This document shows, piece after piece, positions 1 through 64,000 of a stretch of 64,000 nt of DNA. The stretch covers positions 4,384,001-4,448,000 of the forward strand of contig OZ242005.1 in assembly GCA_965204725.1 (NCBI GenBank). The letters are read 5' to 3'. The stretch comes from Candidatus Latescibacterota bacterium. Its GTDB lineage: Bacteria; Latescibacterota; UBA2968; UBA8231. The notes under the pieces were generated by a model that was not told where the DNA came from, made no database searches, and saw nothing but the letters and a program-made list of their open reading frames with translations. The translations under genes and the position numbers were made by a program. Within the stretch, counting starts at the first letter, position 1. The number at the start of each line of letters is the position of its first letter.

Positions 1-1
1 C

Positions 2-232
2 AAAACCTACGGCCGCAAGAAGGCCCTCGTTTTTACCTCGACCAAACCGGACATCTACACTTCAGCCGATATTCCCGAGGCGGACCGGGCCGGAGTGCAG
101 GAGTTCGAGTTTGACTACCCGGCCTCGTCGCTGGAGCGCCAATGCAGCTTACAGGTGCTCTATCGGCAGGACGCGATGTTGGCCAACCGCTGGCACTTAG
201 AGCGCACACACTTCCAGTGCGAATGGGATTGA
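2..232 (+). CDS. 3' end of an unidentified protein, truncated by the window start
   Basis: Frame 2 is open from the window start (KTYGRKKALVFTSTKPDIY...HFQCEWD) to TGA at 230-232, just before the RBS of the next gene. Not in the ORF track. Confidence 0.6.
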   Translation, partial: KTYGRKKALVFTSTKPDIYTSADIPEADRAGVQEFEFDYPASSLERQCSLQVLYRQDAMLANRWHLERTHFQCEWD

Positions 233-251
233 AAGGAAAGGAGCTTACGCG

Positions 252-848
252 ATGAGATACTGCGTTTTTGCCGCCCTGATAGCGGCTTTGGGGCTTTCGG
301 CCTGCGGCGGCCCGAGAGCCTTCACGCGCGGCGAGTACGGAGACCCAGAAGAGATCTCCATGCTCGACGACAAGTGGAACCAAAACGACATGCAGCTAGT
401 CGCCAAGAAGATGATCGGCTCGATGGAGACTTGGGCGGGGACACAGGCCCTCGCCGATCAGCCGCTCGTCATCTTGGAGATGCCGCGCAACCGGACCACC
501 GAGCACATCGACATGCAGGCCCTCTACGACCACGTCAAGACCGCGCTGATCCAGAGCGGGCAGTTTGGGTTTCTCGACAAGGCGGCGCGGCAAGAGATCG
601 CCGAAGAATACGAGTATCAAGGCTCGGGCTACGTGCGCCAAGACGAGGCCCAAGGGCCGGGCAACCAGCGCGGGGCGCGCTTCTTGCTCGGGGGGGTCAT
701 CACCTCAACCGTGCAGCAAGTCGGCAAAAACAAGGTTGTGTACTACAAGGCGACCTTTGAACTGACCGACATTGCGACTACCCAGATCGTCTGGACCGAT
801 CACAAGGAAATCACCAAGCACTTTCAGAAAAAGAGCATCGGCTTCTAG
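252..848 (+). CDS. lpoB: Penicillin-binding protein activator LpoB-family lipoprotein
   Basis: Lipobox LSAC, NRTTEHID motif, C-terminal IVWTDHKEITK; GGAG RBS upstream. Confidence 0.75.
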   Translation: MRYCVFAALIAALGLSACGGPRAFTRGEYGDPEEISMLDDKWNQNDMQLVAKKMIGSMETWAGTQALADQPLVILEMPRNRTTEHIDMQALYDHVKTALIQSGQFGFLDKAARQEIAEEYEYQGSGYVRQDEAQGPGNQRGARFLLGGVITSTVQQVGKNKVVYYKATFELTDIATTQIVWTDHKEITKHFQKKSIGF

Positions 849-865
849 GGAAAGGAGCACGGAGC

Positions 866-1408
866 ATGAGACGCATTGCACTGATCGCCCTGCTGGTGCT
901 GGCCGTTGGGGCGCAGGCCGCGACCCCGGGGCGCACCGACGGGCTCGAAGGCAGCGAGTACGGCAAAGGCGGGTATAAGCACGGAGCGCAGTATGGCCGC
1001 TTCTACACCGAGGGTTTTTTGGGGGCGGCCATGGTGGAGCAGTCGGAGGGCGATTCGGACGCCGAGACCGATCTCGTCTTAGGGCTTAACGGCGGCTACC
1101 GGGTTGAGGACTGGCTGGCCTTCCAGTTGGGCTTTGCCCGCATATTGGAGCAAAACATCAACCTCTATTCCGGCGGGGTGCGCTCGGCCTATGTCAATCG
1201 GCCGTTCAACTACTATTTCTCGCTCGACGCCGAGCTATACTCGCCCGAGGGCGGCGACACTCGCTTTGGAATCGCCCCCGGCGTTGGGGTTGAGGTGGTT
1301 CTAAACGACTACCTGCGGACGGGCTTGCGCTTCCAGCGCGACTTTATCTTTGCCGACGACACGATCCACATCAACCGCTTTACCGCGAAGATACAGGTAG
1401 ATTTTTAG
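866..1408 (+). CDS. Small outer-membrane beta-barrel protein
   Basis: Signal peptide, amphipathic beta-strands, terminal Phe (KIQVDF). Confidence 0.65.
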   Translation: MRRIALIALLVLAVGAQAATPGRTDGLEGSEYGKGGYKHGAQYGRFYTEGFLGAAMVEQSEGDSDAETDLVLGLNGGYRVEDWLAFQLGFARILEQNINLYSGGVRSAYVNRPFNYYFSLDAELYSPEGGDTRFGIAPGVGVEVVLNDYLRTGLRFQRDFIFADDTIHINRFTAKIQVDF

Positions 1409-1432
1409 CGCCTCAAAGCCGGGAGGTCCTCC

Positions 1433-2887
1433 GTGAGCAACAATTCCTACCCGTACGATCTCGTCTGCATTGGCAGCGGCCCGGCCGGGCAGCGCGCCGC
1501 CATTCAAGCGGCCAAGTTGGGCAAAAAAGTCGCCGTGGTCGAAAAGCAGGAAATTGTCGGCGGGGTCTGCATTGAGACGGGCACGATTCCCTCCAAGACT
1601 TTCCGCGAAGCGGTGCGGCGCGCCTATTCGCGCCCCGGCTTGGAGGCCCACGAGCGGTTCCGTCCCCGAGCGCGGCCGACCATGCAGCAACTGGTCGGCC
1701 ACGTTGAGCGCGTCATTGAGCGCGAGATCTTCGTCGTGCAAGAAAACCTAGCGCGCAACGACATCGAAGTCATTCGGGGCCGAGCCTCTTTTGTCGATCC
1801 GCACACCTTGGCGGTTGAAGCCTTTAAGGGCCAGCGCGAATTGTCGGTCGATAAGGTGCTCATCGCCGTGGGGACCCGTGCCAGCAGCCCGCTCGACCTG
1901 TCGCCGGACGGCCAGACGATTATGACCTCAGACCACGTCCTCGACTTGGCGCACTTGCCGCGCACCATCGCCGTGGTCGGCGCTGGGGTCGTCGGCATTG
2001 AGTACGCGTCGATGTTTGCGGCGTTGGGGGTTCAGGTGACGGTCATTGACCGCCGCCCGCGCCCGCTTGAGTTCCTCGACCACGAGATCGTCGATGAACT
2101 CATCCACCAGATGCGCAAGGCCGATGTGATCTTTCGCTGCGGGGAAGCGGTCGAGCACATCAAGGTGGTCGCGGTGCCCCAGCCCAAGGGCCTCATCGAA
2201 CTAGAATCGGGCAATCACATCGTCGCCGATGTGGTGCTGTTTTCCGCGGGCCGCACCGGCGACACCGACGCGCTCAACCTCGAAGCCGTGGGCTTGCAAG
2301 CCGATGAACGCGGGCGTCTGAAGGTGGATGAGCACCTCTGCACAGGGGTGGACAATATCTACGCGGCGGGCGATGTCATCGGCTTTCCCGCGCTAGCGGC
2401 TACCTCCAGCGAGCAGGGCCGCTTGGCCGCGTGTCACATGTTCGGGGTGGATGCCCAGCCGATGGGCAGCCACTTTCCCGTGGGCATCTACGCGATTCCA
2501 GAAATTTCCATGGTGGGAGCTACGGAGGCCGAGCTCACGCGCGAGCGCGTGCCTTACGAAACGGGCATCGCCCACTACAAGGAGATCTCGCGCGGGCAGA
2601 TCCTCGGCGACGACTCCGGCATGGTCAAGCTGATTTTCCACCGCGAGGACGGACGTCTTCTCGGAGCGCACTGCATTGGCTCGGGTGCGACCGAGTTGGT
2701 TCACGTGGGACAGGCGGTGTTGGGGCTGGGCGGCGGCCTTGATTACTTCATTCGCACGGTGTTCAATTACCCCACTTTAGCCGAGTGCTATAAAGTGGCG
2801 GCCTTCAACGCGGCCAACAAGCTCGCCTTAGTCCGCAGTGCGGTCATAACGCAAGAGACCGCTACGGCCATCGCGGTGGGAGGATGA
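1433..2887 (+). CDS. sthA: Soluble (Si-specific) pyridine nucleotide transhydrogenase
   Basis: GSGPAG FAD motif, GGVCIETGTIPSKT with a single Cys, GAGVVG NAD motif, C-terminal VFNYPTLAECYKVAAFN typical of SthA/UdhA. Confidence 0.9.
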   Translation: MSNNSYPYDLVCIGSGPAGQRAAIQAAKLGKKVAVVEKQEIVGGVCIETGTIPSKTFREAVRRAYSRPGLEAHERFRPRARPTMQQLVGHVERVIEREIFVVQENLARNDIEVIRGRASFVDPHTLAVEAFKGQRELSVDKVLIAVGTRASSPLDLSPDGQTIMTSDHVLDLAHLPRTIAVVGAGVVGIEYASMFAALGVQVTVIDRRPRPLEFLDHEIVDELIHQMRKADVIFRCGEAVEHIKVVAVPQPKGLIELESGNHIVADVVLFSAGRTGDTDALNLEAVGLQADERGRLKVDEHLCTGVDNIYAAGDVIGFPALAATSSEQGRLAACHMFGVDAQPMGSHFPVGIYAIPEISMVGATEAELTRERVPYETGIAHYKEISRGQILGDDSGMVKLIFHREDGRLLGAHCIGSGATELVHVGQAVLGLGGGLDYFIRTVFNYPTLAECYKVAAFNAANKLALVRSAVITQETATAIAVGG

Positions 2888-3028
2888 GGATCATCGTCGG
2901 TCTCGGGAGCGGGAGCGGCGTATGGGGCGTCGCGGCTGGCGTGGTCGGCGGGCTGGGTAGGTTGAATTGTGTTTTTTGTGCGTGGATTGGGCTTTTTTTC
3001 AATTCATTCTAACTAAGGAGGCGTGGTG

Positions 3029-3577
3029 ATGGCGTCGGCGGCAATGAATTCGGGTGATGCTCGGGCAGAGTTGGAGCGGCGGGGTGTTGAATTTTCAGCA
3101 GATGCGTTTGTTTCAGCGGCGGGTCGGGGCGAGTTGGCGGTTGTCAAGTTGTTTGTGGAGTCGGGTATGTCGGTTGAGACCGCCAACGAGTACGGTTTCA
3201 CGGCGTTGCATTGGGCGGCGTCTTGGGGTCATTTGGAGGTGGTTCGTTTTTTAGTGGAGGATCGGGGTGCGGATGTGAATGCGCGGGAGGCCCGTGGTTG
3301 GACGGCTCTGCTCGGGGCGGCTCGTTTTGGGTATCTAGAGGTGATTCGTTTTTTGGTTGAGAAGCATGGTGCGGATGTGCGGGCTATGACCGATGATGGT
3401 TTTACGGCGTTGCACTTGTCGGCTCGGGGCGGCTCGTTGGAGTTGGTCAAGTGGTTGGTGGCTCGGGGGTTAGATGCGGGGGCGGGGGCGGACCGCGGTG
3501 GCAAGACGGCGCGGGCCTTGGCGGAGGGGTCGGGTCATAGGGCGGTGGCGGATTATCTGGAGTCGGTGGGCGGGTAG
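3029..3577 (+). CDS. Ankyrin repeat protein
   Basis: About four ankyrin repeats (GFTALHWAASWGHLEVVRFLVE, GWTALLGAARFGYLEVIRFLVE, GFTALHLSARGGSLELVKWLV); AAGGAGG 7 nt before ATG 3029. Confidence 0.9.
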   Translation: MASAAMNSGDARAELERRGVEFSADAFVSAAGRGELAVVKLFVESGMSVETANEYGFTALHWAASWGHLEVVRFLVEDRGADVNAREARGWTALLGAARFGYLEVIRFLVEKHGADVRAMTDDGFTALHLSARGGSLELVKWLVARGLDAGAGADRGGKTARALAEGSGHRAVADYLESVGG

Positions 3578-3693
3578 GGAGCTATCTGTCTCTTGTTGGG
3601 CTGCGCTTGGTTGGGCTGGTTGGTGTGGTTTTTTAGGTTGGGGCGTCAAGCGCAGCAGGAGGCGTTCTGGGGCGCGAGAGGGCGGTTTGGACT

Positions 3694-3730
3694 AAAGACT
3701 TATTGAATAAGTCTTTTTTGTGCGTATAAA
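3694..3730 (+). promoter_or_regulatory. Perfect 11-bp-arm palindrome overlapping a putative sigma70 promoter
   Basis: AAAGACTTATT-G-AATAAGTCTTT (3694-3716); TTGAAT (3703-3708), 16 nt, TATAAA (3725-3730). Confidence 0.45.
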
Positions 3731-3753
3731 CTCATACACTGGGGATTTTAGCG

Positions 3754-3903
3754 ATGCGCTTTTTGTGGTGGCTTGTGGAGGTGCTGGGGCTGCTTTTGCT
3801 GCTGCTTTTGCTGGTGGTTTTTCTTGTAATTTTTCTTGTAATGTTTTGGGACCTGGTGTTGCCCAAGTTGTGGGAGGTGTTGCAGCGGCGGCTGGGGCTT
3901 TAG
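3754..3903 (+). CDS. Putative 49-aa single-pass membrane peptide (below the ORF-track cutoff)
   Basis: MRFLWWLVEVLGLLLLLLLLVVFLVIFLVMFWDLVLPKLWEVLQRRLGL; GGGGAT upstream; candidate promoter directly upstream. Confidence 0.4.
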   Translation: MRFLWWLVEVLGLLLLLLLLVVFLVIFLVMFWDLVLPKLWEVLQRRLGL

Positions 3904-4166
3904 CGGGTGCTTGGCGTGGGCTTGGCGCGGAGTTATCCACACGCCGCACGGCGCACCGGGGGGTGTCGGGGTTTGCACGAGTCGCTTTTGACGGCGGTGC
4001 TGGTGGAGTGCCAAACGCAACTCGACGAGGCGCGGGCGGAGGGGAACGATGGCTAAGCCGGAGTCTCAGGACGGCTTTCGGCGGGTGGGTCAAGACAGCG
4101 CGGGCGGCGCGTCATGCGTTGCTGTTGCGTTGGGCCGAGGGGGCGGGGTGATGCGCGGATAGAGTG

Positions 4167-4199
4167 ACGCGCACCGAGTCGCGAGTACCGGGTGCGCGT
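4167..4199. terminator. Hairpin between convergent genes
   Basis: ACGCGCACC (4167-4175) pairs with GGTGCGCGT (4191-4199); no clear U-tract. Confidence 0.35.
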
Positions 4200-4206
4200 A
4201 TGGGAA

Positions 4207-4668
4207 TTAGGGCTGGCTCAGATCGGGAGGCTGGCTCAGATCGGGAGGCTGGCTCAGATCGGGAGGCTCGTCGGGAGTAGCAGGCGCGGCTTGAGCAACC
4301 GGGGCTGCCGGAGCGACCGGCGTAGCTTGCGGCCACTTATTTACAGCAAGAACCCCCGCAGCAAGCCAAATAGAGACCAGAATACCTATAACCCAACAAA
4401 AATACTTGGATTGCTGGCGCACTTCGTCCTTCATCTCGGCGCGCAACTCCTTCGCCTCGGCGCGTAACTCCTTAATCGCCGTATCCATCGAGTCGCGCAC
4501 CTTCTCCCCCTCCTCTTTGGCGATAAGGCGCATCTCCGCAATCACCTTGTCAAACCGATCCTCCACCTTCTCAAACCGGGATTCTAAGATGGTGCCGATC
4601 AGTTCAATTTGCTCCTTGCTAAGGGTAGCGGAGCCTTGCTCTTGGCTCTCTGTGCGTGGCTCGCTCAT
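4207..4668 (-). CDS. Coiled-coil protein with one transmembrane helix and a Pro/Ala-rich tail (DUF1640/CCDC90-like architecture)
   Basis: ATG at 4668 overlaps the upstream TGA (ATGA); heptads ELRAEAKELRAEMKDEV; TM WVIGILVSIWLAAGVLAV. Confidence 0.6.
   Translation of the reverse strand: MSEPRTESQEQGSATLSKEQIELIGTILESRFEKVEDRFDKVIAEMRLIAKEEGEKVRDSMDTAIKELRAEAKELRAEMKDEVRQQSKYFCWVIGILVSIWLAAGVLAVNKWPQATPVAPAAPVAQAAPATPDEPPDLSQPPDLSQPPDLSQP
4211..4268. repeat. 18-bp tandem repeat x3, encoding PPDLSQ x3 on the minus strand
   Basis: GGCTGGCTCAGATCGGGA at 4211, 4229 and 4247, then a partial GGCT. Confidence 0.95.
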
Positions 4669-5543
4669 TGCACCACCAAAATCACCGCCAGCACCCCTAC
4701 GCCCACGCCCCAAACAGCCGCCCGACTGATCGGCTCTTTCCACAACAACGGGGCCGTTACATTGTCCAAAATGACGACGCCGCAGCCCACCAGTGGGAAG
4801 AATACCGTACCCGGCACTTGCTTGAGCGCGGTCAGGATGGCCATTAAGGCCAGCAGATTGTACACCCCGATACCGGCCCCTACCGCCAGATCAAAGCGCC
4901 GAATGCGTTGACGCGCCTCCCACAACAACGCGGTGGCGCCAATGGTCCCGGCGGTAAAGCCGATGACCATGAGCACTTGTAAGTACGCATCGTCCAAGCC
5001 GGCGTAATGCACCCAGCGCAGACAAGAGGCACTCATTCCCTGAATGCTAAACACCAATATCAGCAGCCCCGTGGCGATCCAGCGCGAAACACCGGTCTGA
5101 TGACCAGCGTGCCGCGACATCAAAAAAACGGCCCCCAACGCCAAGCCCAAGCCCACTAGTTGCAGGCCACTCAACGGCTCGTCCCACAGCAGGACGCCTA
5201 GCCCCACCGGCACGACGATGGCGAGGCGGAAAGCGGTCAACACCGAAGCCACGCGAAAGGTCCGCAACAAGCGCGTCATCAACAGCATGGAGCTAATAAA
5301 GACGGTGCCGGTGATCGCGCCGACCTTCACGGCGGCGGCTGGTACTTGCAGTTGGCCGGTGAATCCCAAGTAGAGCAGCAGAATGGAGGAGAGGACCCAA
5401 TAGTTGGTCGAGACTACGGTCGGGGCGTAGCAACGCTTTTGCGTGGCCCATTTGAACACCTGCCCAAAGCCGAATTCCATCAGCAGCGTCAGCAACAACC
5501 ACAAGAGCAGTCCCCCTTCCATACTCATCGGCCGATCCTCCAA
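4665..5543 (-). CDS. EamA/DMT-family transporter
   Basis: About ten hydrophobic helices in two halves, each ending in a W(D/K)EP motif. Confidence 0.8.
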   Translation of the reverse strand: MEDRPMSMEGGLLLWLLLTLLMEFGFGQVFKWATQKRCYAPTVVSTNYWVLSSILLLYLGFTGQLQVPAAAVKVGAITGTVFISSMLLMTRLLRTFRVASVLTAFRLAIVVPVGLGVLLWDEPLSGLQLVGLGLALGAVFLMSRHAGHQTGVSRWIATGLLILVFSIQGMSASCLRWVHYAGLDDAYLQVLMVIGFTAGTIGATALLWEARQRIRRFDLAVGAGIGVYNLLALMAILTALKQVPGTVFFPLVGCGVVILDNVTAPLLWKEPISRAAVWGVGVGVLAVILVVQ

Positions 5544-5651
5544 AAATTGGCATTCGCTCTACACCGGCTCCAAACTCCACGACCCCCTCTTTGCTGTCAA
5601 GCCGACGTGTTCGCCGCGCGGCCCTTTTCTTTTTTCGTCCCGCCGGGCGAC

Positions 5652-5688
5652 TGTCCGAAAATGAACAGTACGTGTTCAAAAGCGGACA
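5652..5688. promoter_or_regulatory. Paired enhancer (UAS) sites for a sigma-54 activator
   Basis: TGTCCGAAAATGAACA (5652-5667) and TGTTCAAAAGCGGACA (5673-5688), both TGT-N10-ACA and mutually inverted. Confidence 0.65.
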
Positions 5689-5742
5689 AAAATGCCCGGT
5701 CGCCAAAAACACAAATTAAGTAAAAACAACCACTTGTTAGTT

Positions 5743-5758
5743 TGGCACGGAATTTGCG
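5743..5758 (+). promoter_or_regulatory. Sigma-54 (-24/-12) promoter
   Basis: TGGCAC-GGAAT-TTGCG matches TGGCAC-N5-TTGC. IHF-like AAACAACCACTTG at 5724-5736 lies between it and the UAS. Confidence 0.85.
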
Positions 5759-5780
5759 TAAATAGTGGACAAGTGGAGGT

Positions 5781-7064
5781 ATGAAGCCCATGAACGCAAT
5801 GGATCGCCCCATAGATCCCGCCTTTCTACGACGCCAGCGCGGCAAGCGCGTCGCCTATTCCGCAATGGGACTGGCGGCCCTCATCTGGATCGCCGTTTGG
5901 TTGCCTAGTTGGATCAGGCCAGCGCTGGACCCCAACCGCATTCGCACCGCGCAGGTGCAGTGGGGCGCGGTAGAAGAGACGATTGCCGCTTCGGGCACGG
6001 TGGTTCCCCAGTTTGAGCAGATCATCTTCAGCCCCGTTAATACGCGGCTCGTGCGCATCCTGCAAAAGCCGGGGGCCATGCTGAAGCAGGGCCAGTTCAT
6101 CGTCGAGTTGGATTTGAACGCAGCGCGGCTCGAGGTCGAGAAACGGGCCGAAGAACTGGCCCTTACGCAAAACCGCCGGACCCAGCTCGAACTAGACAAA
6201 CGCAAAAAGCAGAGCGATTTGGAGACGCGCTGGCGGTTGAAAAACTTGGAATTTCAGCGTTTTAAGACCCGCACCGCCCAGCTTCGCCAGTTAAAGGGTA
6301 TCGGCGCAGTCTCCGGGGAAGAGCTGAGCCAAGCGCGGCTGCAAGAACAGCGCGCTGAGATTGAATTGCAGCAACTCCAAGCAGACCGGAGCAACCTCAT
6401 CGAATCCACCGAGGCGCAGTTGGAAGCCTTGCAATTGGAAATGAATATCCTCGAGCGCGAAGGCGAGGAGGCCCGCCGGCGCTTGGAGCGGGCCGTTATT
6501 CGGGCCGATAGAGACGGCGTCCTCACCGCGATTGCGCCCGAGGTCGGGGCTTCCATCCACCAAGGCCAAGAAATCGCCCGCATCGCCGACCTCAGCTCGT
6601 TCCGCGTCAATGTCACCGTTTCCGACATCCACGCCCGCCGGCTCCAAGAGGGGCTGTGGGTGCGCCTACGCATCAATGAGGAAGAGTACGTAAAGGGCCA
6701 CATCGCCCGCATCTTGCCCACGGTCGCCGGTGGGACCATCCAACTCGAAGTCGAGCTGGAGGATTCGGCGCACGCGCTGCTGCGGCCCAACCAGCGGGTA
6801 GATGCCTATATCGTCACGGCGCGCAAAGGCCGTGCCCTGCGCCTCAAGCGGGGGCCGTTCATCAACGGGCGGTCGGGACTCCACGAGGTCTTTGTGGTGC
6901 GCGGCCAAATTGCGGTGAAGACCGAGGTCCGCATTGGCATTGCCAACTTCGAGTACTACGAGGTGGAGGAGGGGTTACTCGATGGCGACGAGGTCATCAT
7001 CTCGGATGTGAAGGACTACCTGCATTTGGACGAAGTCCAGATCAAACAAAGGAGACTGCCATGA
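5781..7064 (+). CDS. Periplasmic adaptor subunit (MacA/HlyD-like)
   Basis: N-terminal TM, lipoyl-like halves flanking a long coiled coil, C-terminal [12 protein letters not shown]. True start may be 5790. Confidence 0.85.
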
Positions 7065-7726
7065 TTGAACTCAGAGGCATTGAAAAGGTGTACCGCACCG
7101 AGCAAGTTGAGACCCTCGCCTTGAGCAATGTCAATTTCACTGTTGACGAGGGGGAGTTCGTTTCGGTGATGGGGCCGTCCGGCTCGGGCAAGAGCACCCT
7201 GCTCAACGTCATCGGCCTCCTCGACGAGCCGACCGCTGGCGACCTGAGCCTGAACGGCCGCCCCATCCATTCCTACGCCGACCGCTTCTTGGCGCGCATC
7301 CGCAACGAGGAGGTCGGCTTCATCTTCCAGACCTTCCACCTAATCGCCGATTTGAATGTGGTCGATAACGTGGAGATTCCCCTGCTCTATCGCCGCGGGC
7401 TGTCGGGCAAGGCGCGGCGCACGATGGCACTGACCGCGCTGGAGCGGGTCGGGCTGAGTTCGCGGGTGCGGCACTTTCCGGCGCAACTGTCGGGCGGGCA
7501 GCAGCAGCGCGTGGCGGTGGCCCGGGCCATTGTCGCCCAACCGCACATCCTGCTGGCCGACGAGCCTACGGGCAATTTGGACAGCCAGATGGGCGACGAG
7601 ATCATGGGCATCATGCAACAGCTCAACGAAGAGGGCACCACCATCGTCATGGTGACGCACGACCAGCACTTGGCCGACCGCACCCAGCGCACGGTGCGGC
7701 TCTTCGACGGGCGTCAAGTCCAGTGA
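7061..7726 (+). CDS. ABC transporter ATP-binding protein (LolD/MacB-like)
   Basis: [35 protein letters not shown]. Confidence 0.95.
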
Positions 7727-7734
7727 GGCCAATC

Positions 7735-9009
7735 ATGCTAAAAAACTACATCAAAATCGCCCTCAAGGTCCTGTTGCGGCGCAAGGGCTTTACCGCCATC
7801 AGCCTCTTTACCATCAGCTTTACGCTCATGGTGCTGATGGTGGCGACGGCCTTGTTCGACCACGTCTTTGGCTCCTTCCCACCGGAGACTCGGGCGGATC
7901 GCACACTCATCCTGAGATCGTTGAAATGGGGAAGCCCGGAGGAAAGCCTGCTCATCCAAGGGCCCAGTTACGCCTTTTTGGTCCGATATGTGTCCGTTTC
8001 CTCGCTGGCTCATGCGGAAAAGGTGTCCATTTCCCAGTCCGGCACCTCTACGGAAACGACGTTCCGCAACGGCGAGAAGATCGAATCCGAGTTCAAGTAC
8101 ACGGACGGGGCGTTCTGGGAGATCCTCGAATTCGACTTTCTCGCAGGCCGCCCCTATACAGAAAAGGAGGTCGAGGAGGCTCAGCGGGTGGCCGTGATCA
8201 ACGAGGCGACGCGCCGGGCGTTCTTCGGGAACGGTCGAGCCGTGGGGCAACATATCGAGGTCAAGGGACGCCCTTTTCGCGTAGTGGGGGTCGTGTCCAA
8301 CGTGCCGGCATTCCGCATGGTGCCCTTTGCCGATATCTGGGCGCCCGTCACCGCCCAAGAAACGGACGCGTACCGACGGTACGATGCGCCATTTGGTCAC
8401 TTTCAGGCGTTGATCTTGGCGCGCAGTGCGGCCGAAGTACCGCTTATCAAAGAGGAATTCGCCGATGTGCTCACCCGGGTCGAATATCCCAATCCCGACT
8501 ACACCAACCGCGTCACGGGCGGCCCCACAACGCTGTTTGAATCGGCTTTGAGTGTCGTGTTCGCCTTCAGTACGACAAACAGCGCCGACATGGCGACCCC
8601 GATGGCTGGCGTTCTGGCCTCGATCTTCATGCTGGCCTTGATCTTCATGCTCTTGCCGGTGGTCAGCTTGGTCAACATCAACGTCACCCGCATCTTGGAG
8701 CGCGCTTCTGAGATCGGCGTCCGCAAGGCATTCGGCGGGTCTTCGCTCACCTTGGTCGGGCAATTCGTGGTGGAAAACATCATTCTCACGCTCTTGGGCG
8801 GTGCCTTGGGACTGGTTTTTACTTTTCTCGTCCTGCAAGCGCTCGGCGCCAGCGACATTGTGCAATACGCCGAATTCCACCTGAACCATCGCATCTTCCT
8901 CTACGGCTTGGCCATGAGCCTAGTCTTCGGTCTGATTTCTGGCGTCTATCCGGCGTGGAAAATGTCGCGCCTGCATATCGTAGAGGCTCTCAGAAGGAGG
9001 AAGCAATGA
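7735..9009 (+). CDS. MacB/FtsX-type ABC permease
   Basis: MLKNYIKIALKVLLRRK start, periplasmic domain, ERASEIGVRKAFG, GVYPAWKMSRL. Confidence 0.9.
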   Translation: MLKNYIKIALKVLLRRKGFTAISLFTISFTLMVLMVATALFDHVFGSFPPETRADRTLILRSLKWGSPEESLLIQGPSYAFLVRYVSVSSLAHAEKVSISQSGTSTETTFRNGEKIESEFKYTDGAFWEILEFDFLAGRPYTEKEVEEAQRVAVINEATRRAFFGNGRAVGQHIEVKGRPFRVVGVVSNVPAFRMVPFADIWAPVTAQETDAYRRYDAPFGHFQALILARSAAEVPLIKEEFADVLTRVEYPNPDYTNRVTGGPTTLFESALSVVFAFSTTNSADMATPMAGVLASIFMLALIFMLLPVVSLVNINVTRILERASEIGVRKAFGGSSLTLVGQFVVENIILTLLGGALGLVFTFLVLQALGASDIVQYAEFHLNHRIFLYGLAMSLVFGLISGVYPAWKMSRLHIVEALRRRKQ

Positions 9010-10178
9010 TACGCCATCTCTGCACACTCGTCTGGAACCGCAAAAGGGCGAACGCGCTAACCGCCTTCCAGATATTCATTTCTTTTTTACTCGTTTTTAT
9101 CACGGCCTCCTTCGCCATGGACAAAATCGACAATTACCGGCGGCCCCTCGGGTTTTCCTACGAAGATAGATGGGTCGTGTTCTTCGGGCCGGACGAGGCC
9201 AGGCAGGCGGACAGCGAGGCGGCTGCGCCCAGTCGCAGACAGGTCTATCTGGCCTTGGAGGAGTTCGACTGGGTTGAGTCGGTCGCCGCGTCGCACGTCG
9301 GAGCAACCCCCTATCTGTTCGTTTATATGTATCCCTTTGCCGTTGATGGACAAATGGTTGCTACGGCCGGTGTTTCGGACGAGTTACACCAGACGCTCGG
9401 GCTGGATTTGGTCCGCGGGCGGTGGTTTGGCGAGGAGGACGCGGCTCTCGACTGGGAGCCACTCGTGATAACCCAGCCGCTCAGCGAAGCGCTCTTTGGC
9501 CGTGAAGACCCCATCGGCCAGCGGGTCGAACAGTGGACGGGTGATGACGACGCCCGGGTGATTGGGGTGGTCTCCGCCTATCGTCGCAGCGGGGAGCTTT
9601 CCGGCGGAGGTTTCTTCTTGTTCAGTCGCCTGAGTGAAGACGAAGAGCGCGGTAATTTTTTAGTCCACGTGCGTCCCGGTACGCCCTTAGCGGCCCAAGA
9701 GCAAATTGACAGACGGCTCAAGGCCATGGCTCCGGGATACCAAGTTGACATTAAGACCTTGGCAGAGCATCGCGCCTCGTCGTTCAAGTTGACCCTAGTG
9801 CCCTTGGTCACCCTCGGGGTGGTCTCGGTGTTGGTGCTGGGCATGGTGGCTTTGTCGTTGAGCGGCGTGCTGTGGCAGCAGACGACGCTGAGAACCGAGG
9901 AGATCGGCCTGAGAAGGGCCTTGGGAGGGTCGGCGGCCAGTATTTACGCCCAGTTGACGGGCGAGATCGTGGTGGTTGCCAGCATCGGCGTGGTCGCTGG
10001 TCTGCTGCTCGTCGTGCAATTCCCGCTGATAGGGCTGCTCAAATACACGGGCGGGATATACGCGCTCAGTTGCGCCTTTGCGGCTCTGGTGATTTACGGT
10101 CTCGTCGTCGCGTCCAGCCTGTATCCCGGGCGGCTGGCCTGCCGCATCCGGCCGGTTGAGGCCCTGCGCCACGAATGA
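9006..10178 (+). CDS. MacB/FtsX-type ABC permease
   Basis: ATG 9006 overlaps the previous stop (ATGA); RTEEIGLRRALG; YPGRLACRIRPVEALRHE. Confidence 0.9.
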   Translation: MIRHLCTLVWNRKRANALTAFQIFISFLLVFITASFAMDKIDNYRRPLGFSYEDRWVVFFGPDEARQADSEAAAPSRRQVYLALEEFDWVESVAASHVGATPYLFVYMYPFAVDGQMVATAGVSDELHQTLGLDLVRGRWFGEEDAALDWEPLVITQPLSEALFGREDPIGQRVEQWTGDDDARVIGVVSAYRRSGELSGGGFFLFSRLSEDEERGNFLVHVRPGTPLAAQEQIDRRLKAMAPGYQVDIKTLAEHRASSFKLTLVPLVTLGVVSVLVLGMVALSLSGVLWQQTTLRTEEIGLRRALGGSAASIYAQLTGEIVVVASIGVVAGLLLVVQFPLIGLLKYTGGIYALSCAFAALVIYGLVVASSLYPGRLACRIRPVEALRHE

Positions 10179-10227
10179 GTAGAAGCTCAAGTAGGCTCAA
10201 ACGCACCTCATCCCATAGGAGGATACC

Positions 10228-11448
10228 ATGAAACCGATCAAACCTGTAATCGCCATCATCGCCATCGTCGCCGTTGCGTTCCATTGTGGGCCGGCCGACG
10301 CGGAGCGTATCACGGCAAAGATGGAATCCGTGCGTGAGGATTCCGCAGAGCACCTCTTCCAGCCTATGCTGATACGGTTCCCGCTCGGTGCGGAGTTGAC
10401 GGAAGGACTGCCCGAGATACAATCGGTTGCCGGGCTGGACATCCATGAGCCGCTGCACACCCGCCTATCGTTCTTAGATTCGCCGGCTGCGCCGATTGTT
10501 GTACTAGGACAGGATAGCGACGGGCAGGACATGGCCTTCGCCGTGGCCGATTCGACCGCCCAGCCGCAGCGACTCCAGCTCACGGAGGGTTTTTCCAAAT
10601 TCATTCAACTTGAGGCCCTACAATCCGAGCTAGTCGTGCCCTTGGCGGGTCAAGCACCTGAGTTTACGCTCGAACTCGTGCTCAGCCGCGAACACAATAC
10701 CGTGCTGCATCGCAACCTCGAACTGCGGCTAGGCGAAGCCGACATCGGCGGCCAACGCTATGCCATAGCCCTAATGAGAGATCCGCGCTTCGGCACCTAC
10801 TCCATACCCGCCGATTCGGTGGGGATCACGTTTTATCACCTTGCGATTGACCTTGACAGGGACGGAATCTTCCTGACTCAAACGGATTCTCAGTCCAACG
10901 CGCAGGTGAACGAGGTTTTCGAGGGAACCAAGCCCTTCTTGAGCAACGGTCGGGCCTACGAACTGACCCACGTGTCGGCGACGGGAGATCGGCTGACTAT
11001 CGAGCGCAGCAAGCAAACGGTCGCTCTCGCCGTGGGCTTTGAGATGCCACATGTCGCCGTTACTCGGCTCGATAGCAGCACGATCGACCTGACGGCACTG
11101 CGCGGCAAGCCCGTAGTCATCAATTGGTGGCAAACCTTCTGCGGCCCCTGCATCCGGGAGATTCCCGAACTCAACGAGCTAGTCGAAAAGTACGCCGACT
11201 ACGACGTCGAGTTCCTCGCCATCGCTGACAATGAAATGGCGGAGTTGACGCCGTTTCTGAAGAAGCATCCGTTCACTTACGACATCGCTTTGGCAAATGA
11301 CAAAGCCGTGCAGGTTTTCGGTCAAGGTTATCCGCGTCATACAATCATAGACCGCGAAGGGAAAGTCGCCTACGATGTCCTTGGTTACAGTGCCGATGCC
11401 ACCGACAAGATGGACGCGGTTATCGGCTCGCTGTTGAGCGAGCTCTGA
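10228..11448 (+). CDS. Exported protein with C-terminal TlpA-like thioredoxin domain, copy 1
   Basis: Signal peptide ending in Cys (AFHC); LRGKPVVINWWQTFCGPCIREIPELN; GYPRH cis-Pro loop. Confidence 0.85.
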   Translation: MKPIKPVIAIIAIVAVAFHCGPADAERITAKMESVREDSAEHLFQPMLIRFPLGAELTEGLPEIQSVAGLDIHEPLHTRLSFLDSPAAPIVVLGQDSDGQDMAFAVADSTAQPQRLQLTEGFSKFIQLEALQSELVVPLAGQAPEFTLELVLSREHNTVLHRNLELRLGEADIGGQRYAIALMRDPRFGTYSIPADSVGITFYHLAIDLDRDGIFLTQTDSQSNAQVNEVFEGTKPFLSNGRAYELTHVSATGDRLTIERSKQTVALAVGFEMPHVAVTRLDSSTIDLTALRGKPVVINWWQTFCGPCIREIPELNELVEKYADYDVEFLAIADNEMAELTPFLKKHPFTYDIALANDKAVQVFGQGYPRHTIIDREGKVAYDVLGYSADATDKMDAVIGSLLSEL

Positions 11449-11490
11449 GCTTTCTACTGCTACGCATTCCACATCCCATAGGAGGATACC

Positions 11491-12714
11491 ATGAAACCGA
11501 TCAAGTCTGTAATCGCCATAATCGCCATCGTCGCTGCTGCGTTCCGTTGTGGGCCGGCCGACGCGGGGCGTATCACGGCAAAGATGGAATCCGTGCGCGA
11601 GGATTCCGCAGAGCATCTCTTTCAGCCTTCTCAGAGTCGCGGGCTGACCGGCCAGTTGTTGATAGAAGGCTTGCCCGAGATTCAATCGGTTGCCGGGCTG
11701 GACATCCATGAGCCCCTGCACGCCCGCCTGTTATTTCGCGATTCGCCAGCGGAGCCGATTGTCATAGTGGGACAGGATAGCGACGGACAGGACATGGCCT
11801 TTGTTGTTGCCGACTCCACCGCGCAGCCGCAGCAACTCCAGACCACTGGCGACTTTTTCGAGCGCATTCGAGATGAGGCTCTGTACACTGAGATGACCGT
11901 ACCCGCGGCTGGGCAAGTGCCTGAGTTTGAGGTCGAGCTCTTGATCAATCGGGGAAAATACAATGCCGTGCTGCATCGCAATCTCGAACTGCGGTGGGGC
12001 GAAGCCGACATTGGCGGCCAACGCTATGCCATAGCCTTAGTGAGGGATCCGAGTTTTGGAACCTACGCCTTACCCGCCGACTCACTTGGACAGGCTTTTC
12101 ACGAGCTCATGATTGACCGCGACGGGGATGGCGTATTCCTGACTTCCCTATACGGCCAAACCGAGGTGCTGGAGGACGAGGTTTTCGAGGTCAACGAACC
12201 CTTCTTGATCGGCGGTCAGGCATACAAACTGACCCACGTGTCGGCGACGGGAGATCAGTTGGTGATCGAGCGCAGCGAGCAAACGGTCGCCCTCGCCGTG
12301 GGCTTTGAGATGCCGCCTGTCGCCGTTACTCGGCCCGATAGCAGCACTATCGACCTGACGGCACTGCGCGGCAAGCCCGTAGTCATCAACTGGTGGCAAA
12401 CCTTCTGTCCGCCCTGCATCACGGAGATTCCCGAACTCAACGAACTGGTCGAGAAGTACGCCAACCACGACATCGAGTTCCTCGCCATCGCCGACAATGA
12501 AATGGCGGAGTTGACGCCGTTTCTGAAGAAGCATCCGTTCACTTACGACGTCGCCTTGGGGGATGACGAGGCCGTGCAGATTTTCGGCCAAGGTTATCCG
12601 CGTCATGTGATCATAGACAGCGAAGGGAAAGTCACCTACGATGTCCTTGGTTACAGTCCTGATATCACGGACCGGATGGACGCGGTTATCGGCTCGCTGC
12701 TGAGCGAGCTCTGA
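11491..12714 (+). CDS. Exported protein with C-terminal TlpA-like thioredoxin domain, copy 2
   Basis: Tandem paralogue of 10228-11448; active site WWQTFCPPC. Confidence 0.85.
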   Translation: MKPIKSVIAIIAIVAAAFRCGPADAGRITAKMESVREDSAEHLFQPSQSRGLTGQLLIEGLPEIQSVAGLDIHEPLHARLLFRDSPAEPIVIVGQDSDGQDMAFVVADSTAQPQQLQTTGDFFERIRDEALYTEMTVPAAGQVPEFEVELLINRGKYNAVLHRNLELRWGEADIGGQRYAIALVRDPSFGTYALPADSLGQAFHELMIDRDGDGVFLTSLYGQTEVLEDEVFEVNEPFLIGGQAYKLTHVSATGDQLVIERSEQTVALAVGFEMPPVAVTRPDSSTIDLTALRGKPVVINWWQTFCPPCITEIPELNELVEKYANHDIEFLAIADNEMAELTPFLKKHPFTYDVALGDDEAVQIFGQGYPRHVIIDSEGKVTYDVLGYSPDITDRMDAVIGSLLSEL

Positions 12715-12797
12715 GCTTTCTACAAGCTTTCACCGGAGCTATTCGTTTCAAAGATGGTTCTGTCATAGGCACTGATCCACGAGTGAACCGGGGTGTT

Positions 12798-15266
12798 ATG
12801 GAATGCAAAAAAAGTAACGCGAATTTGCTTTTGACGATGGCCGCCTTGGCCGCCTTATGGGCCGTTCCCGCAGTCCATGCCCAGCCGTGGTTGGTGCGCG
12901 GCACTGTCACTGACGCGGCTACCGGGCAACCCCTGCCTGCGGCTACCGTACAACTAGCCGGCACCTATCGCGGAACCATAGCTAACGACGAGGGCGAGTA
13001 CTCGCTCAAGGTGCAGCAGTTACCGGCGACGCTGAAAGTGAGTTATATCGGCTACGTCTCCCAAGAGCAGTCCGTCCGCGGAATCGGGGATGCCAGCACC
13101 CCTGCGGAGCGGGTCGATTTCGCCTTGACGCCCGTGCCCTTTCTGCTCGACCCCATCGTGGTGACGGCCGAAACCTCAGCTGAGGGCATCATGCGCCAAG
13201 TCATCCGCCGCAAACAAACGTGGCGGCCCAGCTTGGCCAGCTATCAGGCACAAGCCTATGCCCGGCGCGTTTTGGAAAACGAAGAAGGCATCGTCTCAAT
13301 CGGCGAATTGGCCTCGGAAATTTACTGGGAGCGGGAGCGGGGACTGCGCGAAGTGGTCAAGTCGAGGCGTGTGACCCAAAATTTGGATGCCCAAGAAGAA
13401 TACATCTCGGCCTTTGCGGGGTTTGCGAACTTCTACGACGACGATATCCCCTTTATCGGCCACACCCTGATCGGGCCGACCCATCCCGATGCCCTCAAGC
13501 ACTACCGCTTCCACTTGATCGGCCAGCACTATTTGGACGATCAGGTCGTATTCAACATCTCGGTTGAGCCAAAAAACAAATTGCAAGCCGCTTTTGTCGG
13601 CCGCATCGCCGTACTGGACGAGGATTTTGCCTTGCTCGAAGTAGAACTGGCCCCCAGCCGGGCGACCACGACCTCGGCCATTCCCCTGCCCCTAATTGAG
13701 TACATGGATTTCGCCTACCAACAACAGTTCCGCGGCTTCGCCGGAGGGGTGTGGCTGCCGGTCGATTTCCGAGCTTCTATGGCAGTAAAAATCAGCATGG
13801 TGGGGCTGCATGTTCCCGCGATCAAGTACAATGTGGTGACGCGGCTGAGCGATTACCAAGTCAATGTCGATATGCCCGACACGCTCTATGCCAGCGAGGA
13901 GGTTCTACGGGTCGATTCGCTGGCCGTGGCCCAAGACAGTTCCTTTGCCCGGCTAGCCGACAAAGTGCCCCTATCAGCGCGGGAACAAGCCGCTTATGCC
14001 ACCATCGACAGCACTATGCAGCCCCACCATGCCTTCCGGCCAACGGGTTTCCTCGCCCGTTTATTGGTCAAGGATCAAGCGGAGCAGACAGAGGAAGAGA
14101 CGAAGAAGCAAACGGAACCGGCACAGGAGCGGGCGAAATCGTCGCGCTGGCTGGGATCGATCGAACTGAAGCCCGTTTTGCGATACGACAGGGTCGGTGG
14201 GGCGCATTTGGGGTTGGAGGGGAACCGGGGGCTGGGGGGCGGCCTAGAGGCCGGGGCCGGGGCCGGGTACAACGTTGGTCTGGAGCGCTGGTCTTACCGG
14301 GGCCGGGTCGGCTGGCAGCGGACAGCGGGTACGGCGGTTTTGGAGTACGGGAGAGGCCCGGTGCCGCGCATTCCTTCGGATAGCTATCCTCTTTTGCTCA
14401 ACAGCGGCCAGTTCCTGTTGGGCCTAGACGACTATTTCGATTACTACTGGAACGAAAGACTGCGCGGGCGGCTTCATCTTTCCCTGCCGAGCCAAGTCGG
14501 CTTGGCAGTGGGCTTTAACCACGAGGAGCATTCTTCGCTACAGGAGACGAGTTCTTTCAGTCTGTTGAATCGGGACTGGAGACCACGGCCCAATCCGGCG
14601 ATTGAGGAAAGTCGGCTGCGCTCGGTAGAGGCGAGCCTCGAATGGGGCGGGCCGTACCAGCCTTTTGGAATAACGACCAACCGGCGGGTCGCAGTGGGAG
14701 TGGAGCACAGCAGGGCCGGACTGGGCAGCGACTTTTCCTTTACCCGCTTGCGCTTAGCCTTGGACGGCCATTTCAAGACCTTCCTCAAGCGCCGCATCAC
14801 GCCGAACGCGCTTGACGTGCGGGTAGTAGCGGGATACTCAATCGGCGATGTGCCAGTGCAGCGCTTTGGAGCCTTGGAGGCCAGCATGGGCTTTTTCTCT
14901 CCGTTTGGCACTTTCCGCACGGTGCGCGGCCATCCCTATGAGGGGCAACATTACGCGGCGCTGTACTGGGAGCACAACTTCAAGACCACGCCCTTTGAGC
15001 TATTGGGGCTGTGGGATTGGGCCATGCGGGGCACTGGACTGGTGGTACACGGTGCTTCGGGGCGGACGTGGATTGACCCAGAGCAGCGAGCCAAACTGGG
15101 GTACGATCCGCGCTATGAGGCGAGTTTCCACCATGAGGCGGGAGTCTCGCTCATGCTATACCATCTGCTGCGCTTCGATTTTACCCGACGCTTGGACCAG
15201 CCCGGCTGGAGCGTGGGGTTGAGTTCGGTGCGTTTTGATTTTGAGGGAGCAGTTACTATAGAGTAA
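12798..15266 (+). CDS. Carboxypeptidase-regulatory-like domain plus DUF5686-like outer-membrane protein
   Basis: VRGTVTDAATGQPLPAATV...GTIANDEGEY...SYIGY N-terminal domain; ALKHYRFHL middle region; beta-barrel-like C-terminus. Start uncertain (12783, 12798 or later). Confidence 0.7.
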   Translation: MECKKSNANLLLTMAALAALWAVPAVHAQPWLVRGTVTDAATGQPLPAATVQLAGTYRGTIANDEGEYSLKVQQLPATLKVSYIGYVSQEQSVRGIGDASTPAERVDFALTPVPFLLDPIVVTAETSAEGIMRQVIRRKQTWRPSLASYQAQAYARRVLENEEGIVSIGELASEIYWERERGLREVVKSRRVTQNLDAQEEYISAFAGFANFYDDDIPFIGHTLIGPTHPDALKHYRFHLIGQHYLDDQVVFNISVEPKNKLQAAFVGRIAVLDEDFALLEVELAPSRATTTSAIPLPLIEYMDFAYQQQFRGFAGGVWLPVDFRASMAVKISMVGLHVPAIKYNVVTRLSDYQVNVDMPDTLYASEEVLRVDSLAVAQDSSFARLADKVPLSAREQAAYATIDSTMQPHHAFRPTGFLARLLVKDQAEQTEEETKKQTEPAQERAKSSRWLGSIELKPVLRYDRVGGAHLGLEGNRGLGGGLEAGAGAGYNVGLERWSYRGRVGWQRTAGTAVLEYGRGPVPRIPSDSYPLLLNSGQFLLGLDDYFDYYWNERLRGRLHLSLPSQVGLAVGFNHEEHSSLQETSSFSLLNRDWRPRPNPAIEESRLRSVEASLEWGGPYQPFGITTNRRVAVGVEHSRAGLGSDFSFTRLRLALDGHFKTFLKRRITPNALDVRVVAGYSIGDVPVQRFGALEASMGFFSPFGTFRTVRGHPYEGQHYAALYWEHNFKTTPFELLGLWDWAMRGTGLVVHGASGRTWIDPEQRAKLGYDPRYEASFHHEAGVSLMLYHLLRFDFTRRLDQPGWSVGLSSVRFDFEGAVTIE

Positions 15267-15302
15267 GGAGGATGTAATTTTGAATTCACTCGCTTTGTCG
15301 AG

Positions 15303-15368
15303 TTTCGGGTGTGCTTCCGCTGGTCGGCTGCTGGCGCAGAAGATGTCGAGATCGTTGACTACCATTAA
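15303..15368 (+). pseudogene. 3' remnant of a HigB (RelE/ParE-superfamily) toxin gene
   Basis: Translates FRVCFRWSAAGAEDVEIVDYH-stop, the characteristic HigB C-terminus; no plausible start codon or N-terminal part. Confidence 0.7.
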
Positions 15369-15392
15369 GAGCGAAGAGAATAGGACCAAGCG

Positions 15393-16759
<1,367 letters not shown>

Positions 16760-16763
<4 letters not shown>

Positions 16764-18061
16764 GCCTGCGCTCCAAACTCATCCTCTACCTGATCGGTAT
16801 TCACCTCGTATTCGCTGGGCTTGCTGGATACCTATTGAGAGCGGAGACGCCCTATCTATTGGGGCTTGAACTATTCTTCGTCCTGTCTTTTGCAGTCGGT
16901 GTGCGCCTGATCCAGCATTTTTGGGTGCCGCTCGATCTAATCCGCACGGGTGCCGAACTCATCGGCGAGCGCGATTTCACCAGCAAGTTCATCGAAGTGG
17001 GCCAGCCGGAAATGGATCAGCTCGTGCGCGTGTACAACCGCATGATTGATCAACTGCGCGAGGAGCGCACGCGGCTGCAGGAGCAGCACTACTTCATGGA
17101 CAAGATCCTGACGGCCTCACCATCGGGCATCATCACCCTCGACTTCGACGACAAAGTCGCCCTAGTCAACCCCAGCGCTAGCCGCCTGTTGGGGCTGGCC
17201 GAAAGCGCGGTGCTCGGCCAGCCATTGGACGAGTTGGGAACGGCATTCGCCCAAACCCTGCACACCTTGGCCATCGGCGAGTCGCAGGTGTTGCCGCTGC
17301 AAGGGCTGCGGGTGCGCTGCCACAAGGCGCAGTTTTTGGACCAAGGCTTCCCGCGCAGCTTTATCCTCATGGAGGAATTGACCGAGGAGTTGCGCCTTTC
17401 GGAGAAGGCGGCCTACGAGAAAGTTATCCGCCTGCTGGCACACGAGGTGAACAATTCAACAGGGGCGGTCAATTCCCTGCTGCACTCCTGCTCCAACTAC
17501 AAGGGGCAGTTGCGAGAGGCCGACCGCGGCGATTTTGCGAACGCCCTACAGGTGGCCATCGGCCGCATCGATCATCTCAGTGCCTTCATGCGCAGCTTTG
17601 CCGAGGTGGTCAAACTGCCGGTGCCGCACCCGCAGCCCGTGGATCTAGAAGCCCTGTTGCGCGACATCGCCCTGTTAATGCGCGCCGAGTGCGAGCGCTG
17701 CAACATCACGTGGAACTGGGATATTCAGGCGGACTTGGGACTCATCGCCATGGACGAAAACCAGATGGAGCAGGTGTTTGTCAATATCCTGAAAAATGCG
17801 GTGGAAGCCATTGGCAAAAACGGCGGGATAACGATTCGCCTCGGCAAGCTCCAAGACCGGCCCTTTGCCGTGGTCGAGGATACGGGCGCGGGGATCAACC
17901 CGGAAGCAGCCGAGAGTCTGTTCACGCCGTTTTTCAGCACCAAGGAAAACCGGCGGGGCCTCGGCCTAACGTTGGTCCAAGAGATTTTGAGCCGGCACGG
18001 TTTTGCCTTTTCCCTCGAAAGCCTTCCTGACGAGCCGACCCGTTTTACCATCCGCTTTTGA
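16760..18061 (+). CDS. Sensor histidine kinase (two TM, HAMP, PAS)
   Basis: H-box LAHEVNNS, N-box NILKNAVEA, DTGAG, FTPFFSTK, GLGL. Confidence 0.92.
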
Positions 18062-18152
18062 ATGCCAGATGTACTGGACGCACACAGGCGATAGGGCGTA
18101 TAATGTTCTGTGCGCCAACCTCGAAATGTCCATCCGTGAGCATAAGACATCT

Positions 18153-19040
18153 ATGGCCGAATACGATACCATTTCCAAACACCTGATCCAAACCTATCCC
18201 GACGACTTCGTCCGCTTCACTCTCCAACGAGACGACGTGACGGCCTGCGAAGTCCTCAACCCGGAGCAACCCACTGTCGAAACCCGCCAAACCGATAGCC
18301 TCATTCGCGCCCAGATCGCCGGCGAAGAGGCGTTGGTCCATCACGAATTTCAAACCACCGACCACCCGCTCATGCCGCTCCGCATGGCCAGCTATATCGT
18401 CCGCGCCATTGAGCACCATCGCCAGCCGGTCTATTCCAGCGTGATCTACTTGCGGCCTGATGCCGGTCGGCGCGATCCGGGCTACTACGCCCAAGACCTG
18501 CCCGGCCACCGCATCTTAGTGCAATACAAGGTCATTCGATTGAGCGAGATCGAGGGGCAAGTTATTGTCCAAGCCGGTCCTTCGGGTTTGCTTCCTTTCA
18601 CGCCCTTGATGAAACGGCCGGCGGGCATGGGTGAAGAGGCGTGGTTGCGCCAGTGCATTCAGGCGACCCATGCGGGGCCGTTGGATCCGGCCGTCAAGGT
18701 TGACTTTTTGGGCGGCTTGGCGATACTGAGTGGGTTGGCCTACGAGTGGACCACCATTCAGCGTATTATTTCTCAGGAGGGTCTTATGGACACGATCATG
18801 CGCGAATCATCCTTTGCCCAATACCTCACCCAACAGGGCATTGAGCAGGGGGTCCGAAAACGCGCCGTTGAAGATATCCTTGACGTGTTGGAGATTCGTT
18901 TTGGGGCGGCCTCAGCCCACTCGTTTGCCGCCCGCATTGCCGCGATTAACGATTTGCACCTGCTCAAGCAGTTGCATCGCATGGCGGTGCAAGCAGCCGA
19001 TCTCGAGGTTTTTCAGCGGCACTTGGATACAGCAGAATGA
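18153..19040 (+). CDS. Rpn-family recombination-promoting nuclease / putative transposase (PD-(D/E)xK)
   Basis: YDTISKHL N-terminus, RQTDSL...HHEFQT catalytic motif, MPLRMASY, C-terminal QQGIEQG...LEIRFG. Candidate promoter TGGACG-N18-TATAAT at 18075-18104. Confidence 0.8.
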   Translation: MAEYDTISKHLIQTYPDDFVRFTLQRDDVTACEVLNPEQPTVETRQTDSLIRAQIAGEEALVHHEFQTTDHPLMPLRMASYIVRAIEHHRQPVYSSVIYLRPDAGRRDPGYYAQDLPGHRILVQYKVIRLSEIEGQVIVQAGPSGLLPFTPLMKRPAGMGEEAWLRQCIQATHAGPLDPAVKVDFLGGLAILSGLAYEWTTIQRIISQEGLMDTIMRESSFAQYLTQQGIEQGVRKRAVEDILDVLEIRFGAASAHSFAARIAAINDLHLLKQLHRMAVQAADLEVFQRHLDTAE

Positions 19041-19107
19041 CGCGAGGGGCCGCCTCGTGTCTCCCGTCCACATTCACCAAGCCGCGGGGAGGGCAGAATT
19101 GGAGGCC

Positions 19108-20094
19108 GTGAAATATGTCGTAGAGCAAGGGGGCAGCCCCTCGTTGGCCACCGCGGCCGTCGTGAGGTATCCAGACCGCCGTATTGAGGTGCTCGACGAG
19201 TGCTTCGCACAGTACAAGCTGGCAAATGCCGCCCTCGAAATGCTCTGGACCGGCGGGCGCTGGCTCGAAGGCCCCGTATGGTTTGGCGATGGTCGCTATC
19301 TACTGTTCAGCGACATACCCAACAACCGCATTCTCAAGTGGGAAGAAGAGACCGGGGCGGTCTCCGTCTTCCGCCAGCCAGCGAACAACACCAACGGCAA
19401 CACGCGCGACCGCCAAGGGCGATTGGTGTCGTGCGAACACGACGCCCGCCGAGTCACCCGCACGGAATACGACGGCTCGATCACCGTGTTGATGGACCAA
19501 TTCGGGGGCAAGCCGTTGAATGCCCCCAATGACGTCGTGGTGAAGTCGGATGGGTCAATTTGGTTCACGGACCCCGGGTACGGCATTCTGATGGATTACG
19601 AGGGGCACCGGGATGAGTTCGAGAATGCCGCCAACGTGTATCGTCTCGACCCGGACACTAGGGAAGCTACGGTAGTGGCAGGCGACTTCCGGCGGCCAAA
19701 CGGCCTCTGCTTCAGCCCGGATGAGTCGCTGCTCTACATCGTCGATACCGGACGCTCCGACGGCCCCGAACACCCCACCCACATCCGCGTTTTCGACGTC
19801 CACGGCGACCGCATCACAAACGGGCGCGTCTTCGCCGACATGGGGTCTGGTTCGTCGGACGGTATCCGCACCGATGTGGATGGCAATCTGTGGTCGGGAG
19901 CCTGCTGGGGAGGCGAGGGCTACGATGGCGTACATTGTTTTGCCCCCGACGGCACCTTGATCGGCCAGATCCACCTGCCGGCCCCCTGCGCCAACCTCTG
20001 CTTCGGCGGCGCAAAAAAGAACAGGCTATTCATAACCTGTTCGCAGTCGCTGTTTTCGGTGTACGTCGAGACGAATGGGGCGCAGAAACCGTAA
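19108..20094 (+). CDS. SMP-30/gluconolactonase/LRE-family protein
   Basis: WLEGPVW, FSDIPNNRI, NAPNDVVVKSDGSIWFTDPGYG, PNGLCFSPDE, SDGIRTD. Start approximate. Confidence 0.9.
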   Translation: MKYVVEQGGSPSLATAAVVRYPDRRIEVLDECFAQYKLANAALEMLWTGGRWLEGPVWFGDGRYLLFSDIPNNRILKWEEETGAVSVFRQPANNTNGNTRDRQGRLVSCEHDARRVTRTEYDGSITVLMDQFGGKPLNAPNDVVVKSDGSIWFTDPGYGILMDYEGHRDEFENAANVYRLDPDTREATVVAGDFRRPNGLCFSPDESLLYIVDTGRSDGPEHPTHIRVFDVHGDRITNGRVFADMGSGSSDGIRTDVDGNLWSGACWGGEGYDGVHCFAPDGTLIGQIHLPAPCANLCFGGAKKNRLFITCSQSLFSVYVETNGAQKP

Positions 20095-20204
20095 GAAGCG
20101 TTCTTAACACTCCTGTTGCTTTTGGCTCGTCTTGCCTGACGACGCGAGGCGTCATTCCCGCGCAAGAACGTCACCCCGTGCCCCGACACGGGGCGGGAAT
20201 CCAG
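20095..20204. repeat. Degenerate copy of the palindromic MITE family, with a nested 27-nt hairpin
   Basis: TAA then GAAGCGTTCTTAACACTC (terminal-repeat-like), then GTCATTCCCGCGCAAG[AACGTCACCCCGTGCCCCGACACGGGG]CGGGAATCCAG. Confidence 0.7.
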
Positions 20205-20231
20205 TCTTGAATGATGAGCAAACTTGCACCG

Positions 20232-21071
20232 TTAGGTCAGTCCCCATATCCGGGCGGCCGTACCCCCTAGCATCTGATCCTTTTCCCGCTGGCTGAGAAA
20301 GTCGAAACCCTCTCGCACTAGGCGCAACTCCTCGGCCAAGGTCGGCCAGTTGTGCTTGGCGCGATGATGCCCCGGATAACCAGTGCCCCACAGCATGCGC
20401 TCGGCCCCAAAGGCGCGGTGCAGACGCTGGATAAAAGGATGCACGTCGGAATAGGGGAAATTTTTCCGCGAACGGCCGTGGACATCCGAGATTTTCACGG
20501 CCACGTTGTCGAAGCCAGCCAGATCGACGACGGGCTGAAAAGCCTCGGGCGGCTCGTCGAGATTGGGATAGCCCAGATGGTCCAACAGCAGGGGCATCTG
20601 CGGGTGGCGGCGGGCGATTTCAGCTACTTGGTCGGCGCAAGCGGCATTGAAATGGAACTGGATAACAGCACCCATTGCGCTGAGGGCCTCCCATAGGGGA
20701 CGATTTTGGGGCGTGGTCAGGACTTTCTCGTCCGGGTAGTACATGGGATGAAAGCGAAAACCGACCAAGCCGCGTTCTTCCATCCAGTAGCGGGCCTGAT
20801 CGGCGTTGGCCGCATTTTGCGGGTCGAGCATGCCGTGGCCGATAAAGCGGTCGGGAAAACGGGCCTGCGAATCGGCGATATAGCCGTTGTCCCAAGTGGA
20901 CCAACTCGTCTGCACGAGGACGCTGCGGTCAACGCCGTTTTGGTCCATGTCCTCAATTAGCTCATCGGCGGTGGCAGGTTCGTCCGGTTTGGAGGTCCAA
21001 TTCGGAGCGGTGGGGCCGACGGGATACTTTTCGGACATTTCCCATATATGTACGTGGGTATCGACGATCAT
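20232..21071 (-). CDS. Amidohydrolase_2-family metallohydrolase
   Basis: VDTHVHIW, LLDHLG, MLWGTGYP. Confidence 0.85.
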   Translation of the reverse strand: MIVDTHVHIWEMSEKYPVGPTAPNWTSKPDEPATADELIEDMDQNGVDRSVLVQTSWSTWDNGYIADSQARFPDRFIGHGMLDPQNAANADQARYWMEERGLVGFRFHPMYYPDEKVLTTPQNRPLWEALSAMGAVIQFHFNAACADQVAEIARRHPQMPLLLDHLGYPNLDEPPEAFQPVVDLAGFDNVAVKISDVHGRSRKNFPYSDVHPFIQRLHRAFGAERMLWGTGYPGHHRAKHNWPTLAEELRLVREGFDFLSQREKDQMLGGTAARIWGLT

Positions 21072-21083
21072 GGACGGTTCCTT

Positions 21084-21650
21084 TCATCTAACCATAGCGG
21101 CGAAATAGCGATGTAGGCTCAAGTCGCTAGTCAGTTCGGGATGGAACGAGGCGACGAGCACTTGGCCTTGGCGCACTGCAACTGCGTCGTCGCCGCACCT
21201 CGCCAGCACTTTGACCCCGTCGCCCAGCCGTGCGATGCGAGGGGCGCGGATAAAGATCATCGGCAAGGGGCGCGGTTGCCCATCCGCCGCCCAAACGCCC
21301 GTCCCCTCAAAGCTATCGACTTGGCGGCCATAGCTGTTGCGCTCGACGTCAATGTCGATTAGGCCAAAGGACTGCTGCGGTGGGTTGGAGACGCCTTTGG
21401 CCAGCAGGATCATCCCAGCGCAGGTGCCAAAAATGGGGTTGCCGGCCGCGGCGAAGTCCCTCAGCGGCGTCCAGAAATCCCAAGAGTCCATCAGTTTAAT
21501 GAGCGTCGTGCTCTCGCCGCCGGGGACGATCAGGCCGTCCACCGTGGCCAACTGCGCTGGTTTTTTGATCACGCGGGATGCGACCGCTAATGAGTCGAGC
21601 ATCTTGCCGTGGGCCGCGTAGTCACCCTGTAATCCCAAAATCCCAATCAT
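21084..21650 (-). CDS. pdxT: PLP synthase glutaminase subunit
   Basis: GILGLQGD, PGGESTT, GTCAGMILLA, RNSYGRQVDSFE, FIRAP, SFHPELT. Confidence 0.97.
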   Translation of the reverse strand: MIGILGLQGDYAAHGKMLDSLAVASRVIKKPAQLATVDGLIVPGGESTTLIKLMDSWDFWTPLRDFAAAGNPIFGTCAGMILLAKGVSNPPQQSFGLIDIDVERNSYGRQVDSFEGTGVWAADGQPRPLPMIFIRAPRIARLGDGVKVLARCGDDAVAVRQGQVLVASFHPELTSDLSLHRYFAAMVR

Positions 21651-21664
21651 CGCTTATCAATAAG

Positions 21665-21700
21665 AATGCCCCGTCCCTGATGGAGCAGAGACGGGGCATT
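21665..21700 (-). terminator. Intrinsic-terminator-like hairpin between pdxS and pdxT
   Basis: AATGCCCCGTC pairs with GACGGGGCATT; T-rich tails on both strands. Confidence 0.6.
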
Positions 21701-21723
21701 TTCCGTTGGTCTCTGGCGGCGTC

Positions 21724-22626
21724 CTACCAGCCGCGGGTTTGTAGTTTGTCCTTCTCTTCGAGGGTGTCGATGTTGATGCCGACCATGGCCTCGCCGAGGT
21801 TTTCCGAGACGCGAATCAAGACCTCTGGGTCGTCGTAGTGAGTGGTGGCCTCGACGATGGCTTTGGCGCGGTTGGCCGGGTCGCCGGACTTAAATATGCC
21901 AGAGCCGACGAAAATGGCCTCTGCGCCGAGCTGCATCATCAGGGAGGCATCGGCTGGAGTGGCGACGCCCCCGGCGGCAAAGTTGGGCACTGGCAGCTTG
22001 CCGTGCTCGGCGACCCAGCGGACCAATTCATAAGGCGCGCCCAGTTCCTTGGCCGCTGTCATTAGCTGCTCGGGACGCAGGACTGTCAGCCGGCGGATCT
22101 CGTCGGTAACTGAGCGTATGTGGCGCACGGCCTCGACGATGTTGCCCGAGCCGGCCTCGCCCTTGGTGCGGATCATGGCCGCGCCCTCGCCAATCCGCCG
22201 CAGGGCTTCGCCGAGGTTGCGGCAGCCGCAGACGAAAGGCACCTCAAAGGCGAACTTATCGACGTGATAGTGCTCGTCGGCGGGCGTCAGGACCTCGCTT
22301 TCGTCGATGTAGTCGATCCCGAGAGCTTGGAGCATCTGCGCTTCGGCAAAGTGCCCAATGCGGCATTTGGCCATGACCGGAATGGAGACCGCGTCCATGA
22401 TCTGGCGCAGCTTCTCAATGCTCGACATGCGCGACACGCCGCCTTCAGCGCGGATGTCGGCGGGCACTCTTTCCAGCGCCATGACCGAGGCGGCCCCAGC
22501 GTCTTCGGCGATCTTGGCATGATCGGCGGTGACGACGTCCATGATGACCCCGCCCTTGAGCATTTCGGCGAGGCCGGTCTTGAGGCGCAGGGTGCCAGTC
22601 TGTCCATTGGTAGGCATTTCGTTCAT
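21724..22626 (-). CDS. pdxS: PLP synthase lyase subunit
   Basis: [48 protein letters not shown]; AAGGAG RBS before ATG 22626. Confidence 0.98.
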
Positions 22627-22704
22627 AGCACAATCTCCTTTAGAGCAGTTCCTTAAAAACATATTCCAAAACAGCCCCTCACGCAATTTTCGCCCAAGGC
22701 AGAA

Positions 22705-24144
22705 TCAGGCCCCGCGCAGGCTCTCCCAATAGGTGCGGCACAGGTCGCGGGCGAAGAGCAAGAGGGCGGCGGCGGTCGCTGCACTGGCAAGGACCGCGCC
22801 GGAGACGAGGACGGCGAGCGGCGACGCCGGCAGCAGGGGGCGGGCCAACAGGAGCACGGCGAACACAAAGGCAACGACTAAACAGGGGCGGCTGAGCGCG
22901 GCGAGATAGGTTGTAAAAGGCAGGTCGATCAAGCGGTTGACGAGATACTGCGAGAGCAGCAAGAACAGCAAGGCCGCCGCGGCGATGACGCTGGCCACGC
23001 CTTCGACGCCGTGCGGCAGGCCATAGAAGTACAGGGCCGGGATCAGCAATCCCATGCTAAAGAGCGACCAATAGAAAGACCAGTTGGCCTTGCCTTTGGC
23101 CATAAAAATCGAGCCAGCCAAGGAGCCGGCTACCTTCAAAAGCGTGGCCACGGCCAACAGACGAAGCACCATCCACATCGGCTCGGTGTTGACCAAGGCG
23201 GCAATCTCCGGCGCAAAGACGAATATCCCCGCGAGGGCTGGACCTAGCGCGAGCACAAAGCCCTGTACCGAGGCCAAATAGCCCCGACGCAGGAGCGAGT
23301 CGTCTTCTACAATCGTCGAAAAGGTCGGGAAGGAGACGCGCTGGATGGTCGTAGCCAGCCGGGTCAGGGGTTGCAAGGTCAACCGTTCGGCCAAGCTGTA
23401 GTAGGCTTGGGCCGTCGCTCCGAGCGGTTTGTAGATGAATAGATACGCGATCTTGACATTGAGCAGGGTCACCACGCGCGAACCCGTAAAGTTCAGGGCA
23501 AAGCCCAGAAGCTGGCGCAGTGCTTGGGGCCGGAAGCGCAGGCGCGGAAGCCAGCGAGCCGAAAGCGCGAGGCTGCTGAAAAGACCTAGTTCGCGCACGA
23601 CCGCACCGAGGCCCGGGATCAAGACGCCCAATTCGGGCCGCCAGCAAAGCAGCACCGTCACTGCGAGGGCAAAGGTCACAACCGAAACGAGCTCAGAAAG
23701 GGCCACGGCGCGGAAGTCGAGGGTGCGCTGTAATCTGGCCCGCAGCAGGCCCGCCAATGAGGCGAAGGGGACCGTCAGGCAGAGCGTGCGTAGGACGCGG
23801 CCGAATGTGTGCGGGTCTTCGCCCCCTAAAAAAGGAGCCAGCCAAGGGATGGCGGCGACGACCGCGGCGGTGAGCAGCAGCCCCCAACTCAAACAAGTCC
23901 AGAAGGCCGCGTCGAAGTGTTCCTCGCCCGCGTCCGGTAGCTGGACCAAGGCCGCGCCCAGCCCTAAGTCGCCGACCAATGATAGGAGCATCACCAGCAC
24001 CAGTGCCCACTCAAAATGGCCCAAATCGTCGAGCGGCAAGAGCTTGTAGAGCACCAGCATGACGCCGAGTTGGATGGCGGAGGCGCTGCCATTCCAGAGG
24101 AAACCGCGCAGGGCGCGCGTGGCTAGGGAGAGCGAGGCACTCAC
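22705..24144 (-). CDS. Wzx/PST-family oligosaccharide flippase
   Basis: GDLGLGAALVQ, LQRTLDFRAV, RVSFPTFS; 12-14 hydrophobic segments. Confidence 0.8.
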   Translation of the reverse strand: MSASLSLATRALRGFLWNGSASAIQLGVMLVLYKLLPLDDLGHFEWALVLVMLLSLVGDLGLGAALVQLPDAGEEHFDAAFWTCLSWGLLLTAAVVAAIPWLAPFLGGEDPHTFGRVLRTLCLTVPFASLAGLLRARLQRTLDFRAVALSELVSVVTFALAVTVLLCWRPELGVLIPGLGAVVRELGLFSSLALSARWLPRLRFRPQALRQLLGFALNFTGSRVVTLLNVKIAYLFIYKPLGATAQAYYSLAERLTLQPLTRLATTIQRVSFPTFSTIVEDDSLLRRGYLASVQGFVLALGPALAGIFVFAPEIAALVNTEPMWMVLRLLAVATLLKVAGSLAGSIFMAKGKANWSFYWSLFSMGLLIPALYFYGLPHGVEGVASVIAAAALLFLLLSQYLVNRLIDLPFTTYLAALSRPCLVVAFVFAVLLLARPLLPASPLAVLVSGAVLASAATAAALLLFARDLCRTYWESLRGA

Positions 24145-24162
24145 AGGCGAGGAGGCGTCACG

Positions 24163-26049
24163 TCACGACGCTTCGATATATGCTTTGGCGATGCGGCCCT
24201 TCTTGCCGAAGACATTGACCGCCCGCGCTTCGAGCCGGTTTTCGCCCGCCGCGAGCGTCCACTCAAAGCGGGCCTCGCGCTCCTCGCGCCACGGGCCGCC
24301 GTCCTGTCGCACCAAGAAGTGCGAGAAGTTGGGCGCGGTATGCTCTAGATCGACTTGCAGCGTACGCGCCTTTTCCGTCACCTGTACATAGAGCCGCGTC
24401 TGGTTGACCGACCAGTAGAAGTCGCCGGGACGAGAGGTCTGTACGGAGTATTCGGCGTAGCGGGGATCGACGTCGTCCGACCACCAGAGATAGCCATCCC
24501 AGTGGTACTGCCCAGCACCGTGGCGCAGTTCGGCCGGCTCGGCGAAGATCAGGTGCGTGTTGCGCAGCGGAATGCCGAAGCGGCAGAAGACATCGATGTA
24601 GCTGGTCATGGGTTCGATGACCTTTTGCGGCAGCTTGTTGGCCATGATCTGTTCGCGCCGCTCGTCCGCCGCGGCCTCGTGTAGTTCCAAGGCGTTGATG
24701 GGCACTCCGTCCATTTCGTAGGTGGCGTCGAATTCGCGCGTCGGCCCGGCGTCTTCGAGGATCCACTTTTGCAATGCTTCGCACCAGACCTCGGCCAAGC
24801 AGTGGTGATCGACAATGACCGAGCGGGCCACCCATCCTAAGGCCGAGGCGCAGCCGGCGAACACCGCTCCGTAGTGGGTACACATGCCAAAGCCCCAGTC
24901 GCCCTTAGTGGTGTCGAGGACCTCTAGGGGGTTCCAAGAGGGGCAATGGGGATATTTGTCGGATTGCCAGCCCAGCCACTGGCTGTGGACCCAGTCGCGC
25001 AACAGGGCTAGCTGGTCGAGTTCGGTTTTGCCCGCGGCGATGACCTCGTCGAGGCGGTACTGCTTGCGCAGCCGCTCTTGGTGCGGGTGCAGCCCCATAT
25101 AGGAGAAGGGGTACGAGCTATGCACGAGCTGGGGTTGGTCGAATTCTGCTCGCTTGAAGGGCGCGAGACTTTGGGCGTCCTCCTCAACATCGGCTTCGAG
25201 GGTGACCGCTTGGAGCGTCGGGGTCTTGTTGGCCGAATCGGTTGCGAGGATGGCGCGCCACTGCACAAAGCGCCCGGGCCACTGCAAGGCAGTGCAGCGT
25301 TCCCAAGCCGTCCAAGTGCGCGGATCAAAGGAAGGCGTCGAACCCGTGCGTAGCTCAAAGTGTATCTGGGTATCCTGCGGCTGGCGCGTCCGCGCTTTCA
25401 GATGCAGGCGGCGAATGCCCATCCTCGGGGCGATGCGACCGCGGCCGTCTTCGTCGGCTAGGTCGAAAACCGGCGAGCAGAGCGTCCCCCGCGGAGGGTG
25501 TCCCTTGATGCGTAGCCGCACTAGGTATTCGCCGTCCATGGCGCGGGCTTCGCCCAAGGTGCCTTGGTGCCAAGTCTTGCCGCCGTCAAAGCTGCGGCTT
25601 GAACGGCTTGGAGGGGTGTCGGCCAGACCGCCGGGGGAGGGGTCGATGTGCAACACGCCGCTGTGCGAGAAGACGAATTCGTTGGTGCCATTTTTGAGGT
25701 ATTTGGCGGCGATTTTCTTGCGGTCCCAACCGCCGGTGAGCATGCGCTCGCGGTCTTGGCGGTGCGTGAGGACGTGGCCGTTGACTTGGAGCCGCATGGG
25801 TTTGTCGGCGGTGGTCTGGTCGGCGTTGACGTAAAAGAGCAATTCGGCCCCTTTGGTCTTGGCCGAGGGAATGTCGAACTCGACTTTTGCACAGGAGGCG
25901 GGCGTAAGTTCTTCGCAGACATCGCCATCAACCCCCATCTCATTGGTCAGCAGATAGGTGGGGGCGAGGCGGGCAGCAGGGGTGGTTTGGGCGTCGATGA
26001 AGCGGTCGCGGCGATAGTCGCGGAAGTCGGTGGTGGCGATGCGTTTCAT
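24163..26049 (-). CDS. Transglutaminase-like domain protein
   Basis: Putative triad GMCTHYG (Cys), DHHCLAEVW (His), KWILEDA (Asp); beta-rich N-terminal region. Confidence 0.6.
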   Translation of the reverse strand: MKRIATTDFRDYRRDRFIDAQTTPAARLAPTYLLTNEMGVDGDVCEELTPASCAKVEFDIPSAKTKGAELLFYVNADQTTADKPMRLQVNGHVLTHRQDRERMLTGGWDRKKIAAKYLKNGTNEFVFSHSGVLHIDPSPGGLADTPPSRSSRSFDGGKTWHQGTLGEARAMDGEYLVRLRIKGHPPRGTLCSPVFDLADEDGRGRIAPRMGIRRLHLKARTRQPQDTQIHFELRTGSTPSFDPRTWTAWERCTALQWPGRFVQWRAILATDSANKTPTLQAVTLEADVEEDAQSLAPFKRAEFDQPQLVHSSYPFSYMGLHPHQERLRKQYRLDEVIAAGKTELDQLALLRDWVHSQWLGWQSDKYPHCPSWNPLEVLDTTKGDWGFGMCTHYGAVFAGCASALGWVARSVIVDHHCLAEVWCEALQKWILEDAGPTREFDATYEMDGVPINALELHEAAADERREQIMANKLPQKVIEPMTSYIDVFCRFGIPLRNTHLIFAEPAELRHGAGQYHWDGYLWWSDDVDPRYAEYSVQTSRPGDFYWSVNQTRLYVQVTEKARTLQVDLEHTAPNFSHFLVRQDGGPWREEREARFEWTLAAGENRLEARAVNVFGKKGRIAKAYIEAS

Positions 26050-26165
26050 GGTAAGCTCCTGAGTGGGGGACGATGCGAGGGAATGTATGCGAGGATACAG
26101 GATGGAGCAATGGAGGTGCCGGATAGTACAATTGCTTTTATGCCGAATTAGGTATATTAAATTGT

Positions 26166-26498
26166 ATGTTAAACAAGTCTATTTCTTGGATCGCGTCTTC
26201 AAGAGAGGACCTACGCGACTTCCCCGCATCGGCTCGCCGCAAAGCGGGTTTTGAGCTACAAGCCTTACAGCGGGGAGAAACGCCGACCGATTGTAAACCC
26301 ATGCCCTCAATCGGCCCAGGCGTCATGGAGATTCGCATCAATATAGGCAATGCTTATCGCGTCTTTTACGTGACCAAATTTGCAGAAGGTATCTACGTCT
26401 TGCATGCTTTTCAAAAAAAATCGCAACGCACATCAAAGCAAGATATTCAACTTGGCCAGCAACGATACCGGATGCTGCTAAAACACAGGCAAGGATGA
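26166..26498 (+). CDS. RelE/ParE-superfamily toxin (Gp49/HigB-like)
   Basis: WIASSREDLRDFP, KPMPSIGPGVMEIRI, YRVFYV, VLHAFQKKSQRT. Confidence 0.9.
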   Translation: MLNKSISWIASSREDLRDFPASARRKAGFELQALQRGETPTDCKPMPSIGPGVMEIRINIGNAYRVFYVTKFAEGIYVLHAFQKKSQRTSKQDIQLGQQRYRMLLKHRQG

Positions 26499-26513
26499 TA
26501 AGGAGACTATGCT

Positions 26514-26801
26514 ATGGAAGTGACCCAAGGCCGCGATAACGTATTTGAGGATATTGGTTTTGAGCGGGAAGAAGCGGCGAGCTTAAAAGTCCGGGCTGAT
26601 TTAATGCTCGACCTGAGAAAGTACATCGAAACCAGAGGGTGGACCCAACGTCAAGCCGCGGCATTTTTTGGCGAGTCCCAACCGCGCATTAGCAATTTAA
26701 TGCAGGGGGAGATTAGCCGTTTTAGCGTGGATAAGCTGATCAATATGCTGACGCGGGCGGGGATGCAAGTCGAAATTTACGTCAAGCCAAAAGCCGCCTA
26801 A
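26514..26801 (+). CDS. XRE-family HTH antitoxin (HigA-like)
   Basis: NVFEDIGF, WTQRQAAAFFGESQPRISNLMQG, FSVDKL; directly downstream of the toxin. Confidence 0.9.
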   Translation: MEVTQGRDNVFEDIGFEREEAASLKVRADLMLDLRKYIETRGWTQRQAAAFFGESQPRISNLMQGEISRFSVDKLINMLTRAGMQVEIYVKPKAA

Positions 26802-26809
26802 GCGAAAGC

Positions 26810-27580
26810 TCAGGCGAGGAGGCCCTCAACGTATTGGCGGGCGGCAATAGCTGCTGAGAGCGGCTCGTCCCAATCGACCTCCTCAAGCTCGACGACGAGG
26901 GGGCCGTCGTACCCGCTATCCGCTAACAGCTTGAACAACGCCGCGAAGGGCAATTCGCCTTCCCCAAAAGGCACGGGGGTTTCGCCCTGCTGGTCGCGCA
27001 GGTGGACGACGCCGATGCGCCCGGCGAGGGCCTCGGCAAAAGGCATGATCGGCTCGCCGACCGAGAGCAGGTGACCGGTGTCTAAGAGCACCCGCGCCCG
27101 CTCGGGCAGCTTGGGCATCACCGCTTGGTAGTCGGCCAGTCCTTGGAGGCGGTTGCCTCGGTGGTTGCCCAAGTTGAGGGCGATATCCGGGATGTTTTCG
27201 AGCAGCGTGTTGACGCCTTCGACGAGGTCGGCGATGGCCTCTCTCGTGCGGGCACCGCTCTTCATATTCATGGTGCGGACCCCAAGGGCGCGGCCCAAGT
27301 GGATGTCCCATTCGAGCTGGCGCAGATTGTAGGCGAGGTTGCGCTCGTCCGAGTCGGCCTTGCGGCCGGTGAGGTTGCGGATATTGAAGCTAGAAAGCAC
27401 TAGGCCGGCTTCGGCGAGCGCGGTGCGGACCATCGGCACAGACCAGTCGCGGTGGACGGGCGTACTCTCGGTGTATGCGCGGAAGAGTTCGACGCGGGAG
27501 AAGCCGGCCGCCTTTGCTAGGTCGAGCATCTCGGGCAAGAGCAGGTCTGGGCAGAGGGTTGGGCTGAAGACGAGATGCAT
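26810..27580 (-). CDS. Sugar phosphate isomerase/epimerase (xylose-isomerase-like TIM barrel)
   Basis: LLDTGH, VHLRD, PFGEGELPF, GYDGPLVVELE. Confidence 0.8.
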   Translation of the reverse strand: MHLVFSPTLCPDLLLPEMLDLAKAAGFSRVELFRAYTESTPVHRDWSVPMVRTALAEAGLVLSSFNIRNLTGRKADSDERNLAYNLRQLEWDIHLGRALGVRTMNMKSGARTREAIADLVEGVNTLLENIPDIALNLGNHRGNRLQGLADYQAVMPKLPERARVLLDTGHLLSVGEPIMPFAEALAGRIGVVHLRDQQGETPVPFGEGELPFAALFKLLADSGYDGPLVVELEEVDWDEPLSAAIAARQYVEGLLA

Positions 27581-28332
27581 TAGCTAATCCCCTCCCAATG
27601 CGCCCATTGGTCGGCGCACGTCTCAAAGCGAATATCGTTGGCGTCTTTGCGCGCAAAGCGGCCGATGAGAGCCATGCGGATATTGCGATTGACATTCTTG
27701 GAGCCGGTGTGGAAGAGCTGACCGTGCCAGAAGATGGCATCGCCGGCTTTGCCGACGAATTCGCGCCCTTGGGGGAAGGTCCCCTCGGGAAATACGTCGC
27801 TGGAAACGCCGCCCTGCACCGACAGCAGCGAGTGCGTCTGGAAGTAGTCGTAGGCCACGTTGTGGCTGCCGGGCCAATAGGTGAAGCAGCCGCCCTGTGA
27901 GTCGATATCCTCGACGTAGATCGTGACGTTGATGGTCATGTAACCGACCGTGCCTTCGGGCACGCCGTTGGTCGGGGTGTAGTAGCCGTCGAGGTGGCCG
28001 CGCTCGGGCAGGGACCAAGCCTTGTCTTTGGCTGGATAAACCAACGCCGGCCCGGCGCTGTTGGGATTGAGCTGGCCCTCGCCGACCATTTCCTCCATCA
28101 TCGCGAAGATCGGCGACTCGTGAACTGCGGCGTGGATGGCCGGGGCATGGGCCGGCACCGGAGTGCGCGGACCTGCTCCGACCCAAGTGGCCGGATCGTC
28201 GCGGTCGGCCTTAATGCCAGTCCAAAGGGCGTCCTGAGCGGCTTGAATTTGCGCGGGCGTGAGAGCACCACGGACGATGAGACAGCCGTTTTCCTTAAAG
28301 GAATCCCGGTCTGCGGAAGTGAGGTGAGGCAT
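27580..28332 (-). CDS. Phytanoyl-CoA dioxygenase (PhyH)-family Fe/2OG enzyme
   Basis: GHLDG (HxD), WPGSH, GDAIFWHGQLFHTGSKN, IRMA. Confidence 0.85.
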   Translation of the reverse strand: MPHLTSADRDSFKENGCLIVRGALTPAQIQAAQDALWTGIKADRDDPATWVGAGPRTPVPAHAPAIHAAVHESPIFAMMEEMVGEGQLNPNSAGPALVYPAKDKAWSLPERGHLDGYYTPTNGVPEGTVGYMTINVTIYVEDIDSQGGCFTYWPGSHNVAYDYFQTHSLLSVQGGVSSDVFPEGTFPQGREFVGKAGDAIFWHGQLFHTGSKNVNRNIRMALIGRFARKDANDIRFETCADQWAHWEGIS

Positions 28333-28397
28333 GGTAGCACCTTTCTAATTGGGTTGTAAAAGCAAATATAGATTCGCACCTGCATACACCCAAGCCC

Positions 28398-29720
28398 CTA
28401 ATCGCCGTAATAGTGCTGCGGCAGCCACAGCGCGATCTGCGGGAACATCATCACCAAGACGATGGCCAAACACATCACCAAGACAAACGGGGCGATAGAC
28501 CTGTAAATGTCCAGCAGACTGATCTCCGGCGGCACCATGGCCCGCATCAGGAACAGGTTGTAGCCGAAAGGCGGCGTCATGTAGGCAACTTGGCAGGTAA
28601 TGGTATAGAGTACGCCGTACCAGATGGGATCAAAGCCGAGCGCGATGATCAGCGGCACATACAGCGGCGCGACGATGACCAGCATTGCGGTGTCGTCCAA
28701 AAACATGCCCATGACCAAGTAGGACACCTGCATCATGATCAGCACGGCCCAAGGGCTCAACAGCCAGCGTTCAATAAACAGCGATTCTATCGCCTTGACC
28801 GCGCCCAGCCCGTCGAACACCGCACCGAAGCACAGAGCCGCCAAGATGATCCACATAAACATACAACTGATGCCCAAGGACTTGTTCAACGTGTCCTCGA
28901 GCACCGGCCGGGTCAGGCGGCGCTTGCCCAGCGCGACGAGGGTGGTGGCGGCAGCACCGACCGCGGAACTTTCGACCAAGCTGGTGACCCCCAGCAGGAA
29001 CAGGCCGGTCATCGCAAAGAAAATCAGCAGCGGCAGAACCCCGGTGCGCAACAACTTCAGTTTTTCCGCCAGCGGGAGCTGCCGTTCCGCTGGCGGCAGC
29101 GGAGGCCCGAGCTTGGGATCGAGCCGACAGCGGGTGGCGATGTACAGGACGAACAGCCCGGCCAGCAACAGGCCGGGAAACACCCCAGCCAACCACAGTT
29201 GCCCGACCGGCTGCCGGGCGATCATGCCGTACAATACCAGCACCACGCTCGGCGGCACGAGAATGCCGAGGGAACTGCCAGCCTGCACTACGCCGGTGAT
29301 CATGACCTTGTCGTAGCCGCGCTTGAGCATCTCCGGCAAGGCGATGCTGGCGCCGATGGCCATGCCGGCCACGCTCAATCCGTTCATCGCCGAGATCACC
29401 ACCATTAGGCCGATGGTGCCGATGGCGAGGCCGCCCCTAAGCGGCCCAAACCAGACGTGAAAGGCGCGGTATAGGTCGCTGGCCAAGCCGGATTCGGACA
29501 GCATGTAGCCCATGTAGATGAACAAAGGCAGGGTCAGCAGCGGATACCAGTTGAACAGCTTGAACGCCGCACTGAATGGGATTTCGACTCCGCCGACGCC
29601 CCACAACAGCAGCGCGAAGGCCGTGGCGACAAAGCCGATGACGCCGAACACGCGCTGGCCGGCGAGCAACATCACCAGCATCGACGAAAACATCAGCAGC
29701 CCGATCAGTTCGTAGCTCAC
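28398..29720 (-). CDS. TRAP transporter large permease (DctM)
   Basis: LLTLPLFIYMG, SLGILVPPS, YMTPPFGYNLF; GTG 29720 overlaps the DctQ stop. Confidence 0.92.
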   Translation of the reverse strand: MSYELIGLLMFSSMLVMLLAGQRVFGVIGFVATAFALLLWGVGGVEIPFSAAFKLFNWYPLLTLPLFIYMGYMLSESGLASDLYRAFHVWFGPLRGGLAIGTIGLMVVISAMNGLSVAGMAIGASIALPEMLKRGYDKVMITGVVQAGSSLGILVPPSVVLVLYGMIARQPVGQLWLAGVFPGLLLAGLFVLYIATRCRLDPKLGPPLPPAERQLPLAEKLKLLRTGVLPLLIFFAMTGLFLLGVTSLVESSAVGAAATTLVALGKRRLTRPVLEDTLNKSLGISCMFMWIILAALCFGAVFDGLGAVKAIESLFIERWLLSPWAVLIMMQVSYLVMGMFLDDTAMLVIVAPLYVPLIIALGFDPIWYGVLYTITCQVAYMTPPFGYNLFLMRAMVPPEISLLDIYRSIAPFVLVMCLAIVLVMMFPQIALWLPQHYYGD

Positions 29721-30229
29721 GGAAGCGGCTTTCCCCGCGCCGCGGCCAAGTCCCTGAAGAAAACGGCGACGATCTGCAACAGCATCAGGGCGATGCCGAC
29801 GGTCATGGCGATCTTGATCGGCGCCATCGGCGGTGCCCAGACCGAGTAGTTCTTCTGGTTGTATTCGAGTGCGTACTGCGTACTGGAGACGCCGCCGTAG
29901 AGCAGCACGACCAAGTAGGCGAGCAGGCCGACAGCGGTAATGCAATCCACCACCGCCTTGGTCTTGGGCGACCAACGAGCGTACAGCAAATCCATCCTGA
30001 CGTGTGAATCGAGCTGGATTGAATAGCCGCCACCGAGCAGGTAGTAGGCAGCCATGGTCATCTGCGCCACTTCTACGGACCAGAGGAGGGGCGCGTCAAA
30101 GAGGGTTCTGGAGAGGGACGAGTACAACAGCACGCCCATTATGACGAACACCAGATACATCGCAAACCGACCGACGATGCCGTTCAGCCGGTCAATCAGG
30201 CGCACGTACCTAACGACGATCCGCGGCAA
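29717..30229 (-). CDS. TRAP transporter small permease (DctQ)
   Basis: Four TM helices, WSVEVAQ, HVRMDLLY. Confidence 0.9.
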   Translation of the reverse strand: MPRIVVRYVRLIDRLNGIVGRFAMYLVFVIMGVLLYSSLSRTLFDAPLLWSVEVAQMTMAAYYLLGGGYSIQLDSHVRMDLLYARWSPKTKAVVDCITAVGLLAYLVVLLYGGVSSTQYALEYNQKNYSVWAPPMAPIKIAMTVGIALMLLQIVAVFFRDLAAARGKPLP

Positions 30230-30300
30230 AATTCTTCAGGCTAGCCGGGAACTCGTGCCCAAGGCTGGGTCGTTTTGGCTGGCAAGGCGGTGCTTAGGAG

Positions 30301-31344
30301 TTAGGAGTAGCGATAGGGCCGACCGGCCTTGGCCATCGTCGCGTTGTACTGCTTGAGTATGTCGATGACCCGGGCCGCCCTCGGGCTGGTCTGGGCGATC
30401 TCGTCCCAGAACTTGAGTGCTTCGTCTTCCACTTGCTTCCATTCCGCGTCGGGAATGGACGTGAGTTCGAGCTTCGTGCCTTGGGTCCGCAAGTGCGCCT
30501 CGCCGCCCCAGTACCAGTGCTGGCGGTAATAGTGCGAGCTGTCCATGCAGACGCGGAACAGTTCCTGCAAGCGCTCGGGCAGCGCGTTCCACGAATCGCT
30601 GTTGGCAAAAAACGAGCCACACCACGCGCCGGAGATATTGTTGGTCAGGAAGTAGTTGGTTACGTCCGCCCAGCCGACCGTGTAGTCCTCGGTGATGCCC
30701 GACCACGCGATGCCGTCCAACTCGCCGGTCTGCACCGCGACCTCAATGTCCTCATAAGGCAGAGTAACCGGCACCACGCCGAAACGGGACAGGAACCTGC
30801 CGGCGGTCGGAAAGGTGGTAATGCGCTTGCCCTTGAGGTCGTCTAGGCTGCGGATGGGTTCAACCGTGTTGAAATGGCAGGGATCCCACGCCCCCGCGCT
30901 CAGCCAAGTTACGCCGTCGATTTCACCGTAGGCTTCTTGCCAAATTTCCCGCAGGCCGTACTGGTTGAACAGCACCGGCACGTCGAGACTGTAGCGCGTG
31001 GCAAAGGGGAAGTACCCGCCAAACACCGAAATGTCGGCGGGCGAAGCCATGGAATCGTCGTCGCTCTGTACCGCGTCAATCGTGCCCTTTTGCAACGCTC
31101 GGAACAGTTCGGGCGTCGGCACGAGCTGGTCTGCGGTGTACAGCTCGATGGTCATTTCGCCGTTGGCGATCTTGTTGAACGAATGGATCGCTGGCTTGAC
31201 CACGTGCTCGGCCAATGGACCACCGGCATAGGTTTGCAGACGCCACCGAATGGGGGCCTTGGTTTGGGCGATCACCGCTGGTGCGTTGACCGCAGCGGCC
31301 ACGCCAGCGACGCCGGCTGTTTTCAGAAAATCGCGTTTGTTCAT
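30301..31344 (-). CDS. TRAP substrate-binding protein (DctP), Tat-like signal
   Basis: NKRDFLK signal, IRWRLQTY, SLDDLKGKRI, VQTGELDG. Confidence 0.9.
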   Translation of the reverse strand: MNKRDFLKTAGVAGVAAAVNAPAVIAQTKAPIRWRLQTYAGGPLAEHVVKPAIHSFNKIANGEMTIELYTADQLVPTPELFRALQKGTIDAVQSDDDSMASPADISVFGGYFPFATRYSLDVPVLFNQYGLREIWQEAYGEIDGVTWLSAGAWDPCHFNTVEPIRSLDDLKGKRITTFPTAGRFLSRFGVVPVTLPYEDIEVAVQTGELDGIAWSGITEDYTVGWADVTNYFLTNNISGAWCGSFFANSDSWNALPERLQELFRVCMDSSHYYRQHWYWGGEAHLRTQGTKLELTSIPDAEWKQVEDEALKFWDEIAQTSPRAARVIDILKQYNATMAKAGRPYRYS

Positions 31345-31387
31345 TGGGGGGTCGTTTCGTCAGGACATTCCGTGGGTAGAGGACGCC

Positions 31388-32257
31388 TCAGAGGGCGACG
31401 GCTTGGTCTAAGGCGCGGATGTAGCCAACAGTCCAAGCTAGCCCGGCGGCGTGGTCGCCCGCGATGGCCGGGAAGTGCTCGGGGTAAATCTGACCTTTGT
31501 AGTCGATCTCTTTGAGGGCGCGGATGGTGCCGACCATATCGACCTCCCCCTTGCCAAAAGGCACTTCGAGGTAGCCTAAGTCCGCCAGCCGCTGCTCGAT
31601 TTCTGGAGTACTCGGCCCTTCGGGCTTGGTGGCGATGTCGCGCACGTGGACCATAAAGACCTTGTCGCCAAAGTGGCGGATCGTGTCGGGCAAGCTGTCG
31701 CCGGCCATTTGCGACTTGCCTTGGCAGAAGGTCAGGCCGTGGGCCGGCGAGTCGGTTGCGGCCATTAGACTAGCAAAGGACTCTCTGTTCCAGATTAGGC
31801 GGTCGGACACGTGAAACGTGTGGGTAGAGATTCGCACACCGGCCTCTTCGCCGATTTGGCCGAGTGTTTGGAAGATTTCCACCAAGCCCTGCCAGTGGGT
31901 TTGCCGCTGGTCTGGGTCGGTGGGGGCCGCGTCGGCACTGAGGTAGAAATGCACGAAAGGTATCTGCGCGTGGCCCATGTTTTCGATTAGGCGACGCATG
32001 TACCCCACTTCGCGGGTGCGGGCCGCGTCGTCAACGCAGGCGTCGAGGCTGAGGCGAGGCGGCGTCAGCCCAGCCAGCACAACTTCGGCGGCCGCGTATT
32101 GGTCGGCTAGGGCCTTGAGCGCGTCGGCCGGGGGCGCGTCGTCTGAAGCGATTTGGCCGGTGTTCAAGACGATGTGGGTGGTGCCGGCGTCGCGGCAAAA
32201 GGCGATGTTGCGAGCGTGATCGGCCCCAAACGGGGCAAAGATGCCGATGTCGAACAT
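31388..32257 (-). CDS. Sugar phosphate isomerase/epimerase or mannonate-dehydratase-like TIM barrel
   Basis: GAGGAGG RBS before ATG 32257; GLTFCQG, VHVRD, EVPFGKGEVDM, YPEHFP. The longer track ORF runs through the tRNA and is over-extended. Confidence 0.75.
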   Translation of the reverse strand: MFDIGIFAPFGADHARNIAFCRDAGTTHIVLNTGQIASDDAPPADALKALADQYAAAEVVLAGLTPPRLSLDACVDDAARTREVGYMRRLIENMGHAQIPFVHFYLSADAAPTDPDQRQTHWQGLVEIFQTLGQIGEEAGVRISTHTFHVSDRLIWNRESFASLMAATDSPAHGLTFCQGKSQMAGDSLPDTIRHFGDKVFMVHVRDIATKPEGPSTPEIEQRLADLGYLEVPFGKGEVDMVGTIRALKEIDYKGQIYPEHFPAIAGDHAAGLAWTVGYIRALDQAVAL

Positions 32258-32283
32258 GAGTTCCTCCTCAGCGTACATAAAAA

Positions 32284-32358
32284 TGGTGCTCCCACGGAGA
32301 CTCGAACTCCGGCTACAGGGTTGAAAACCCTGGGTCCTAACCGCTAGACGATGGGAGC
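32284..32358 (-). tRNA. tRNA-Glu (anticodon TTC)
   Basis: GCTCCCATCGTCTAGCGGTTAGGACCCAGGG-TTTTCAA-CCCTGTAGCCGGAGTTCGAGTCTCCGTGGGAGCACCA: cloverleaf, TTCGA T-loop, encoded CCA. Confidence 0.97.
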
Positions 32359-32372
32359 ACGTAAGGCAAAAA

Positions 32373-32401
32373 AATATAGACCTCGCCCCGCCTATTGGCA
32401 A
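32373..32401 (-). promoter_or_regulatory. Sigma70 promoter of tRNA-Glu
   Basis: Minus strand TTGCCA-N17-TATATT, ending 14 nt before the tRNA. Confidence 0.7.
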
Positions 32402-32408
32402 GCCATCC

Positions 32409-33803
32409 CTAGGCAAAGGCGTCGAGTTCGGGAGTGGGGAGATTGTAGGAAGAGGCTTGCTCAAAGGCGCGGGCGAGGCGCAACAGCCGCGCTTCGTCGC
32501 GGGGGTGGCCAATGATCTGCAAGCCGATGGGCAGGCCATCGCCTGTGAACCCACAGGGCAGGGAGACAGCGCACAGGCCGAGGAGGTTGACGGCGATGGT
32601 GTTGCGCAGGCAGAGGCCATTGATGGAGAAATAGACATCGTCGCGGTCAACTGCGTCGAGCGCGGGGGCGACAAAAGGAGTGGTGGGGGTGACGAGGAAA
32701 TCGACGTTTTCGAGGGCCATGCGGGCCTTGCGGCGCAGCTCGTCGCGCACTCTGAGTTGTTCGAGGAAGTCCGCCGCGAGGACCTCGCGGCCGTCGAGTA
32801 TGCGGGCCGAGACAATGGGGTCGAACTGATCGAAGTGCGCTTCGAGGTTGCGCCGGTGATAGAGATAGGCTTCGACGGCCGTGGTGCTAGGCCCGCTGCG
32901 CCACTGGGCTAGCTCGTCGAGCACCTCGAGCGATATTTCATCGGCATAGACGCCGAGGTCGGCGAAAACACTCGCCGCGGCGCGCACCGCCGTTTCGACC
33001 TCCACATCGACATCATCCCAGAAGTACTCGTGCGGGAAGCAGAGCCGGAGGCCGGCGACCTCGCCTTCCAAGTGATCCACCATGCAAAGGGCCGGGTCCG
33101 CCATGGCTTGGAACAACAGGGCGCAATCGCCCGCTGTCCGGCATAACGGCCCGATGCTGTCGAGAGTGGGATCGAGGGGCAAGACGCCGGTGTTGGGGAG
33201 CAGGCCAAAGGTCGGCTTGAGGCCGGTAAGGCCGCAAAAGGACGCGGGAATCCGCACCGAGCCGCCGGTATCCGAGCCGAGGGCCGCCGGTGCCAACCCA
33301 GCCGCCACGGCCACGCCCGAGCCAGAAGACGACCCGCCCGGCAGGCGATGCGTTTCGGCATCCCACGGATTGACTGGAGTCCCGTAGTGATGGTTGACGC
33401 CGGTGCCGCCAAAAGCGAATTCCACGAGCTGGGTCTTGCCCAAGAGCACGACGCCCGCGGCAAAGAGACGGCGGGCCACCGTGGCGTCGGCTGCGGCGAT
33501 GTGGTCGCGCAGCAGGGTCGAGCCGCCGGTGGTGGGCAGCCCCGCGACATCCACGAGGTCCTTAAAGGCGAGGGGAATGCCGTGCAGGGGACCGAGGTAG
33601 GTGCCGGCCGCGATTTGCGCTTCGGCCGCACGAGCTTGGGCGCGCGCCCGCTCGGCTGTGACGGCGAGATAGGCGTTGAGCGCTGGATCGTATCGCTCGA
33701 CGCGCTCTAGGTAGAATTCGGTGAGTTCGAGCGGGGAGAGTTCGCCGCGGCGGATCAGGGGGGCGAGTTCGGCGATGGGCGCAAACGCTAAGGCATTATC
33801 CAT
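32409..33803 (-). CDS. Amidase-signature family protein (GatA-like)
   Basis: GPLHGIPLAFKD, PGGSSSGSG, GSDTGGSVRIPASFCG. Confidence 0.92.
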   Translation of the reverse strand: MDNALAFAPIAELAPLIRRGELSPLELTEFYLERVERYDPALNAYLAVTAERARAQARAAEAQIAAGTYLGPLHGIPLAFKDLVDVAGLPTTGGSTLLRDHIAAADATVARRLFAAGVVLLGKTQLVEFAFGGTGVNHHYGTPVNPWDAETHRLPGGSSSGSGVAVAAGLAPAALGSDTGGSVRIPASFCGLTGLKPTFGLLPNTGVLPLDPTLDSIGPLCRTAGDCALLFQAMADPALCMVDHLEGEVAGLRLCFPHEYFWDDVDVEVETAVRAAASVFADLGVYADEISLEVLDELAQWRSGPSTTAVEAYLYHRRNLEAHFDQFDPIVSARILDGREVLAADFLEQLRVRDELRRKARMALENVDFLVTPTTPFVAPALDAVDRDDVYFSINGLCLRNTIAVNLLGLCAVSLPCGFTGDGLPIGLQIIGHPRDEARLLRLARAFEQASSYNLPTPELDAFA

Positions 33804-33806
33804 TCG

Positions 33807-35612
33807 TCAGTCCAATAGGGAAAATCCGGTGTAGCCGCGGCGGTCTTCCACGCCTTCTACGCCGCCTTGGGGAAAGTATTCCCCCCAGCGCCGGCTGACC
33901 TTTCGCGCGGTGTCTTCGTCCGCTATTAGCTCGTCCGGGTATCCGGGTTTCATGCGGCAATCCAAGACGATCGGCGGCGTATAGCAGGGGTGGTGGCGAC
34001 GAAGTTGGACGGCGGCGGGATAGGTGTCGGCCGCCGGCTCAAACCGGGTAAAGGTATTCCAAAGAAAGGTGATGTTCTTGGCTGCGGCGCGGGCGTCGTC
34101 CACTAAAAATATCAGCGGCCAAGCGGCGACGGCCCGGTCTTGGGCGAGGTGCTGGGCGTAGCTGGGATCTTCCTCGTACGTTGGGCCTTGCACCGCGAGG
34201 GCACCGGGGCAATAGACCTCGACGGCGCGGGCACCGCCGGGCAAGGCGTCGCTGAATTCCCGGGGCAATTCGCAGATCGGATCACCCACGCCTAGGAGGA
34301 TCCCTTTGCTGCCTTGGTTCACGGCCGGTCCTGTGTAGTCAAGGGTATCCATGGCGAGGTTGGCGATGACGAACAGGTCGGTTTCGAGCCGCGCCCGCGC
34401 TAGGGCATACGCGAGCACTTGCCGGAAGTCGCCCAAGTCCAAGGGGCGGTCGATTACGACCAAGAACTTGGTGAGGTTGAGCTGGCCGCCGTCCTCGCCC
34501 AAGATGCGAAAGGCGAATTTCATGGCCTCTCGTGGGTAGCGCTCCTCAACGACGATGGCCGCCAGCGAATGATAGCCGGTCTCGCCGTAGCTCCACATGG
34601 CCTTGATCGCGGGCATTACCAGCTTGCTCAAGGGCGTCATTAGCTGCTGGATGTAAGTGCCGAGGAACATGTCCTCCTGCGGCGGCTTGCCTACTACGGT
34701 GGCCGGGAAGATGGCGTCTTTGCGGTGGTAGAGACGCTTGGCTTGGAGCACTGGATAGTCGTGTTGCAGCGAGTAATAGCCGTAGTGATCGCCAAAAGGT
34801 CCTTCGGGCTGGCGCACGTGCGGCAAGACCACGCCCTCAATGGCGAATTCGGCTTCGGCAATAAGGGGCAGGCTGGGGCTTGGTACGCGGCGCAGGCGCT
34901 CGCCCTGCAACAGGGAGGCCAACATCAGCTCGGGCAAATCCTCGGGCAGGGGCGCGATCGCTGCTAGAATCAGGGCCGGCGGCCCGCCGACGAAGACGAC
35001 CAGCGGCAATTCTTCGCCCCGCTGCTCGGCGACGTGGTAATGGAATCCGCCGCCTTTCTGGATTTGCCAGTGGACGCCGAGGGTCTGAGAGTCGTGGCGT
35101 TGGATGCGGTACATGCCGAGGTTGTGGTGGCCGGTATCGGGGTGTTGGGTATAGACCAGCGGCAGGGTGATGAAGTGCCCGCCGTCCTCGGGCCAAGTTT
35201 TGAGCAGGGGTAAGCGCGCCAGATCGGGCGGCGACTGCACGCATTCGCTAATGGGGCCTTTGCCGACGGTCTTCAGCCCGACCTTCAGCGCAGCGGGGAT
35301 CAGGTTTTTGTGCGGCCAGAGCTTGCCCAGCGAGAGCGACGGCAGGTCTTGGGCCAACTGCACTAGCTGCGCGATAAACTGCTCCGGCCTAGGGCCAAAG
35401 GCCAAATCGACGCGCCGAGCCGTGCCAAAGAGGTTGGTGACGCAGGGAAAGTCCGCACCCTCAACGTGGGTAAAGAGCAGGGCCGGACCGGCCGCGGCGA
35501 GGACGCGACGATGGATCTCGGCGATTTCGAGCTCCGCGGAAACCGGGGCGTCCACGGTGACGAGCTCGCCTTCGCGGCGCAAGAGGTCGAGGAATTGGCG
35601 CAGGTTGTGCAT
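33807..35612 (-). CDS. UbiD-family decarboxylase (possibly the futalosine-pathway menaquinone type)
   Basis: NLGMYRIQ, HWQIQKGGGFHY, EGPFGDHYGYYS, ATVVGKPPQED, DTLDYTGP. Confidence 0.88.
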   Translation of the reverse strand: MHNLRQFLDLLRREGELVTVDAPVSAELEIAEIHRRVLAAAGPALLFTHVEGADFPCVTNLFGTARRVDLAFGPRPEQFIAQLVQLAQDLPSLSLGKLWPHKNLIPAALKVGLKTVGKGPISECVQSPPDLARLPLLKTWPEDGGHFITLPLVYTQHPDTGHHNLGMYRIQRHDSQTLGVHWQIQKGGGFHYHVAEQRGEELPLVVFVGGPPALILAAIAPLPEDLPELMLASLLQGERLRRVPSPSLPLIAEAEFAIEGVVLPHVRQPEGPFGDHYGYYSLQHDYPVLQAKRLYHRKDAIFPATVVGKPPQEDMFLGTYIQQLMTPLSKLVMPAIKAMWSYGETGYHSLAAIVVEERYPREAMKFAFRILGEDGGQLNLTKFLVVIDRPLDLGDFRQVLAYALARARLETDLFVIANLAMDTLDYTGPAVNQGSKGILLGVGDPICELPREFSDALPGGARAVEVYCPGALAVQGPTYEEDPSYAQHLAQDRAVAAWPLIFLVDDARAAAKNITFLWNTFTRFEPAADTYPAAVQLRRHHPCYTPPIVLDCRMKPGYPDELIADEDTARKVSRRWGEYFPQGGVEGVEDRRGYTGFSLLD

Positions 35613-35847
35613 GGCGGCTTGTGGTGGGGGTGGAAGGTCAGGTTGGTCTTGAATATATAGAAAGACCGGTCCGTTACAATGGATCGGTCAGCTTATAGGG
35701 AAATTCGTGGGGCTGGTTGAAGGCTGGGCTGGTTATCTATATATTGAAAAAATTGCAAAACGGGCACTGGTCCCACTGGATCACGAGGACGAGGCGTTGG
35801 AGTGCGAGGCGGTCCGGTATTGGGTGCTAGGATTGGGGCTCAAAGAG

Positions 35848-37980
35848 ATGAGATTGAAAAGGAAAATAACTGCACAATTCTGGGGGGCTAAAGGACTTAG
35901 CGTTCGTGCATCTAATTGTCTGTCAAGGGCAAATATTACAGACGAACAAGAACTAATCGAGAAAGTTACAACTCTTGATTTTCTGCTTGCCCTCAGAAAC
36001 TGTGGTAAACAAACAGCCGAAGAGATTTGGGCATTTCTCACGAACTTAAAATCTATCTCCAACCACCATCAAAGAGTAGAAGCTACATCGTCCAATTCGG
36101 GCGATGATCGTTCTGCCGAAGCACAATCAGTTTTTGTTCCGCTTTTGAACATAGAGGTATCCATACATATATGGGAAGTCCTCCAAAATACTCCTGTCGA
36201 TAGTATCCGATGGAGCGTTCGGACACAAAACGTAATCGGCTATCAGGGGTTGCAGGAACTAGCTGAGATTGCCGAACTTTCCCCTGAAGAGTGGCTCAAT
36301 TTTAGAAATTTCGGAGATACCTCTTTGACAGAAATTCAAGAGCGCACGGCAGAAATAATCGATCAACTTAGGGCTAACCCCGATGGTATTGAGCCGAGCA
36401 AAGAGCAATCTGTCTTTATTCCGCTTCTGAACACAAAAATATCCGCCCACACATGGGAAGCAATTCAAAACATGTCTATTCATCAATTCAACTGGAGTGC
36501 TCGAACACAAAATGTTCTCCGTCGGCAGGGCTTCAAAACGATTGCCGAGATTGCCGGATTTTCCCCTAGAGAGTGGCTCAATTTTGGCAATTTTGGACGC
36601 AAATCTCTGACTGAGATTCAGGAAACAGTTAATAGGATCGTTGCGAATACTGACCTGATATGTCTTGATTCGGTGAATGAGCATTCTGCTGAGGAGCTAT
36701 CTGAAAACTCTGGTGGTCGTCCCTTGCGTCCAAACGATCCCGGCTGGATTCCCGCTTTCGCGGAAATGACGACGAACGGCTCTACGGCTTGCCCAACACG
36801 ACCCAAGGTGGGTTTTCAGACAGATTCTGAAGTATCGCAGATTCAAACACTCGCCAACCTTGGCGACGTAGTTTTTCAATCCCTTCAAACTCGCCAACAG
36901 AAAATTATTGCATCCTACTACGGTTACAAGGAAGTACCTAAAAAATTACATCAAATTGGTGAAATGCTCGGAGTTACCCGTGAGCGAGTCAGGCAGATTA
37001 AGGCAGGGGTCAATAAGAAAATCAATCAAGGCGCGGACAACCACCTAATCAAAACCATAATCTCCTATCTATTGAGCCAGTCCATCTACGATGTTCTCGC
37101 GAAGGATGGTGGATGGTGTTCTGTCAAAGACCTCCGGGAAAGTATTCATCAGCGGCTGGGGTGGGAAGATAGCGATCAGTGGATTATCGACTGGTTTGAT
37201 GAAGCATTCGGCGAGGCGTGGATATGCTTAGGGACAGACGATTACAAAATTATTGATGGCACCTGTTATCTGAGATCAGAAGAACACATTAAAGATGTTT
37301 TTACAGAATTTGTGGCGAGACTTCAACGTTATGGCTATCGGCCTTTAGCATTGGAAGAATGCCAATATCTCATTCAAAAAAAAGACGAAGCTGATTTCGA
37401 TCCAGATTATCTGCTTAATAAAATTGTAAGCCATCCCGCTTTGAAAGTTCATCAGTATGGAAAAACACTCATCGGGCTAAAGGAGTGGACTTGGTTTAGT
37501 CCTGAAAAACCAACAACTGCCACAGGACTGGTCTCACTCATCGAATGGTATCTCCGAATGACCAATGAACCCACCACGGCAAAAGCAATTGCCAATGGGA
37601 TAGGGAGTGAACTCGGCAATTTTAGGTTGACGTCTTTTGATGTTGCCGACATCTGCGAAAAACAGCCTTATCTTTTTTTCGTAAATGACAATGGGACCTA
37701 TGGCTTAGACCTTTGGGAGAGAGCCCCAAAATATCGGCAAGCCCTCGCACGGTTACTGTCAGATGAACCGTTACCTATTGAGCGGATTGCCGAGCTATTG
37801 TCCCCCCAAGACCCAGAGGAGACGAGGCTTATTGTCGCAGTATTGAACTTTTATACAGATTTGTTTGTGGAAGCGATGCCTTTTGAGTGGACATTAAAGT
37901 TGCAGGAGGACAAAATTGAGGCAAAAATAGATTTTGACTATACTAGGCTCACTTTTGAAGACTTAATGCCTAAATTATGA
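35848..37980 (+). CDS. Protein with three RNAP alpha-CTD-like domains and a sigma70 region-4 HTH
   Basis: LSVRASNCLSRANI...RNCGKQTAEEI; WSVRTQNV...RNFGDTSLTEIQE; WSARTQNVL...GNFGRKSLTEIQE; LHQIGEMLGVTRERVRQIK. Start uncertain (35707 or 35848). Confidence 0.8.
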   Translation: MRLKRKITAQFWGAKGLSVRASNCLSRANITDEQELIEKVTTLDFLLALRNCGKQTAEEIWAFLTNLKSISNHHQRVEATSSNSGDDRSAEAQSVFVPLLNIEVSIHIWEVLQNTPVDSIRWSVRTQNVIGYQGLQELAEIAELSPEEWLNFRNFGDTSLTEIQERTAEIIDQLRANPDGIEPSKEQSVFIPLLNTKISAHTWEAIQNMSIHQFNWSARTQNVLRRQGFKTIAEIAGFSPREWLNFGNFGRKSLTEIQETVNRIVANTDLICLDSVNEHSAEELSENSGGRPLRPNDPGWIPAFAEMTTNGSTACPTRPKVGFQTDSEVSQIQTLANLGDVVFQSLQTRQQKIIASYYGYKEVPKKLHQIGEMLGVTRERVRQIKAGVNKKINQGADNHLIKTIISYLLSQSIYDVLAKDGGWCSVKDLRESIHQRLGWEDSDQWIIDWFDEAFGEAWICLGTDDYKIIDGTCYLRSEEHIKDVFTEFVARLQRYGYRPLALEECQYLIQKKDEADFDPDYLLNKIVSHPALKVHQYGKTLIGLKEWTWFSPEKPTTATGLVSLIEWYLRMTNEPTTAKAIANGIGSELGNFRLTSFDVADICEKQPYLFFVNDNGTYGLDLWERAPKYRQALARLLSDEPLPIERIAELLSPQDPEETRLIVAVLNFYTDLFVEAMPFEWTLKLQEDKIEAKIDFDYTRLTFEDLMPKL
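36693..36827. mobile_element. 135-bp MITE inserted in frame within a CDS
   Basis: Imperfect 18-bp terminal inverted repeats (GGAGCTATCTGAAAACTC / GGGTTTTCAGACAGATTC), TGA direct repeats on both sides, internal CTGGATTCCCGCTTTCGCGGAAATGAC palindrome, related copy at 61055-61138. Confidence 0.8.
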
Positions 37981-39617
37981 GAGATTCGCACCGAATGATT
38001 TTGCCGCAACATCAACAACCAATAACCGTTCGACTTGCGCGGGAAGAAGATATTGACGGCGCGAAGCGAATTGCGGATCAACACCGTACGGAATTGGGGT
38101 TTGTCAACATCGCCATTTTGCGGGTAGCACAAAGCAAAGAATGGCTTCTTGTTGCAGCCGAATGGGAGAATCAGAAAAAGTGTGATGTAGTCGTTGGATT
38201 TGCAAATTTTCGGATCAAACGAGATAAAAATGCAACGCTGTACGAAATTGCAGTAGTTGATTCACACAGACGTACAGGAGTCGGGACCCGTTTGCTGAGC
38301 GAATTAATTCGACGTGTTCATCTAGCGGGCGGGCAATATGTTCGTCTCAAGTGTCCACAAGATCTAAGTGCCAATAAATTTTACCAAAAATTCGGATTTC
38401 GGCATGGCGAAGCAGAGCAACGTAAGAAGAGACGGCTACAAGTGTGGTACTATCATATTCCCTTAATGCACGGCTCAGGAGCGGAAACATCAGTTACTCC
38501 TTTTATTCGCATAGCTGATAAGCAGGCTTTGCAGCAACCTTTCACATGGGAGAACGAACTTCACGCAACCGCACGTTTTTACGCTTCCCTGACAGTCAAA
38601 CCGGATGAAATGAGGACATTGCATCGCCTCTGGCATAAACATGCACACGACTTTGACTGGAAGTTCGGCAAACCGAATCCATTTCAACGAGTGCTTATCT
38701 CTCCCGTAGTTGCCCACAGGTACACCTTCGATTTCGTCCGAGAACTGAAACGGACAGGTGAAACGGAAGTGGTCATGTTCGATTCTGGTGGCTATTTCGT
38801 CCAGAAAGGAGACATCTCTTATTACGATCTTCATCGGAAACTCTATGAATACTATCAGCAGGAGGATTGGGCGGATATCTATGTTCTGCCAGATAATCCA
38901 CCACTCAGTGGAGACTCACTGCGTTCCGCAGAAGCGAAGATAAAACAAACTGTTGAGGGTAGCCTGCGACTTTACGGCGACCTTTCTTACGAAGTTCAGC
39001 AGAAAGCGATGCCTGTCGTTCACGCAACGAGAAGTGAACATCTCGACTATTGCCTGAGACAATACGCTAATTTTAAGAATATCGGTTTCGGCTCATTTCC
39101 AACAAGAGGAACTTCAAATTCTATCAACCGATTGAACATCAACGCGCTAATGATTCTCCGACAACTGACTCGGATGCTGGATTCTGAGGATGTAAAACTA
39201 CATACCTTTGGTATTTCAACACCACCCGCAATTTACCTGCTATCGCTGGCTGGTGTACATTCTTTTGACTCTAATGGTTGGATGCGGTCTGGTGGATATG
39301 GTAAGGTATTCCTCCCATTTATGCGGGGCTATCTAGTCACTTTCAATTCTCGGAGGAATGGGAGTTTGAATGAAACAGAATTCAAATTGTGGAAAGAAAA
39401 TATAAAGCATGATTGTCCGTTCTGCGGTTCCTTCGAGCGGCTTTCAAATAACCGATGGGATCGAATTATGCACAATCTGATAGTTATGTCAGAGTTAGAA
39501 ACACATCAAAGGACACCCCGAACTGATATGTTACGAGAGTTATCAGGAACGTACTATCGTATGTCACAAAGCTTGATAAGTGAAGACTTGTGTCCTGTTA
39601 GTAATCACGACCTTTAA
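37977..39617 (+). CDS. GNAT acetyltransferase fused to a tRNA-guanine-transglycosylase (TGT/DpdA)-like domain
   Basis: GNAT: LYEIAVVDSHRRTGVGTRLL, ANKFYQKFGF. TGT-like: MFDSGGY, LPDNPP, MPVVHA, IGFGS, LHTFGI, SFDSNGW, zinc-site-like HDCPFC...MHNL. Confidence 0.8.
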   Translation: MRDSHRMILPQHQQPITVRLAREEDIDGAKRIADQHRTELGFVNIAILRVAQSKEWLLVAAEWENQKKCDVVVGFANFRIKRDKNATLYEIAVVDSHRRTGVGTRLLSELIRRVHLAGGQYVRLKCPQDLSANKFYQKFGFRHGEAEQRKKRRLQVWYYHIPLMHGSGAETSVTPFIRIADKQALQQPFTWENELHATARFYASLTVKPDEMRTLHRLWHKHAHDFDWKFGKPNPFQRVLISPVVAHRYTFDFVRELKRTGETEVVMFDSGGYFVQKGDISYYDLHRKLYEYYQQEDWADIYVLPDNPPLSGDSLRSAEAKIKQTVEGSLRLYGDLSYEVQQKAMPVVHATRSEHLDYCLRQYANFKNIGFGSFPTRGTSNSINRLNINALMILRQLTRMLDSEDVKLHTFGISTPPAIYLLSLAGVHSFDSNGWMRSGGYGKVFLPFMRGYLVTFNSRRNGSLNETEFKLWKENIKHDCPFCGSFERLSNNRWDRIMHNLIVMSELETHQRTPRTDMLRELSGTYYRMSQSLISEDLCPVSNHDL

Positions 39618-39627
39618 TGGAGGAACA

Positions 39628-40440
39628 ATGGTGCGCTCGCACATCTTAAAAGGATTTTCGGACTTGGAGTCGGCATTGTGGGTCCACAAATATCACCCTG
39701 GACTTAAAACAATTCGGAAAATGGTCAAAACCGCTTCGGAAAATGGATACACAGTAACGGATACAGCGCGTTATGAAGCGGTTCAGCTATTAAGCGAATG
39801 GGGATTAGCGGATGGAAAAAGCAGGTCATTAACTCCCGAGGGCGAGGCTTTCTATTCCTTGTGGGAAACGAAACGAAGTACCGCAATTGATTTTCTGCAC
39901 GCACGGCAATACGGTCTATGGACACAAAACGCCCCTGACCAAAACATTGCGTCGTGGGCGTACAAAAATATCTGTGACTACCTGTGGGTACGGCAAACGC
40001 TTCCGGGAGATCGGGATCTGGTGGCTTATATACATGACCTCCGAGCCTCTGACGAAGTGGTGATTCCACCGGACATCGGCAATGCGTTCTCCAATAAATC
40101 GATCAATGACGCTTACGATTGGCTCCTGCCGTTAGACCCGCCTGTATTAGAGAAGGACAGCGCGACGTTTGCACAACGGCCATTCTGTTCAACACCACTT
40201 TTTGTGATGGGGCTCGGTTATCTCGTGCGAGAATCCGATACGGCATTTGGGGATTTGGTTAAAATTGACGAAGCGCGAAAACAGGCCATCTGTCGCTTCT
40301 GTCTTATTGACGAAACCGGTTTCGATCTCATGCTTGACGAGGCATTGCGCCAAGTCTCGTACCTTTCGGTGCAACGGAGTTGGGAAGGAATTTACATGGT
40401 GTTGCATCAGGCACCGCAAATCGAAGATTTCATAGATTAA
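39628..40440 (+). CDS. Uncharacterised 270-aa island protein (possibly BrxA/DUF4007-like winged helix)
   Basis: GGAGG RBS before ATG 39628; LSEWGLAD...LTPEGEAF resembles a winged-helix wing. Family call is weak. Confidence 0.5.
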   Translation: MVRSHILKGFSDLESALWVHKYHPGLKTIRKMVKTASENGYTVTDTARYEAVQLLSEWGLADGKSRSLTPEGEAFYSLWETKRSTAIDFLHARQYGLWTQNAPDQNIASWAYKNICDYLWVRQTLPGDRDLVAYIHDLRASDEVVIPPDIGNAFSNKSINDAYDWLLPLDPPVLEKDSATFAQRPFCSTPLFVMGLGYLVRESDTAFGDLVKIDEARKQAICRFCLIDETGFDLMLDEALRQVSYLSVQRSWEGIYMVLHQAPQIEDFID

Positions 40441-40469
40441 TAAGGATAAGAAAATAATCTACAAACGAA

Positions 40470-41003
40470 ATGCGTTGGCAATCTTATCATAGGAAACTTC
40501 TCGCATTAGCGGAAACTAACGAGACTTTGACGGCCTCCCAGCAGGTGGTCTGTCAATTTTTGCAACAGGAGATTAGAGACTACCAGCAACGCATTGATCT
40601 CTGGGGTGCTCCGGGCGTTGGCAAGACGTTTCTCGCGCACCATCTCCATCACTGTGCAGACGGTCTCTATTTTTCGTCTGTAGAAACTTGTTCACACACA
40701 GAAGTTTCCCCAAATTCGGTGGTTATCATTGACAACGCACCGCATGACCGAAGTTCAGCGCGGTCAATTTTCGGGGACATGCTTTGGGCAGGTGCGTCGT
40801 CGGTCATTTTGGTGACACGCCAACCCATCAACGATGCGGTTCGGAGCGTTGAATTGGGCTTAACAGTTCAGGAATTGGCACAAGTTGAGGATGTGATGCG
40901 TAGGATTTTCGGCCATTTCCCGCCCGATGACCTGCGCGATGTTGACCACCTCCGTTGTGAAATTTGGCAACGGCTTAAAATTCTCGCGGAACGAAAATTA
41001 TAA
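40470..41003 (+). CDS. Small P-loop NTPase (BrxB/BrxF-like role inferred from position)
   Basis: Walker A GAPGVGKT, Walker B VVIIDN. Confidence 0.7.
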   Translation: MRWQSYHRKLLALAETNETLTASQQVVCQFLQQEIRDYQQRIDLWGAPGVGKTFLAHHLHHCADGLYFSSVETCSHTEVSPNSVVIIDNAPHDRSSARSIFGDMLWAGASSVILVTRQPINDAVRSVELGLTVQELAQVEDVMRRIFGHFPPDDLRDVDHLRCEIWQRLKILAERKL

Positions 41004-41018
41004 AAAGGAGATTCTGAT

Positions 41019-44000
41019 ATGGCTTTAGCCGAAATCATCCGAAAAAGCACTGTGGTCGATACACCACGTGCGTCAGACCTCGCGACGAGGCCAGCGGAAT
41101 GGACAGATATCTTTCAATTTCACGTCTCGACGCATGTCGCGATAGCCGATATGACAGATAAGTGGGATGCGATTCTCAAAAACCTCCTGCGCGGCCGTTC
41201 GGCAACAGGACTCATCCACGCCGATACGGGTTACGGCAAAACCTCGACCGCAGCCGCGCTTTGGCATTATGCGGAACAACGCGAGATTGTCGCGGTTCCG
41301 CCATTTGTGTGGAATAGCATCGCCGACATGCTCATTGCAACTCACGGGTGGGTCTGCCATCGCTTGAAGGCGAAGAGACCGGATCTGATTCTTGGTTTAG
41401 TGGAGCAGTATGAGAGGCTGATTGCGAGTAGTGACGAAGACAGGGCGGTTAAAATAAGCCAAGAGCAAGATGTTCCGCTCGATTATGCCAGAAAGTCTGT
41501 CCAGTCCCTCAAAGCGCAGGGCGATCTAATGGATGCGGTTTCTGCAAATCGCCTCATTGACTACTTGCGAATGGCGACTTCAACTCTTTTGGAGGCGGAA
41601 TACAAAGGGTTGCTCATTCTGCCAGATGAGTTCGAGCTTTTTGCCGATACGAATCCAGACATCGCCAAGAATTTCGCGGAACTCAAGGACTTTATCTTTC
41701 CCATTTTCCAAGAAGATAGCCTTCCAATAGGCTGCGTGGTTTTGACCTACAGCCGAACATTTTCCGATATCCAACTCAGAGCACCTTACATATTTGCCCG
41801 ATTCGACAAGCCTGAAGGGAGTTTGATCGATCTTGAGCAAGCATACGGAAAAATTGAAGAAAACAGGTCCTTCGCTCACGAACTTTGGGAGAAGTTATCC
41901 GTTGGATGTAACCTAACCGACGAGGAGCAAAAGGCAATTGATCCAGATGTGCTGTTTGCCCTCGGGCAATTTTTGGGACACCCGCGTACGCCCCAACTGA
42001 TTAGCGGCCCTCGGTCTGTCGTTGCAACGTTTCGCCGTGCCGCAAAACACTACGGTGAAAAAAAACAGCCTTATTCCATTTTCGATTTTTGCGAAGACTA
42101 TATCTCTCAAGGTCTCATTTGTTTCAACAACCAAGAAATCGACGCGGTCAAAGCGCATACCTCTATCATGAGCCAGCCCATCATTGGTGCTGATGAGGCA
42201 CGACAGCGTGTTGTTAAACTGCTGTGCGTCTGTCCAGATGGCGTACCGGAGGAATTTTTTAGGAAGCACGGTATTTCCGATGAAGATCGCTTGGCGGTTG
42301 TCCAAGGGTTGTTGGGCACACACGTCATTACGAAAATCATTGGGCCGGCCTTAACCGGCTACAAGGATGATTTGCAAGCCGGTGACGCGCTCATCGAGAT
42401 TCTCAAAATTCTGCGGAGTCAGTACAATCCCGCGAGTGAAGAAACCCATCGCGCCGCTGTCAGATCATTTGCGAATTACATTTTGCCCGAAGTTCTTCAA
42501 CAACGCACGGGAGCTGCTCACACGGGTTGGAGAGATCTGGAAAAGACGGAGGGGGATATAGAACCGATTTTTCAGGCTCGACTCACAGGGACGTCTCTTC
42601 GGGATTATCCGCAACGGACTCTGACTGTGCATGTTGGAACCGAGAAATTTCAAAAAATTAGTCCTGCCTACCGAGAGAGCCAGTTGTTCACTTCTTTTAT
42701 TTTTCGGACTCAAGGTGAATCATCGAGTCATAGTCCAAACACCTGTGATATTCGCGCAGATGGTCTCTACTTTAGCCTCAACATCTCCAAAGCAATCGGC
42801 AACCGGGAAATTCCAAAAGATATTGGCAAACTCGGCGACCTTTTTTTGCCAGAGTCCGTTACCCCTTCGCTACTCCTGTCTATGCTTGACTTCTTTGACC
42901 AAGAAACGACTATCGCCAAAATCAAGGAGCTAAAACAGGAAACACATGTAAAGCTCTTGAAGTCCCGAATCCGAGACCAACTGATCGGCTACTTCTTTTC
43001 CGCTGAGGTCAAGACGAGTGCCGAATCACAGCAGGCAGATTTGGCACAAGTACCTGCAGGGAAAAATTTTGTCGAACGGGCCTTGGGCGTACTGATAAAG
43101 AAAAAATTCAAATCATATCGCTCTGTCGCAGTCTCACACCAATGGCAAAAGAATTTGGGAATCTACATGCAGGCATTGTCGAGAAATGCCGAAAGTCTCG
43201 GCATGCGGCGCGGTGAGGAACCTACTAGAGAGATGACTGCTAGCGAAGTACCAAGGCTGTTCAATGTTGGTCAGCACACCACTTTTGCCCATACGCTCTA
43301 CCCAAACGGTGTTTTGCGCGATCTCTTGCTCGTCAATGAAACTGACGCCAATGGCAAAACCATAGCGGAAGGCGTTGAAGTTAAAAATAACCAAAGTCCA
43401 GTCGTGGTCTATTTTAAGCTACATGACGTGGAAAAGCGCGTTCTAGAAATGCTTGAAGCAAGCACGGAAAGCATTGACGTTGATGGTAACTCGGTCAACG
43501 CAGTGAAATACCACGAGGTTTTCCAACAGGAAGAGAGCCTGGGATACCTCAATACTGAGATTGAAGAGTTAATCAAGTTATTGACGACAAGGGGCTTGGT
43601 CGATAAAAGACAGTATCGAGGGATGGATTATCTGTATCGTGTTGAGACGGAGATCAATTTGGCCGAACTGCAACGCAGGTTCAACCGACTCAAGGATCTT
43701 GAGGCACTGGCAAAATCAAAAGACTTCGACTTCACACTGAAAATAGACGGGGATCACTCTTTTGAATCAGTGCAGGCAGATTTCCGAATAAACGACATTG
43801 GGGCCAATGAAGTCCGCAAGGATTCACTGCGGCAAAAGCTCAATTCGATTGAGAACGCTTTCAAGACACAGTGTACGGAGTGGCTAATGAAAGCCCAAGA
43901 GGAACTCAGTCGAAAAGCCCGAGAGATCGAAATATTGAGGTTGGATCCGCCGAATGTACTGAAGCAAGAAACCGGACACCCGGCAACCGAGTTCTCAGTC

Positions 44001-45122
44001 CTACTATTTCAGGATATACGCAATGAGATTCGGAAGGCTTACAGTGCTATTCCCCAAGAAATAGACAAAGTTAAAAAACAAGCACAAGCAATCCTCAATA
44101 AGAAGATACAAGAATATCTGTCCAACCAAATCCCTGAAAAGGCGATTACAGTGGCGGCAGATTTTCGCGGTTCCATGCAGACGATTGACAAAGAGATCGA
44201 AGCACTCCGAGAGGAGCGTTCAGAAGCTGAACTGCTTTATGAGTTATTTGAAAAATGGCGCAACCTCGCTAGAGATGTTGAGCGTAATCGACTGACGATG
44301 ACAGATGCCCAAGAGATTGATGGGGTAAAAAGTCTCTGTGATAGGCTGGACGAGGAACAGAAGCGGATTAAACGCTATCTTGCGGATCGGACGAAAACTG
44401 TCAAGCAGGTTCTGGAAAACTACGAGTACTTTTTCAATCAAATTGCCGCGATCAAGGGCGAATTTGACCAAGTCTCTGAACGCCGCAAAGATGAGTTTAT
44501 CCGGTTTCAAGCCGATATTGAAGACCAACTCCGTCAACTCATTGACAAACCCGATATTGGCGAACAATTCAATCCCAACGACGTAGAAGGATCGTACAGC
44601 CGAGTCCGCGAAAAAGCGGTTGGGAAGATTCAGGAATTTGTCATCAAATCCGCAATTCAGCGTATTACAGAACTGAAAAGCGAATTGATGAAACCGCTTG
44701 AGGTTTTTACCGTCAGTGACCAGATCAAAAATCAGGCAAAGGAAATGAGCGACGCGTTATATGCTTTGGAGGAGAGGATCAACGAGATGAACGTTGGTCT
44801 GAAACCCGATGACGTTAATGACCTGTTGTCTGCATGGGTGGAATCGCTCAAGTCTATTCGTGAGGCGGGAAATGAGGTTTTCACAAAATGGGAAGGCATT
44901 CAAGATCAACTCAGATGTGACAAAAGTGAGTTGGGTCCGAAGGAAGTAGTGCTGCTGGATATGATTGAAGCTAATGCGGATAAGGATTTCACAGAACTGA
45001 TTATCGATCTCAGGCAGTCAAAAAATAAAGTGTTCGGTTCGACTTCAGAGATCATTGAGAGTCTTGAAGAGTTATATCAACGCAATTGGTTGAACATCAA
45101 AATCTCACGAACGATAGGATAG
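41019..45122 (+). CDS. Large BrxC/PglY-like ATPase with C-terminal coiled coil
   Basis: Walker A ADTGYGKT, Walker B LLILPDEFE, GPRSVV motif; the last ~450 aa are heptad-rich; AAGGAG RBS. Confidence 0.7.
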   Translation: MALAEIIRKSTVVDTPRASDLATRPAEWTDIFQFHVSTHVAIADMTDKWDAILKNLLRGRSATGLIHADTGYGKTSTAAALWHYAEQREIVAVPPFVWNSIADMLIATHGWVCHRLKAKRPDLILGLVEQYERLIASSDEDRAVKISQEQDVPLDYARKSVQSLKAQGDLMDAVSANRLIDYLRMATSTLLEAEYKGLLILPDEFELFADTNPDIAKNFAELKDFIFPIFQEDSLPIGCVVLTYSRTFSDIQLRAPYIFARFDKPEGSLIDLEQAYGKIEENRSFAHELWEKLSVGCNLTDEEQKAIDPDVLFALGQFLGHPRTPQLISGPRSVVATFRRAAKHYGEKKQPYSIFDFCEDYISQGLICFNNQEIDAVKAHTSIMSQPIIGADEARQRVVKLLCVCPDGVPEEFFRKHGISDEDRLAVVQGLLGTHVITKIIGPALTGYKDDLQAGDALIEILKILRSQYNPASEETHRAAVRSFANYILPEVLQQRTGAAHTGWRDLEKTEGDIEPIFQARLTGTSLRDYPQRTLTVHVGTEKFQKISPAYRESQLFTSFIFRTQGESSSHSPNTCDIRADGLYFSLNISKAIGNREIPKDIGKLGDLFLPESVTPSLLLSMLDFFDQETTIAKIKELKQETHVKLLKSRIRDQLIGYFFSAEVKTSAESQQADLAQVPAGKNFVERALGVLIKKKFKSYRSVAVSHQWQKNLGIYMQALSRNAESLGMRRGEEPTREMTASEVPRLFNVGQHTTFAHTLYPNGVLRDLLLVNETDANGKTIAEGVEVKNNQSPVVVYFKLHDVEKRVLEMLEASTESIDVDGNSVNAVKYHEVFQQEESLGYLNTEIEELIKLLTTRGLVDKRQYRGMDYLYRVETEINLAELQRRFNRLKDLEALAKSKDFDFTLKIDGDHSFESVQADFRINDIGANEVRKDSLRQKLNSIENAFKTQCTEWLMKAQEELSRKAREIEILRLDPPNVLKQETGHPATEFSVLLFQDIRNEIRKAYSAIPQEIDKVKKQAQAILNKKIQEYLSNQIPEKAITVAADFRGSMQTIDKEIEALREERSEAELLYELFEKWRNLARDVERNRLTMTDAQEIDGVKSLCDRLDEEQKRIKRYLADRTKTVKQVLENYEYFFNQIAAIKGEFDQVSERRKDEFIRFQADIEDQLRQLIDKPDIGEQFNPNDVEGSYSRVREKAVGKIQEFVIKSAIQRITELKSELMKPLEVFTVSDQIKNQAKEMSDALYALEERINEMNVGLKPDDVNDLLSAWVESLKSIREAGNEVFTKWEGIQDQLRCDKSELGPKEVVLLDMIEANADKDFTELIIDLRQSKNKVFGSTSEIIESLEELYQRNWLNIKISRTIG

Positions 45123-45127
45123 CGATT

Positions 45128-46255
45128 ATGCTAGACCTTTTAGAGAATCTTCCCTGTATAACCGACCTGCCAGAAACGACGCTAGGGCTGTGGGAAATAT
45201 GCCTGTCTGATATTTGGTGTCCCAATTCGCTGGCAGAATGGCGAGGTGTTGTTGATGCACCACGGGAAGTTCCCACAAAGGCGACGCTTTTTGTGAATTT
45301 TTCAGAGGCTGAAAGTAAAGAATTGACGGACACTTTCGGTTTCCCTACGATTGATCTCCCGGCGGTTCCCCCAATCGAATGGGTAAATCAGAAATTGCCC
45401 GACCGTTTTAGTGCCTTGTGTACAGATGAATCGAAACTCTTAAAACAATCACAACTCGCCCAAACCGTTACAGATCGCGTATCATACATGCTTCCCGACA
45501 TTGTTGTTTTTATGGTACTCGATGGGCTGTCATCGTATGATGTCACAGACTGGTCATTCCCAGAACCTTGGCGTGTAGTGTGTGAGCCGTGTCTTGTTGA
45601 TGGACTAAGTGTCACAACAAACAGTATGTGTCGATTGATCGGATCACCACCTTTAACGCATCGTTTGTTTGAGTTAGGGTACGTACAGCGACTTGGCTTT
45701 TCATATTGGGAACGCTCTCGAAACCAACTTACCAACGTACTCTTTTCTGAATTTCCACCAAGCCAACTGTTTCGCTTCACAACCTTTGAAGAGATTTTAG
45801 ATAGATTGCAGAATACGGACTTACCTAATCGAACTTTCATCCAAATCGTCCGCACAGGACTCGATGGAGTCTGCCATAGTCATAGAGAAAAGCCGAATAT
45901 AGATATTATGCTTAACCAGCTTAAATTGGATATTGAACAAATTTTTGAAGCAGTTGGCTCATCTCAGAAAGTCGTGCGGATTTTTGTAACTAGCGACCAT
46001 GGAATTCTTTGGTTCACAGAACAAAAAGTGAAGCCGTTTAAGTCGGGCAGTACTTCTCCCCGTTACACTTATGCGAACCCCTCATCTGACGTGTCTGGAA
46101 TCACTATTGCTGAAGCTGGAGAGACGTTTACAGTCTTAACAGGCGATGAAGTCATCGCTAGAAACCGAAAGGTGACGGAATGGGGATTTCATGGCGGAGT
46201 TTCTGCACAAGAGTCTTTTATTCCGTTATTCGACATTACCCTAAATAGTAGGTGA
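45128..46255 (+). CDS. PglZ-like alkaline-phosphatase-superfamily protein
   Basis: VFMVLDGLS, SVTT nucleophile region, LDGVCH, VTSDHG, FHGGVSAQESFIP. Confidence 0.85.
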   Translation: MLDLLENLPCITDLPETTLGLWEICLSDIWCPNSLAEWRGVVDAPREVPTKATLFVNFSEAESKELTDTFGFPTIDLPAVPPIEWVNQKLPDRFSALCTDESKLLKQSQLAQTVTDRVSYMLPDIVVFMVLDGLSSYDVTDWSFPEPWRVVCEPCLVDGLSVTTNSMCRLIGSPPLTHRLFELGYVQRLGFSYWERSRNQLTNVLFSEFPPSQLFRFTTFEEILDRLQNTDLPNRTFIQIVRTGLDGVCHSHREKPNIDIMLNQLKLDIEQIFEAVGSSQKVVRIFVTSDHGILWFTEQKVKPFKSGSTSPRYTYANPSSDVSGITIAEAGETFTVLTGDEVIARNRKVTEWGFHGGVSAQESFIPLFDITLNSR

Positions 46256-46260
46256 TTCAA

Positions 46261-47469
46261 ATGGCAGAGATCAACTTGCGAATTGGCACTGAATACGAAA
46301 ACGGCGAACTAATTTATATGAACGCAACAGGGTCACGCGCCGTATTCATTTGCGGCAAGCGTGGTTCTGGCAAAAGCTACACGATGGGCGTCATCATCGA
46401 AGAACTGTTCAACCAAGAACAAGGCGAGGCAACAATTATCATCGCCGATCCGATGGGGATCTACCACACGATGGCTCTCCCGAACCACACTCAAGCAGAT
46501 GAAGTTCGTCATGCCGGATTCCTTACCAGCGGCTTTCCAGTTCGGCTCATTGTCCCTGGCGACCCCTTGGTTCGATACGGAGATGCAGTGGTGTTGGCGA
46601 AACTGCGAGAGAACGGCGTCGAGGTTGTTCCGCTCCAAATTAACGCCGCAGACCTCTCTCCCGAGGCTTGGTGCGAACTATTTGACATCAGCATGAACGA
46701 AGTGATGGGGATCATTTTGTGGCGAGCAGTTGATACACTTCTCGAAAAAGACCAGCATTTTACTATTGATGACATCCTTGCGGCAATCGAGAGCGATCCA
46801 AGAGCAAAAGATACCTCTAAAGAAGCTTTGGAAAACCGTTTAACGGCGGCGAATAGATGGGGAATCTTCTCAGAAGACCCCACCTCATTGAATGACGTGT
46901 TTCTCTTGAACCAGATCAATGTTTTAGACCTAAGTGTGATTGATGCGGGTACAAAAGGACTACGCAACATGGTGCTTGACGTTGTAGCCCATCGTCTTTT
47001 TTCTGAACGAACACGAGAAAGACGTAGAGAAGAATTTGGTTTGTCAACGAAGCTACCACGGGTTTGGCTGGCGATTGATGAAGCCCATCAATTTGTGCCG
47101 AAAGGACGAGCCTCGCTCTGCAAGGAAATGCTCATTCGTTGGGTAAAGGAGGGACGGCAACCCGGTCTCAGCCTCGTCGTAGCGACGCAACAGCCGGCCG
47201 CGATTGATCCTGAACTGTTATCACAATGCGACGTCATTGTCGCGCACAAAATTACAACTTGGGACGACATCAATGCACTTGACCGACTGAGTGCAACATA
47301 CATGGCGGGAGACTTAAAGGGCTATATTCGCAACTTGAATCGCAGGGGTGAGGCTCTACTGGTTGATGATGAAACCGAGTCTGTTACGACAATTCGAGTC
47401 CGCCCGCGATTTAGTTCGCACGGCGGTGCTGAAATTCAAGAGAAGACTGTGAGGAAATTTTTATTTTAG
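46261..47469 (+). CDS. HerA/FtsK-family (DUF87-like) ATPase
   Basis: ICGKRGSGKSYT, DPMG, LAIDEAHQFVP, KEGRQPGL, VATQQP, LSQCD. Confidence 0.88.
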   Translation: MAEINLRIGTEYENGELIYMNATGSRAVFICGKRGSGKSYTMGVIIEELFNQEQGEATIIIADPMGIYHTMALPNHTQADEVRHAGFLTSGFPVRLIVPGDPLVRYGDAVVLAKLRENGVEVVPLQINAADLSPEAWCELFDISMNEVMGIILWRAVDTLLEKDQHFTIDDILAAIESDPRAKDTSKEALENRLTAANRWGIFSEDPTSLNDVFLLNQINVLDLSVIDAGTKGLRNMVLDVVAHRLFSERTRERRREEFGLSTKLPRVWLAIDEAHQFVPKGRASLCKEMLIRWVKEGRQPGLSLVVATQQPAAIDPELLSQCDVIVAHKITTWDDINALDRLSATYMAGDLKGYIRNLNRRGEALLVDDETESVTTIRVRPRFSSHGGAEIQEKTVRKFLF

Positions 47470-47506
47470 CGTCTAATTCACGTCTCCTATCTCCGAAAGG
47501 CTTTCC

Positions 47507-50181
47507 ATGACTACACATAACGACGAATTCGGTGCGCGCACCCGGCTAGAATGCAGCGGCGGTAGCGGCGTCCTGTACCGCATTCAAACGCTAGAAGAAG
47601 AGGGCATAGCCGAGGTGAGCCGGCTGCCCTATTCGATCAAAATTCTGCTAGAGGCCGCGCTCCGGCAGTGCGACGGGTTTGAGATTACCCGCGAGGATGT
47701 CGAGCGCATTGCACGCTGGAGTCCTGAGATGGCGGGCAAGGAAGAGATTCCCTTCAAGCCAGCGCGCGTGGTGATGCAGGATTTTACCGGCGTCCCCGCC
47801 GTGGTTGACTTGGCCGCGATGCGCGACGCGGTGGCCGATTTGGGCGACGACCCGGAGAAGGTCAATCCCCTGATTCCGGTTGACTTGGTCATCGATCATT
47901 CGGTCCAAGTCGATTACTACGGCATGCGCGAGGCACTGGCCATGAACGCCGCCCGCGAGTTCGAGCGCAACCGCGAGCGCTACGAGTTTTTGCGCTGGGG
48001 CCAGAAGTCCTTTGACAATTTTCGCGTGGTGCCGCCGGCCACCGGCATCGTGCATCAGGTCAATCTAGAATATCTGGCGCAGGTGGTGCAGGAGCAGGAC
48101 GGCGCGTTCTACCCCGACAGCCTAGTGGGTACGGACAGCCACACGACGATGATCAACGGCCTCGGCGTCCTCGGCTGGGGAGTGGGCGGCATTGAGGCCG
48201 AAGCCGTGATGTTGGGGCAGCCGATCTACATGCTTTTGCCCCAAGTGGTCGGCGTCAAGCTAACGGGCGCGTTGCCCACTGGAACGACGGCTACGGACTT
48301 GGTGCTGACGGTGGTGCAGATGCTCCGGGCGCATGGCGTGGTTGGCAAATTCGTCGAATTTTACGGCCCGGGCTTGAGCGAACTGAGCTTGGCCGACCGG
48401 GCGACCCTCGCCAATATGGCCCCGGAATACGGGGCGACGACGGGCATTTTCCCGGTTGACGAGGAGACGCTGGCCTACTTGGTGCTCACCGGGCGCAAAA
48501 AAGCGGTGGTCGAGCGAGTCCGCGCCTACATGGAAGCGCAGGGTATGCTCTACCGCGCCGAGGGGCCGGACCCCGTCTTCAGCGAGTACTTGGCATTGGA
48601 TATGGGGACCGTTGAGCCGAGCTTGGCCGGCCGACGCGGCCGCAGGATCGGGTCCCGCTCAAGGACGTGCCAACGGCCTTCGCCGCCTCGCTGACAGACC
48701 GCTTTGAAGTGGCAGACCGCGGCAAAAAGGTCGCCGTCAATTTGGGCGAGCAGGGGGCGGTTGAGCTGGCCCACGGCGCAGTGCTCATCGCCGCCATTAC
48801 CTCCTGCACGAATACCAGCAACCCGAGCGCGATGGTGGGGGCGGGGCTGTTGGCGCGCAATGCAGCCGAGCGGGGCCTCTCCGTACCGGCTTACGTCAAG
48901 ACCAGCTTGGCACCGGGCAGCCGGGTCGTTTCCCGCTACCTCGACGCGGCTGGCCTCACCGACAGCCTAGAGGCCCTCGGCTTCCACACGGTCGGCTACG
49001 GTTGCACGACCTGCATCGGCAACTCAGGGCCTCTGCCGGAAGAAATCGCCGCGGCCGTGGCCGACAACGACTTGGTGGTGTGTAGCGTACTCAGCGGCAA
49101 CCGCAATTTCGAGGGCCGGGTCCACGCGACGACGAAGGCCAATTTCCTCGCCTCGCCGCCTTTAGTCGTGGCCTACGCGCTCGCGGGCCGGGCGACGATC
49201 TCCTTTGAGCGCGAGCCGCTGGGCCGCGACCAAGCCGGCCGCGAGGTATTCCTGCGCGATATATGGCCCTCGCCGGACCAGATCCGCGACGCACTGGCCC
49301 ACTCGCTGACGCCCAAGATGTTCGAGGAAGAATACGGCAATGCGTTCCGTCAAAACGAAACTTGGAACGCCATTCCCGTGCCCGAGGGCAAGCGCTACGC
49401 TTGGGCCGAGGAGAGCACGTACATTCGCAAGCCGAACTTCTTCGACGGCCTCACCAAAGAGGCCCAGCCGATCCAGCCGATTCGAGGCGCACGAGTCTTA
49501 GCCCAGCTCGGCGACAGCGTGACGACCGACCACATCTCGCCGGCCGGTGCGATTGCCGTAGGCAGTCCCGGGGCCGAGTATCTCGCCAGCCGCGGCGTTG
49601 AGCGCAAGGATTGGAACAGCTATGGCTCCAGACGCGGCAACCACGAGGTGATGATGCGGGGCACGTTTGCCAATATCCGCATCCGCAATGAGCTGGTGCC
49701 CGGCGTTGAGGGGGGTTATACGCGCCATCTGCCTTCGGGCGAGCAGATGACCATTTACGAGGCGGCGATGCGCTACGGAGCGGAAGGCGTCCCGTCGATC
49801 GTTATCGCGGGCAAGGAGTACGGAGCGGGTTCGAGCCGCGACTGGGCGGCCAAAGGCCCCTTCCTGCAAGGCGTCAAGGCCGCCATCGCCGAGAGCTACG
49901 AGCGCATCCACCGCTCAAACCTGATTGGGATGGGCATTCTGCCGCTGCAATTTTCCCCCGGTGAAGACCGCCACGCGCTGGGGCTGACCGGCGAGGAAGT
50001 GTACGACGTCGAGGGCCTCGACGACGACTTACAGCCGGGGCAGGTGTTGGAGGTGGTCGCCCAGAGCACGGCAGGCGAGAAGTGCTTTGCGGTGATATGC
50101 CGGATAGACACTCCCGTGGAGATCAACTACTACCGCAACGGGGGGATCCTGCACACAGTACTCAGGCGGATGGCCGAGTAG
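47507..50181 (+). pseudogene. acnA: Aconitate hydratase A, split by an apparent 1-bp deletion near 48631 (pseudogene or sequence error)
   Basis: [31 protein letters not shown] in the first ORF; AITSCTNTSNP, GYGCTTCIGNSG, TTDHISPAG, GSSRDWAAKG in the second. One extra C restores [14 protein letters not shown]. Confidence 0.9.
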
Positions 50182-50189
50182 GAGATGCC

Positions 50190-51434
50190 ATGAGTTCGTT
50201 TGCTGTTAAAGACGTCATGCGTACCGTGCTACACGTGCCGTTCCACGAGCGGTGCGCCGACGCCATGGAAATCTACGGGCCGGGCTGGGCCATCGTCGAG
50301 TTGATCGAGGTGGAAACCGAAGGCGGCGTTGTCGGCATCGGCGAGACGATTCAGGGCTATACGTGGGGTCGCTCGCACGAATCGGAGTTTGCCCGCGTGC
50401 GCGGCCGCAATGTTTTCGAGGTGTTGTGGGACGATTCGCTAGGGGCTGGCTTGCAGATGGCACTTTTCGACGCGGCCGGCAAGCACTTAGGCGTCCCCTG
50501 CCATCGGCTGATGGGGCCGCAGCACCGCGACGCCTGCCCGGTTTCTTGGTGGGCGCAAAGTATGCCGCCCGCAGCGTGGGCGGCCGAGGCGCGGGCGGCC
50601 GAGGCGCATGGCTTTACCACCATGAAGGTCAAGGCGCGGCCTTGGTACGATATTGCGGCGCAGTTGCGGGCCGTGGATGAGGCCACTTCTCCGCACTTTA
50701 AGCTGGACGCCGACTTCAACACCATGTTGCTGGGGGTTGACCAAGCCGCCCCGCTCATTGCGCGCTTAGAGCGGGACCACGCCTGTCTCGCCATCGTCGA
50801 ATCGCCAATCCCGCAGGACGACGTGGAAGGCAACAAACTCCTGCGGCGCAAGATCCAATGTCCAATCGCCATGCACATAGGCCAGCCGCCGGCCATGACG
50901 GCGATTCGCGAGGGCGTGTGCGATGGGTTTGTCATCGGCGGCGGGGTCCGCCGCGTCTTGAGCGACGGCAATTTGGCCGCACGGGCGTCCATGCCATTCT
51001 GGTTGCAGATGGTGGGCACTGGCCTGACAGCGACCTTTGCAGCGCACTTGGGGGCGGTGCTAACGGAAGCGCGCTGGCCGGCGATTCCTTGCGTCAACAT
51101 CTATTCGCACGTTTTGGTGCAGGAGTTCGCAGTGGAGGGCGGGCATTTGCGGGTGCCGGAGGCTCCGGGCTTGGGGGTCGAGTTGGACCGGGAGGCTGTG
51201 GAGAGGCTGCGCGTTGAGCCGGACTTCGCCAAAGCGCCGGTGCGCCAAATACACGCCGTGCGCTGGCCCGACGGCCGGGTTCTCTGGGCCGCCGATGGCC
51301 GTTACCGCGGCGATTTCACCGCTGGCAAGCAAACCGGGTTTTTACCGGGGATGCAGCTAGCGGTGCGGCTCGACGATGGCAGCGAAGAATTTGATCGAGA
51401 GTACCGGGAGCGGTTCCCGGAGCGAGTCCGATAG
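50190..51434 (+). CDS. Mandelate racemase/muconate lactonizing enzyme family (enolase superfamily)
   Basis: GIGE, ALFDAAGKHLGVP, MKVK, LDADFN, VESP, VPEAPGLGVELD; AGGAG RBS. Confidence 0.85.
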   Translation: MSSFAVKDVMRTVLHVPFHERCADAMEIYGPGWAIVELIEVETEGGVVGIGETIQGYTWGRSHESEFARVRGRNVFEVLWDDSLGAGLQMALFDAAGKHLGVPCHRLMGPQHRDACPVSWWAQSMPPAAWAAEARAAEAHGFTTMKVKARPWYDIAAQLRAVDEATSPHFKLDADFNTMLLGVDQAAPLIARLERDHACLAIVESPIPQDDVEGNKLLRRKIQCPIAMHIGQPPAMTAIREGVCDGFVIGGGVRRVLSDGNLAARASMPFWLQMVGTGLTATFAAHLGAVLTEARWPAIPCVNIYSHVLVQEFAVEGGHLRVPEAPGLGVELDREAVERLRVEPDFAKAPVRQIHAVRWPDGRVLWAADGRYRGDFTAGKQTGFLPGMQLAVRLDDGSEEFDREYRERFPERVR

Positions 51435-51473
51435 AAACCAGCACAGCGACATGGCCGACTGTCTTTTTGGTGC

Positions 51474-52433
51474 TCACCCATTGGTGAAAATAACCCCCGA
51501 GTGCATCAGCGTCCTGAGCGTTATGGCGCAGCCGACGACGATGATGACGACTGCGCTCGCAATGGGCAGCCGCTGAATCCAGCGTCCGTCGCCTGAGAAG
51601 CGATCTACGAGCGGTCGCGCCTTGACGATGAGGATGCCGATGGCGATGAGGATGGCGGCCAGCCCGACGCTGAAAGCCACCAAAAGCACCAAACCAAAGG
51701 CAATGCGATGCAAGGCCACGGCCAGCAACAGGATCACCAAAGCCCCCGGACAAGGCACGATACCACCGGAGATTCCCAGCGTTAGCAGACTGCCGAGGGT
51801 CACTTTGTTGGGTATCTCGTGGCTGTGGCCGCGTTCCCCATGAGAGTGACCGTGATGATCGTGGTGGTGTTCTTCGTGGGAATGGTCGTGTTCGTGGCTG
51901 TGTCCGTGATCGTGATGATGCTTTTCGTGAGAGTGGCTGTGACCGGGCCCCCGTCCTCTGAGGTGACCGACCAAAAGCCATGTCCCCAGACCTATGATTA
52001 GGAGACCGGACGCCGTACCGAGGTAGGGAAAAATTTGTTCGGGAAGGATGTACTGAGAGGCAAAGAGCGCCACCAAGCCCAACAGAATGACGCTCATGGT
52101 ATGCGTGAACGTAACCACCCCCCCGAGGAAAAGGGCATTGCCTATCGTGCCGCGTGCGCCGACGAGGTAAGCGGCGACGATGGTCTTGCCGTGCCCCGGC
52201 TCTAACCCGTGGGCTGCGCCGAGAAAAAAGGACAGTGCCAACGCCCCCACGATCAGGCCGAGGGTCAGCTCTTCTGAGCGCAGCATATCGCTGAGGGCAT
52301 CCGTTTCTCCGGCGGCAGCATCGGCCGTCCCGACGGTGCGGACTGCTTCGCCGAACTCGTCCCCCCAAGCCGGGATGGCTAGCGCGATTAGGGCTAGTAG
52401 GAATATTCGCGGTATCGCTCGTTTTGCGGACAT
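51474..52433 (-). CDS. Nickel/cobalt transporter (RcnA/NicO-like) with His-rich loop
   Basis: AHGLEPGHGKT, TFTHT, poly-His loop, LGISGGIVPCPGALVILL. Confidence 0.9.
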   Translation of the reverse strand: MSAKRAIPRIFLLALIALAIPAWGDEFGEAVRTVGTADAAAGETDALSDMLRSEELTLGLIVGALALSFFLGAAHGLEPGHGKTIVAAYLVGARGTIGNALFLGGVVTFTHTMSVILLGLVALFASQYILPEQIFPYLGTASGLLIIGLGTWLLVGHLRGRGPGHSHSHEKHHHDHGHSHEHDHSHEEHHHDHHGHSHGERGHSHEIPNKVTLGSLLTLGISGGIVPCPGALVILLLAVALHRIAFGLVLLVAFSVGLAAILIAIGILIVKARPLVDRFSGDGRWIQRLPIASAVVIIVVGCAITLRTLMHSGVIFTNG

Positions 52434-52520
52434 GGTTTGCCTCCACCAGACATTAAGTCCTGAACCAATTCTCTGATTTTCTTGAAGATGCCCCGACGGG
52501 CAATTTCGGCCCAAGGTCGC

Positions 52521-53294
52521 TCACCCCTTCGGCACCACTAGAGCGCGGTCGCCGTAGGGGATTGAATCCATTTCAGTGTCGTAGATTCGCTCCAGAAAGT
52601 CGCGGTCCCACGGCCGCTCGGCCGCCGGTAGCCGCTCCACCGCTCCATCTTTGAGAAAAATGAAGTGATCCCCATACAGAAAGGCACTGTTGGGGTCGTG
52701 CAGAACGGCGAGGACCGTGAGGTCGGCATCGACCAATTCGCGGATTAGGCGCAACAGGTGCGCTTGGTTGAGGAAGTCGAGATGCGAACTCGGCTCGTCG
52801 AGGAGGATGAGCCGGGGCTGCTGAGCCAAAACCCGAGCGATGCGGACGAGCTGTTGCTCCCCCCCCGATAGCTCGGTATAAGAGCGTTCCTTTAGATGGA
52901 TAATGCCGACCCGCTCCAGCGCGGCGATGCAGATTTCGACGTCCTCCTGCTTGGGGACATAAGTGACGTAGCTGGCGCGGCCAGTCAGGACCACGTCTTG
53001 GACGGAAAAGGGGAAAGTGGGTCGGTGGTGCTGGGGTAGGTAGCCGAGGACGCGGGCCCGCCGCCGGGACGAGAAGGAGCGGAGTTCCTCCTCATAGATA
53101 CGCACTTGGCCGCGCTCAAAGTCGAGGAGGCCGCCGAGAATGCGCATGAGCGTCGATTTGCCGCTGCCGTTTTTGCCGAGCAGGACTGTGAACTGCCCGG
53201 TCGGGATTTCCAGCGAGACCTCGTTGAGGATCGGCCTTCCTTCGTAGGCAAAGAAGAGCTTCTCGACTCGAATCGCAGGTGCTAGGTCTCCCAT
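52521..53294 (-). CDS. Metal-chelate ABC transporter ATPase (FecE/BtuD-like)
   Basis: GKNGSGKST, LSGGEQQ, LLDEPSSHLD, LHDPN. Confidence 0.92.
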   Translation of the reverse strand: MGDLAPAIRVEKLFFAYEGRPILNEVSLEIPTGQFTVLLGKNGSGKSTLMRILGGLLDFERGQVRIYEEELRSFSSRRRARVLGYLPQHHRPTFPFSVQDVVLTGRASYVTYVPKQEDVEICIAALERVGIIHLKERSYTELSGGEQQLVRIARVLAQQPRLILLDEPSSHLDFLNQAHLLRLIRELVDADLTVLAVLHDPNSAFLYGDHFIFLKDGAVERLPAAERPWDRDFLERIYDTEMDSIPYGDRALVVPKG

Positions 53295-54289
53295 CCGATC
53301 CGCGCCTTTTTGAGGAGGAAGATGAAGAACGGCCCGCCGAGCAAGGTGGTGAACACCCCGACCGGGATTTCAAAGGAGGCCAACGTGCGCGAGCAGGTAT
53401 CGACCAGCAACAGGAAAGCTCCGCCGAAGGCAAAGGAGGCCGGCAGGGTGTGGCGGTTGTCCGGCCCCAGCAACATGCGCACCATGTGCGGCACGGCGAG
53501 GCCAATCATGCTGATGACGCCGGCCACGGCAATCGCCGCGGAGGCCGCGAGGGTCGCTGGAATGAGCACCAGCACCCGCTCCCGCTCTGGGTTGAGGCCG
53601 ACCGCGCGGGCCTCTTCGTCGCCTTGGGCGAGCACGTTCATGCGCCAGCGAAAGAGAAAGAGCCAGACCACGCCGATGCCCACCCCCGGGGCGGCCGAGC
53701 GCAGCTTGGCCCAACTCGAATTGTGCAGGTTGCCCATGGTCCAGTGGACGATGGTTTGCAGCTTGTAGGGGTCGGTGAGGAACTGGACGATGGTTAGCAG
53801 GGCGGTGAAGATCCCGGTGACGATCACCCCCGAGAGGATGAGGGAGACGACCGACACGGTCTTGCGGGTGCGGGCTAAGAAGTAAGCCAAGCCCACGGCG
53901 ATCAGGCCAAAGCCGAAGGCCGTCGGCTGAACTGGCAGGAACGGCAGCACCAGCGCTAGGGCCGCGCCAAAGGCCGCGCCGGAGGAAAGCCCGAGGATGT
54001 AGGGGGCCACGAGGGGATTGCGAAACAGCGCCTGCAAGGCGTTGCCGGCCGCGGCCAAGGCCCCCCCCACCAGAAAGGTGAGGAGGATGCGCGGCAGGCG
54101 CACCTCCCATACGATTGTGCCAACCAGTGCGTCTTCGCTGCTGGGGGCCGCTTCGCGGAAAAGCAGGCCGTAGAGCCAGACGAGAATTTTCCCCGCCTCA
54201 GCACTGGCAGAAGGGCCGAGCAGCAAGGAGCCGAAGAGCACCGGCAGCGGCAGGGCGTAAATGAGGCGGCGGCGGAACGCGCTGTTCAC
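53282..54289 (-). CDS. FecCD/BtuC-family permease
   Basis: EVRLPRI, QALFRNPLVAPYILGLSSGA, GDEEARAVG, EIPVGVFT; GTG 54289 overlaps the upstream stop. Confidence 0.92.
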   Translation of the reverse strand: MNSAFRRRLIYALPLPVLFGSLLLGPSASAEAGKILVWLYGLLFREAAPSSEDALVGTIVWEVRLPRILLTFLVGGALAAAGNALQALFRNPLVAPYILGLSSGAAFGAALALVLPFLPVQPTAFGFGLIAVGLAYFLARTRKTVSVVSLILSGVIVTGIFTALLTIVQFLTDPYKLQTIVHWTMGNLHNSSWAKLRSAAPGVGIGVVWLFLFRWRMNVLAQGDEEARAVGLNPERERVLVLIPATLAASAAIAVAGVISMIGLAVPHMVRMLLGPDNRHTLPASFAFGGAFLLLVDTCSRTLASFEIPVGVFTTLLGGPFFIFLLKKARIGWET

Positions 54290-55350
54290 GGGCCGGTTCC
54301 CTTCCCCAATGAGAGGGGCGGTAGCTCTCCGAGCCGCCCCCCGTATAGCTTGTTCAGCAGGCTGGCCCGCAGCTTTTCCAAATCCGTTGCGGAGAAGCTG
54401 CTTGGATAGCACCAGCGGGCGACGAGATCGACGGTGAAGATGTATTTGAGGGTCCAGAAGTCGCACGAGAAGGGATCGGGCAGCTCGTGGACCTGCCCGT
54501 TGCGCACTGCCGAGAGCGAGCTCCAGCCGGATAGCTCGCCGATGTCCTCAGCGTCGAGCCGGTCGTTGCACCACATGACGATCCGCTCTGGGTTCCAGAC
54601 GAGGACGTTTTCGAGGTTGACGACGAGGTGCTCTAGCTCGCTGTCGTCCGCCACGTTGATTCCCCCGGCCAGATCGATGAGCTCCTGCACGGTGCTGTTG
54701 CGGCCGCCCGTCTCCAGCGGCCCTTGATCCCACATGAAGTACACGCGCGGCTTGGTGCCGCCTAGGGCCGTCTTGCGCTGCACCGCGGTCAGTTCCTCCT
54801 CGGCAATGGCGAGGAGCTCGGCCGCCCGTTCCTCCGTGCCGGTTAGCTCGCCGAGGGCGGTGATCTCGCGGTGAATATCCGCAAAGCGCTCGATAAAGAC
54901 GCCAAAGACCGGGATGCCTTTCTCTTCGAGGGCGGCGATGGATTCCTCTTGACCGGCCCAGAGGACGACCAAGTCGGGCCGCAGCGCGACCATGCTCTCG
55001 ATGTTGACAAAGTCCCAGTTGCCCGGCGTCGGCAGGGTGCGCTCGCGGATGCGTTGGTCCATAGCCGCGTAGTACGGGAAGACGCTCTCTTGGTAGATGT
55101 TGCTCGAAATGCCGACGACACGCGCTTCGGCCCCGAGCATGTACAGGCCGCTGAGCGCGCTTTCGAGCAGGCAGACGATGCGCTCGGCCGGTTGGTCCAA
55201 CTCGATGCGGCGGCCCCGGAAGTCGGTGACCGCGACGCCCTCCCCGGCCGCCGGCTCGCTGACGAGCAGGAGGCCGAAGAGAAGCAGCAAGAGCGGACGC
55301 TGGTATTCCGCGACCGCTCCGGTGCGAGGGACGGCTGCTTCAGCGGGCAT
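54286..55350 (-). CDS. Periplasmic metal-chelate binding protein (BtuF/FhuD-like)
   Basis: VTDFRGRRIELDQPAERIVCL, NIESMVALRPDLV, LSAVRNGQV. Confidence 0.88.
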   Translation of the reverse strand: MPAEAAVPRTGAVAEYQRPLLLLLFGLLLVSEPAAGEGVAVTDFRGRRIELDQPAERIVCLLESALSGLYMLGAEARVVGISSNIYQESVFPYYAAMDQRIRERTLPTPGNWDFVNIESMVALRPDLVVLWAGQEESIAALEEKGIPVFGVFIERFADIHREITALGELTGTEERAAELLAIAEEELTAVQRKTALGGTKPRVYFMWDQGPLETGGRNSTVQELIDLAGGINVADDSELEHLVVNLENVLVWNPERIVMWCNDRLDAEDIGELSGWSSLSAVRNGQVHELPDPFSCDFWTLKYIFTVDLVARWCYPSSFSATDLEKLRASLLNKLYGGRLGELPPLSLGKGTGP

Positions 55351-55353
55351 TGG

Positions 55354-57408
55354 CTAGAAGGAGACCATTAGGCCGCCGTTAGCCGAGAAGCCGGGATCCT
55401 GAAACTGCCACGGCATCTCAAAGGTTTGGTTGGTGATGTTGTACGGCTCGAGAAAGAGGTGCAAGTCGTACCCACTCTTGGAGCGGATGCGCTGCTCTAG
55501 GCGGGCGTTTACCAGCGTGTACCCGTCGAAGATCTGGGCGTCCTTGCTGACGTCTGAGTAGATGCCGCTGTAGGACTGCACCGAGACCGTCGCCCGCAAA
55601 CCTTGCGTAAGGGTCAGATGAACCCCGGCGCTGATCGCGCTTTCCGGGACGAAGTTGATCTTGGCGCCGACCTTGCTCGGATCTTCCGAATTTTCCACCA
55701 CTTCGGCGTTGGTGTAGGTGTAGTTGGCGAACCACTCCACCGTTTCGCTGAGGCGATGGGTGACCTCCAGTTCCGCGCCGGAGGTCTCGGTGAGGCCGGC
55801 GTTGATGTCCTGCGACTGGGGTTTGTCTGGAACCTCCCGCTGGACAATCTGGTCGTCGATTCGGATAGCGAATCCACGGACGCCGACCCGCAGCCCTTCT
55901 ACCGGCTGGAAGTTCACTCCAAGATCCAAACTGACCCCCGACTCCGGCTTGATGTCTGGATTTGGGAGGTGGCCGCTGTCATCGCTGCCCAAGGGGACGG
56001 TGCCGCCCACCGACTTGAGGGAGGGTGCCTTGAAGCTGGTGCCCGAGTTTAAGTAGATGGCGAGCATTTCGTTGTGGTTGTAGCGCACCCCGAAGCTGGT
56101 CAGGAACTTGTTCCAAGAGTTGCTGTCGTCTCCCGGAGCCGCGCCTTGGAACAGGTCGATGTCGTGGGCGATGCCGCTGTAGCGCACCCCGCCGCGAATG
56201 ATGAAGCGGCTCAAATGCACCTCTTCTTGGGCATAGAGGCCGAAAGCGGTGGCCGTGGCGTCGTTGCCTGTCTTGGCCACATCGGCCTCGGACGAGGTCT
56301 CATACGAGGCATGCTGATAGTCGGCCCCCACGGTCAGCACATCCGTCTCTCGGGTCAAGAGGGAGACGGATATATCGGCCGGCACGACCGTCTGATCGAC
56401 CCCATCCTCCGAGCGCAGAGACAGGCTCTCGGGAATGACCATTCCATTGTCGTCGCGCGCAAAGTTGTCCTCCTCCCAGCGGCGCACGTAGTCGCGGTAG
56501 CCGACTTTTGCCCGGACCGTCATGTTGTCGGAGAGCGGGTTCGTGTACCCGGCGTTCAGGGTGGTGTAGGCGTGGCCGAAGTCTCGGTTTGGGCGACCGG
56601 CGTCGCCGGTGTGCCAAGTGCGGTGGGCGTAGAGGGAGGCCCGTTGGCCGCTGTCGTTGAGGAAATAGGTCCCCCGCATGTACATCTTGGTCTTTTCGTA
56701 GTTCGGGGAATCGTCCTCGAGCATGTTTAGCCAAGAGTTTCTGTTGCCGCTCTCGTCGAAGGTTCCGTAGTACGTGTAGTCCGAATCCTCGTGGTGACCG
56801 CCGAAGAAGAGGTGGAGATTGCCGGCTGCGCGTTGGTGGAAAAAGCGGCCGCCGATGGTGTTGTAGGAGCCGTAGTAAGCCGAGGCGTTGGTGCGGGTGC
56901 TGCTGACGCGCTCCTTGAGGATGAAGTTGGCCGTTCCGGCCAGCGGCGATTGATTGCCGGCGAAGTCCATGGCCAAGTAGGTCGGGTAGAGCACCGAGGC
57001 CGACCCGCGCTGGTCTTCGACCCGCTGGAAGGCCCACGGATCGAGGCTCTGGAGATCGACGAACGCGTCAATGGGCAGGCCGTCGAGCATGTAGCCTTTG
57101 TAGGTGTGGGCCAAGCCGCCGGAGGAGCCCCAGTTGGCGTCGTTGCGGGACAGCACATTGGCGAAGTTGCCTGGGATGTACGAGAGCATCTCGGCGAGAT
57201 TGCCGTTGCCGAGGACCAGCGATCCCATCTCGTCGGCGGTGATGATGGAGATCTTCTGGGTCACATTCCCCGGCGTCTGCGGCAGCTTGGAGCCGGTGAT
57301 GATCATTTCTCCCATTTCATACACATCGTCGTCATTGGCTTCGTCATCGGCCAGCACGGGGGCGCCGAGGAGAAAAATGGGCAATGCACTGAGAAGTAGG
57401 CGCTTCAT
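55354..57408 (-). CDS. TonB-dependent receptor
   Basis: Signal peptide, EMIITGSK TonB-box region, plug GSASVLY, NPDIKPESG, terminal Phe; AAGGAG RBS before ATG 57408. Confidence 0.9.
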   Translation of the reverse strand: MKRLLLSALPIFLLGAPVLADDEANDDDVYEMGEMIITGSKLPQTPGNVTQKISIITADEMGSLVLGNGNLAEMLSYIPGNFANVLSRNDANWGSSGGLAHTYKGYMLDGLPIDAFVDLQSLDPWAFQRVEDQRGSASVLYPTYLAMDFAGNQSPLAGTANFILKERVSSTRTNASAYYGSYNTIGGRFFHQRAAGNLHLFFGGHHEDSDYTYYGTFDESGNRNSWLNMLEDDSPNYEKTKMYMRGTYFLNDSGQRASLYAHRTWHTGDAGRPNRDFGHAYTTLNAGYTNPLSDNMTVRAKVGYRDYVRRWEEDNFARDDNGMVIPESLSLRSEDGVDQTVVPADISVSLLTRETDVLTVGADYQHASYETSSEADVAKTGNDATATAFGLYAQEEVHLSRFIIRGGVRYSGIAHDIDLFQGAAPGDDSNSWNKFLTSFGVRYNHNEMLAIYLNSGTSFKAPSLKSVGGTVPLGSDDSGHLPNPDIKPESGVSLDLGVNFQPVEGLRVGVRGFAIRIDDQIVQREVPDKPQSQDINAGLTETSGAELEVTHRLSETVEWFANYTYTNAEVVENSEDPSKVGAKINFVPESAISAGVHLTLTQGLRATVSVQSYSGIYSDVSKDAQIFDGYTLVNARLEQRIRSKSGYDLHLFLEPYNITNQTFEMPWQFQDPGFSANGGLMVSF

Positions 57409-57486
57409 AAGAGCGACTCCTTTGGAGAGGTGAGTGTGAGGTAACGCTAGCAGCATTAAACGAGGAAAAGCGAGCGGACGCAAGCC

Positions 57487-58332
57487 TTAAAGCCCCAAGA
57501 TGCCGAGGCTATCGCGGTGGATTAGGGCGTGGATCTCGCGCTCGTTCAAGCGCGGCAAGGCCGTGCCGTCGAGCATTTTGTTCAATCCGTACAGGCCGTC
57601 TATGGAGGCATCGATGGTCGTAAAGGGATAGTCGCTGCCAAACAGCAACTTGTGCCAGACTCCGTATTCCTGCACCAGCATCAGACTGTGGTAGAGCTGG
57701 AAAGGCCGATAGTGGAGTGCGCTGACGTCGGCGTACACGTTGGGGTGTTTGCGAATGACGGCCACGCACTCGCCCTCGTAGGGATGCGCTAGGTGGGCCA
57801 TGATGATTTTGACCTCTGGGAAGCGGATGGCCACCGGGTCGAGATGGCGCGGCAAGGTGCAGTCGAGCGGGGCTTGGGCAACAAAGGTCGTGCCGGTGTG
57901 CAACAGCACGGGCAGGCCGTGCTCGGCGGCATAGCGCCACAGCGGGTCGAGGCTTTGGTCGTGCGGATAGAAACCAGCGTACATGGAGAGCAGCTTGATG
58001 CCTTTAAGGCCGAGTTCTTGGTGCCCGTAGGCCATTTCTTGCTCCCAACCGTCTTGGGTGGGGTCGAGCGAGAGGAAGCCGATCAGCGCGTCTGGGTGCG
58101 CGGCGACGTAATCGGCGACATAGCGGTCATCTACCCAGAGGCCGGCGCGGCGAGCCTTGCCGCCGAAGACGATGGTTTTGTCGCAGTGTTGTGCGCCCGC
58201 GCGATAGGCTTCGTACCTGATGGTTAGGTCGAGGGCCTCGTCGGCTTTGGCCACTTGGGCGGCTTGCTGGCGGAATTGGTCGGTGAAATGCTCGGGGTAT
58301 TGCCAAGCGTGGCTGTGGACGTCGGTTATCAT
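57487..58332 (-). CDS. Amidohydrolase_2-family metallohydrolase
   Basis: [37 protein letters not shown]. Confidence 0.88.
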
Positions 58333-58478
58333 GTTGTAGGCTAAGGAATTGCTTGTCTGTTTGCGGCTATGTTATTATTTTTGTTTTTCGCGTAAATAAT
58401 GTAGGAAAAAGGAAGAACAATCCCGGAATAGCCGTCAAGATAATTGCTTGGCGGCGAATAAACAAACGGAGAAACCTA

Positions 58479-60899
58479 ATGCAGCGGACAATATCGATAG
58501 CTATCTTCCTAACTCTTTTGGGAGTAAGCGGTCTATTTCTCAGCGCTCATCCGGCTTGGGCCGATGGACACGAGCCTGTAGGCATCAAGGTATATGAGGT
58601 TGGCGTCGAGATTGAGCCGCTGGAGCTACCGGCGGTCGCGGGCGGCACTCCGCCGCTGACGTACAGCGTGTCGGGCCTGCCGGCGGGCTTGTCGTTTGAC
58701 GCGACCACGCGGACGATTTCGGGTACGCCCGAAGCCGTGGGCGAACCTGTGACCGTCACGTACAGGGTTGCGGACGCCGCGGGGGCCTCCAGTTCCGTGA
58801 CGTTCCTCGTGGAGATCGCGAAGCCCGCTTTGGACGCGCCAGACAGGTTGATAGCCCAAGACTACACGGGTGCTGACGGTTCGGGCGACCAAGGCGGCTT
58901 TTTGCTGCTGACGTGGGACCTGTCGGACGATCACGCCACGCTCGACGGCTATCGCATCTTCCGCGAGTTCCAAGTAACGCATGGGTTGTCTCCAGCCGTG
59001 GTTGAAGAGGGCGACGACGAGGGCGACGAGGGCGATGGCGACGAGGAACATGAGGAACACAGCCACGAGCATTTTCACGAGCATACGGAAGTCACCCATA
59101 CGCACGCGCATACGCACAACGGCAGCGATACTGAACCCCATATCCACGAGCATCTCGAAGTTGAAATTGAAATTGAAGCCGAAGTTGAAGAGCCGGTCGT
59201 CCAATCCGTTGTCGAGCTAGACGCGCCGGTGATGAAGATGATGCCTTGGGCGTTTGTGGATGCGGTGCCGGGGGTTAATATCGGCCGCGCCATCGTCGCG
59301 ACGCTCGATAATGTTGCGACTAGGTGGGGCATTGCAGCCGAGCGCAATGGCGAGACTACGTACGTGGAGGCTAAGGCTGCGTTTGTCCGCGCCGACGCAG
59401 TGAATCACGCCTACGAGCAGATGGCCGCGACGCTGCTGGCCAGCCGCGAGGCGGCCCAAGCCGGTGACGCGCCGGTGTTCGCCGCGCTGCTGCCGGAAGC
59501 CCTCGCTTTCGCCGAGGGTGTGGCTCCCAAGTTCAATCTCGTTGCCGCGGGGACAGAGCGCTCAGACCTGACCTTTACCGAAGAGGCGGCGCGCGCCATC
59601 GACAACATCGCGCCGGCCGCAGTGCCGTTCCTGAGCGCGTTGGACGCGCCCGGCGACGCGGGCAGCCGCATCGTCCTGAAGTGGACGCGCTCGGCGTCCG
59701 ACCGGCTCGTGCAGGGTGCTGCCGGGGCCATCGGCCCAGCCGCCTACGCGCCCGTCGCGGGCGTCGCCGGCTACGGCATCTATCGCCAAGCTGCGGGTGC
59801 CGACGAATTCGTCTTGGTCGGGCAGGTCGATGCTGGGGCTACGTCGTTTGTCGATGAAACGGCGCTCAACGGCGTGCGCTATACCTATCAGGTGCGTGCC
59901 TACGACGCGGACAACGAGACGGCTTCGGTTGAGCAGACAGCGCTGGCTGTGCGCAACCAAGTGGTCGATAGCGAAGGCCGCGTCCTGTTGGGTCTGTTCG
60001 GCGCGGACAACCGCGTTGGCTTTGATGACTTCTTCCTCTTGGCCGATATGTTCGGTTTGACGGCCGCAGACAGCGCGTTTGACCCGGCGTTTGACCTCGC
60101 GCCCAGTGCCCAGCCGCAGATTGATTTCGACGACTTCTTCGTCTTTGCCGATTACTTTGGTCGCAGCACGGGAGCGGCCGCCAAGCGGGTGCCCATGCAG
60201 GCGGGTCTGAATGCGGATGCGCGGTTGTATCTGGCGGCGCAGACGGCGCTGCCGAGCGTGGGTGAAGACTTCGTGCTCAATGTGCGCCTAGCCGATTTTG
60301 CCGCGCTGAAGGGCTACGGCCTGCAAGTGGAGTATGAGGCCGATAAGCTGACGTTTGTCGAGGTGCTCACCGAGCAGCCGCTGGGGGCGGGTGCGTTGGC
60401 CGCGCCGCAGGTGCTGGCCGACGAAGCAGGCGTCTTAGCGGTGGTTGCTCACGGGGAGGTGGTCGCCGAAGGCGAGGTGGGGTTGAGCTTGGTATTTCGC
60501 GCTACGGCAGCGATTGAGAATACAGTCCTAGAGATCACCGACAGCCAGACCTACGATAGCCAGTTCGGCGTCAACCGCCCCGCGTTGCCGATGCCGGTGG
60601 CGTTGCAGACGCGGCCAGAAGCATTCGCGCTGTCGAACAACTTTCCGAACCCGTTCAACCCGGAGACGACGATCCAATACGCACTGCCGCAGGCGGCGGA
60701 TGTGCAGTTGACCGTGTACAACGTCGCCGGTCAGGTGGTGCGGACGTTGGTGGCCGAGCATCAGAGCGCGGGGCGCTACACGGTGGCGTGGGACGCGACT
60801 AATGACAGCGGGCACAGGTTGTCGTCGGGGATGTATTTCTACCGCCTGCAAGCGGGCGGCGAGTTCCGCGAAGTCAATAAGATGCTGTTGATCAAGTGA
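58479..60899 (+). CDS. Secreted multidomain protein: Ig-like (He_PIG), His/acidic insert, FnIII, dockerin-like and cohesin-like modules, FlgD-like/sorting C-terminal domain
   Basis: Signal peptide AHPAWA; [19 protein letters not shown]; YTYQVRAYD; paired [14 protein letters not shown] / [14 protein letters not shown]; [14 protein letters not shown]...SSGMYFYRL...KMLLIK. Confidence 0.85.
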
Positions 60900-61019
60900 T
60901 GCCGACAGCACCTGGGATTGAGGGCATCCCGCCCTCGGTCCTGGGCGCAACGGGAACACCGGAAAAGGCGGACTCATTCGTGCCGCGGCTTTCCTCAGCA
61001 GGCGAGTGAGGCGCAAATT

Positions 61020-61141
61020 CGTCATTCCATGAAGCGTCCTGCCACGAAAGAACACTGGATTCCCGCTTGCGCGGGAATGACGGAGCCCGTCTCTACAGCT
61101 TGTTCAACACGACCCAAGGTGAGTTTTCAGACCGTTTCTTA
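61020..61141. repeat. Partial copy of the same MITE family (palindromic core and one terminal repeat)
   Basis: CTGGATTCCCGCTTGCGCGGGAATGAC...CAACACGACCCAAGGTGAGTTTTCAGACCGTTTC then TTA; aligns with the 3' half of the 36693-36827 element. Confidence 0.8.
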
Positions 61142-61155
61142 CACGACAGCTAAAA

Positions 61156-64000
61156 ATGACTTCAATAAAGCTTTATTCCTACGGCTTTTGGTTACTATCT
61201 GTTAGCTTGGCATTGGGGTGGGCTGGCTCGGCGGCAGCGGATATTACTCTATCGGTAGATACGCCTAAGATACGCGAGGAGGGCGGTAAGAGGACGATCA
61301 CGGTGACCGCGGCAAACGTGAACGCTAGCGGGGCCAAGACGGAAGCGGCCGCGAATACGGCTGTGGCCTTGGTGCTCGGCACAACTCCTGCCCCCATTCC
61401 CGGCACCGGCCTTTTTGATCCGGTGAATGGTCGTCTTTTGCGTGGGGGTCAATTCCAATTCCCGAGGTTGGCACACCCTTGGTACTACCCATATGAGAAT
61501 TCGATTAAGCCGAGGGGTGATTGGAAAGACTGGTACGACAGTCGCGCTCATGTCAATGACCGCTTCGCCATCACGCTGCCGACGATCGTGATTCCCAAGG
61601 GTAAGAAAGAGGCGACCGGGACGATCACCCTCACGCCCAAGGATAACGACATCCGCGGTTTTTATAACACTTATGATGAGTTCACCATTCCTTTTGACCT
61701 TGACGATGACTACCCCAAACGCTATCCCGATCTGGTCATCAAAATTAAGGGCCTTGCCGGTAGCACAAACGTTGATTCGACGGATATTCAAGTCATTGAC
61801 GACGAAAAGCTAAGCAGTCGGTTAGACCTTTCGTTTTCTCCGGCGAGTCTCAGCAAGGACGCGGGGCCGACTCCCGTTACCGTGACCGCCGCCTTGAACG
61901 GCGGGACTCTCCAGTCAGATCAAACCTTTACCTTAGTTTTTGCCAATACCACTAGTCTTAATGCCAATGATTACCCTAGTGGTATTACTTCGTCCGATGT
62001 GCTGGTGCGCGATACGGATTACTCGGCGACGTCGGCGTCTCTAACCTTGCGCCGGGGTAGGGCGTCTGCGAAGGCGACGATTACCATTGATCCCAAAGGC
62101 AAGGCTGGCCGCATCGCGCTCAAGAGTGCGAGCAGGAAGATCCTCAAAGGCATTGACTTGAACCTCGATGGGGATAAAGCAGACACGCTGCCTCTTTATA
62201 GGAGCTTCTTCGGGGCGGGGGCGGGGAGAATTATCTTCTTAGAACAAGGTCTAGGCTGCAAACCCTCGTGGGACAACGCCTACGACCCCAATGCCAATCC
62301 CCCCAACCCCCCCAACTATCCCCCCCTTTCCCAACACGATGTCAACTTTGATGGGGAGTGCTTAGGCATTATTAGGGAAGCAAGAGTCGGCGTTGACCTA
62401 AACGGTGATGGGGAGATTAGCCAACCGGCTAACGATGGCGCTATTCCTGCTATTGAAGCTCAAGCTTTTCGTCTATGGCCATCCGAAAACGCGATATTGG
62501 CTGCAAATAGAGAGTTCGTCGTGGATAGGGGTCAGCATTATCAGCCGACGAATAGCAGGTTTGCGTTGCTTGAAAGCAAATTGCCGCAGTATGTTACGAT
62601 TCCCCCCCATTTCTTTGAGATAACGACCACCCCCATTGTCGATCTCAAAAACGAGAACGACGGGCTGACCGCGACGCCGGCGACGGTGCGCGAGGGGGCC
62701 GGGCGGCAAGAAATCATCCTGAGAGTCACCTTGAAGAGTGCCCTAACCGAGGATGCGCGGGTGTCGTTCACCATCAATCCGCAAGAGGGGCGGCGCGACA
62801 TAGACTACACGATCGCCTTGAGCGATCTCGTCATTCCGAAAGGCCAGACCTCGGCTTCGACGACGCTGGTTCTGACCCCGGTCGATAACTCAGCGGTGAA
62901 TGACGCGCGGACTTTCGAGGTGGTCGCCACGGTCGGCTCGGGCGCAACAGAGGCCAGCGAGACGATTACCATTGTAGATGACGAGACGCTGACCTCTCAG
63001 ATCACGCTGACGGCGAGTCCGAATGAACTCAATGCGGGCACGGGGGCGAGTGAGGTTACGGTGCGCGGCACCTTAGACGGCCAAGCCTTCGACGAGGACG
63101 TGAACGTGGTCTTGGTCGTCACGACCGATACGGACGACGATGGCGACATGGACGACGACGATAAAGCCGCCACCCGCGACACCGAATACACGGCGATTCT
63201 GCGCTCGCTGACGATCCCGGCCGGTGAGATCATCGGCTCGCAGACGATCTCCATCACTCCCCTCGCTGGCGGCGATAAAAAGATCGGCCTGACCGCGCTG
63301 AAAAGCCCGGTCAAGAATGATGACGACGAAGACGTGACGGTCACCACGACGGTGGTCACGCTGAGAGATGGGGACGCGACGCCGACGGCCCCGGGTGATC
63401 TTGCTTTCGAGGACGATATAGATGTGGTATCCACGGTGTTTGAGTACGCGGTCGGCACGGCCATTGAGCCGTTTGTCCTGCCAGCGGCCACCGGCGGGAT
63501 TGGCGACAAGACGTATAGCGTGTCGGCGACGCTGCCAGCGGGTCTGGCATTTGACGCGACCACGCGGACGCTATCGGGGACGCCGCTGACCACTGGCACC
63601 GCCACCGTCATCTACACGGTCATCGACAGCGCCCCGGACGAAGTCAACACCGCGGTCCTCAGCCTGACCTTTGAGATCGGTACGGCCCCGCCCGCCACCG
63701 TGCGCGTCGCCAGCGTGACCACGACGCATTCCTCGGTGCGCGAGAACGGCGAGACGACCTCCATTCTCCTGATGGCGACGTTAGCCGCTCCTTCAGCCAA
63801 GGCCGAGACCGTCCTGTTCACGATTGCCGCCCCCAGTTCAGGGACGCCGGCCGTGCGCGATGCCGATTACACCGCAGCACTGGGCAGCTCGGTCGTCATT
63901 GCGGCTGGCGAGCTTCAAGGACGGACGACGCTGACCCTGACCCCCATCGACAACGCAGAGGTCGATGGCAATCGGTACTTGGGGGTAGAGGCGTCGGCTT
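61156..64000 (+). CDS. Large secreted Calx-beta/Ig-like repeat protein, runs off the window end (absent from the ORF track)
   Basis: MTSIKLYSYGFWLLSVSLALGWAGSAAA signal peptide; frame 1 read by hand with no stop seen; repeated RDxDY...IPxG...TLTPxDN units and LPAGLAFDATTRTLSGTP. Confidence 0.85.
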   Translation, partial: MTSIKLYSYGFWLLSVSLALGWAGSAAADITLSVDTPKIREEGGKRTITVTAANVNASGAKTEAAANTAVALVLGTTPAPIPGTGLFDPVNGRLLRGGQFQFPRLAHPWYYPYENSIKPRGDWKDWYDSRAHVNDRFAITLPTIVIPKGKKEATGTITLTPKDNDIRGFYNTYDEFTIPFDLDDDYPKRYPDLVIKIKGLAGSTNVDSTDIQVIDDEKLSSRLDLSFSPASLSKDAGPTPVTVTAALNGGTLQSDQTFTLVFANTTSLNANDYPSGITSSDVLVRDTDYSATSASLTLRRGRASAKATITIDPKGKAGRIALKSASRKILKGIDLNLDGDKADTLPLYRSFFGAGAGRIIFLEQGLGCKPSWDNAYDPNANPPNPPNYPPLSQHDVNFDGECLGIIREARVGVDLNGDGEISQPANDGAIPAIEAQAFRLWPSENAILAANREFVVDRGQHYQPTNSRFALLESKLPQYVTIPPHFFEITTTPIVDLKNENDGLTATPATVREGAGRQEIILRVTLKSALTEDARVSFTINPQEGRRDIDYTIALSDLVIPKGQTSASTTLVLTPVDNSAVNDARTFEVVATVGSGATEASETITIVDDETLTSQITLTASPNELNAGTGASEVTVRGTLDGQAFDEDVNVVLVVTTDTDDDGDMDDDDKAATRDTEYTAILRSLTIPAGEIIGSQTISITPLAGGDKKIGLTALKSPVKNDDDEDVTVTTTVVTLRDGDATPTAPGDLAFEDDIDVVSTVFEYAVGTAIEPFVLPAATGGIGDKTYSVSATLPAGLAFDATTRTLSGTPLTTGTATVIYTVIDSAPDEVNTAVLSLTFEIGTAPPATVRVASVTTTHSSVRENGETTSILLMATLAAPSAKAETVLFTIAAPSSGTPAVRDADYTAALGSSVVIAAGELQGRTTLTLTPIDNAEVDGNRYLGVEASA

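Follow-up and report, generated by a model that had tools for sequence, protein, structure and literature searches.

The window, by which we mean the whole analysed stretch of 64,000 nucleotides, carries an eight-gene operon that lies entirely within a low-GC island between a UbiD-like gene and an aconitase gene (Table 1). GC content is 0.44-0.52 in 2-kb windows from 36001 to 48000, versus 0.58-0.65 elsewhere. Neither an integrase nor a tRNA was found at the island edges, the sole tRNA being a tRNA-Glu. The genes are tightly packed; the stop of g1 and the start of g2 share 4 nt, and g6 and g7 overlap by the same length. A preliminary description of this DNA had read g2 as an intact GNAT fused to a TGT-like barrel. 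That anatomy is right, with a disordered linker between the two domains. What it missed is that g2 is not an orphan but the second gene of a BREX/Ssp-like, HerA-anchored defence operon.

Table 1. Features of the operon, of g2 and of the flanks (positions in the window).
Feature	Position	Strand	Basis or remark
tRNA-Glu	32284-32358		
UbiD-like gene (left flank)	33807-35612	-	Pfam
Low-GC island with whole operon	35700-47500	+	GC profile
g1, three RpoA-CTD-like HhH units and sigma-70 region 4, 757 aa	35707-37980	+	PF03118 4.8e-35 (3 stretches), PF04545 8.9e-10
g2, GNAT-TGT fusion protein, 546 aa	37977-39617	+	open ORF
g2 GNAT domain, residues 15-161	38019-38459	+	Pfam match and AF2 model boundaries
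g2 acetyl-CoA motif, R98-G103	38268-38285	+	RRTGVG
g2 Y136	38382-38384	+	probable general acid
g2 linker, disordered, residues 166-191	38472-38549	+	pLDDT <50 (AF2 model)
g2 TGT-like (beta/alpha)8 barrel and zinc subdomain, residues 191-538	38547-39590	+	fold matches, invariant residues
g2 D269-G272	38781-38792	+	DSGG
g2 Y273		+	motif correspondence
g2 D306	38892-38894	+	motif correspondence
g2 H349		+	motif correspondence
g2 G370-F-G-S-F374		+	motif correspondence
g2 H409	39201-39203	+	motif correspondence
g2 F430-S432	from 39264	+	FDS
g2 D431, candidate nucleophile	39267-39269	+	motif correspondence
g2 H478-C483	39408-39425	+	HDCPFC
g2 H499	39471-39473	+	motif correspondence
g3, predicted SspB/DUF4007-like (BrxA-like) three-part DNA-binding protein, ~270 aa	39628-40440	+	fold
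g4, small P-loop NTPase, 177 aa	40470-41003	+	Walker A G46-A-P-G-V-G-K-T53, hhhhD Walker B
g5, ATPase, 1367 aa	41019-45122	+	AAA_16 E 0.0016
g6, short PglZ/alkaline-phosphatase-like protein, 389 aa	45086-46255	+	weak PglZ matches
g7, HerA/FtsK-type translocase, 405 aa	46252-47469	+	Pfam DUF87 3.3e-19
Aconitase gene (right flank)	from 47507	+	Pfam

The GNAT domain passes the Pfam cut-off (PF00583, E 6.9e-12, 46.1 bits versus a cut-off of 20.7, residues 58-141). Both motifs quoted for it earlier are in place, namely the acetyl-CoA motif, of which R98-x-x-G101-x-G103 is kept, and A132-N-K-F-Y136 followed by F139-G-F141. Across 38 GNATs, D83 is conserved in 37, G103 in 35, Y136 and C126 in 34 each, and R98 in 33. 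The best fold match is Ard1 (4r3k; Z 20.9, rmsd 1.5 Å over 139 aa), followed by Naa10 and RimI. Protein N-terminal acetyltransferases fill the first five places, which lie within 1 Z of one another (two Ard1, two Naa10 and RimI), and rimI is the best NCBIfam match. Because the nearest folds are enzymes of this kind, a protein target, listed as an alternative in the preliminary description, still has to be considered.

At the sequence level the C-terminal domain matches TGT weakly (PF01702, E 3e-4, 20.4 bits, under the 26.3 cut-off). In the AF2 model it has the TGT fold, with Z 24.7-25.1 over 294-312 residues (3.1-3.3 Å) against human QTRT1 and archaeosine TGT (ArcTGT). Matches include ArcTGT 1iq8 (Z 24.7 over 300 aa), bacterial TGT 3unt (Z 21.6), DpdA 7ui4 (Z 20.9 over 289 aa) and Cap10 9ntn (Z 18.7 over 270 aa). 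A family profile searched against PDB sequences returned ArcTGT at 8.1e-4, DpdA at 0.027 and Cap10 at 0.21. DpdA models match relatives weakly (L050, 2.8e-5 in PADLOC; L082, 0.0014 in Pfam), and none in Pfam, PADLOC or NCBIfam matches the g2 protein of the window. Both catalytic Asp motifs, DSGG and FDS, are kept as described, and so is the zinc-like site, H478-x-C480-x-x-C483 with H499-N500, where His does replace the first Cys of other TGT families; the DpdA motif is CXCX2CX22H (PMC10164549). Each of 33 non-identical TGT domains has D269, S270, G271, G272, D306, H409, D431, H478, C480, C483 and H499. Roles were assigned by matching motifs to Asp95, Phe99, Asp130, His181, Asp256 and the Cys3His site of DpdA (PMC10164549) and to the genome's own tgt. 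By this correspondence D431 would be the nucleophile and D269 the acid/base, with D306, H349 and Y273 holding the base. The beta6-alpha6 loop of the family, G-F-G-S-F-P/A/G-T, resembles neither the preQ0-type nor the preQ1-type loop of PMC10164549, and therefore the base is not readable from sequence.

The fusion is not a chance artefact. Among the matches listed, 88 of 120 g2 homologues have GNAT Pfam domains at lengths of at least 439 aa. dN/dS is 0.13-0.19 in the GNAT and 0.05-0.15 in the TGT domain, versus 0.39-1.08 or saturation in the linker, whose length differs between homologues in the family alignment. Both domains are thus under purifying selection and the linker is not. It is the GNAT-bearing homologues, the invariant catalytic and zinc residues and this contrast in dN/dS that argue against chance. 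With catalytic residues and motifs kept under such selection, g2 appears to be an active enzyme.

Among the neighbours of g2 are DNA-handling proteins, namely the SspB-like g3, the PglZ-like g6 and the HerA-type g7. The g3 model (AF2, pLDDT 91.7; start taken at residue 17 of a mechanical ORF from 39580, where orthologues begin) matches the folds of SspB (6juf, Z 15.4, 252 of 270 residues, 3.8 Å), BrxA 7zge (Z 9.6) and 3bhw (Z 9.0); SspB is also its top Foldseek match, and Pfam gives no match. The translocase g7 matches HerA (PADLOC 2.7e-23; PDB 8xau, 2.8e-14), mad8 (1e-22) and DndH (1e-7). The remaining assignments rest on weak matches. AAA matches of g4 are weak in Pfam and NCBIfam, and no BrxB model in PADLOC matches it; it may correspond to the "active BrxB-like STAND NTPase" of the BRC system discussed below. 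As for g5, a candidate divergent BrxC/SspC-like protein, PF10923 (BrxC_BrxD) occurs in 20% of the members of its Atlas neighbour cluster (score 0.96), and among the matches listed PF10923 is found in 3 and DUF6079 in 0 of 120 homologues. By sequence g6 appears PglZ-like (BREX_PglZ_2 6.5e-5 and BREX_PglZ_4 8.4e-4 in NCBIfam, both far under cut-offs; PADLOC 0.003; Pfam 0.12 in the window and 0.0013 in the L008 orthologue), and it has no match among PDB sequences.

This gene set matches "BREX-Related Capture" (BRC), an in-silico prediction published in NAR in 2026 with seven components in its section 36 (PMC12839542), including in the SspB/BrxA-like fold of g3 and in HerA. We consider it very likely that the window holds a defence operon of this kind. 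A BRC system whose GNAT is "occasionally fused with TGT" is therefore already in print as a prediction, described as a "putative GNAT/TGT-driven modification" (PMC12839542). New here are the GNAT-TGT co-occurrence, the purifying selection on both domains, the QueF/YhhQ linkage and the modifying-enzyme slot. The first gene, g1, which also has weak PglW and MzaA matches (PADLOC, NCBIfam), is a conserved addition to the BRC set. The TGT gene has sigma-like genes beside it in 9 of 11 genome loci and in 15 metagenome loci, and the main text of PMC12839542 names neither "RpoA" nor a sigma component for BRC.

ArcTGT, a tRNA enzyme, is both the nearest fold of the barrel and the only profile match under 0.001, and the host already produces preQ1 for tRNA. 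Some known GNAT toxins acetylate charged tRNA. Accordingly, g2 could modify tRNA or another RNA, either as a housekeeping-like enzyme or as an effector that is triggered by infection and changes or acetylates tRNA as such toxins do. However, the 577-residue ArcTGT chain aligns only over its catalytic domain (14-353), and its C-terminal domains, the tRNA-binding part, have no counterpart in g2, which ends ~45 residues past H499. In addition, the genome has its own canonical tgt (556 bits), the ORF list of the operon contains no antitoxin-like small gene, and g2 sits in a DNA-centred BREX/Ssp/HerA-type operon in 10 of 11 genome loci. An RNA target thus seems improbable. We give a similarly low weight to protein-directed chemistry of the Cap10 kind, with nucleic acid at most a secondary substrate. 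The barrel would then bind or transfer a protein-linked 7-deazaguanine, or else a protein of the system would be acetylated at its N-terminus by the GNAT. The Cap10 fold and profile matches and the Ard1, Naa10 and RimI folds are consistent with it. Cap10, however, has lost its zinc site and nucleic-acid surfaces, whereas the g2 family keeps the zinc subdomain with H478, C480, C483 and H499; ArcTGT, bacterial TGT and DpdA all outscore Cap10 in the fold search; Pfam, PADLOC and NCBIfam find neither a QueC-like Cap9 nor a CD-NTase in the operon; and the neighbours are DNA-handling proteins. DNA is, in our assessment, the somewhat better-than-even target of g2.

The pairing of the two domains extends beyond the fusion. 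Genes g2-g7 are kept in 10 of 11 genome loci (MAGs labelled Latescibacterota, Gemmatimonadetes, Anaerolineae and Poribacteria), and the operon is also conserved in metagenome loci. Of 35 loci with the TGT-like gene, 33 also have a GNAT (10/11 genome, 20/21 metagenome and 3/3 extra Chloroflexota), whether as a fusion, as a neighbouring gene or as the last gene of the operon, behind HerA. Genes for the supply of the base are linked as well. QueF, which makes amine-bearing preQ1, or a QueF-like gene lies inside 6 of 71 loci (L044, L051, L055, L057, L081 and L082), in L044 only 36 nt upstream of the TGT gene. By our own arithmetic, assuming one QueF per roughly 5-Mb genome, ~0.2 would be expected by chance in the 906 kb of loci plus window. 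One locus (L083) contains a PF02592/YhhQ-family transporter (COG1738), required for preQ0 and preQ1 salvage (PMC5372724). This linkage is found only in other clades, and neither the window nor any fused-clade locus shows it. The clade of the window has its que genes in trans. A look at the genome for the que pathway, as the preliminary description had advised, found tgt, two QueC, QueF and QueA, all outside C1:4384001-4448000. Its statement that the window has no queCDE thus stands for QueC; for dpdB and dpdC, PADLOC gives no Dpd match in seven operon proteins. Of 10 other genomes with the fused operon, 9 have a QueF and 9 a QueC above the family cut-off. The tenth (G008), with a normal tgt, has no detectable QueC or QueF; as a fragmented MAG it is weak evidence against.

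Taken together, our results suggest that g2 probably marks the cell's own DNA as self with a base that derives from a queuosine precursor and may be acylated; we infer its activity, that DNA is its target, that preQ1 is the base and that the preQ1 amine is acylated. The operon would be a horizontally acquired, BREX/Ssp-related system of BRC type with g2 as its nucleic-acid-marking enzyme. Guanine in the cell's own DNA would be swapped for a 7-deazaguanine from the host queuosine pathway, most likely preQ1 (7-aminomethyl-7-deazaguanine). The tethered GNAT may acylate its primary amine from acetyl- or another acyl-CoA, before or after insertion, giving an N-acyl-preQ1 mark. The SspB-like g3, the NTPase g4 and the BrxC/SspC-like g5 would bring g2 to DNA and power insertion, and unmarked invader DNA would be the target of PglZ and HerA. 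Use of a queuosine-precursor base is likely. That the GNAT acylates this base is conceivable at less than even confidence, and the whole chain to a GNAT-acylated, preQ1-derived DNA mark is more tentative still. Against it, DpdA requires DpdB plus ATP in vitro (PMC10164549), and the window system has no DpdB-like partner. We favour this chain because of the GNAT-TGT pairing, the purifying selection, the QueF/YhhQ linkage and the position of g2 in the slot of the Ssp and BREX-4 enzyme (PMC12914056). The core idea of the preliminary description, that guanine is exchanged for a queuosine precursor and that the GNAT acylates the preQ1 aminomethyl group, is partly supported. It has gained from the 33 of 35 pairing, from QueF in six loci and YhhQ in one, and from phage DNA, which contains N-formyl-preQ1 and N-methyl-preQ1 (10.1101/2023.04.13.536721).

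The same base exchange could leave plain preQ0 or preQ1 as the mark; the GNAT would then have another job, such as regulation or the acetylation of a partner protein or of some other DNA amine. In the BRC paper dPreQ0 is the only base proposed and no role is fixed for the GNAT (PMC12839542), bacterial DpdA is preQ0-specific (PMC10164549), and the closest GNAT folds act on protein. One locus (L062) has the TGT-like gene and no GNAT within 1.9 kb downstream, and therefore the GNAT may be dispensable. We nevertheless find a plain mark unlikely, since the GNAT is retained under purifying selection in three arrangements including fusion, and QueF, needed only for amine-bearing preQ1, has been recruited into six loci.

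TGT chemistry runs via a covalent enzyme-nucleic acid intermediate (PMC10164549), and Pfam, PADLOC and NCBIfam show no obvious classical nuclease in the system other than the PglZ-like protein. This raises the possibility that g2 is an effector, its TGT-like domain excising guanine from invader DNA, becoming covalently trapped on it or reading phage deazaguanine while the GNAT modulates. The chromosome would have to be shielded from such an effector, and the QueF and precursor-transporter linkage suggests that a replacement base is supplied; we regard this reading as very improbable. The gene order also favours a marking role for g2. In Ssp and BREX type 4, the PAPS reductase that modifies DNA acts together with DUF4007/SspB and a BrxC/SspC ATPase, or is fused to them (PMC12914056). 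Here the GNAT-TGT gene lies directly 5' of the DUF4007-like gene, the place of the modifying enzyme in those systems. In one variant locus (L053), a B12-radical-SAM gene occupies this slot.

The gene g2 of the operon (table) encodes a protein whose N-terminal half scores over the Pfam cut-offs of GNAT families at residues 58-141 (PF00583, E 6.9e-12; 46.1 bits against a cut-off of 20.7). The C-terminal half matches the TGT family PF01702 at residues 290-488 with 20.4 bits (E 3e-4), under the cut-off of 26.3. The preliminary description had read g2 as a GNAT fused to a TGT-like barrel, the GNAT N-acylating preQ1 (7-aminomethyl-7-deazaguanine) inserted in DNA. The motifs it quoted are in the translation of g2 where it had placed them: R98-R-T-G-V-G103 and A132-N-K-F-Y136 ... 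F-G-F141 in the GNAT, D269-S-G-G272 (nt 38781) and F430-D431-S432 (nt 39264) in the barrel, and the zinc-like H478-D-C-P-F-C483 ... H499-N500. An AF2 model built on a 30-sequence alignment (pLDDT 85.5, pTM 0.85) has a disordered linker at residues 166-191. The TGT fold of the C-terminal half, named beforehand as a point on which the reading could fail, is borne out in this model as a (beta/alpha)8 barrel that matches human QTRT1 (7nq4) with Z 25.1 over 312 aa at 3.3 A. Archaeosine TGT (ArcTGT) follows at Z 24.9 (1j2b) and 24.7 (1iq8), then bacterial TGT at 21.6, DpdA (7ui4) at 20.9 over 289 aa and Cap10 (9ntn) at 18.7. The DpdA and Cap10 matches come from a wider PDB list.

Genes of the operon that contains the GNAT-TGT fusion, in window coordinates
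Gene	Positions	Strand	Features
g1	35707-37980	+	Three RpoA-CTD units and sigma-70 region 4
g2, GNAT-TGT fusion	37977-39617	+	Open reading frame, 546 aa
g3, SspB/BrxA-like	39628-40440	+	Model pLDDT 91.7; SspB 6juf Z 15.4 over 252 of 270 aa; BrxA 7zge Z 9.6
g4, P-loop NTPase	40470-41003	+	Walker A and B (hhhhD)
g5, 1367-aa ATPase	41019-45122	+	AAA_16 0.0016; weak BrxC leads only
g6	45086-46255	+	Weak PglZ/phosphodiesterase matches
g7, HerA	46252-47469	+	DUF87 3.3e-19; PADLOC HerA 2.7e-23, DndH 1e-7; PDB HerA 2.8e-14

Because public names of the fused homologues cover the GNAT only ('GNAT family N-acetyltransferase' or 'RimI-like'), the TGT half is invisible to ordinary annotation. Of the 120 listed homologues, 88 (439-557 aa long) have GNAT Pfam domains and 32 (333-349 aa) do not. 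Among the matches listed, a precomputed PF01702 match is present in 5 of the 88 fused homologues, and the relative in locus L082 passes PF01702 with 34.5 bits. Judged from sequence, the GNAT-TGT fusion is real and selected. A misassembled chimera was set aside, given the recurrence of the fusion in those 88 homologues. Measured against six close orthologues, dN/dS is 0.13-0.19 in the GNAT, for which reason decay of that domain was set aside, 0.05-0.15 in the TGT domain, and 0.39-1.08 or saturated in the linker. A stand-alone GNAT toxin-antitoxin pair was set aside because the operon is conserved and contains no small partner gene. In the GNAT, the acetyl-CoA motif R98-x-x-G101-x-G103 is kept, and across 38 GNATs conservation is high at R98 (33/38), G103 (35/38), D83 (37/38), N133 (35/38), F135 (37/38), Y136 (34/38) and C126 (34/38). 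All 33 non-identical TGT domains compared share D269, S270, G271, G272, Q276, D306, G370-F-G-S-F374, H409, F411 and G412, as well as D431, W435, H478, C480, C483, R496, H499 and N500. The putative zinc-like ligands are thus kept in 33 of 33, the first Cys being replaced by His.

To place the TGT half among its relatives, we compared folds, profiles and motifs. ArcTGT gives the best profile match (E 8.1e-4), and with 1iq8 aligning over 300 aa at 17% identity it is also among the closest folds; it has the same H-x-F-G ... F-D-S order. Searched against PDB sequences, the TGT-domain profile finds only three true relatives, the other two being DpdA (0.027) and Cap10 (0.21). Only the catalytic domain of ArcTGT aligns, however (chain residues 14-353 of 577), and its C-terminal domains are without counterpart in g2. 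That the nearest relatives by fold and profile are tRNA enzymes counts against an acylated preQ1 mark on DNA and would suit chemistry directed at RNA. However, ArcTGT belongs to tRNA maturation, whereas g2 lies in a defence operon, and we consider an RNA target quite unlikely. The beta6-alpha6 loop of the g2 barrel is unlike both the preQ0-type and the preQ1-type loops, so the rule that tells the two bases apart by this loop does not apply to g2.

DpdA resembles g2 as a TGT-fold enzyme in a defence island, with three invariant Asp, a base-stacking aromatic four positions past the first of them, a structural zinc site and a substrate from the queuosine pathway. With residue roles taken as PMC10164549 describes them, motif order and spacing suggest that D269, Y273, D306, H349 and D431 correspond to DpdA Asp95, Phe99, Asp130, His181 and Asp256, and that H478, C480, C483 and H499 would correspond to Cys368, Cys370, Cys373 and His395. 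An hhalign comparison of the family profile with the genome's own bacterial TGT is weak (E 0.03, probability 1.7) and serves as a motif line-up only, so that it supports the correspondence of g2 and DpdA residues only loosely. The zinc motif differs, being C-x-C-x-x-C-x22-H in DpdA and H-x-C-x-x-C-x15-H in g2, and the large Ins8 four-helix bundle of DpdA seems to have no counterpart in the g2 alignment. At E <= 0.01, g2 has no match to PF23859 or to the PADLOC and NCBIfam DpdA models, a point against an acylated preQ1 mark on DNA; weak DpdA matches appear in its relatives L050 (2.8e-5) and L082 (0.0014). As the preliminary description had noted for dpdB and dpdC, the seven operon proteins match no Dpd family in PADLOC, NCBIfam or Pfam. 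A further difference from Dpd is the fused or linked GNAT, along with a QueF linkage that suggests preQ1 rather than preQ0.

The five best folds for the GNAT domain are all protein N-terminal acetyltransferases, tied within 1 Z: Ard1 (4r3k, Z 20.9 at 1.5 A; 4pv6, Z 20.3), Naa10 (4kvm, Z 20.6; 6c95, Z 20.1) and RimI (5isv, Z 20.0). This likeness counts against an acylated preQ1 mark on DNA and raises the possibility of protein-directed chemistry, for which Cap10 offers a precedent. In type IV CBASS, Cap10 is a TGT-family barrel in anti-phage defence that works on a protein N-terminus with the QueC-like Cap9. It keeps the Asp/Ser/Asp base readout and the Asp/His catalytic pair, and it handles a 7-deazaguanine with a position-7 amide. 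Cap10, however, has neither a zinc site nor nucleic-acid surfaces. Of the TGT families it is the least similar to g2, in which the zinc-like site is kept. Since the zinc subdomain is lost in protein-directed Cap10 and kept here, DNA is the suggested target. None of the seven operon proteins is a QueC-like (Cap9) or CD-NTase protein. A protein target is, in our estimation, improbable.

A DNA target is also suggested by the neighbouring genes, because an SspB-like protein, HerA and a PglZ-like protein all handle DNA. In SspBCD and in the BrxP-BrxC pair of BREX type 4, as described in PMC12914056, the DNA-modifying enzyme adjoins or is fused to DUF4007/SspB and a BrxC/SspC ATPase; BREX-4 also includes PglZ. 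The sulfur inserter there is of PAPS-reductase type, whereas here TGT and GNAT take its place and HerA is added. That g2 holds the slot of the PAPS reductase beside DUF4007/SspB and BrxC/SspC again argues for DNA. A complex prediction of the TGT domain with g3 scored 0.00 and carries no weight here. The PglZ-like assignment of g6 rests on NCBIfam BREX_PglZ_2 (6.5e-5, far under the cut-off) and Pfam PglZ (0.12), while its orthologue in L008 reaches 0.0013 for PglZ and 6.9e-5 for Phosphodiest; no sequence match to g6 was found among PDB entries. Among PADLOC models, no BrxB match was obtained for g4. For g5, PF10923 is found in 3 of 120 listed homologues, and an Atlas lead scores 0.96 to a cluster with 20% BrxC_BrxD.

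A system of this kind is already in print. The BREX-Related Capture system (BRC) was predicted from comparative genomics alone in 45 taxa (PMC12839542, NAR 2026), and its components are given there as PglZ, a DUF6079/BrxC-like ATPase, a STAND NTPase, DUF4007, HerA, GNAT and TGT. The same source describes the GNAT as 'occasionally fused with TGT', reports that DpdB and DpdC are absent, and suggests that the system marks self. Our component list matches: HerA, which is universal in BRC, GNAT, TGT and a DUF4007-like (tripartite, DNA-binding) fold are all present in the window operon, while g5, g6 and g4 are candidates for the BrxC-like AAA+ ATPase of ORC/Cdc6 type, PglZ and the active BrxB-like STAND NTPase. 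For two components the match is by fold or lead only, in that g3 resembles DUF4007 by fold and has no Pfam DUF4007 match by sequence, and g5 has no DUF6079 match (0 of 120 listed homologues). The window operon fits BRC, and the locus is another member of a system described in silico; we found no experimental work on the system in the literature. A role for g2 as an effector of the same defence seems very improbable to us. The published mark 'is perhaps restricted to dPreQ0 alone', and the GNAT is given no substrate (PMC12839542). The main text there has no occurrence of QueF, preQ1, QueC or queuosine, nor does it contain the prediction of an acylated preQ1.

Genes g2 to g7 recur in 10 of 11 genome loci, in MAGs labelled Latescibacterota (8), Gemmatimonadetes, Anaerolineae and Poribacteria. 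A scan of metagenome contigs with a HerA alignment gave 57 loci, and among 401 Chloroflexota genomes a TGT-like gene was found in 4, namely G008 (the source of L008) and three that provided new loci. A GNAT accompanies the TGT-like gene in 33 of 35 loci, made up of 20/21 metagenome, 10/11 genome and 3/3 new Chloroflexota loci. The two are fused in 15 loci and the window, adjoin with GNAT before TGT in 4 (L024, L081-L083), and stand apart in 14, with TGT early and GNAT last after HerA. A tree of 27 TGT domains separates the fused and adjacent forms from 14 split forms, although the deepest branch is weak. In the metagenome locus L062 there is no GNAT within 1.9 kb downstream. L011 was counted as a locus without GNAT; at L011:10072-16254 it has a TGT part without GNAT match, g3, g4 and a g1-like gene downstream, while g5-g7 were not found, and this copy appears decayed or rearranged. 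With a GNAT near-obligate in loci that have the TGT, N-acylation would be the obvious next chemical step. Alternatively, the DNA mark could be left unacylated and the GNAT have another role. One lineage is without GNAT, which counts against the acylated mark and would suit that alternative; we think the alternative unlikely, the near-constant partnership of the two domains counting against it.

Several of these loci differ in composition. At L024:291-1748, GNAT and TGT are in one reading frame with a single stop codon (726-728) between them; the pair could be unfused neighbours, a read-through or a sequencing error. The lineage of L053, with L052 and L054, has an operon of HerA, PglZ, ATPase and DUF4007-like genes with a B12-binding radical-SAM gene of 473 aa (L053:282-1703) directly 5' of the DUF4007-like gene, and neither a TGT-like nor a GNAT gene is present in L053. 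Here the modifying enzyme may have been exchanged, as a module, for one of another kind. The Chloroflexota loci L081:2535-8883, L082:2550-8880 and L083:997-7751 (genomes G190, G353 and G385) hold a compact operon in the order GNAT, TGT, a 273-aa protein and a ~1230-aa ATPase, followed by a gene for either a QueF-like protein or a YhhQ-family transporter. No HerA or PglZ-like gene was found by tblastn within the stretch covered, and in these loci the system may be reduced to modification only. L081 and L082 also have a convergent second pair, a large ATPase and a g3-like protein, that was not seen in L083.

Some of the loci contain queuosine-precursor genes. Three QueF genes exceed the Pfam cut-off: one in L044, which lies 36 nt upstream of the TGT gene (82.1 bits), one in L057 (78.3) and one in L055 (65.3). 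The L055 gene recurs in L051 with 98% identity. The divergent QueF-like genes that end the GNAT-TGT-273aa-1233aa operon score 26.2 bits in L082 (cut-off 27.3) and 17.5 bits in L081; they keep the Cys-Pro and E-x-K-[AS]-L-x-x-Y-L motifs, both of which align with QueF of the window's genome. The place of the QueF-like gene is taken in L083 by a PF02592 transporter (181.7 bits). According to PMC5372724, PF02592 is COG1738/YhhQ, without which E. coli does not salvage preQ0 and preQ1, and the only known role of QueF is reduction of preQ0 to the amine-bearing preQ1. Because QueF has been recruited into the loci, preQ1 rather than preQ0 is suggested as the base. In all, 7 of 71 loci are linked to QueF or YhhQ (906 kb for loci and window together). 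The window and the fused-clade loci have neither of the two, so the linkage is indirect for the window's clade, which counts against the acylated preQ1 mark. The genome's own two QueC copies and QueE-like protein gave no blastp match in 68 loci.

A check of the window's genome for the que pathway, which the preliminary description had called for, found tgt (556 bits), two QueC, QueF and QueA. QueF and QueC are each over their family cut-offs in 9 of 10 other operon-carrying genomes; the miss is G008, a fragmented MAG in which tgt is present. By gene content, the queuosine pathway is host-supplied in the fused clade. The two QueC genes of the window's genome are at C1:4681893-4685501 (L016) and C1:3238097-3240831, one near QueF and the other followed by a radical-SAM (QueE-like) and a creatininase-family gene. 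Two QueC matches were also found in 4 of the 10 other operon genomes (G001, G002, G003 and G006).

Taken together, these results let us outline a tentative pathway. QueF, locus-embedded or from the host, would make preQ1. The TGT-like barrel would insert it in DNA, helped by the SspB-like protein and the ATPases, and the tethered GNAT would then cap the preQ1 amine by N-acylation of the 7-aminomethyl group. We regard this full chain, leading to an acyl-preQ1 mark on DNA, as possible though doubtful. Slightly more tentatively still, the operon may write an undescribed N-acyl (probably N-acetyl) preQ1 base that would label self DNA for a BREX-like, HerA-driven immune system. The fusion seen in the preliminary description stands, and its reading is partly supported and strengthened by the operon context, while the acyl-preQ1 product and the DNA target are inferred. 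Phage DNA provides a chemical precedent. N-formyl- and N-methyl-preQ1 are known there and are made by non-GNAT enzymes (10.1101/2023.04.13.536721): phages that encode QueF together with DpdA and either DpdN (formyl-preQ1) or DpdM (methyl-preQ1) decorate DNA-borne preQ1 on its 7-aminomethyl group. In chemical terms, phage fdPreQ1 would be directly analogous to the N-acyl-preQ1 proposed here. DpdN, however, is a PurN-like PF00551 formyltransferase with a folate donor, whereas the partner in g2 is a GNAT, and the phage DpdA systems protect phage genomes whereas g2 belongs to a defence operon of a cell. Neither 'acetyl' nor 'GNAT' appears in the text of 10.1101/2023.04.13.536721, and we found no acetyl-preQ1 DNA base in the main texts searched.

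If the proposal is true, acylated preQ1 would join the natural DNA bases as the first cellular (non-phage) DNA preQ1 derivative, and the enzyme would be the first GNAT known to act on a deazapurine. BREX-family immunity would then mark self DNA by a hypermodified deazapurine, besides methyl or sulfur, a third self mark next to N6-methyladenine and phosphorothioate. The QueF/YhhQ linkage would change the published dPreQ0-only prediction and give the GNAT a concrete candidate job. The locus is compact, one fusion protein with two to four helpers, and the precursors that the host would supply are also made by E. coli.

Beyond the QueF/YhhQ linkage of related loci, a sigma-like member is new here relative to BRC; no sigma/RpoA-CTD component is in the list in the main text of PMC12839542. 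In the window, the g1 stop overlaps the start of the GNAT-TGT gene. In 9 genome and 12 metagenome loci, a sigma-70-like/RpoA-CTD-like gene of ~600-800 aa precedes the TGT gene on its 5' side; in 3 more it stands 3' of HerA. It is usually the first gene of the operon. It is a regular eighth member of the system. Its domains vary by locus, with sigma regions 1.1, 2, 3 and 4, or HhH repeats and HARE-HTH (L036:1-2346, L037:3-2408, L062:176-2317, L068:1-2193). In the QueF-linked clade, a second BREX-like gene set comes right after the GNAT (L055:11641-19479, L057:11634-19466, L051:7936-15774, L044:10420-18307), with products of ~270 aa, ~190 aa (P-loop), ~1325 aa and ~815 aa (PglZ/phosphodiesterase) and no second HerA.

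The operon lies in an island at 35.7-47.5 kb with a GC content of 0.44-0.52, against 0.58-0.65 elsewhere in the window, flanked by a UbiD-like gene and an aconitase gene; its + strand genes are closely packed. Scanning 35000-48000 for promoters and terminators gave no more than chance-level counts (15 against 13.3 and 16 against 13.3 expected). The sequence is present in Logan contigs of 20 sequencing runs from 8 studies, several labelled sponge metagenome, with no RNA run among the matches listed. The window's genome has a second TGT-family gene at C1:5078167-5082195 (L013:225-4028), of 397 aa (PF01702 83.5 bits, PADLOC DpdA 1.3e-4). Its neighbours on the two sides encode ATPases, one BrxD/BrxC-like and the other PD-T4-4_A/AAA_15-like, so that the region resembles a further defence locus related to deazaguanine. 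The aconitase gene (47507-50181) is split in two overlapping ORFs of 395 aa (Aconitase model 9-293) and 504 aa (319-463 plus Aconitase_C), which points to a frameshift or an assembly error. At 2001-4000, GC skew (+0.247) and AT skew (-0.247) are unusually strong compared with the rest of the window.
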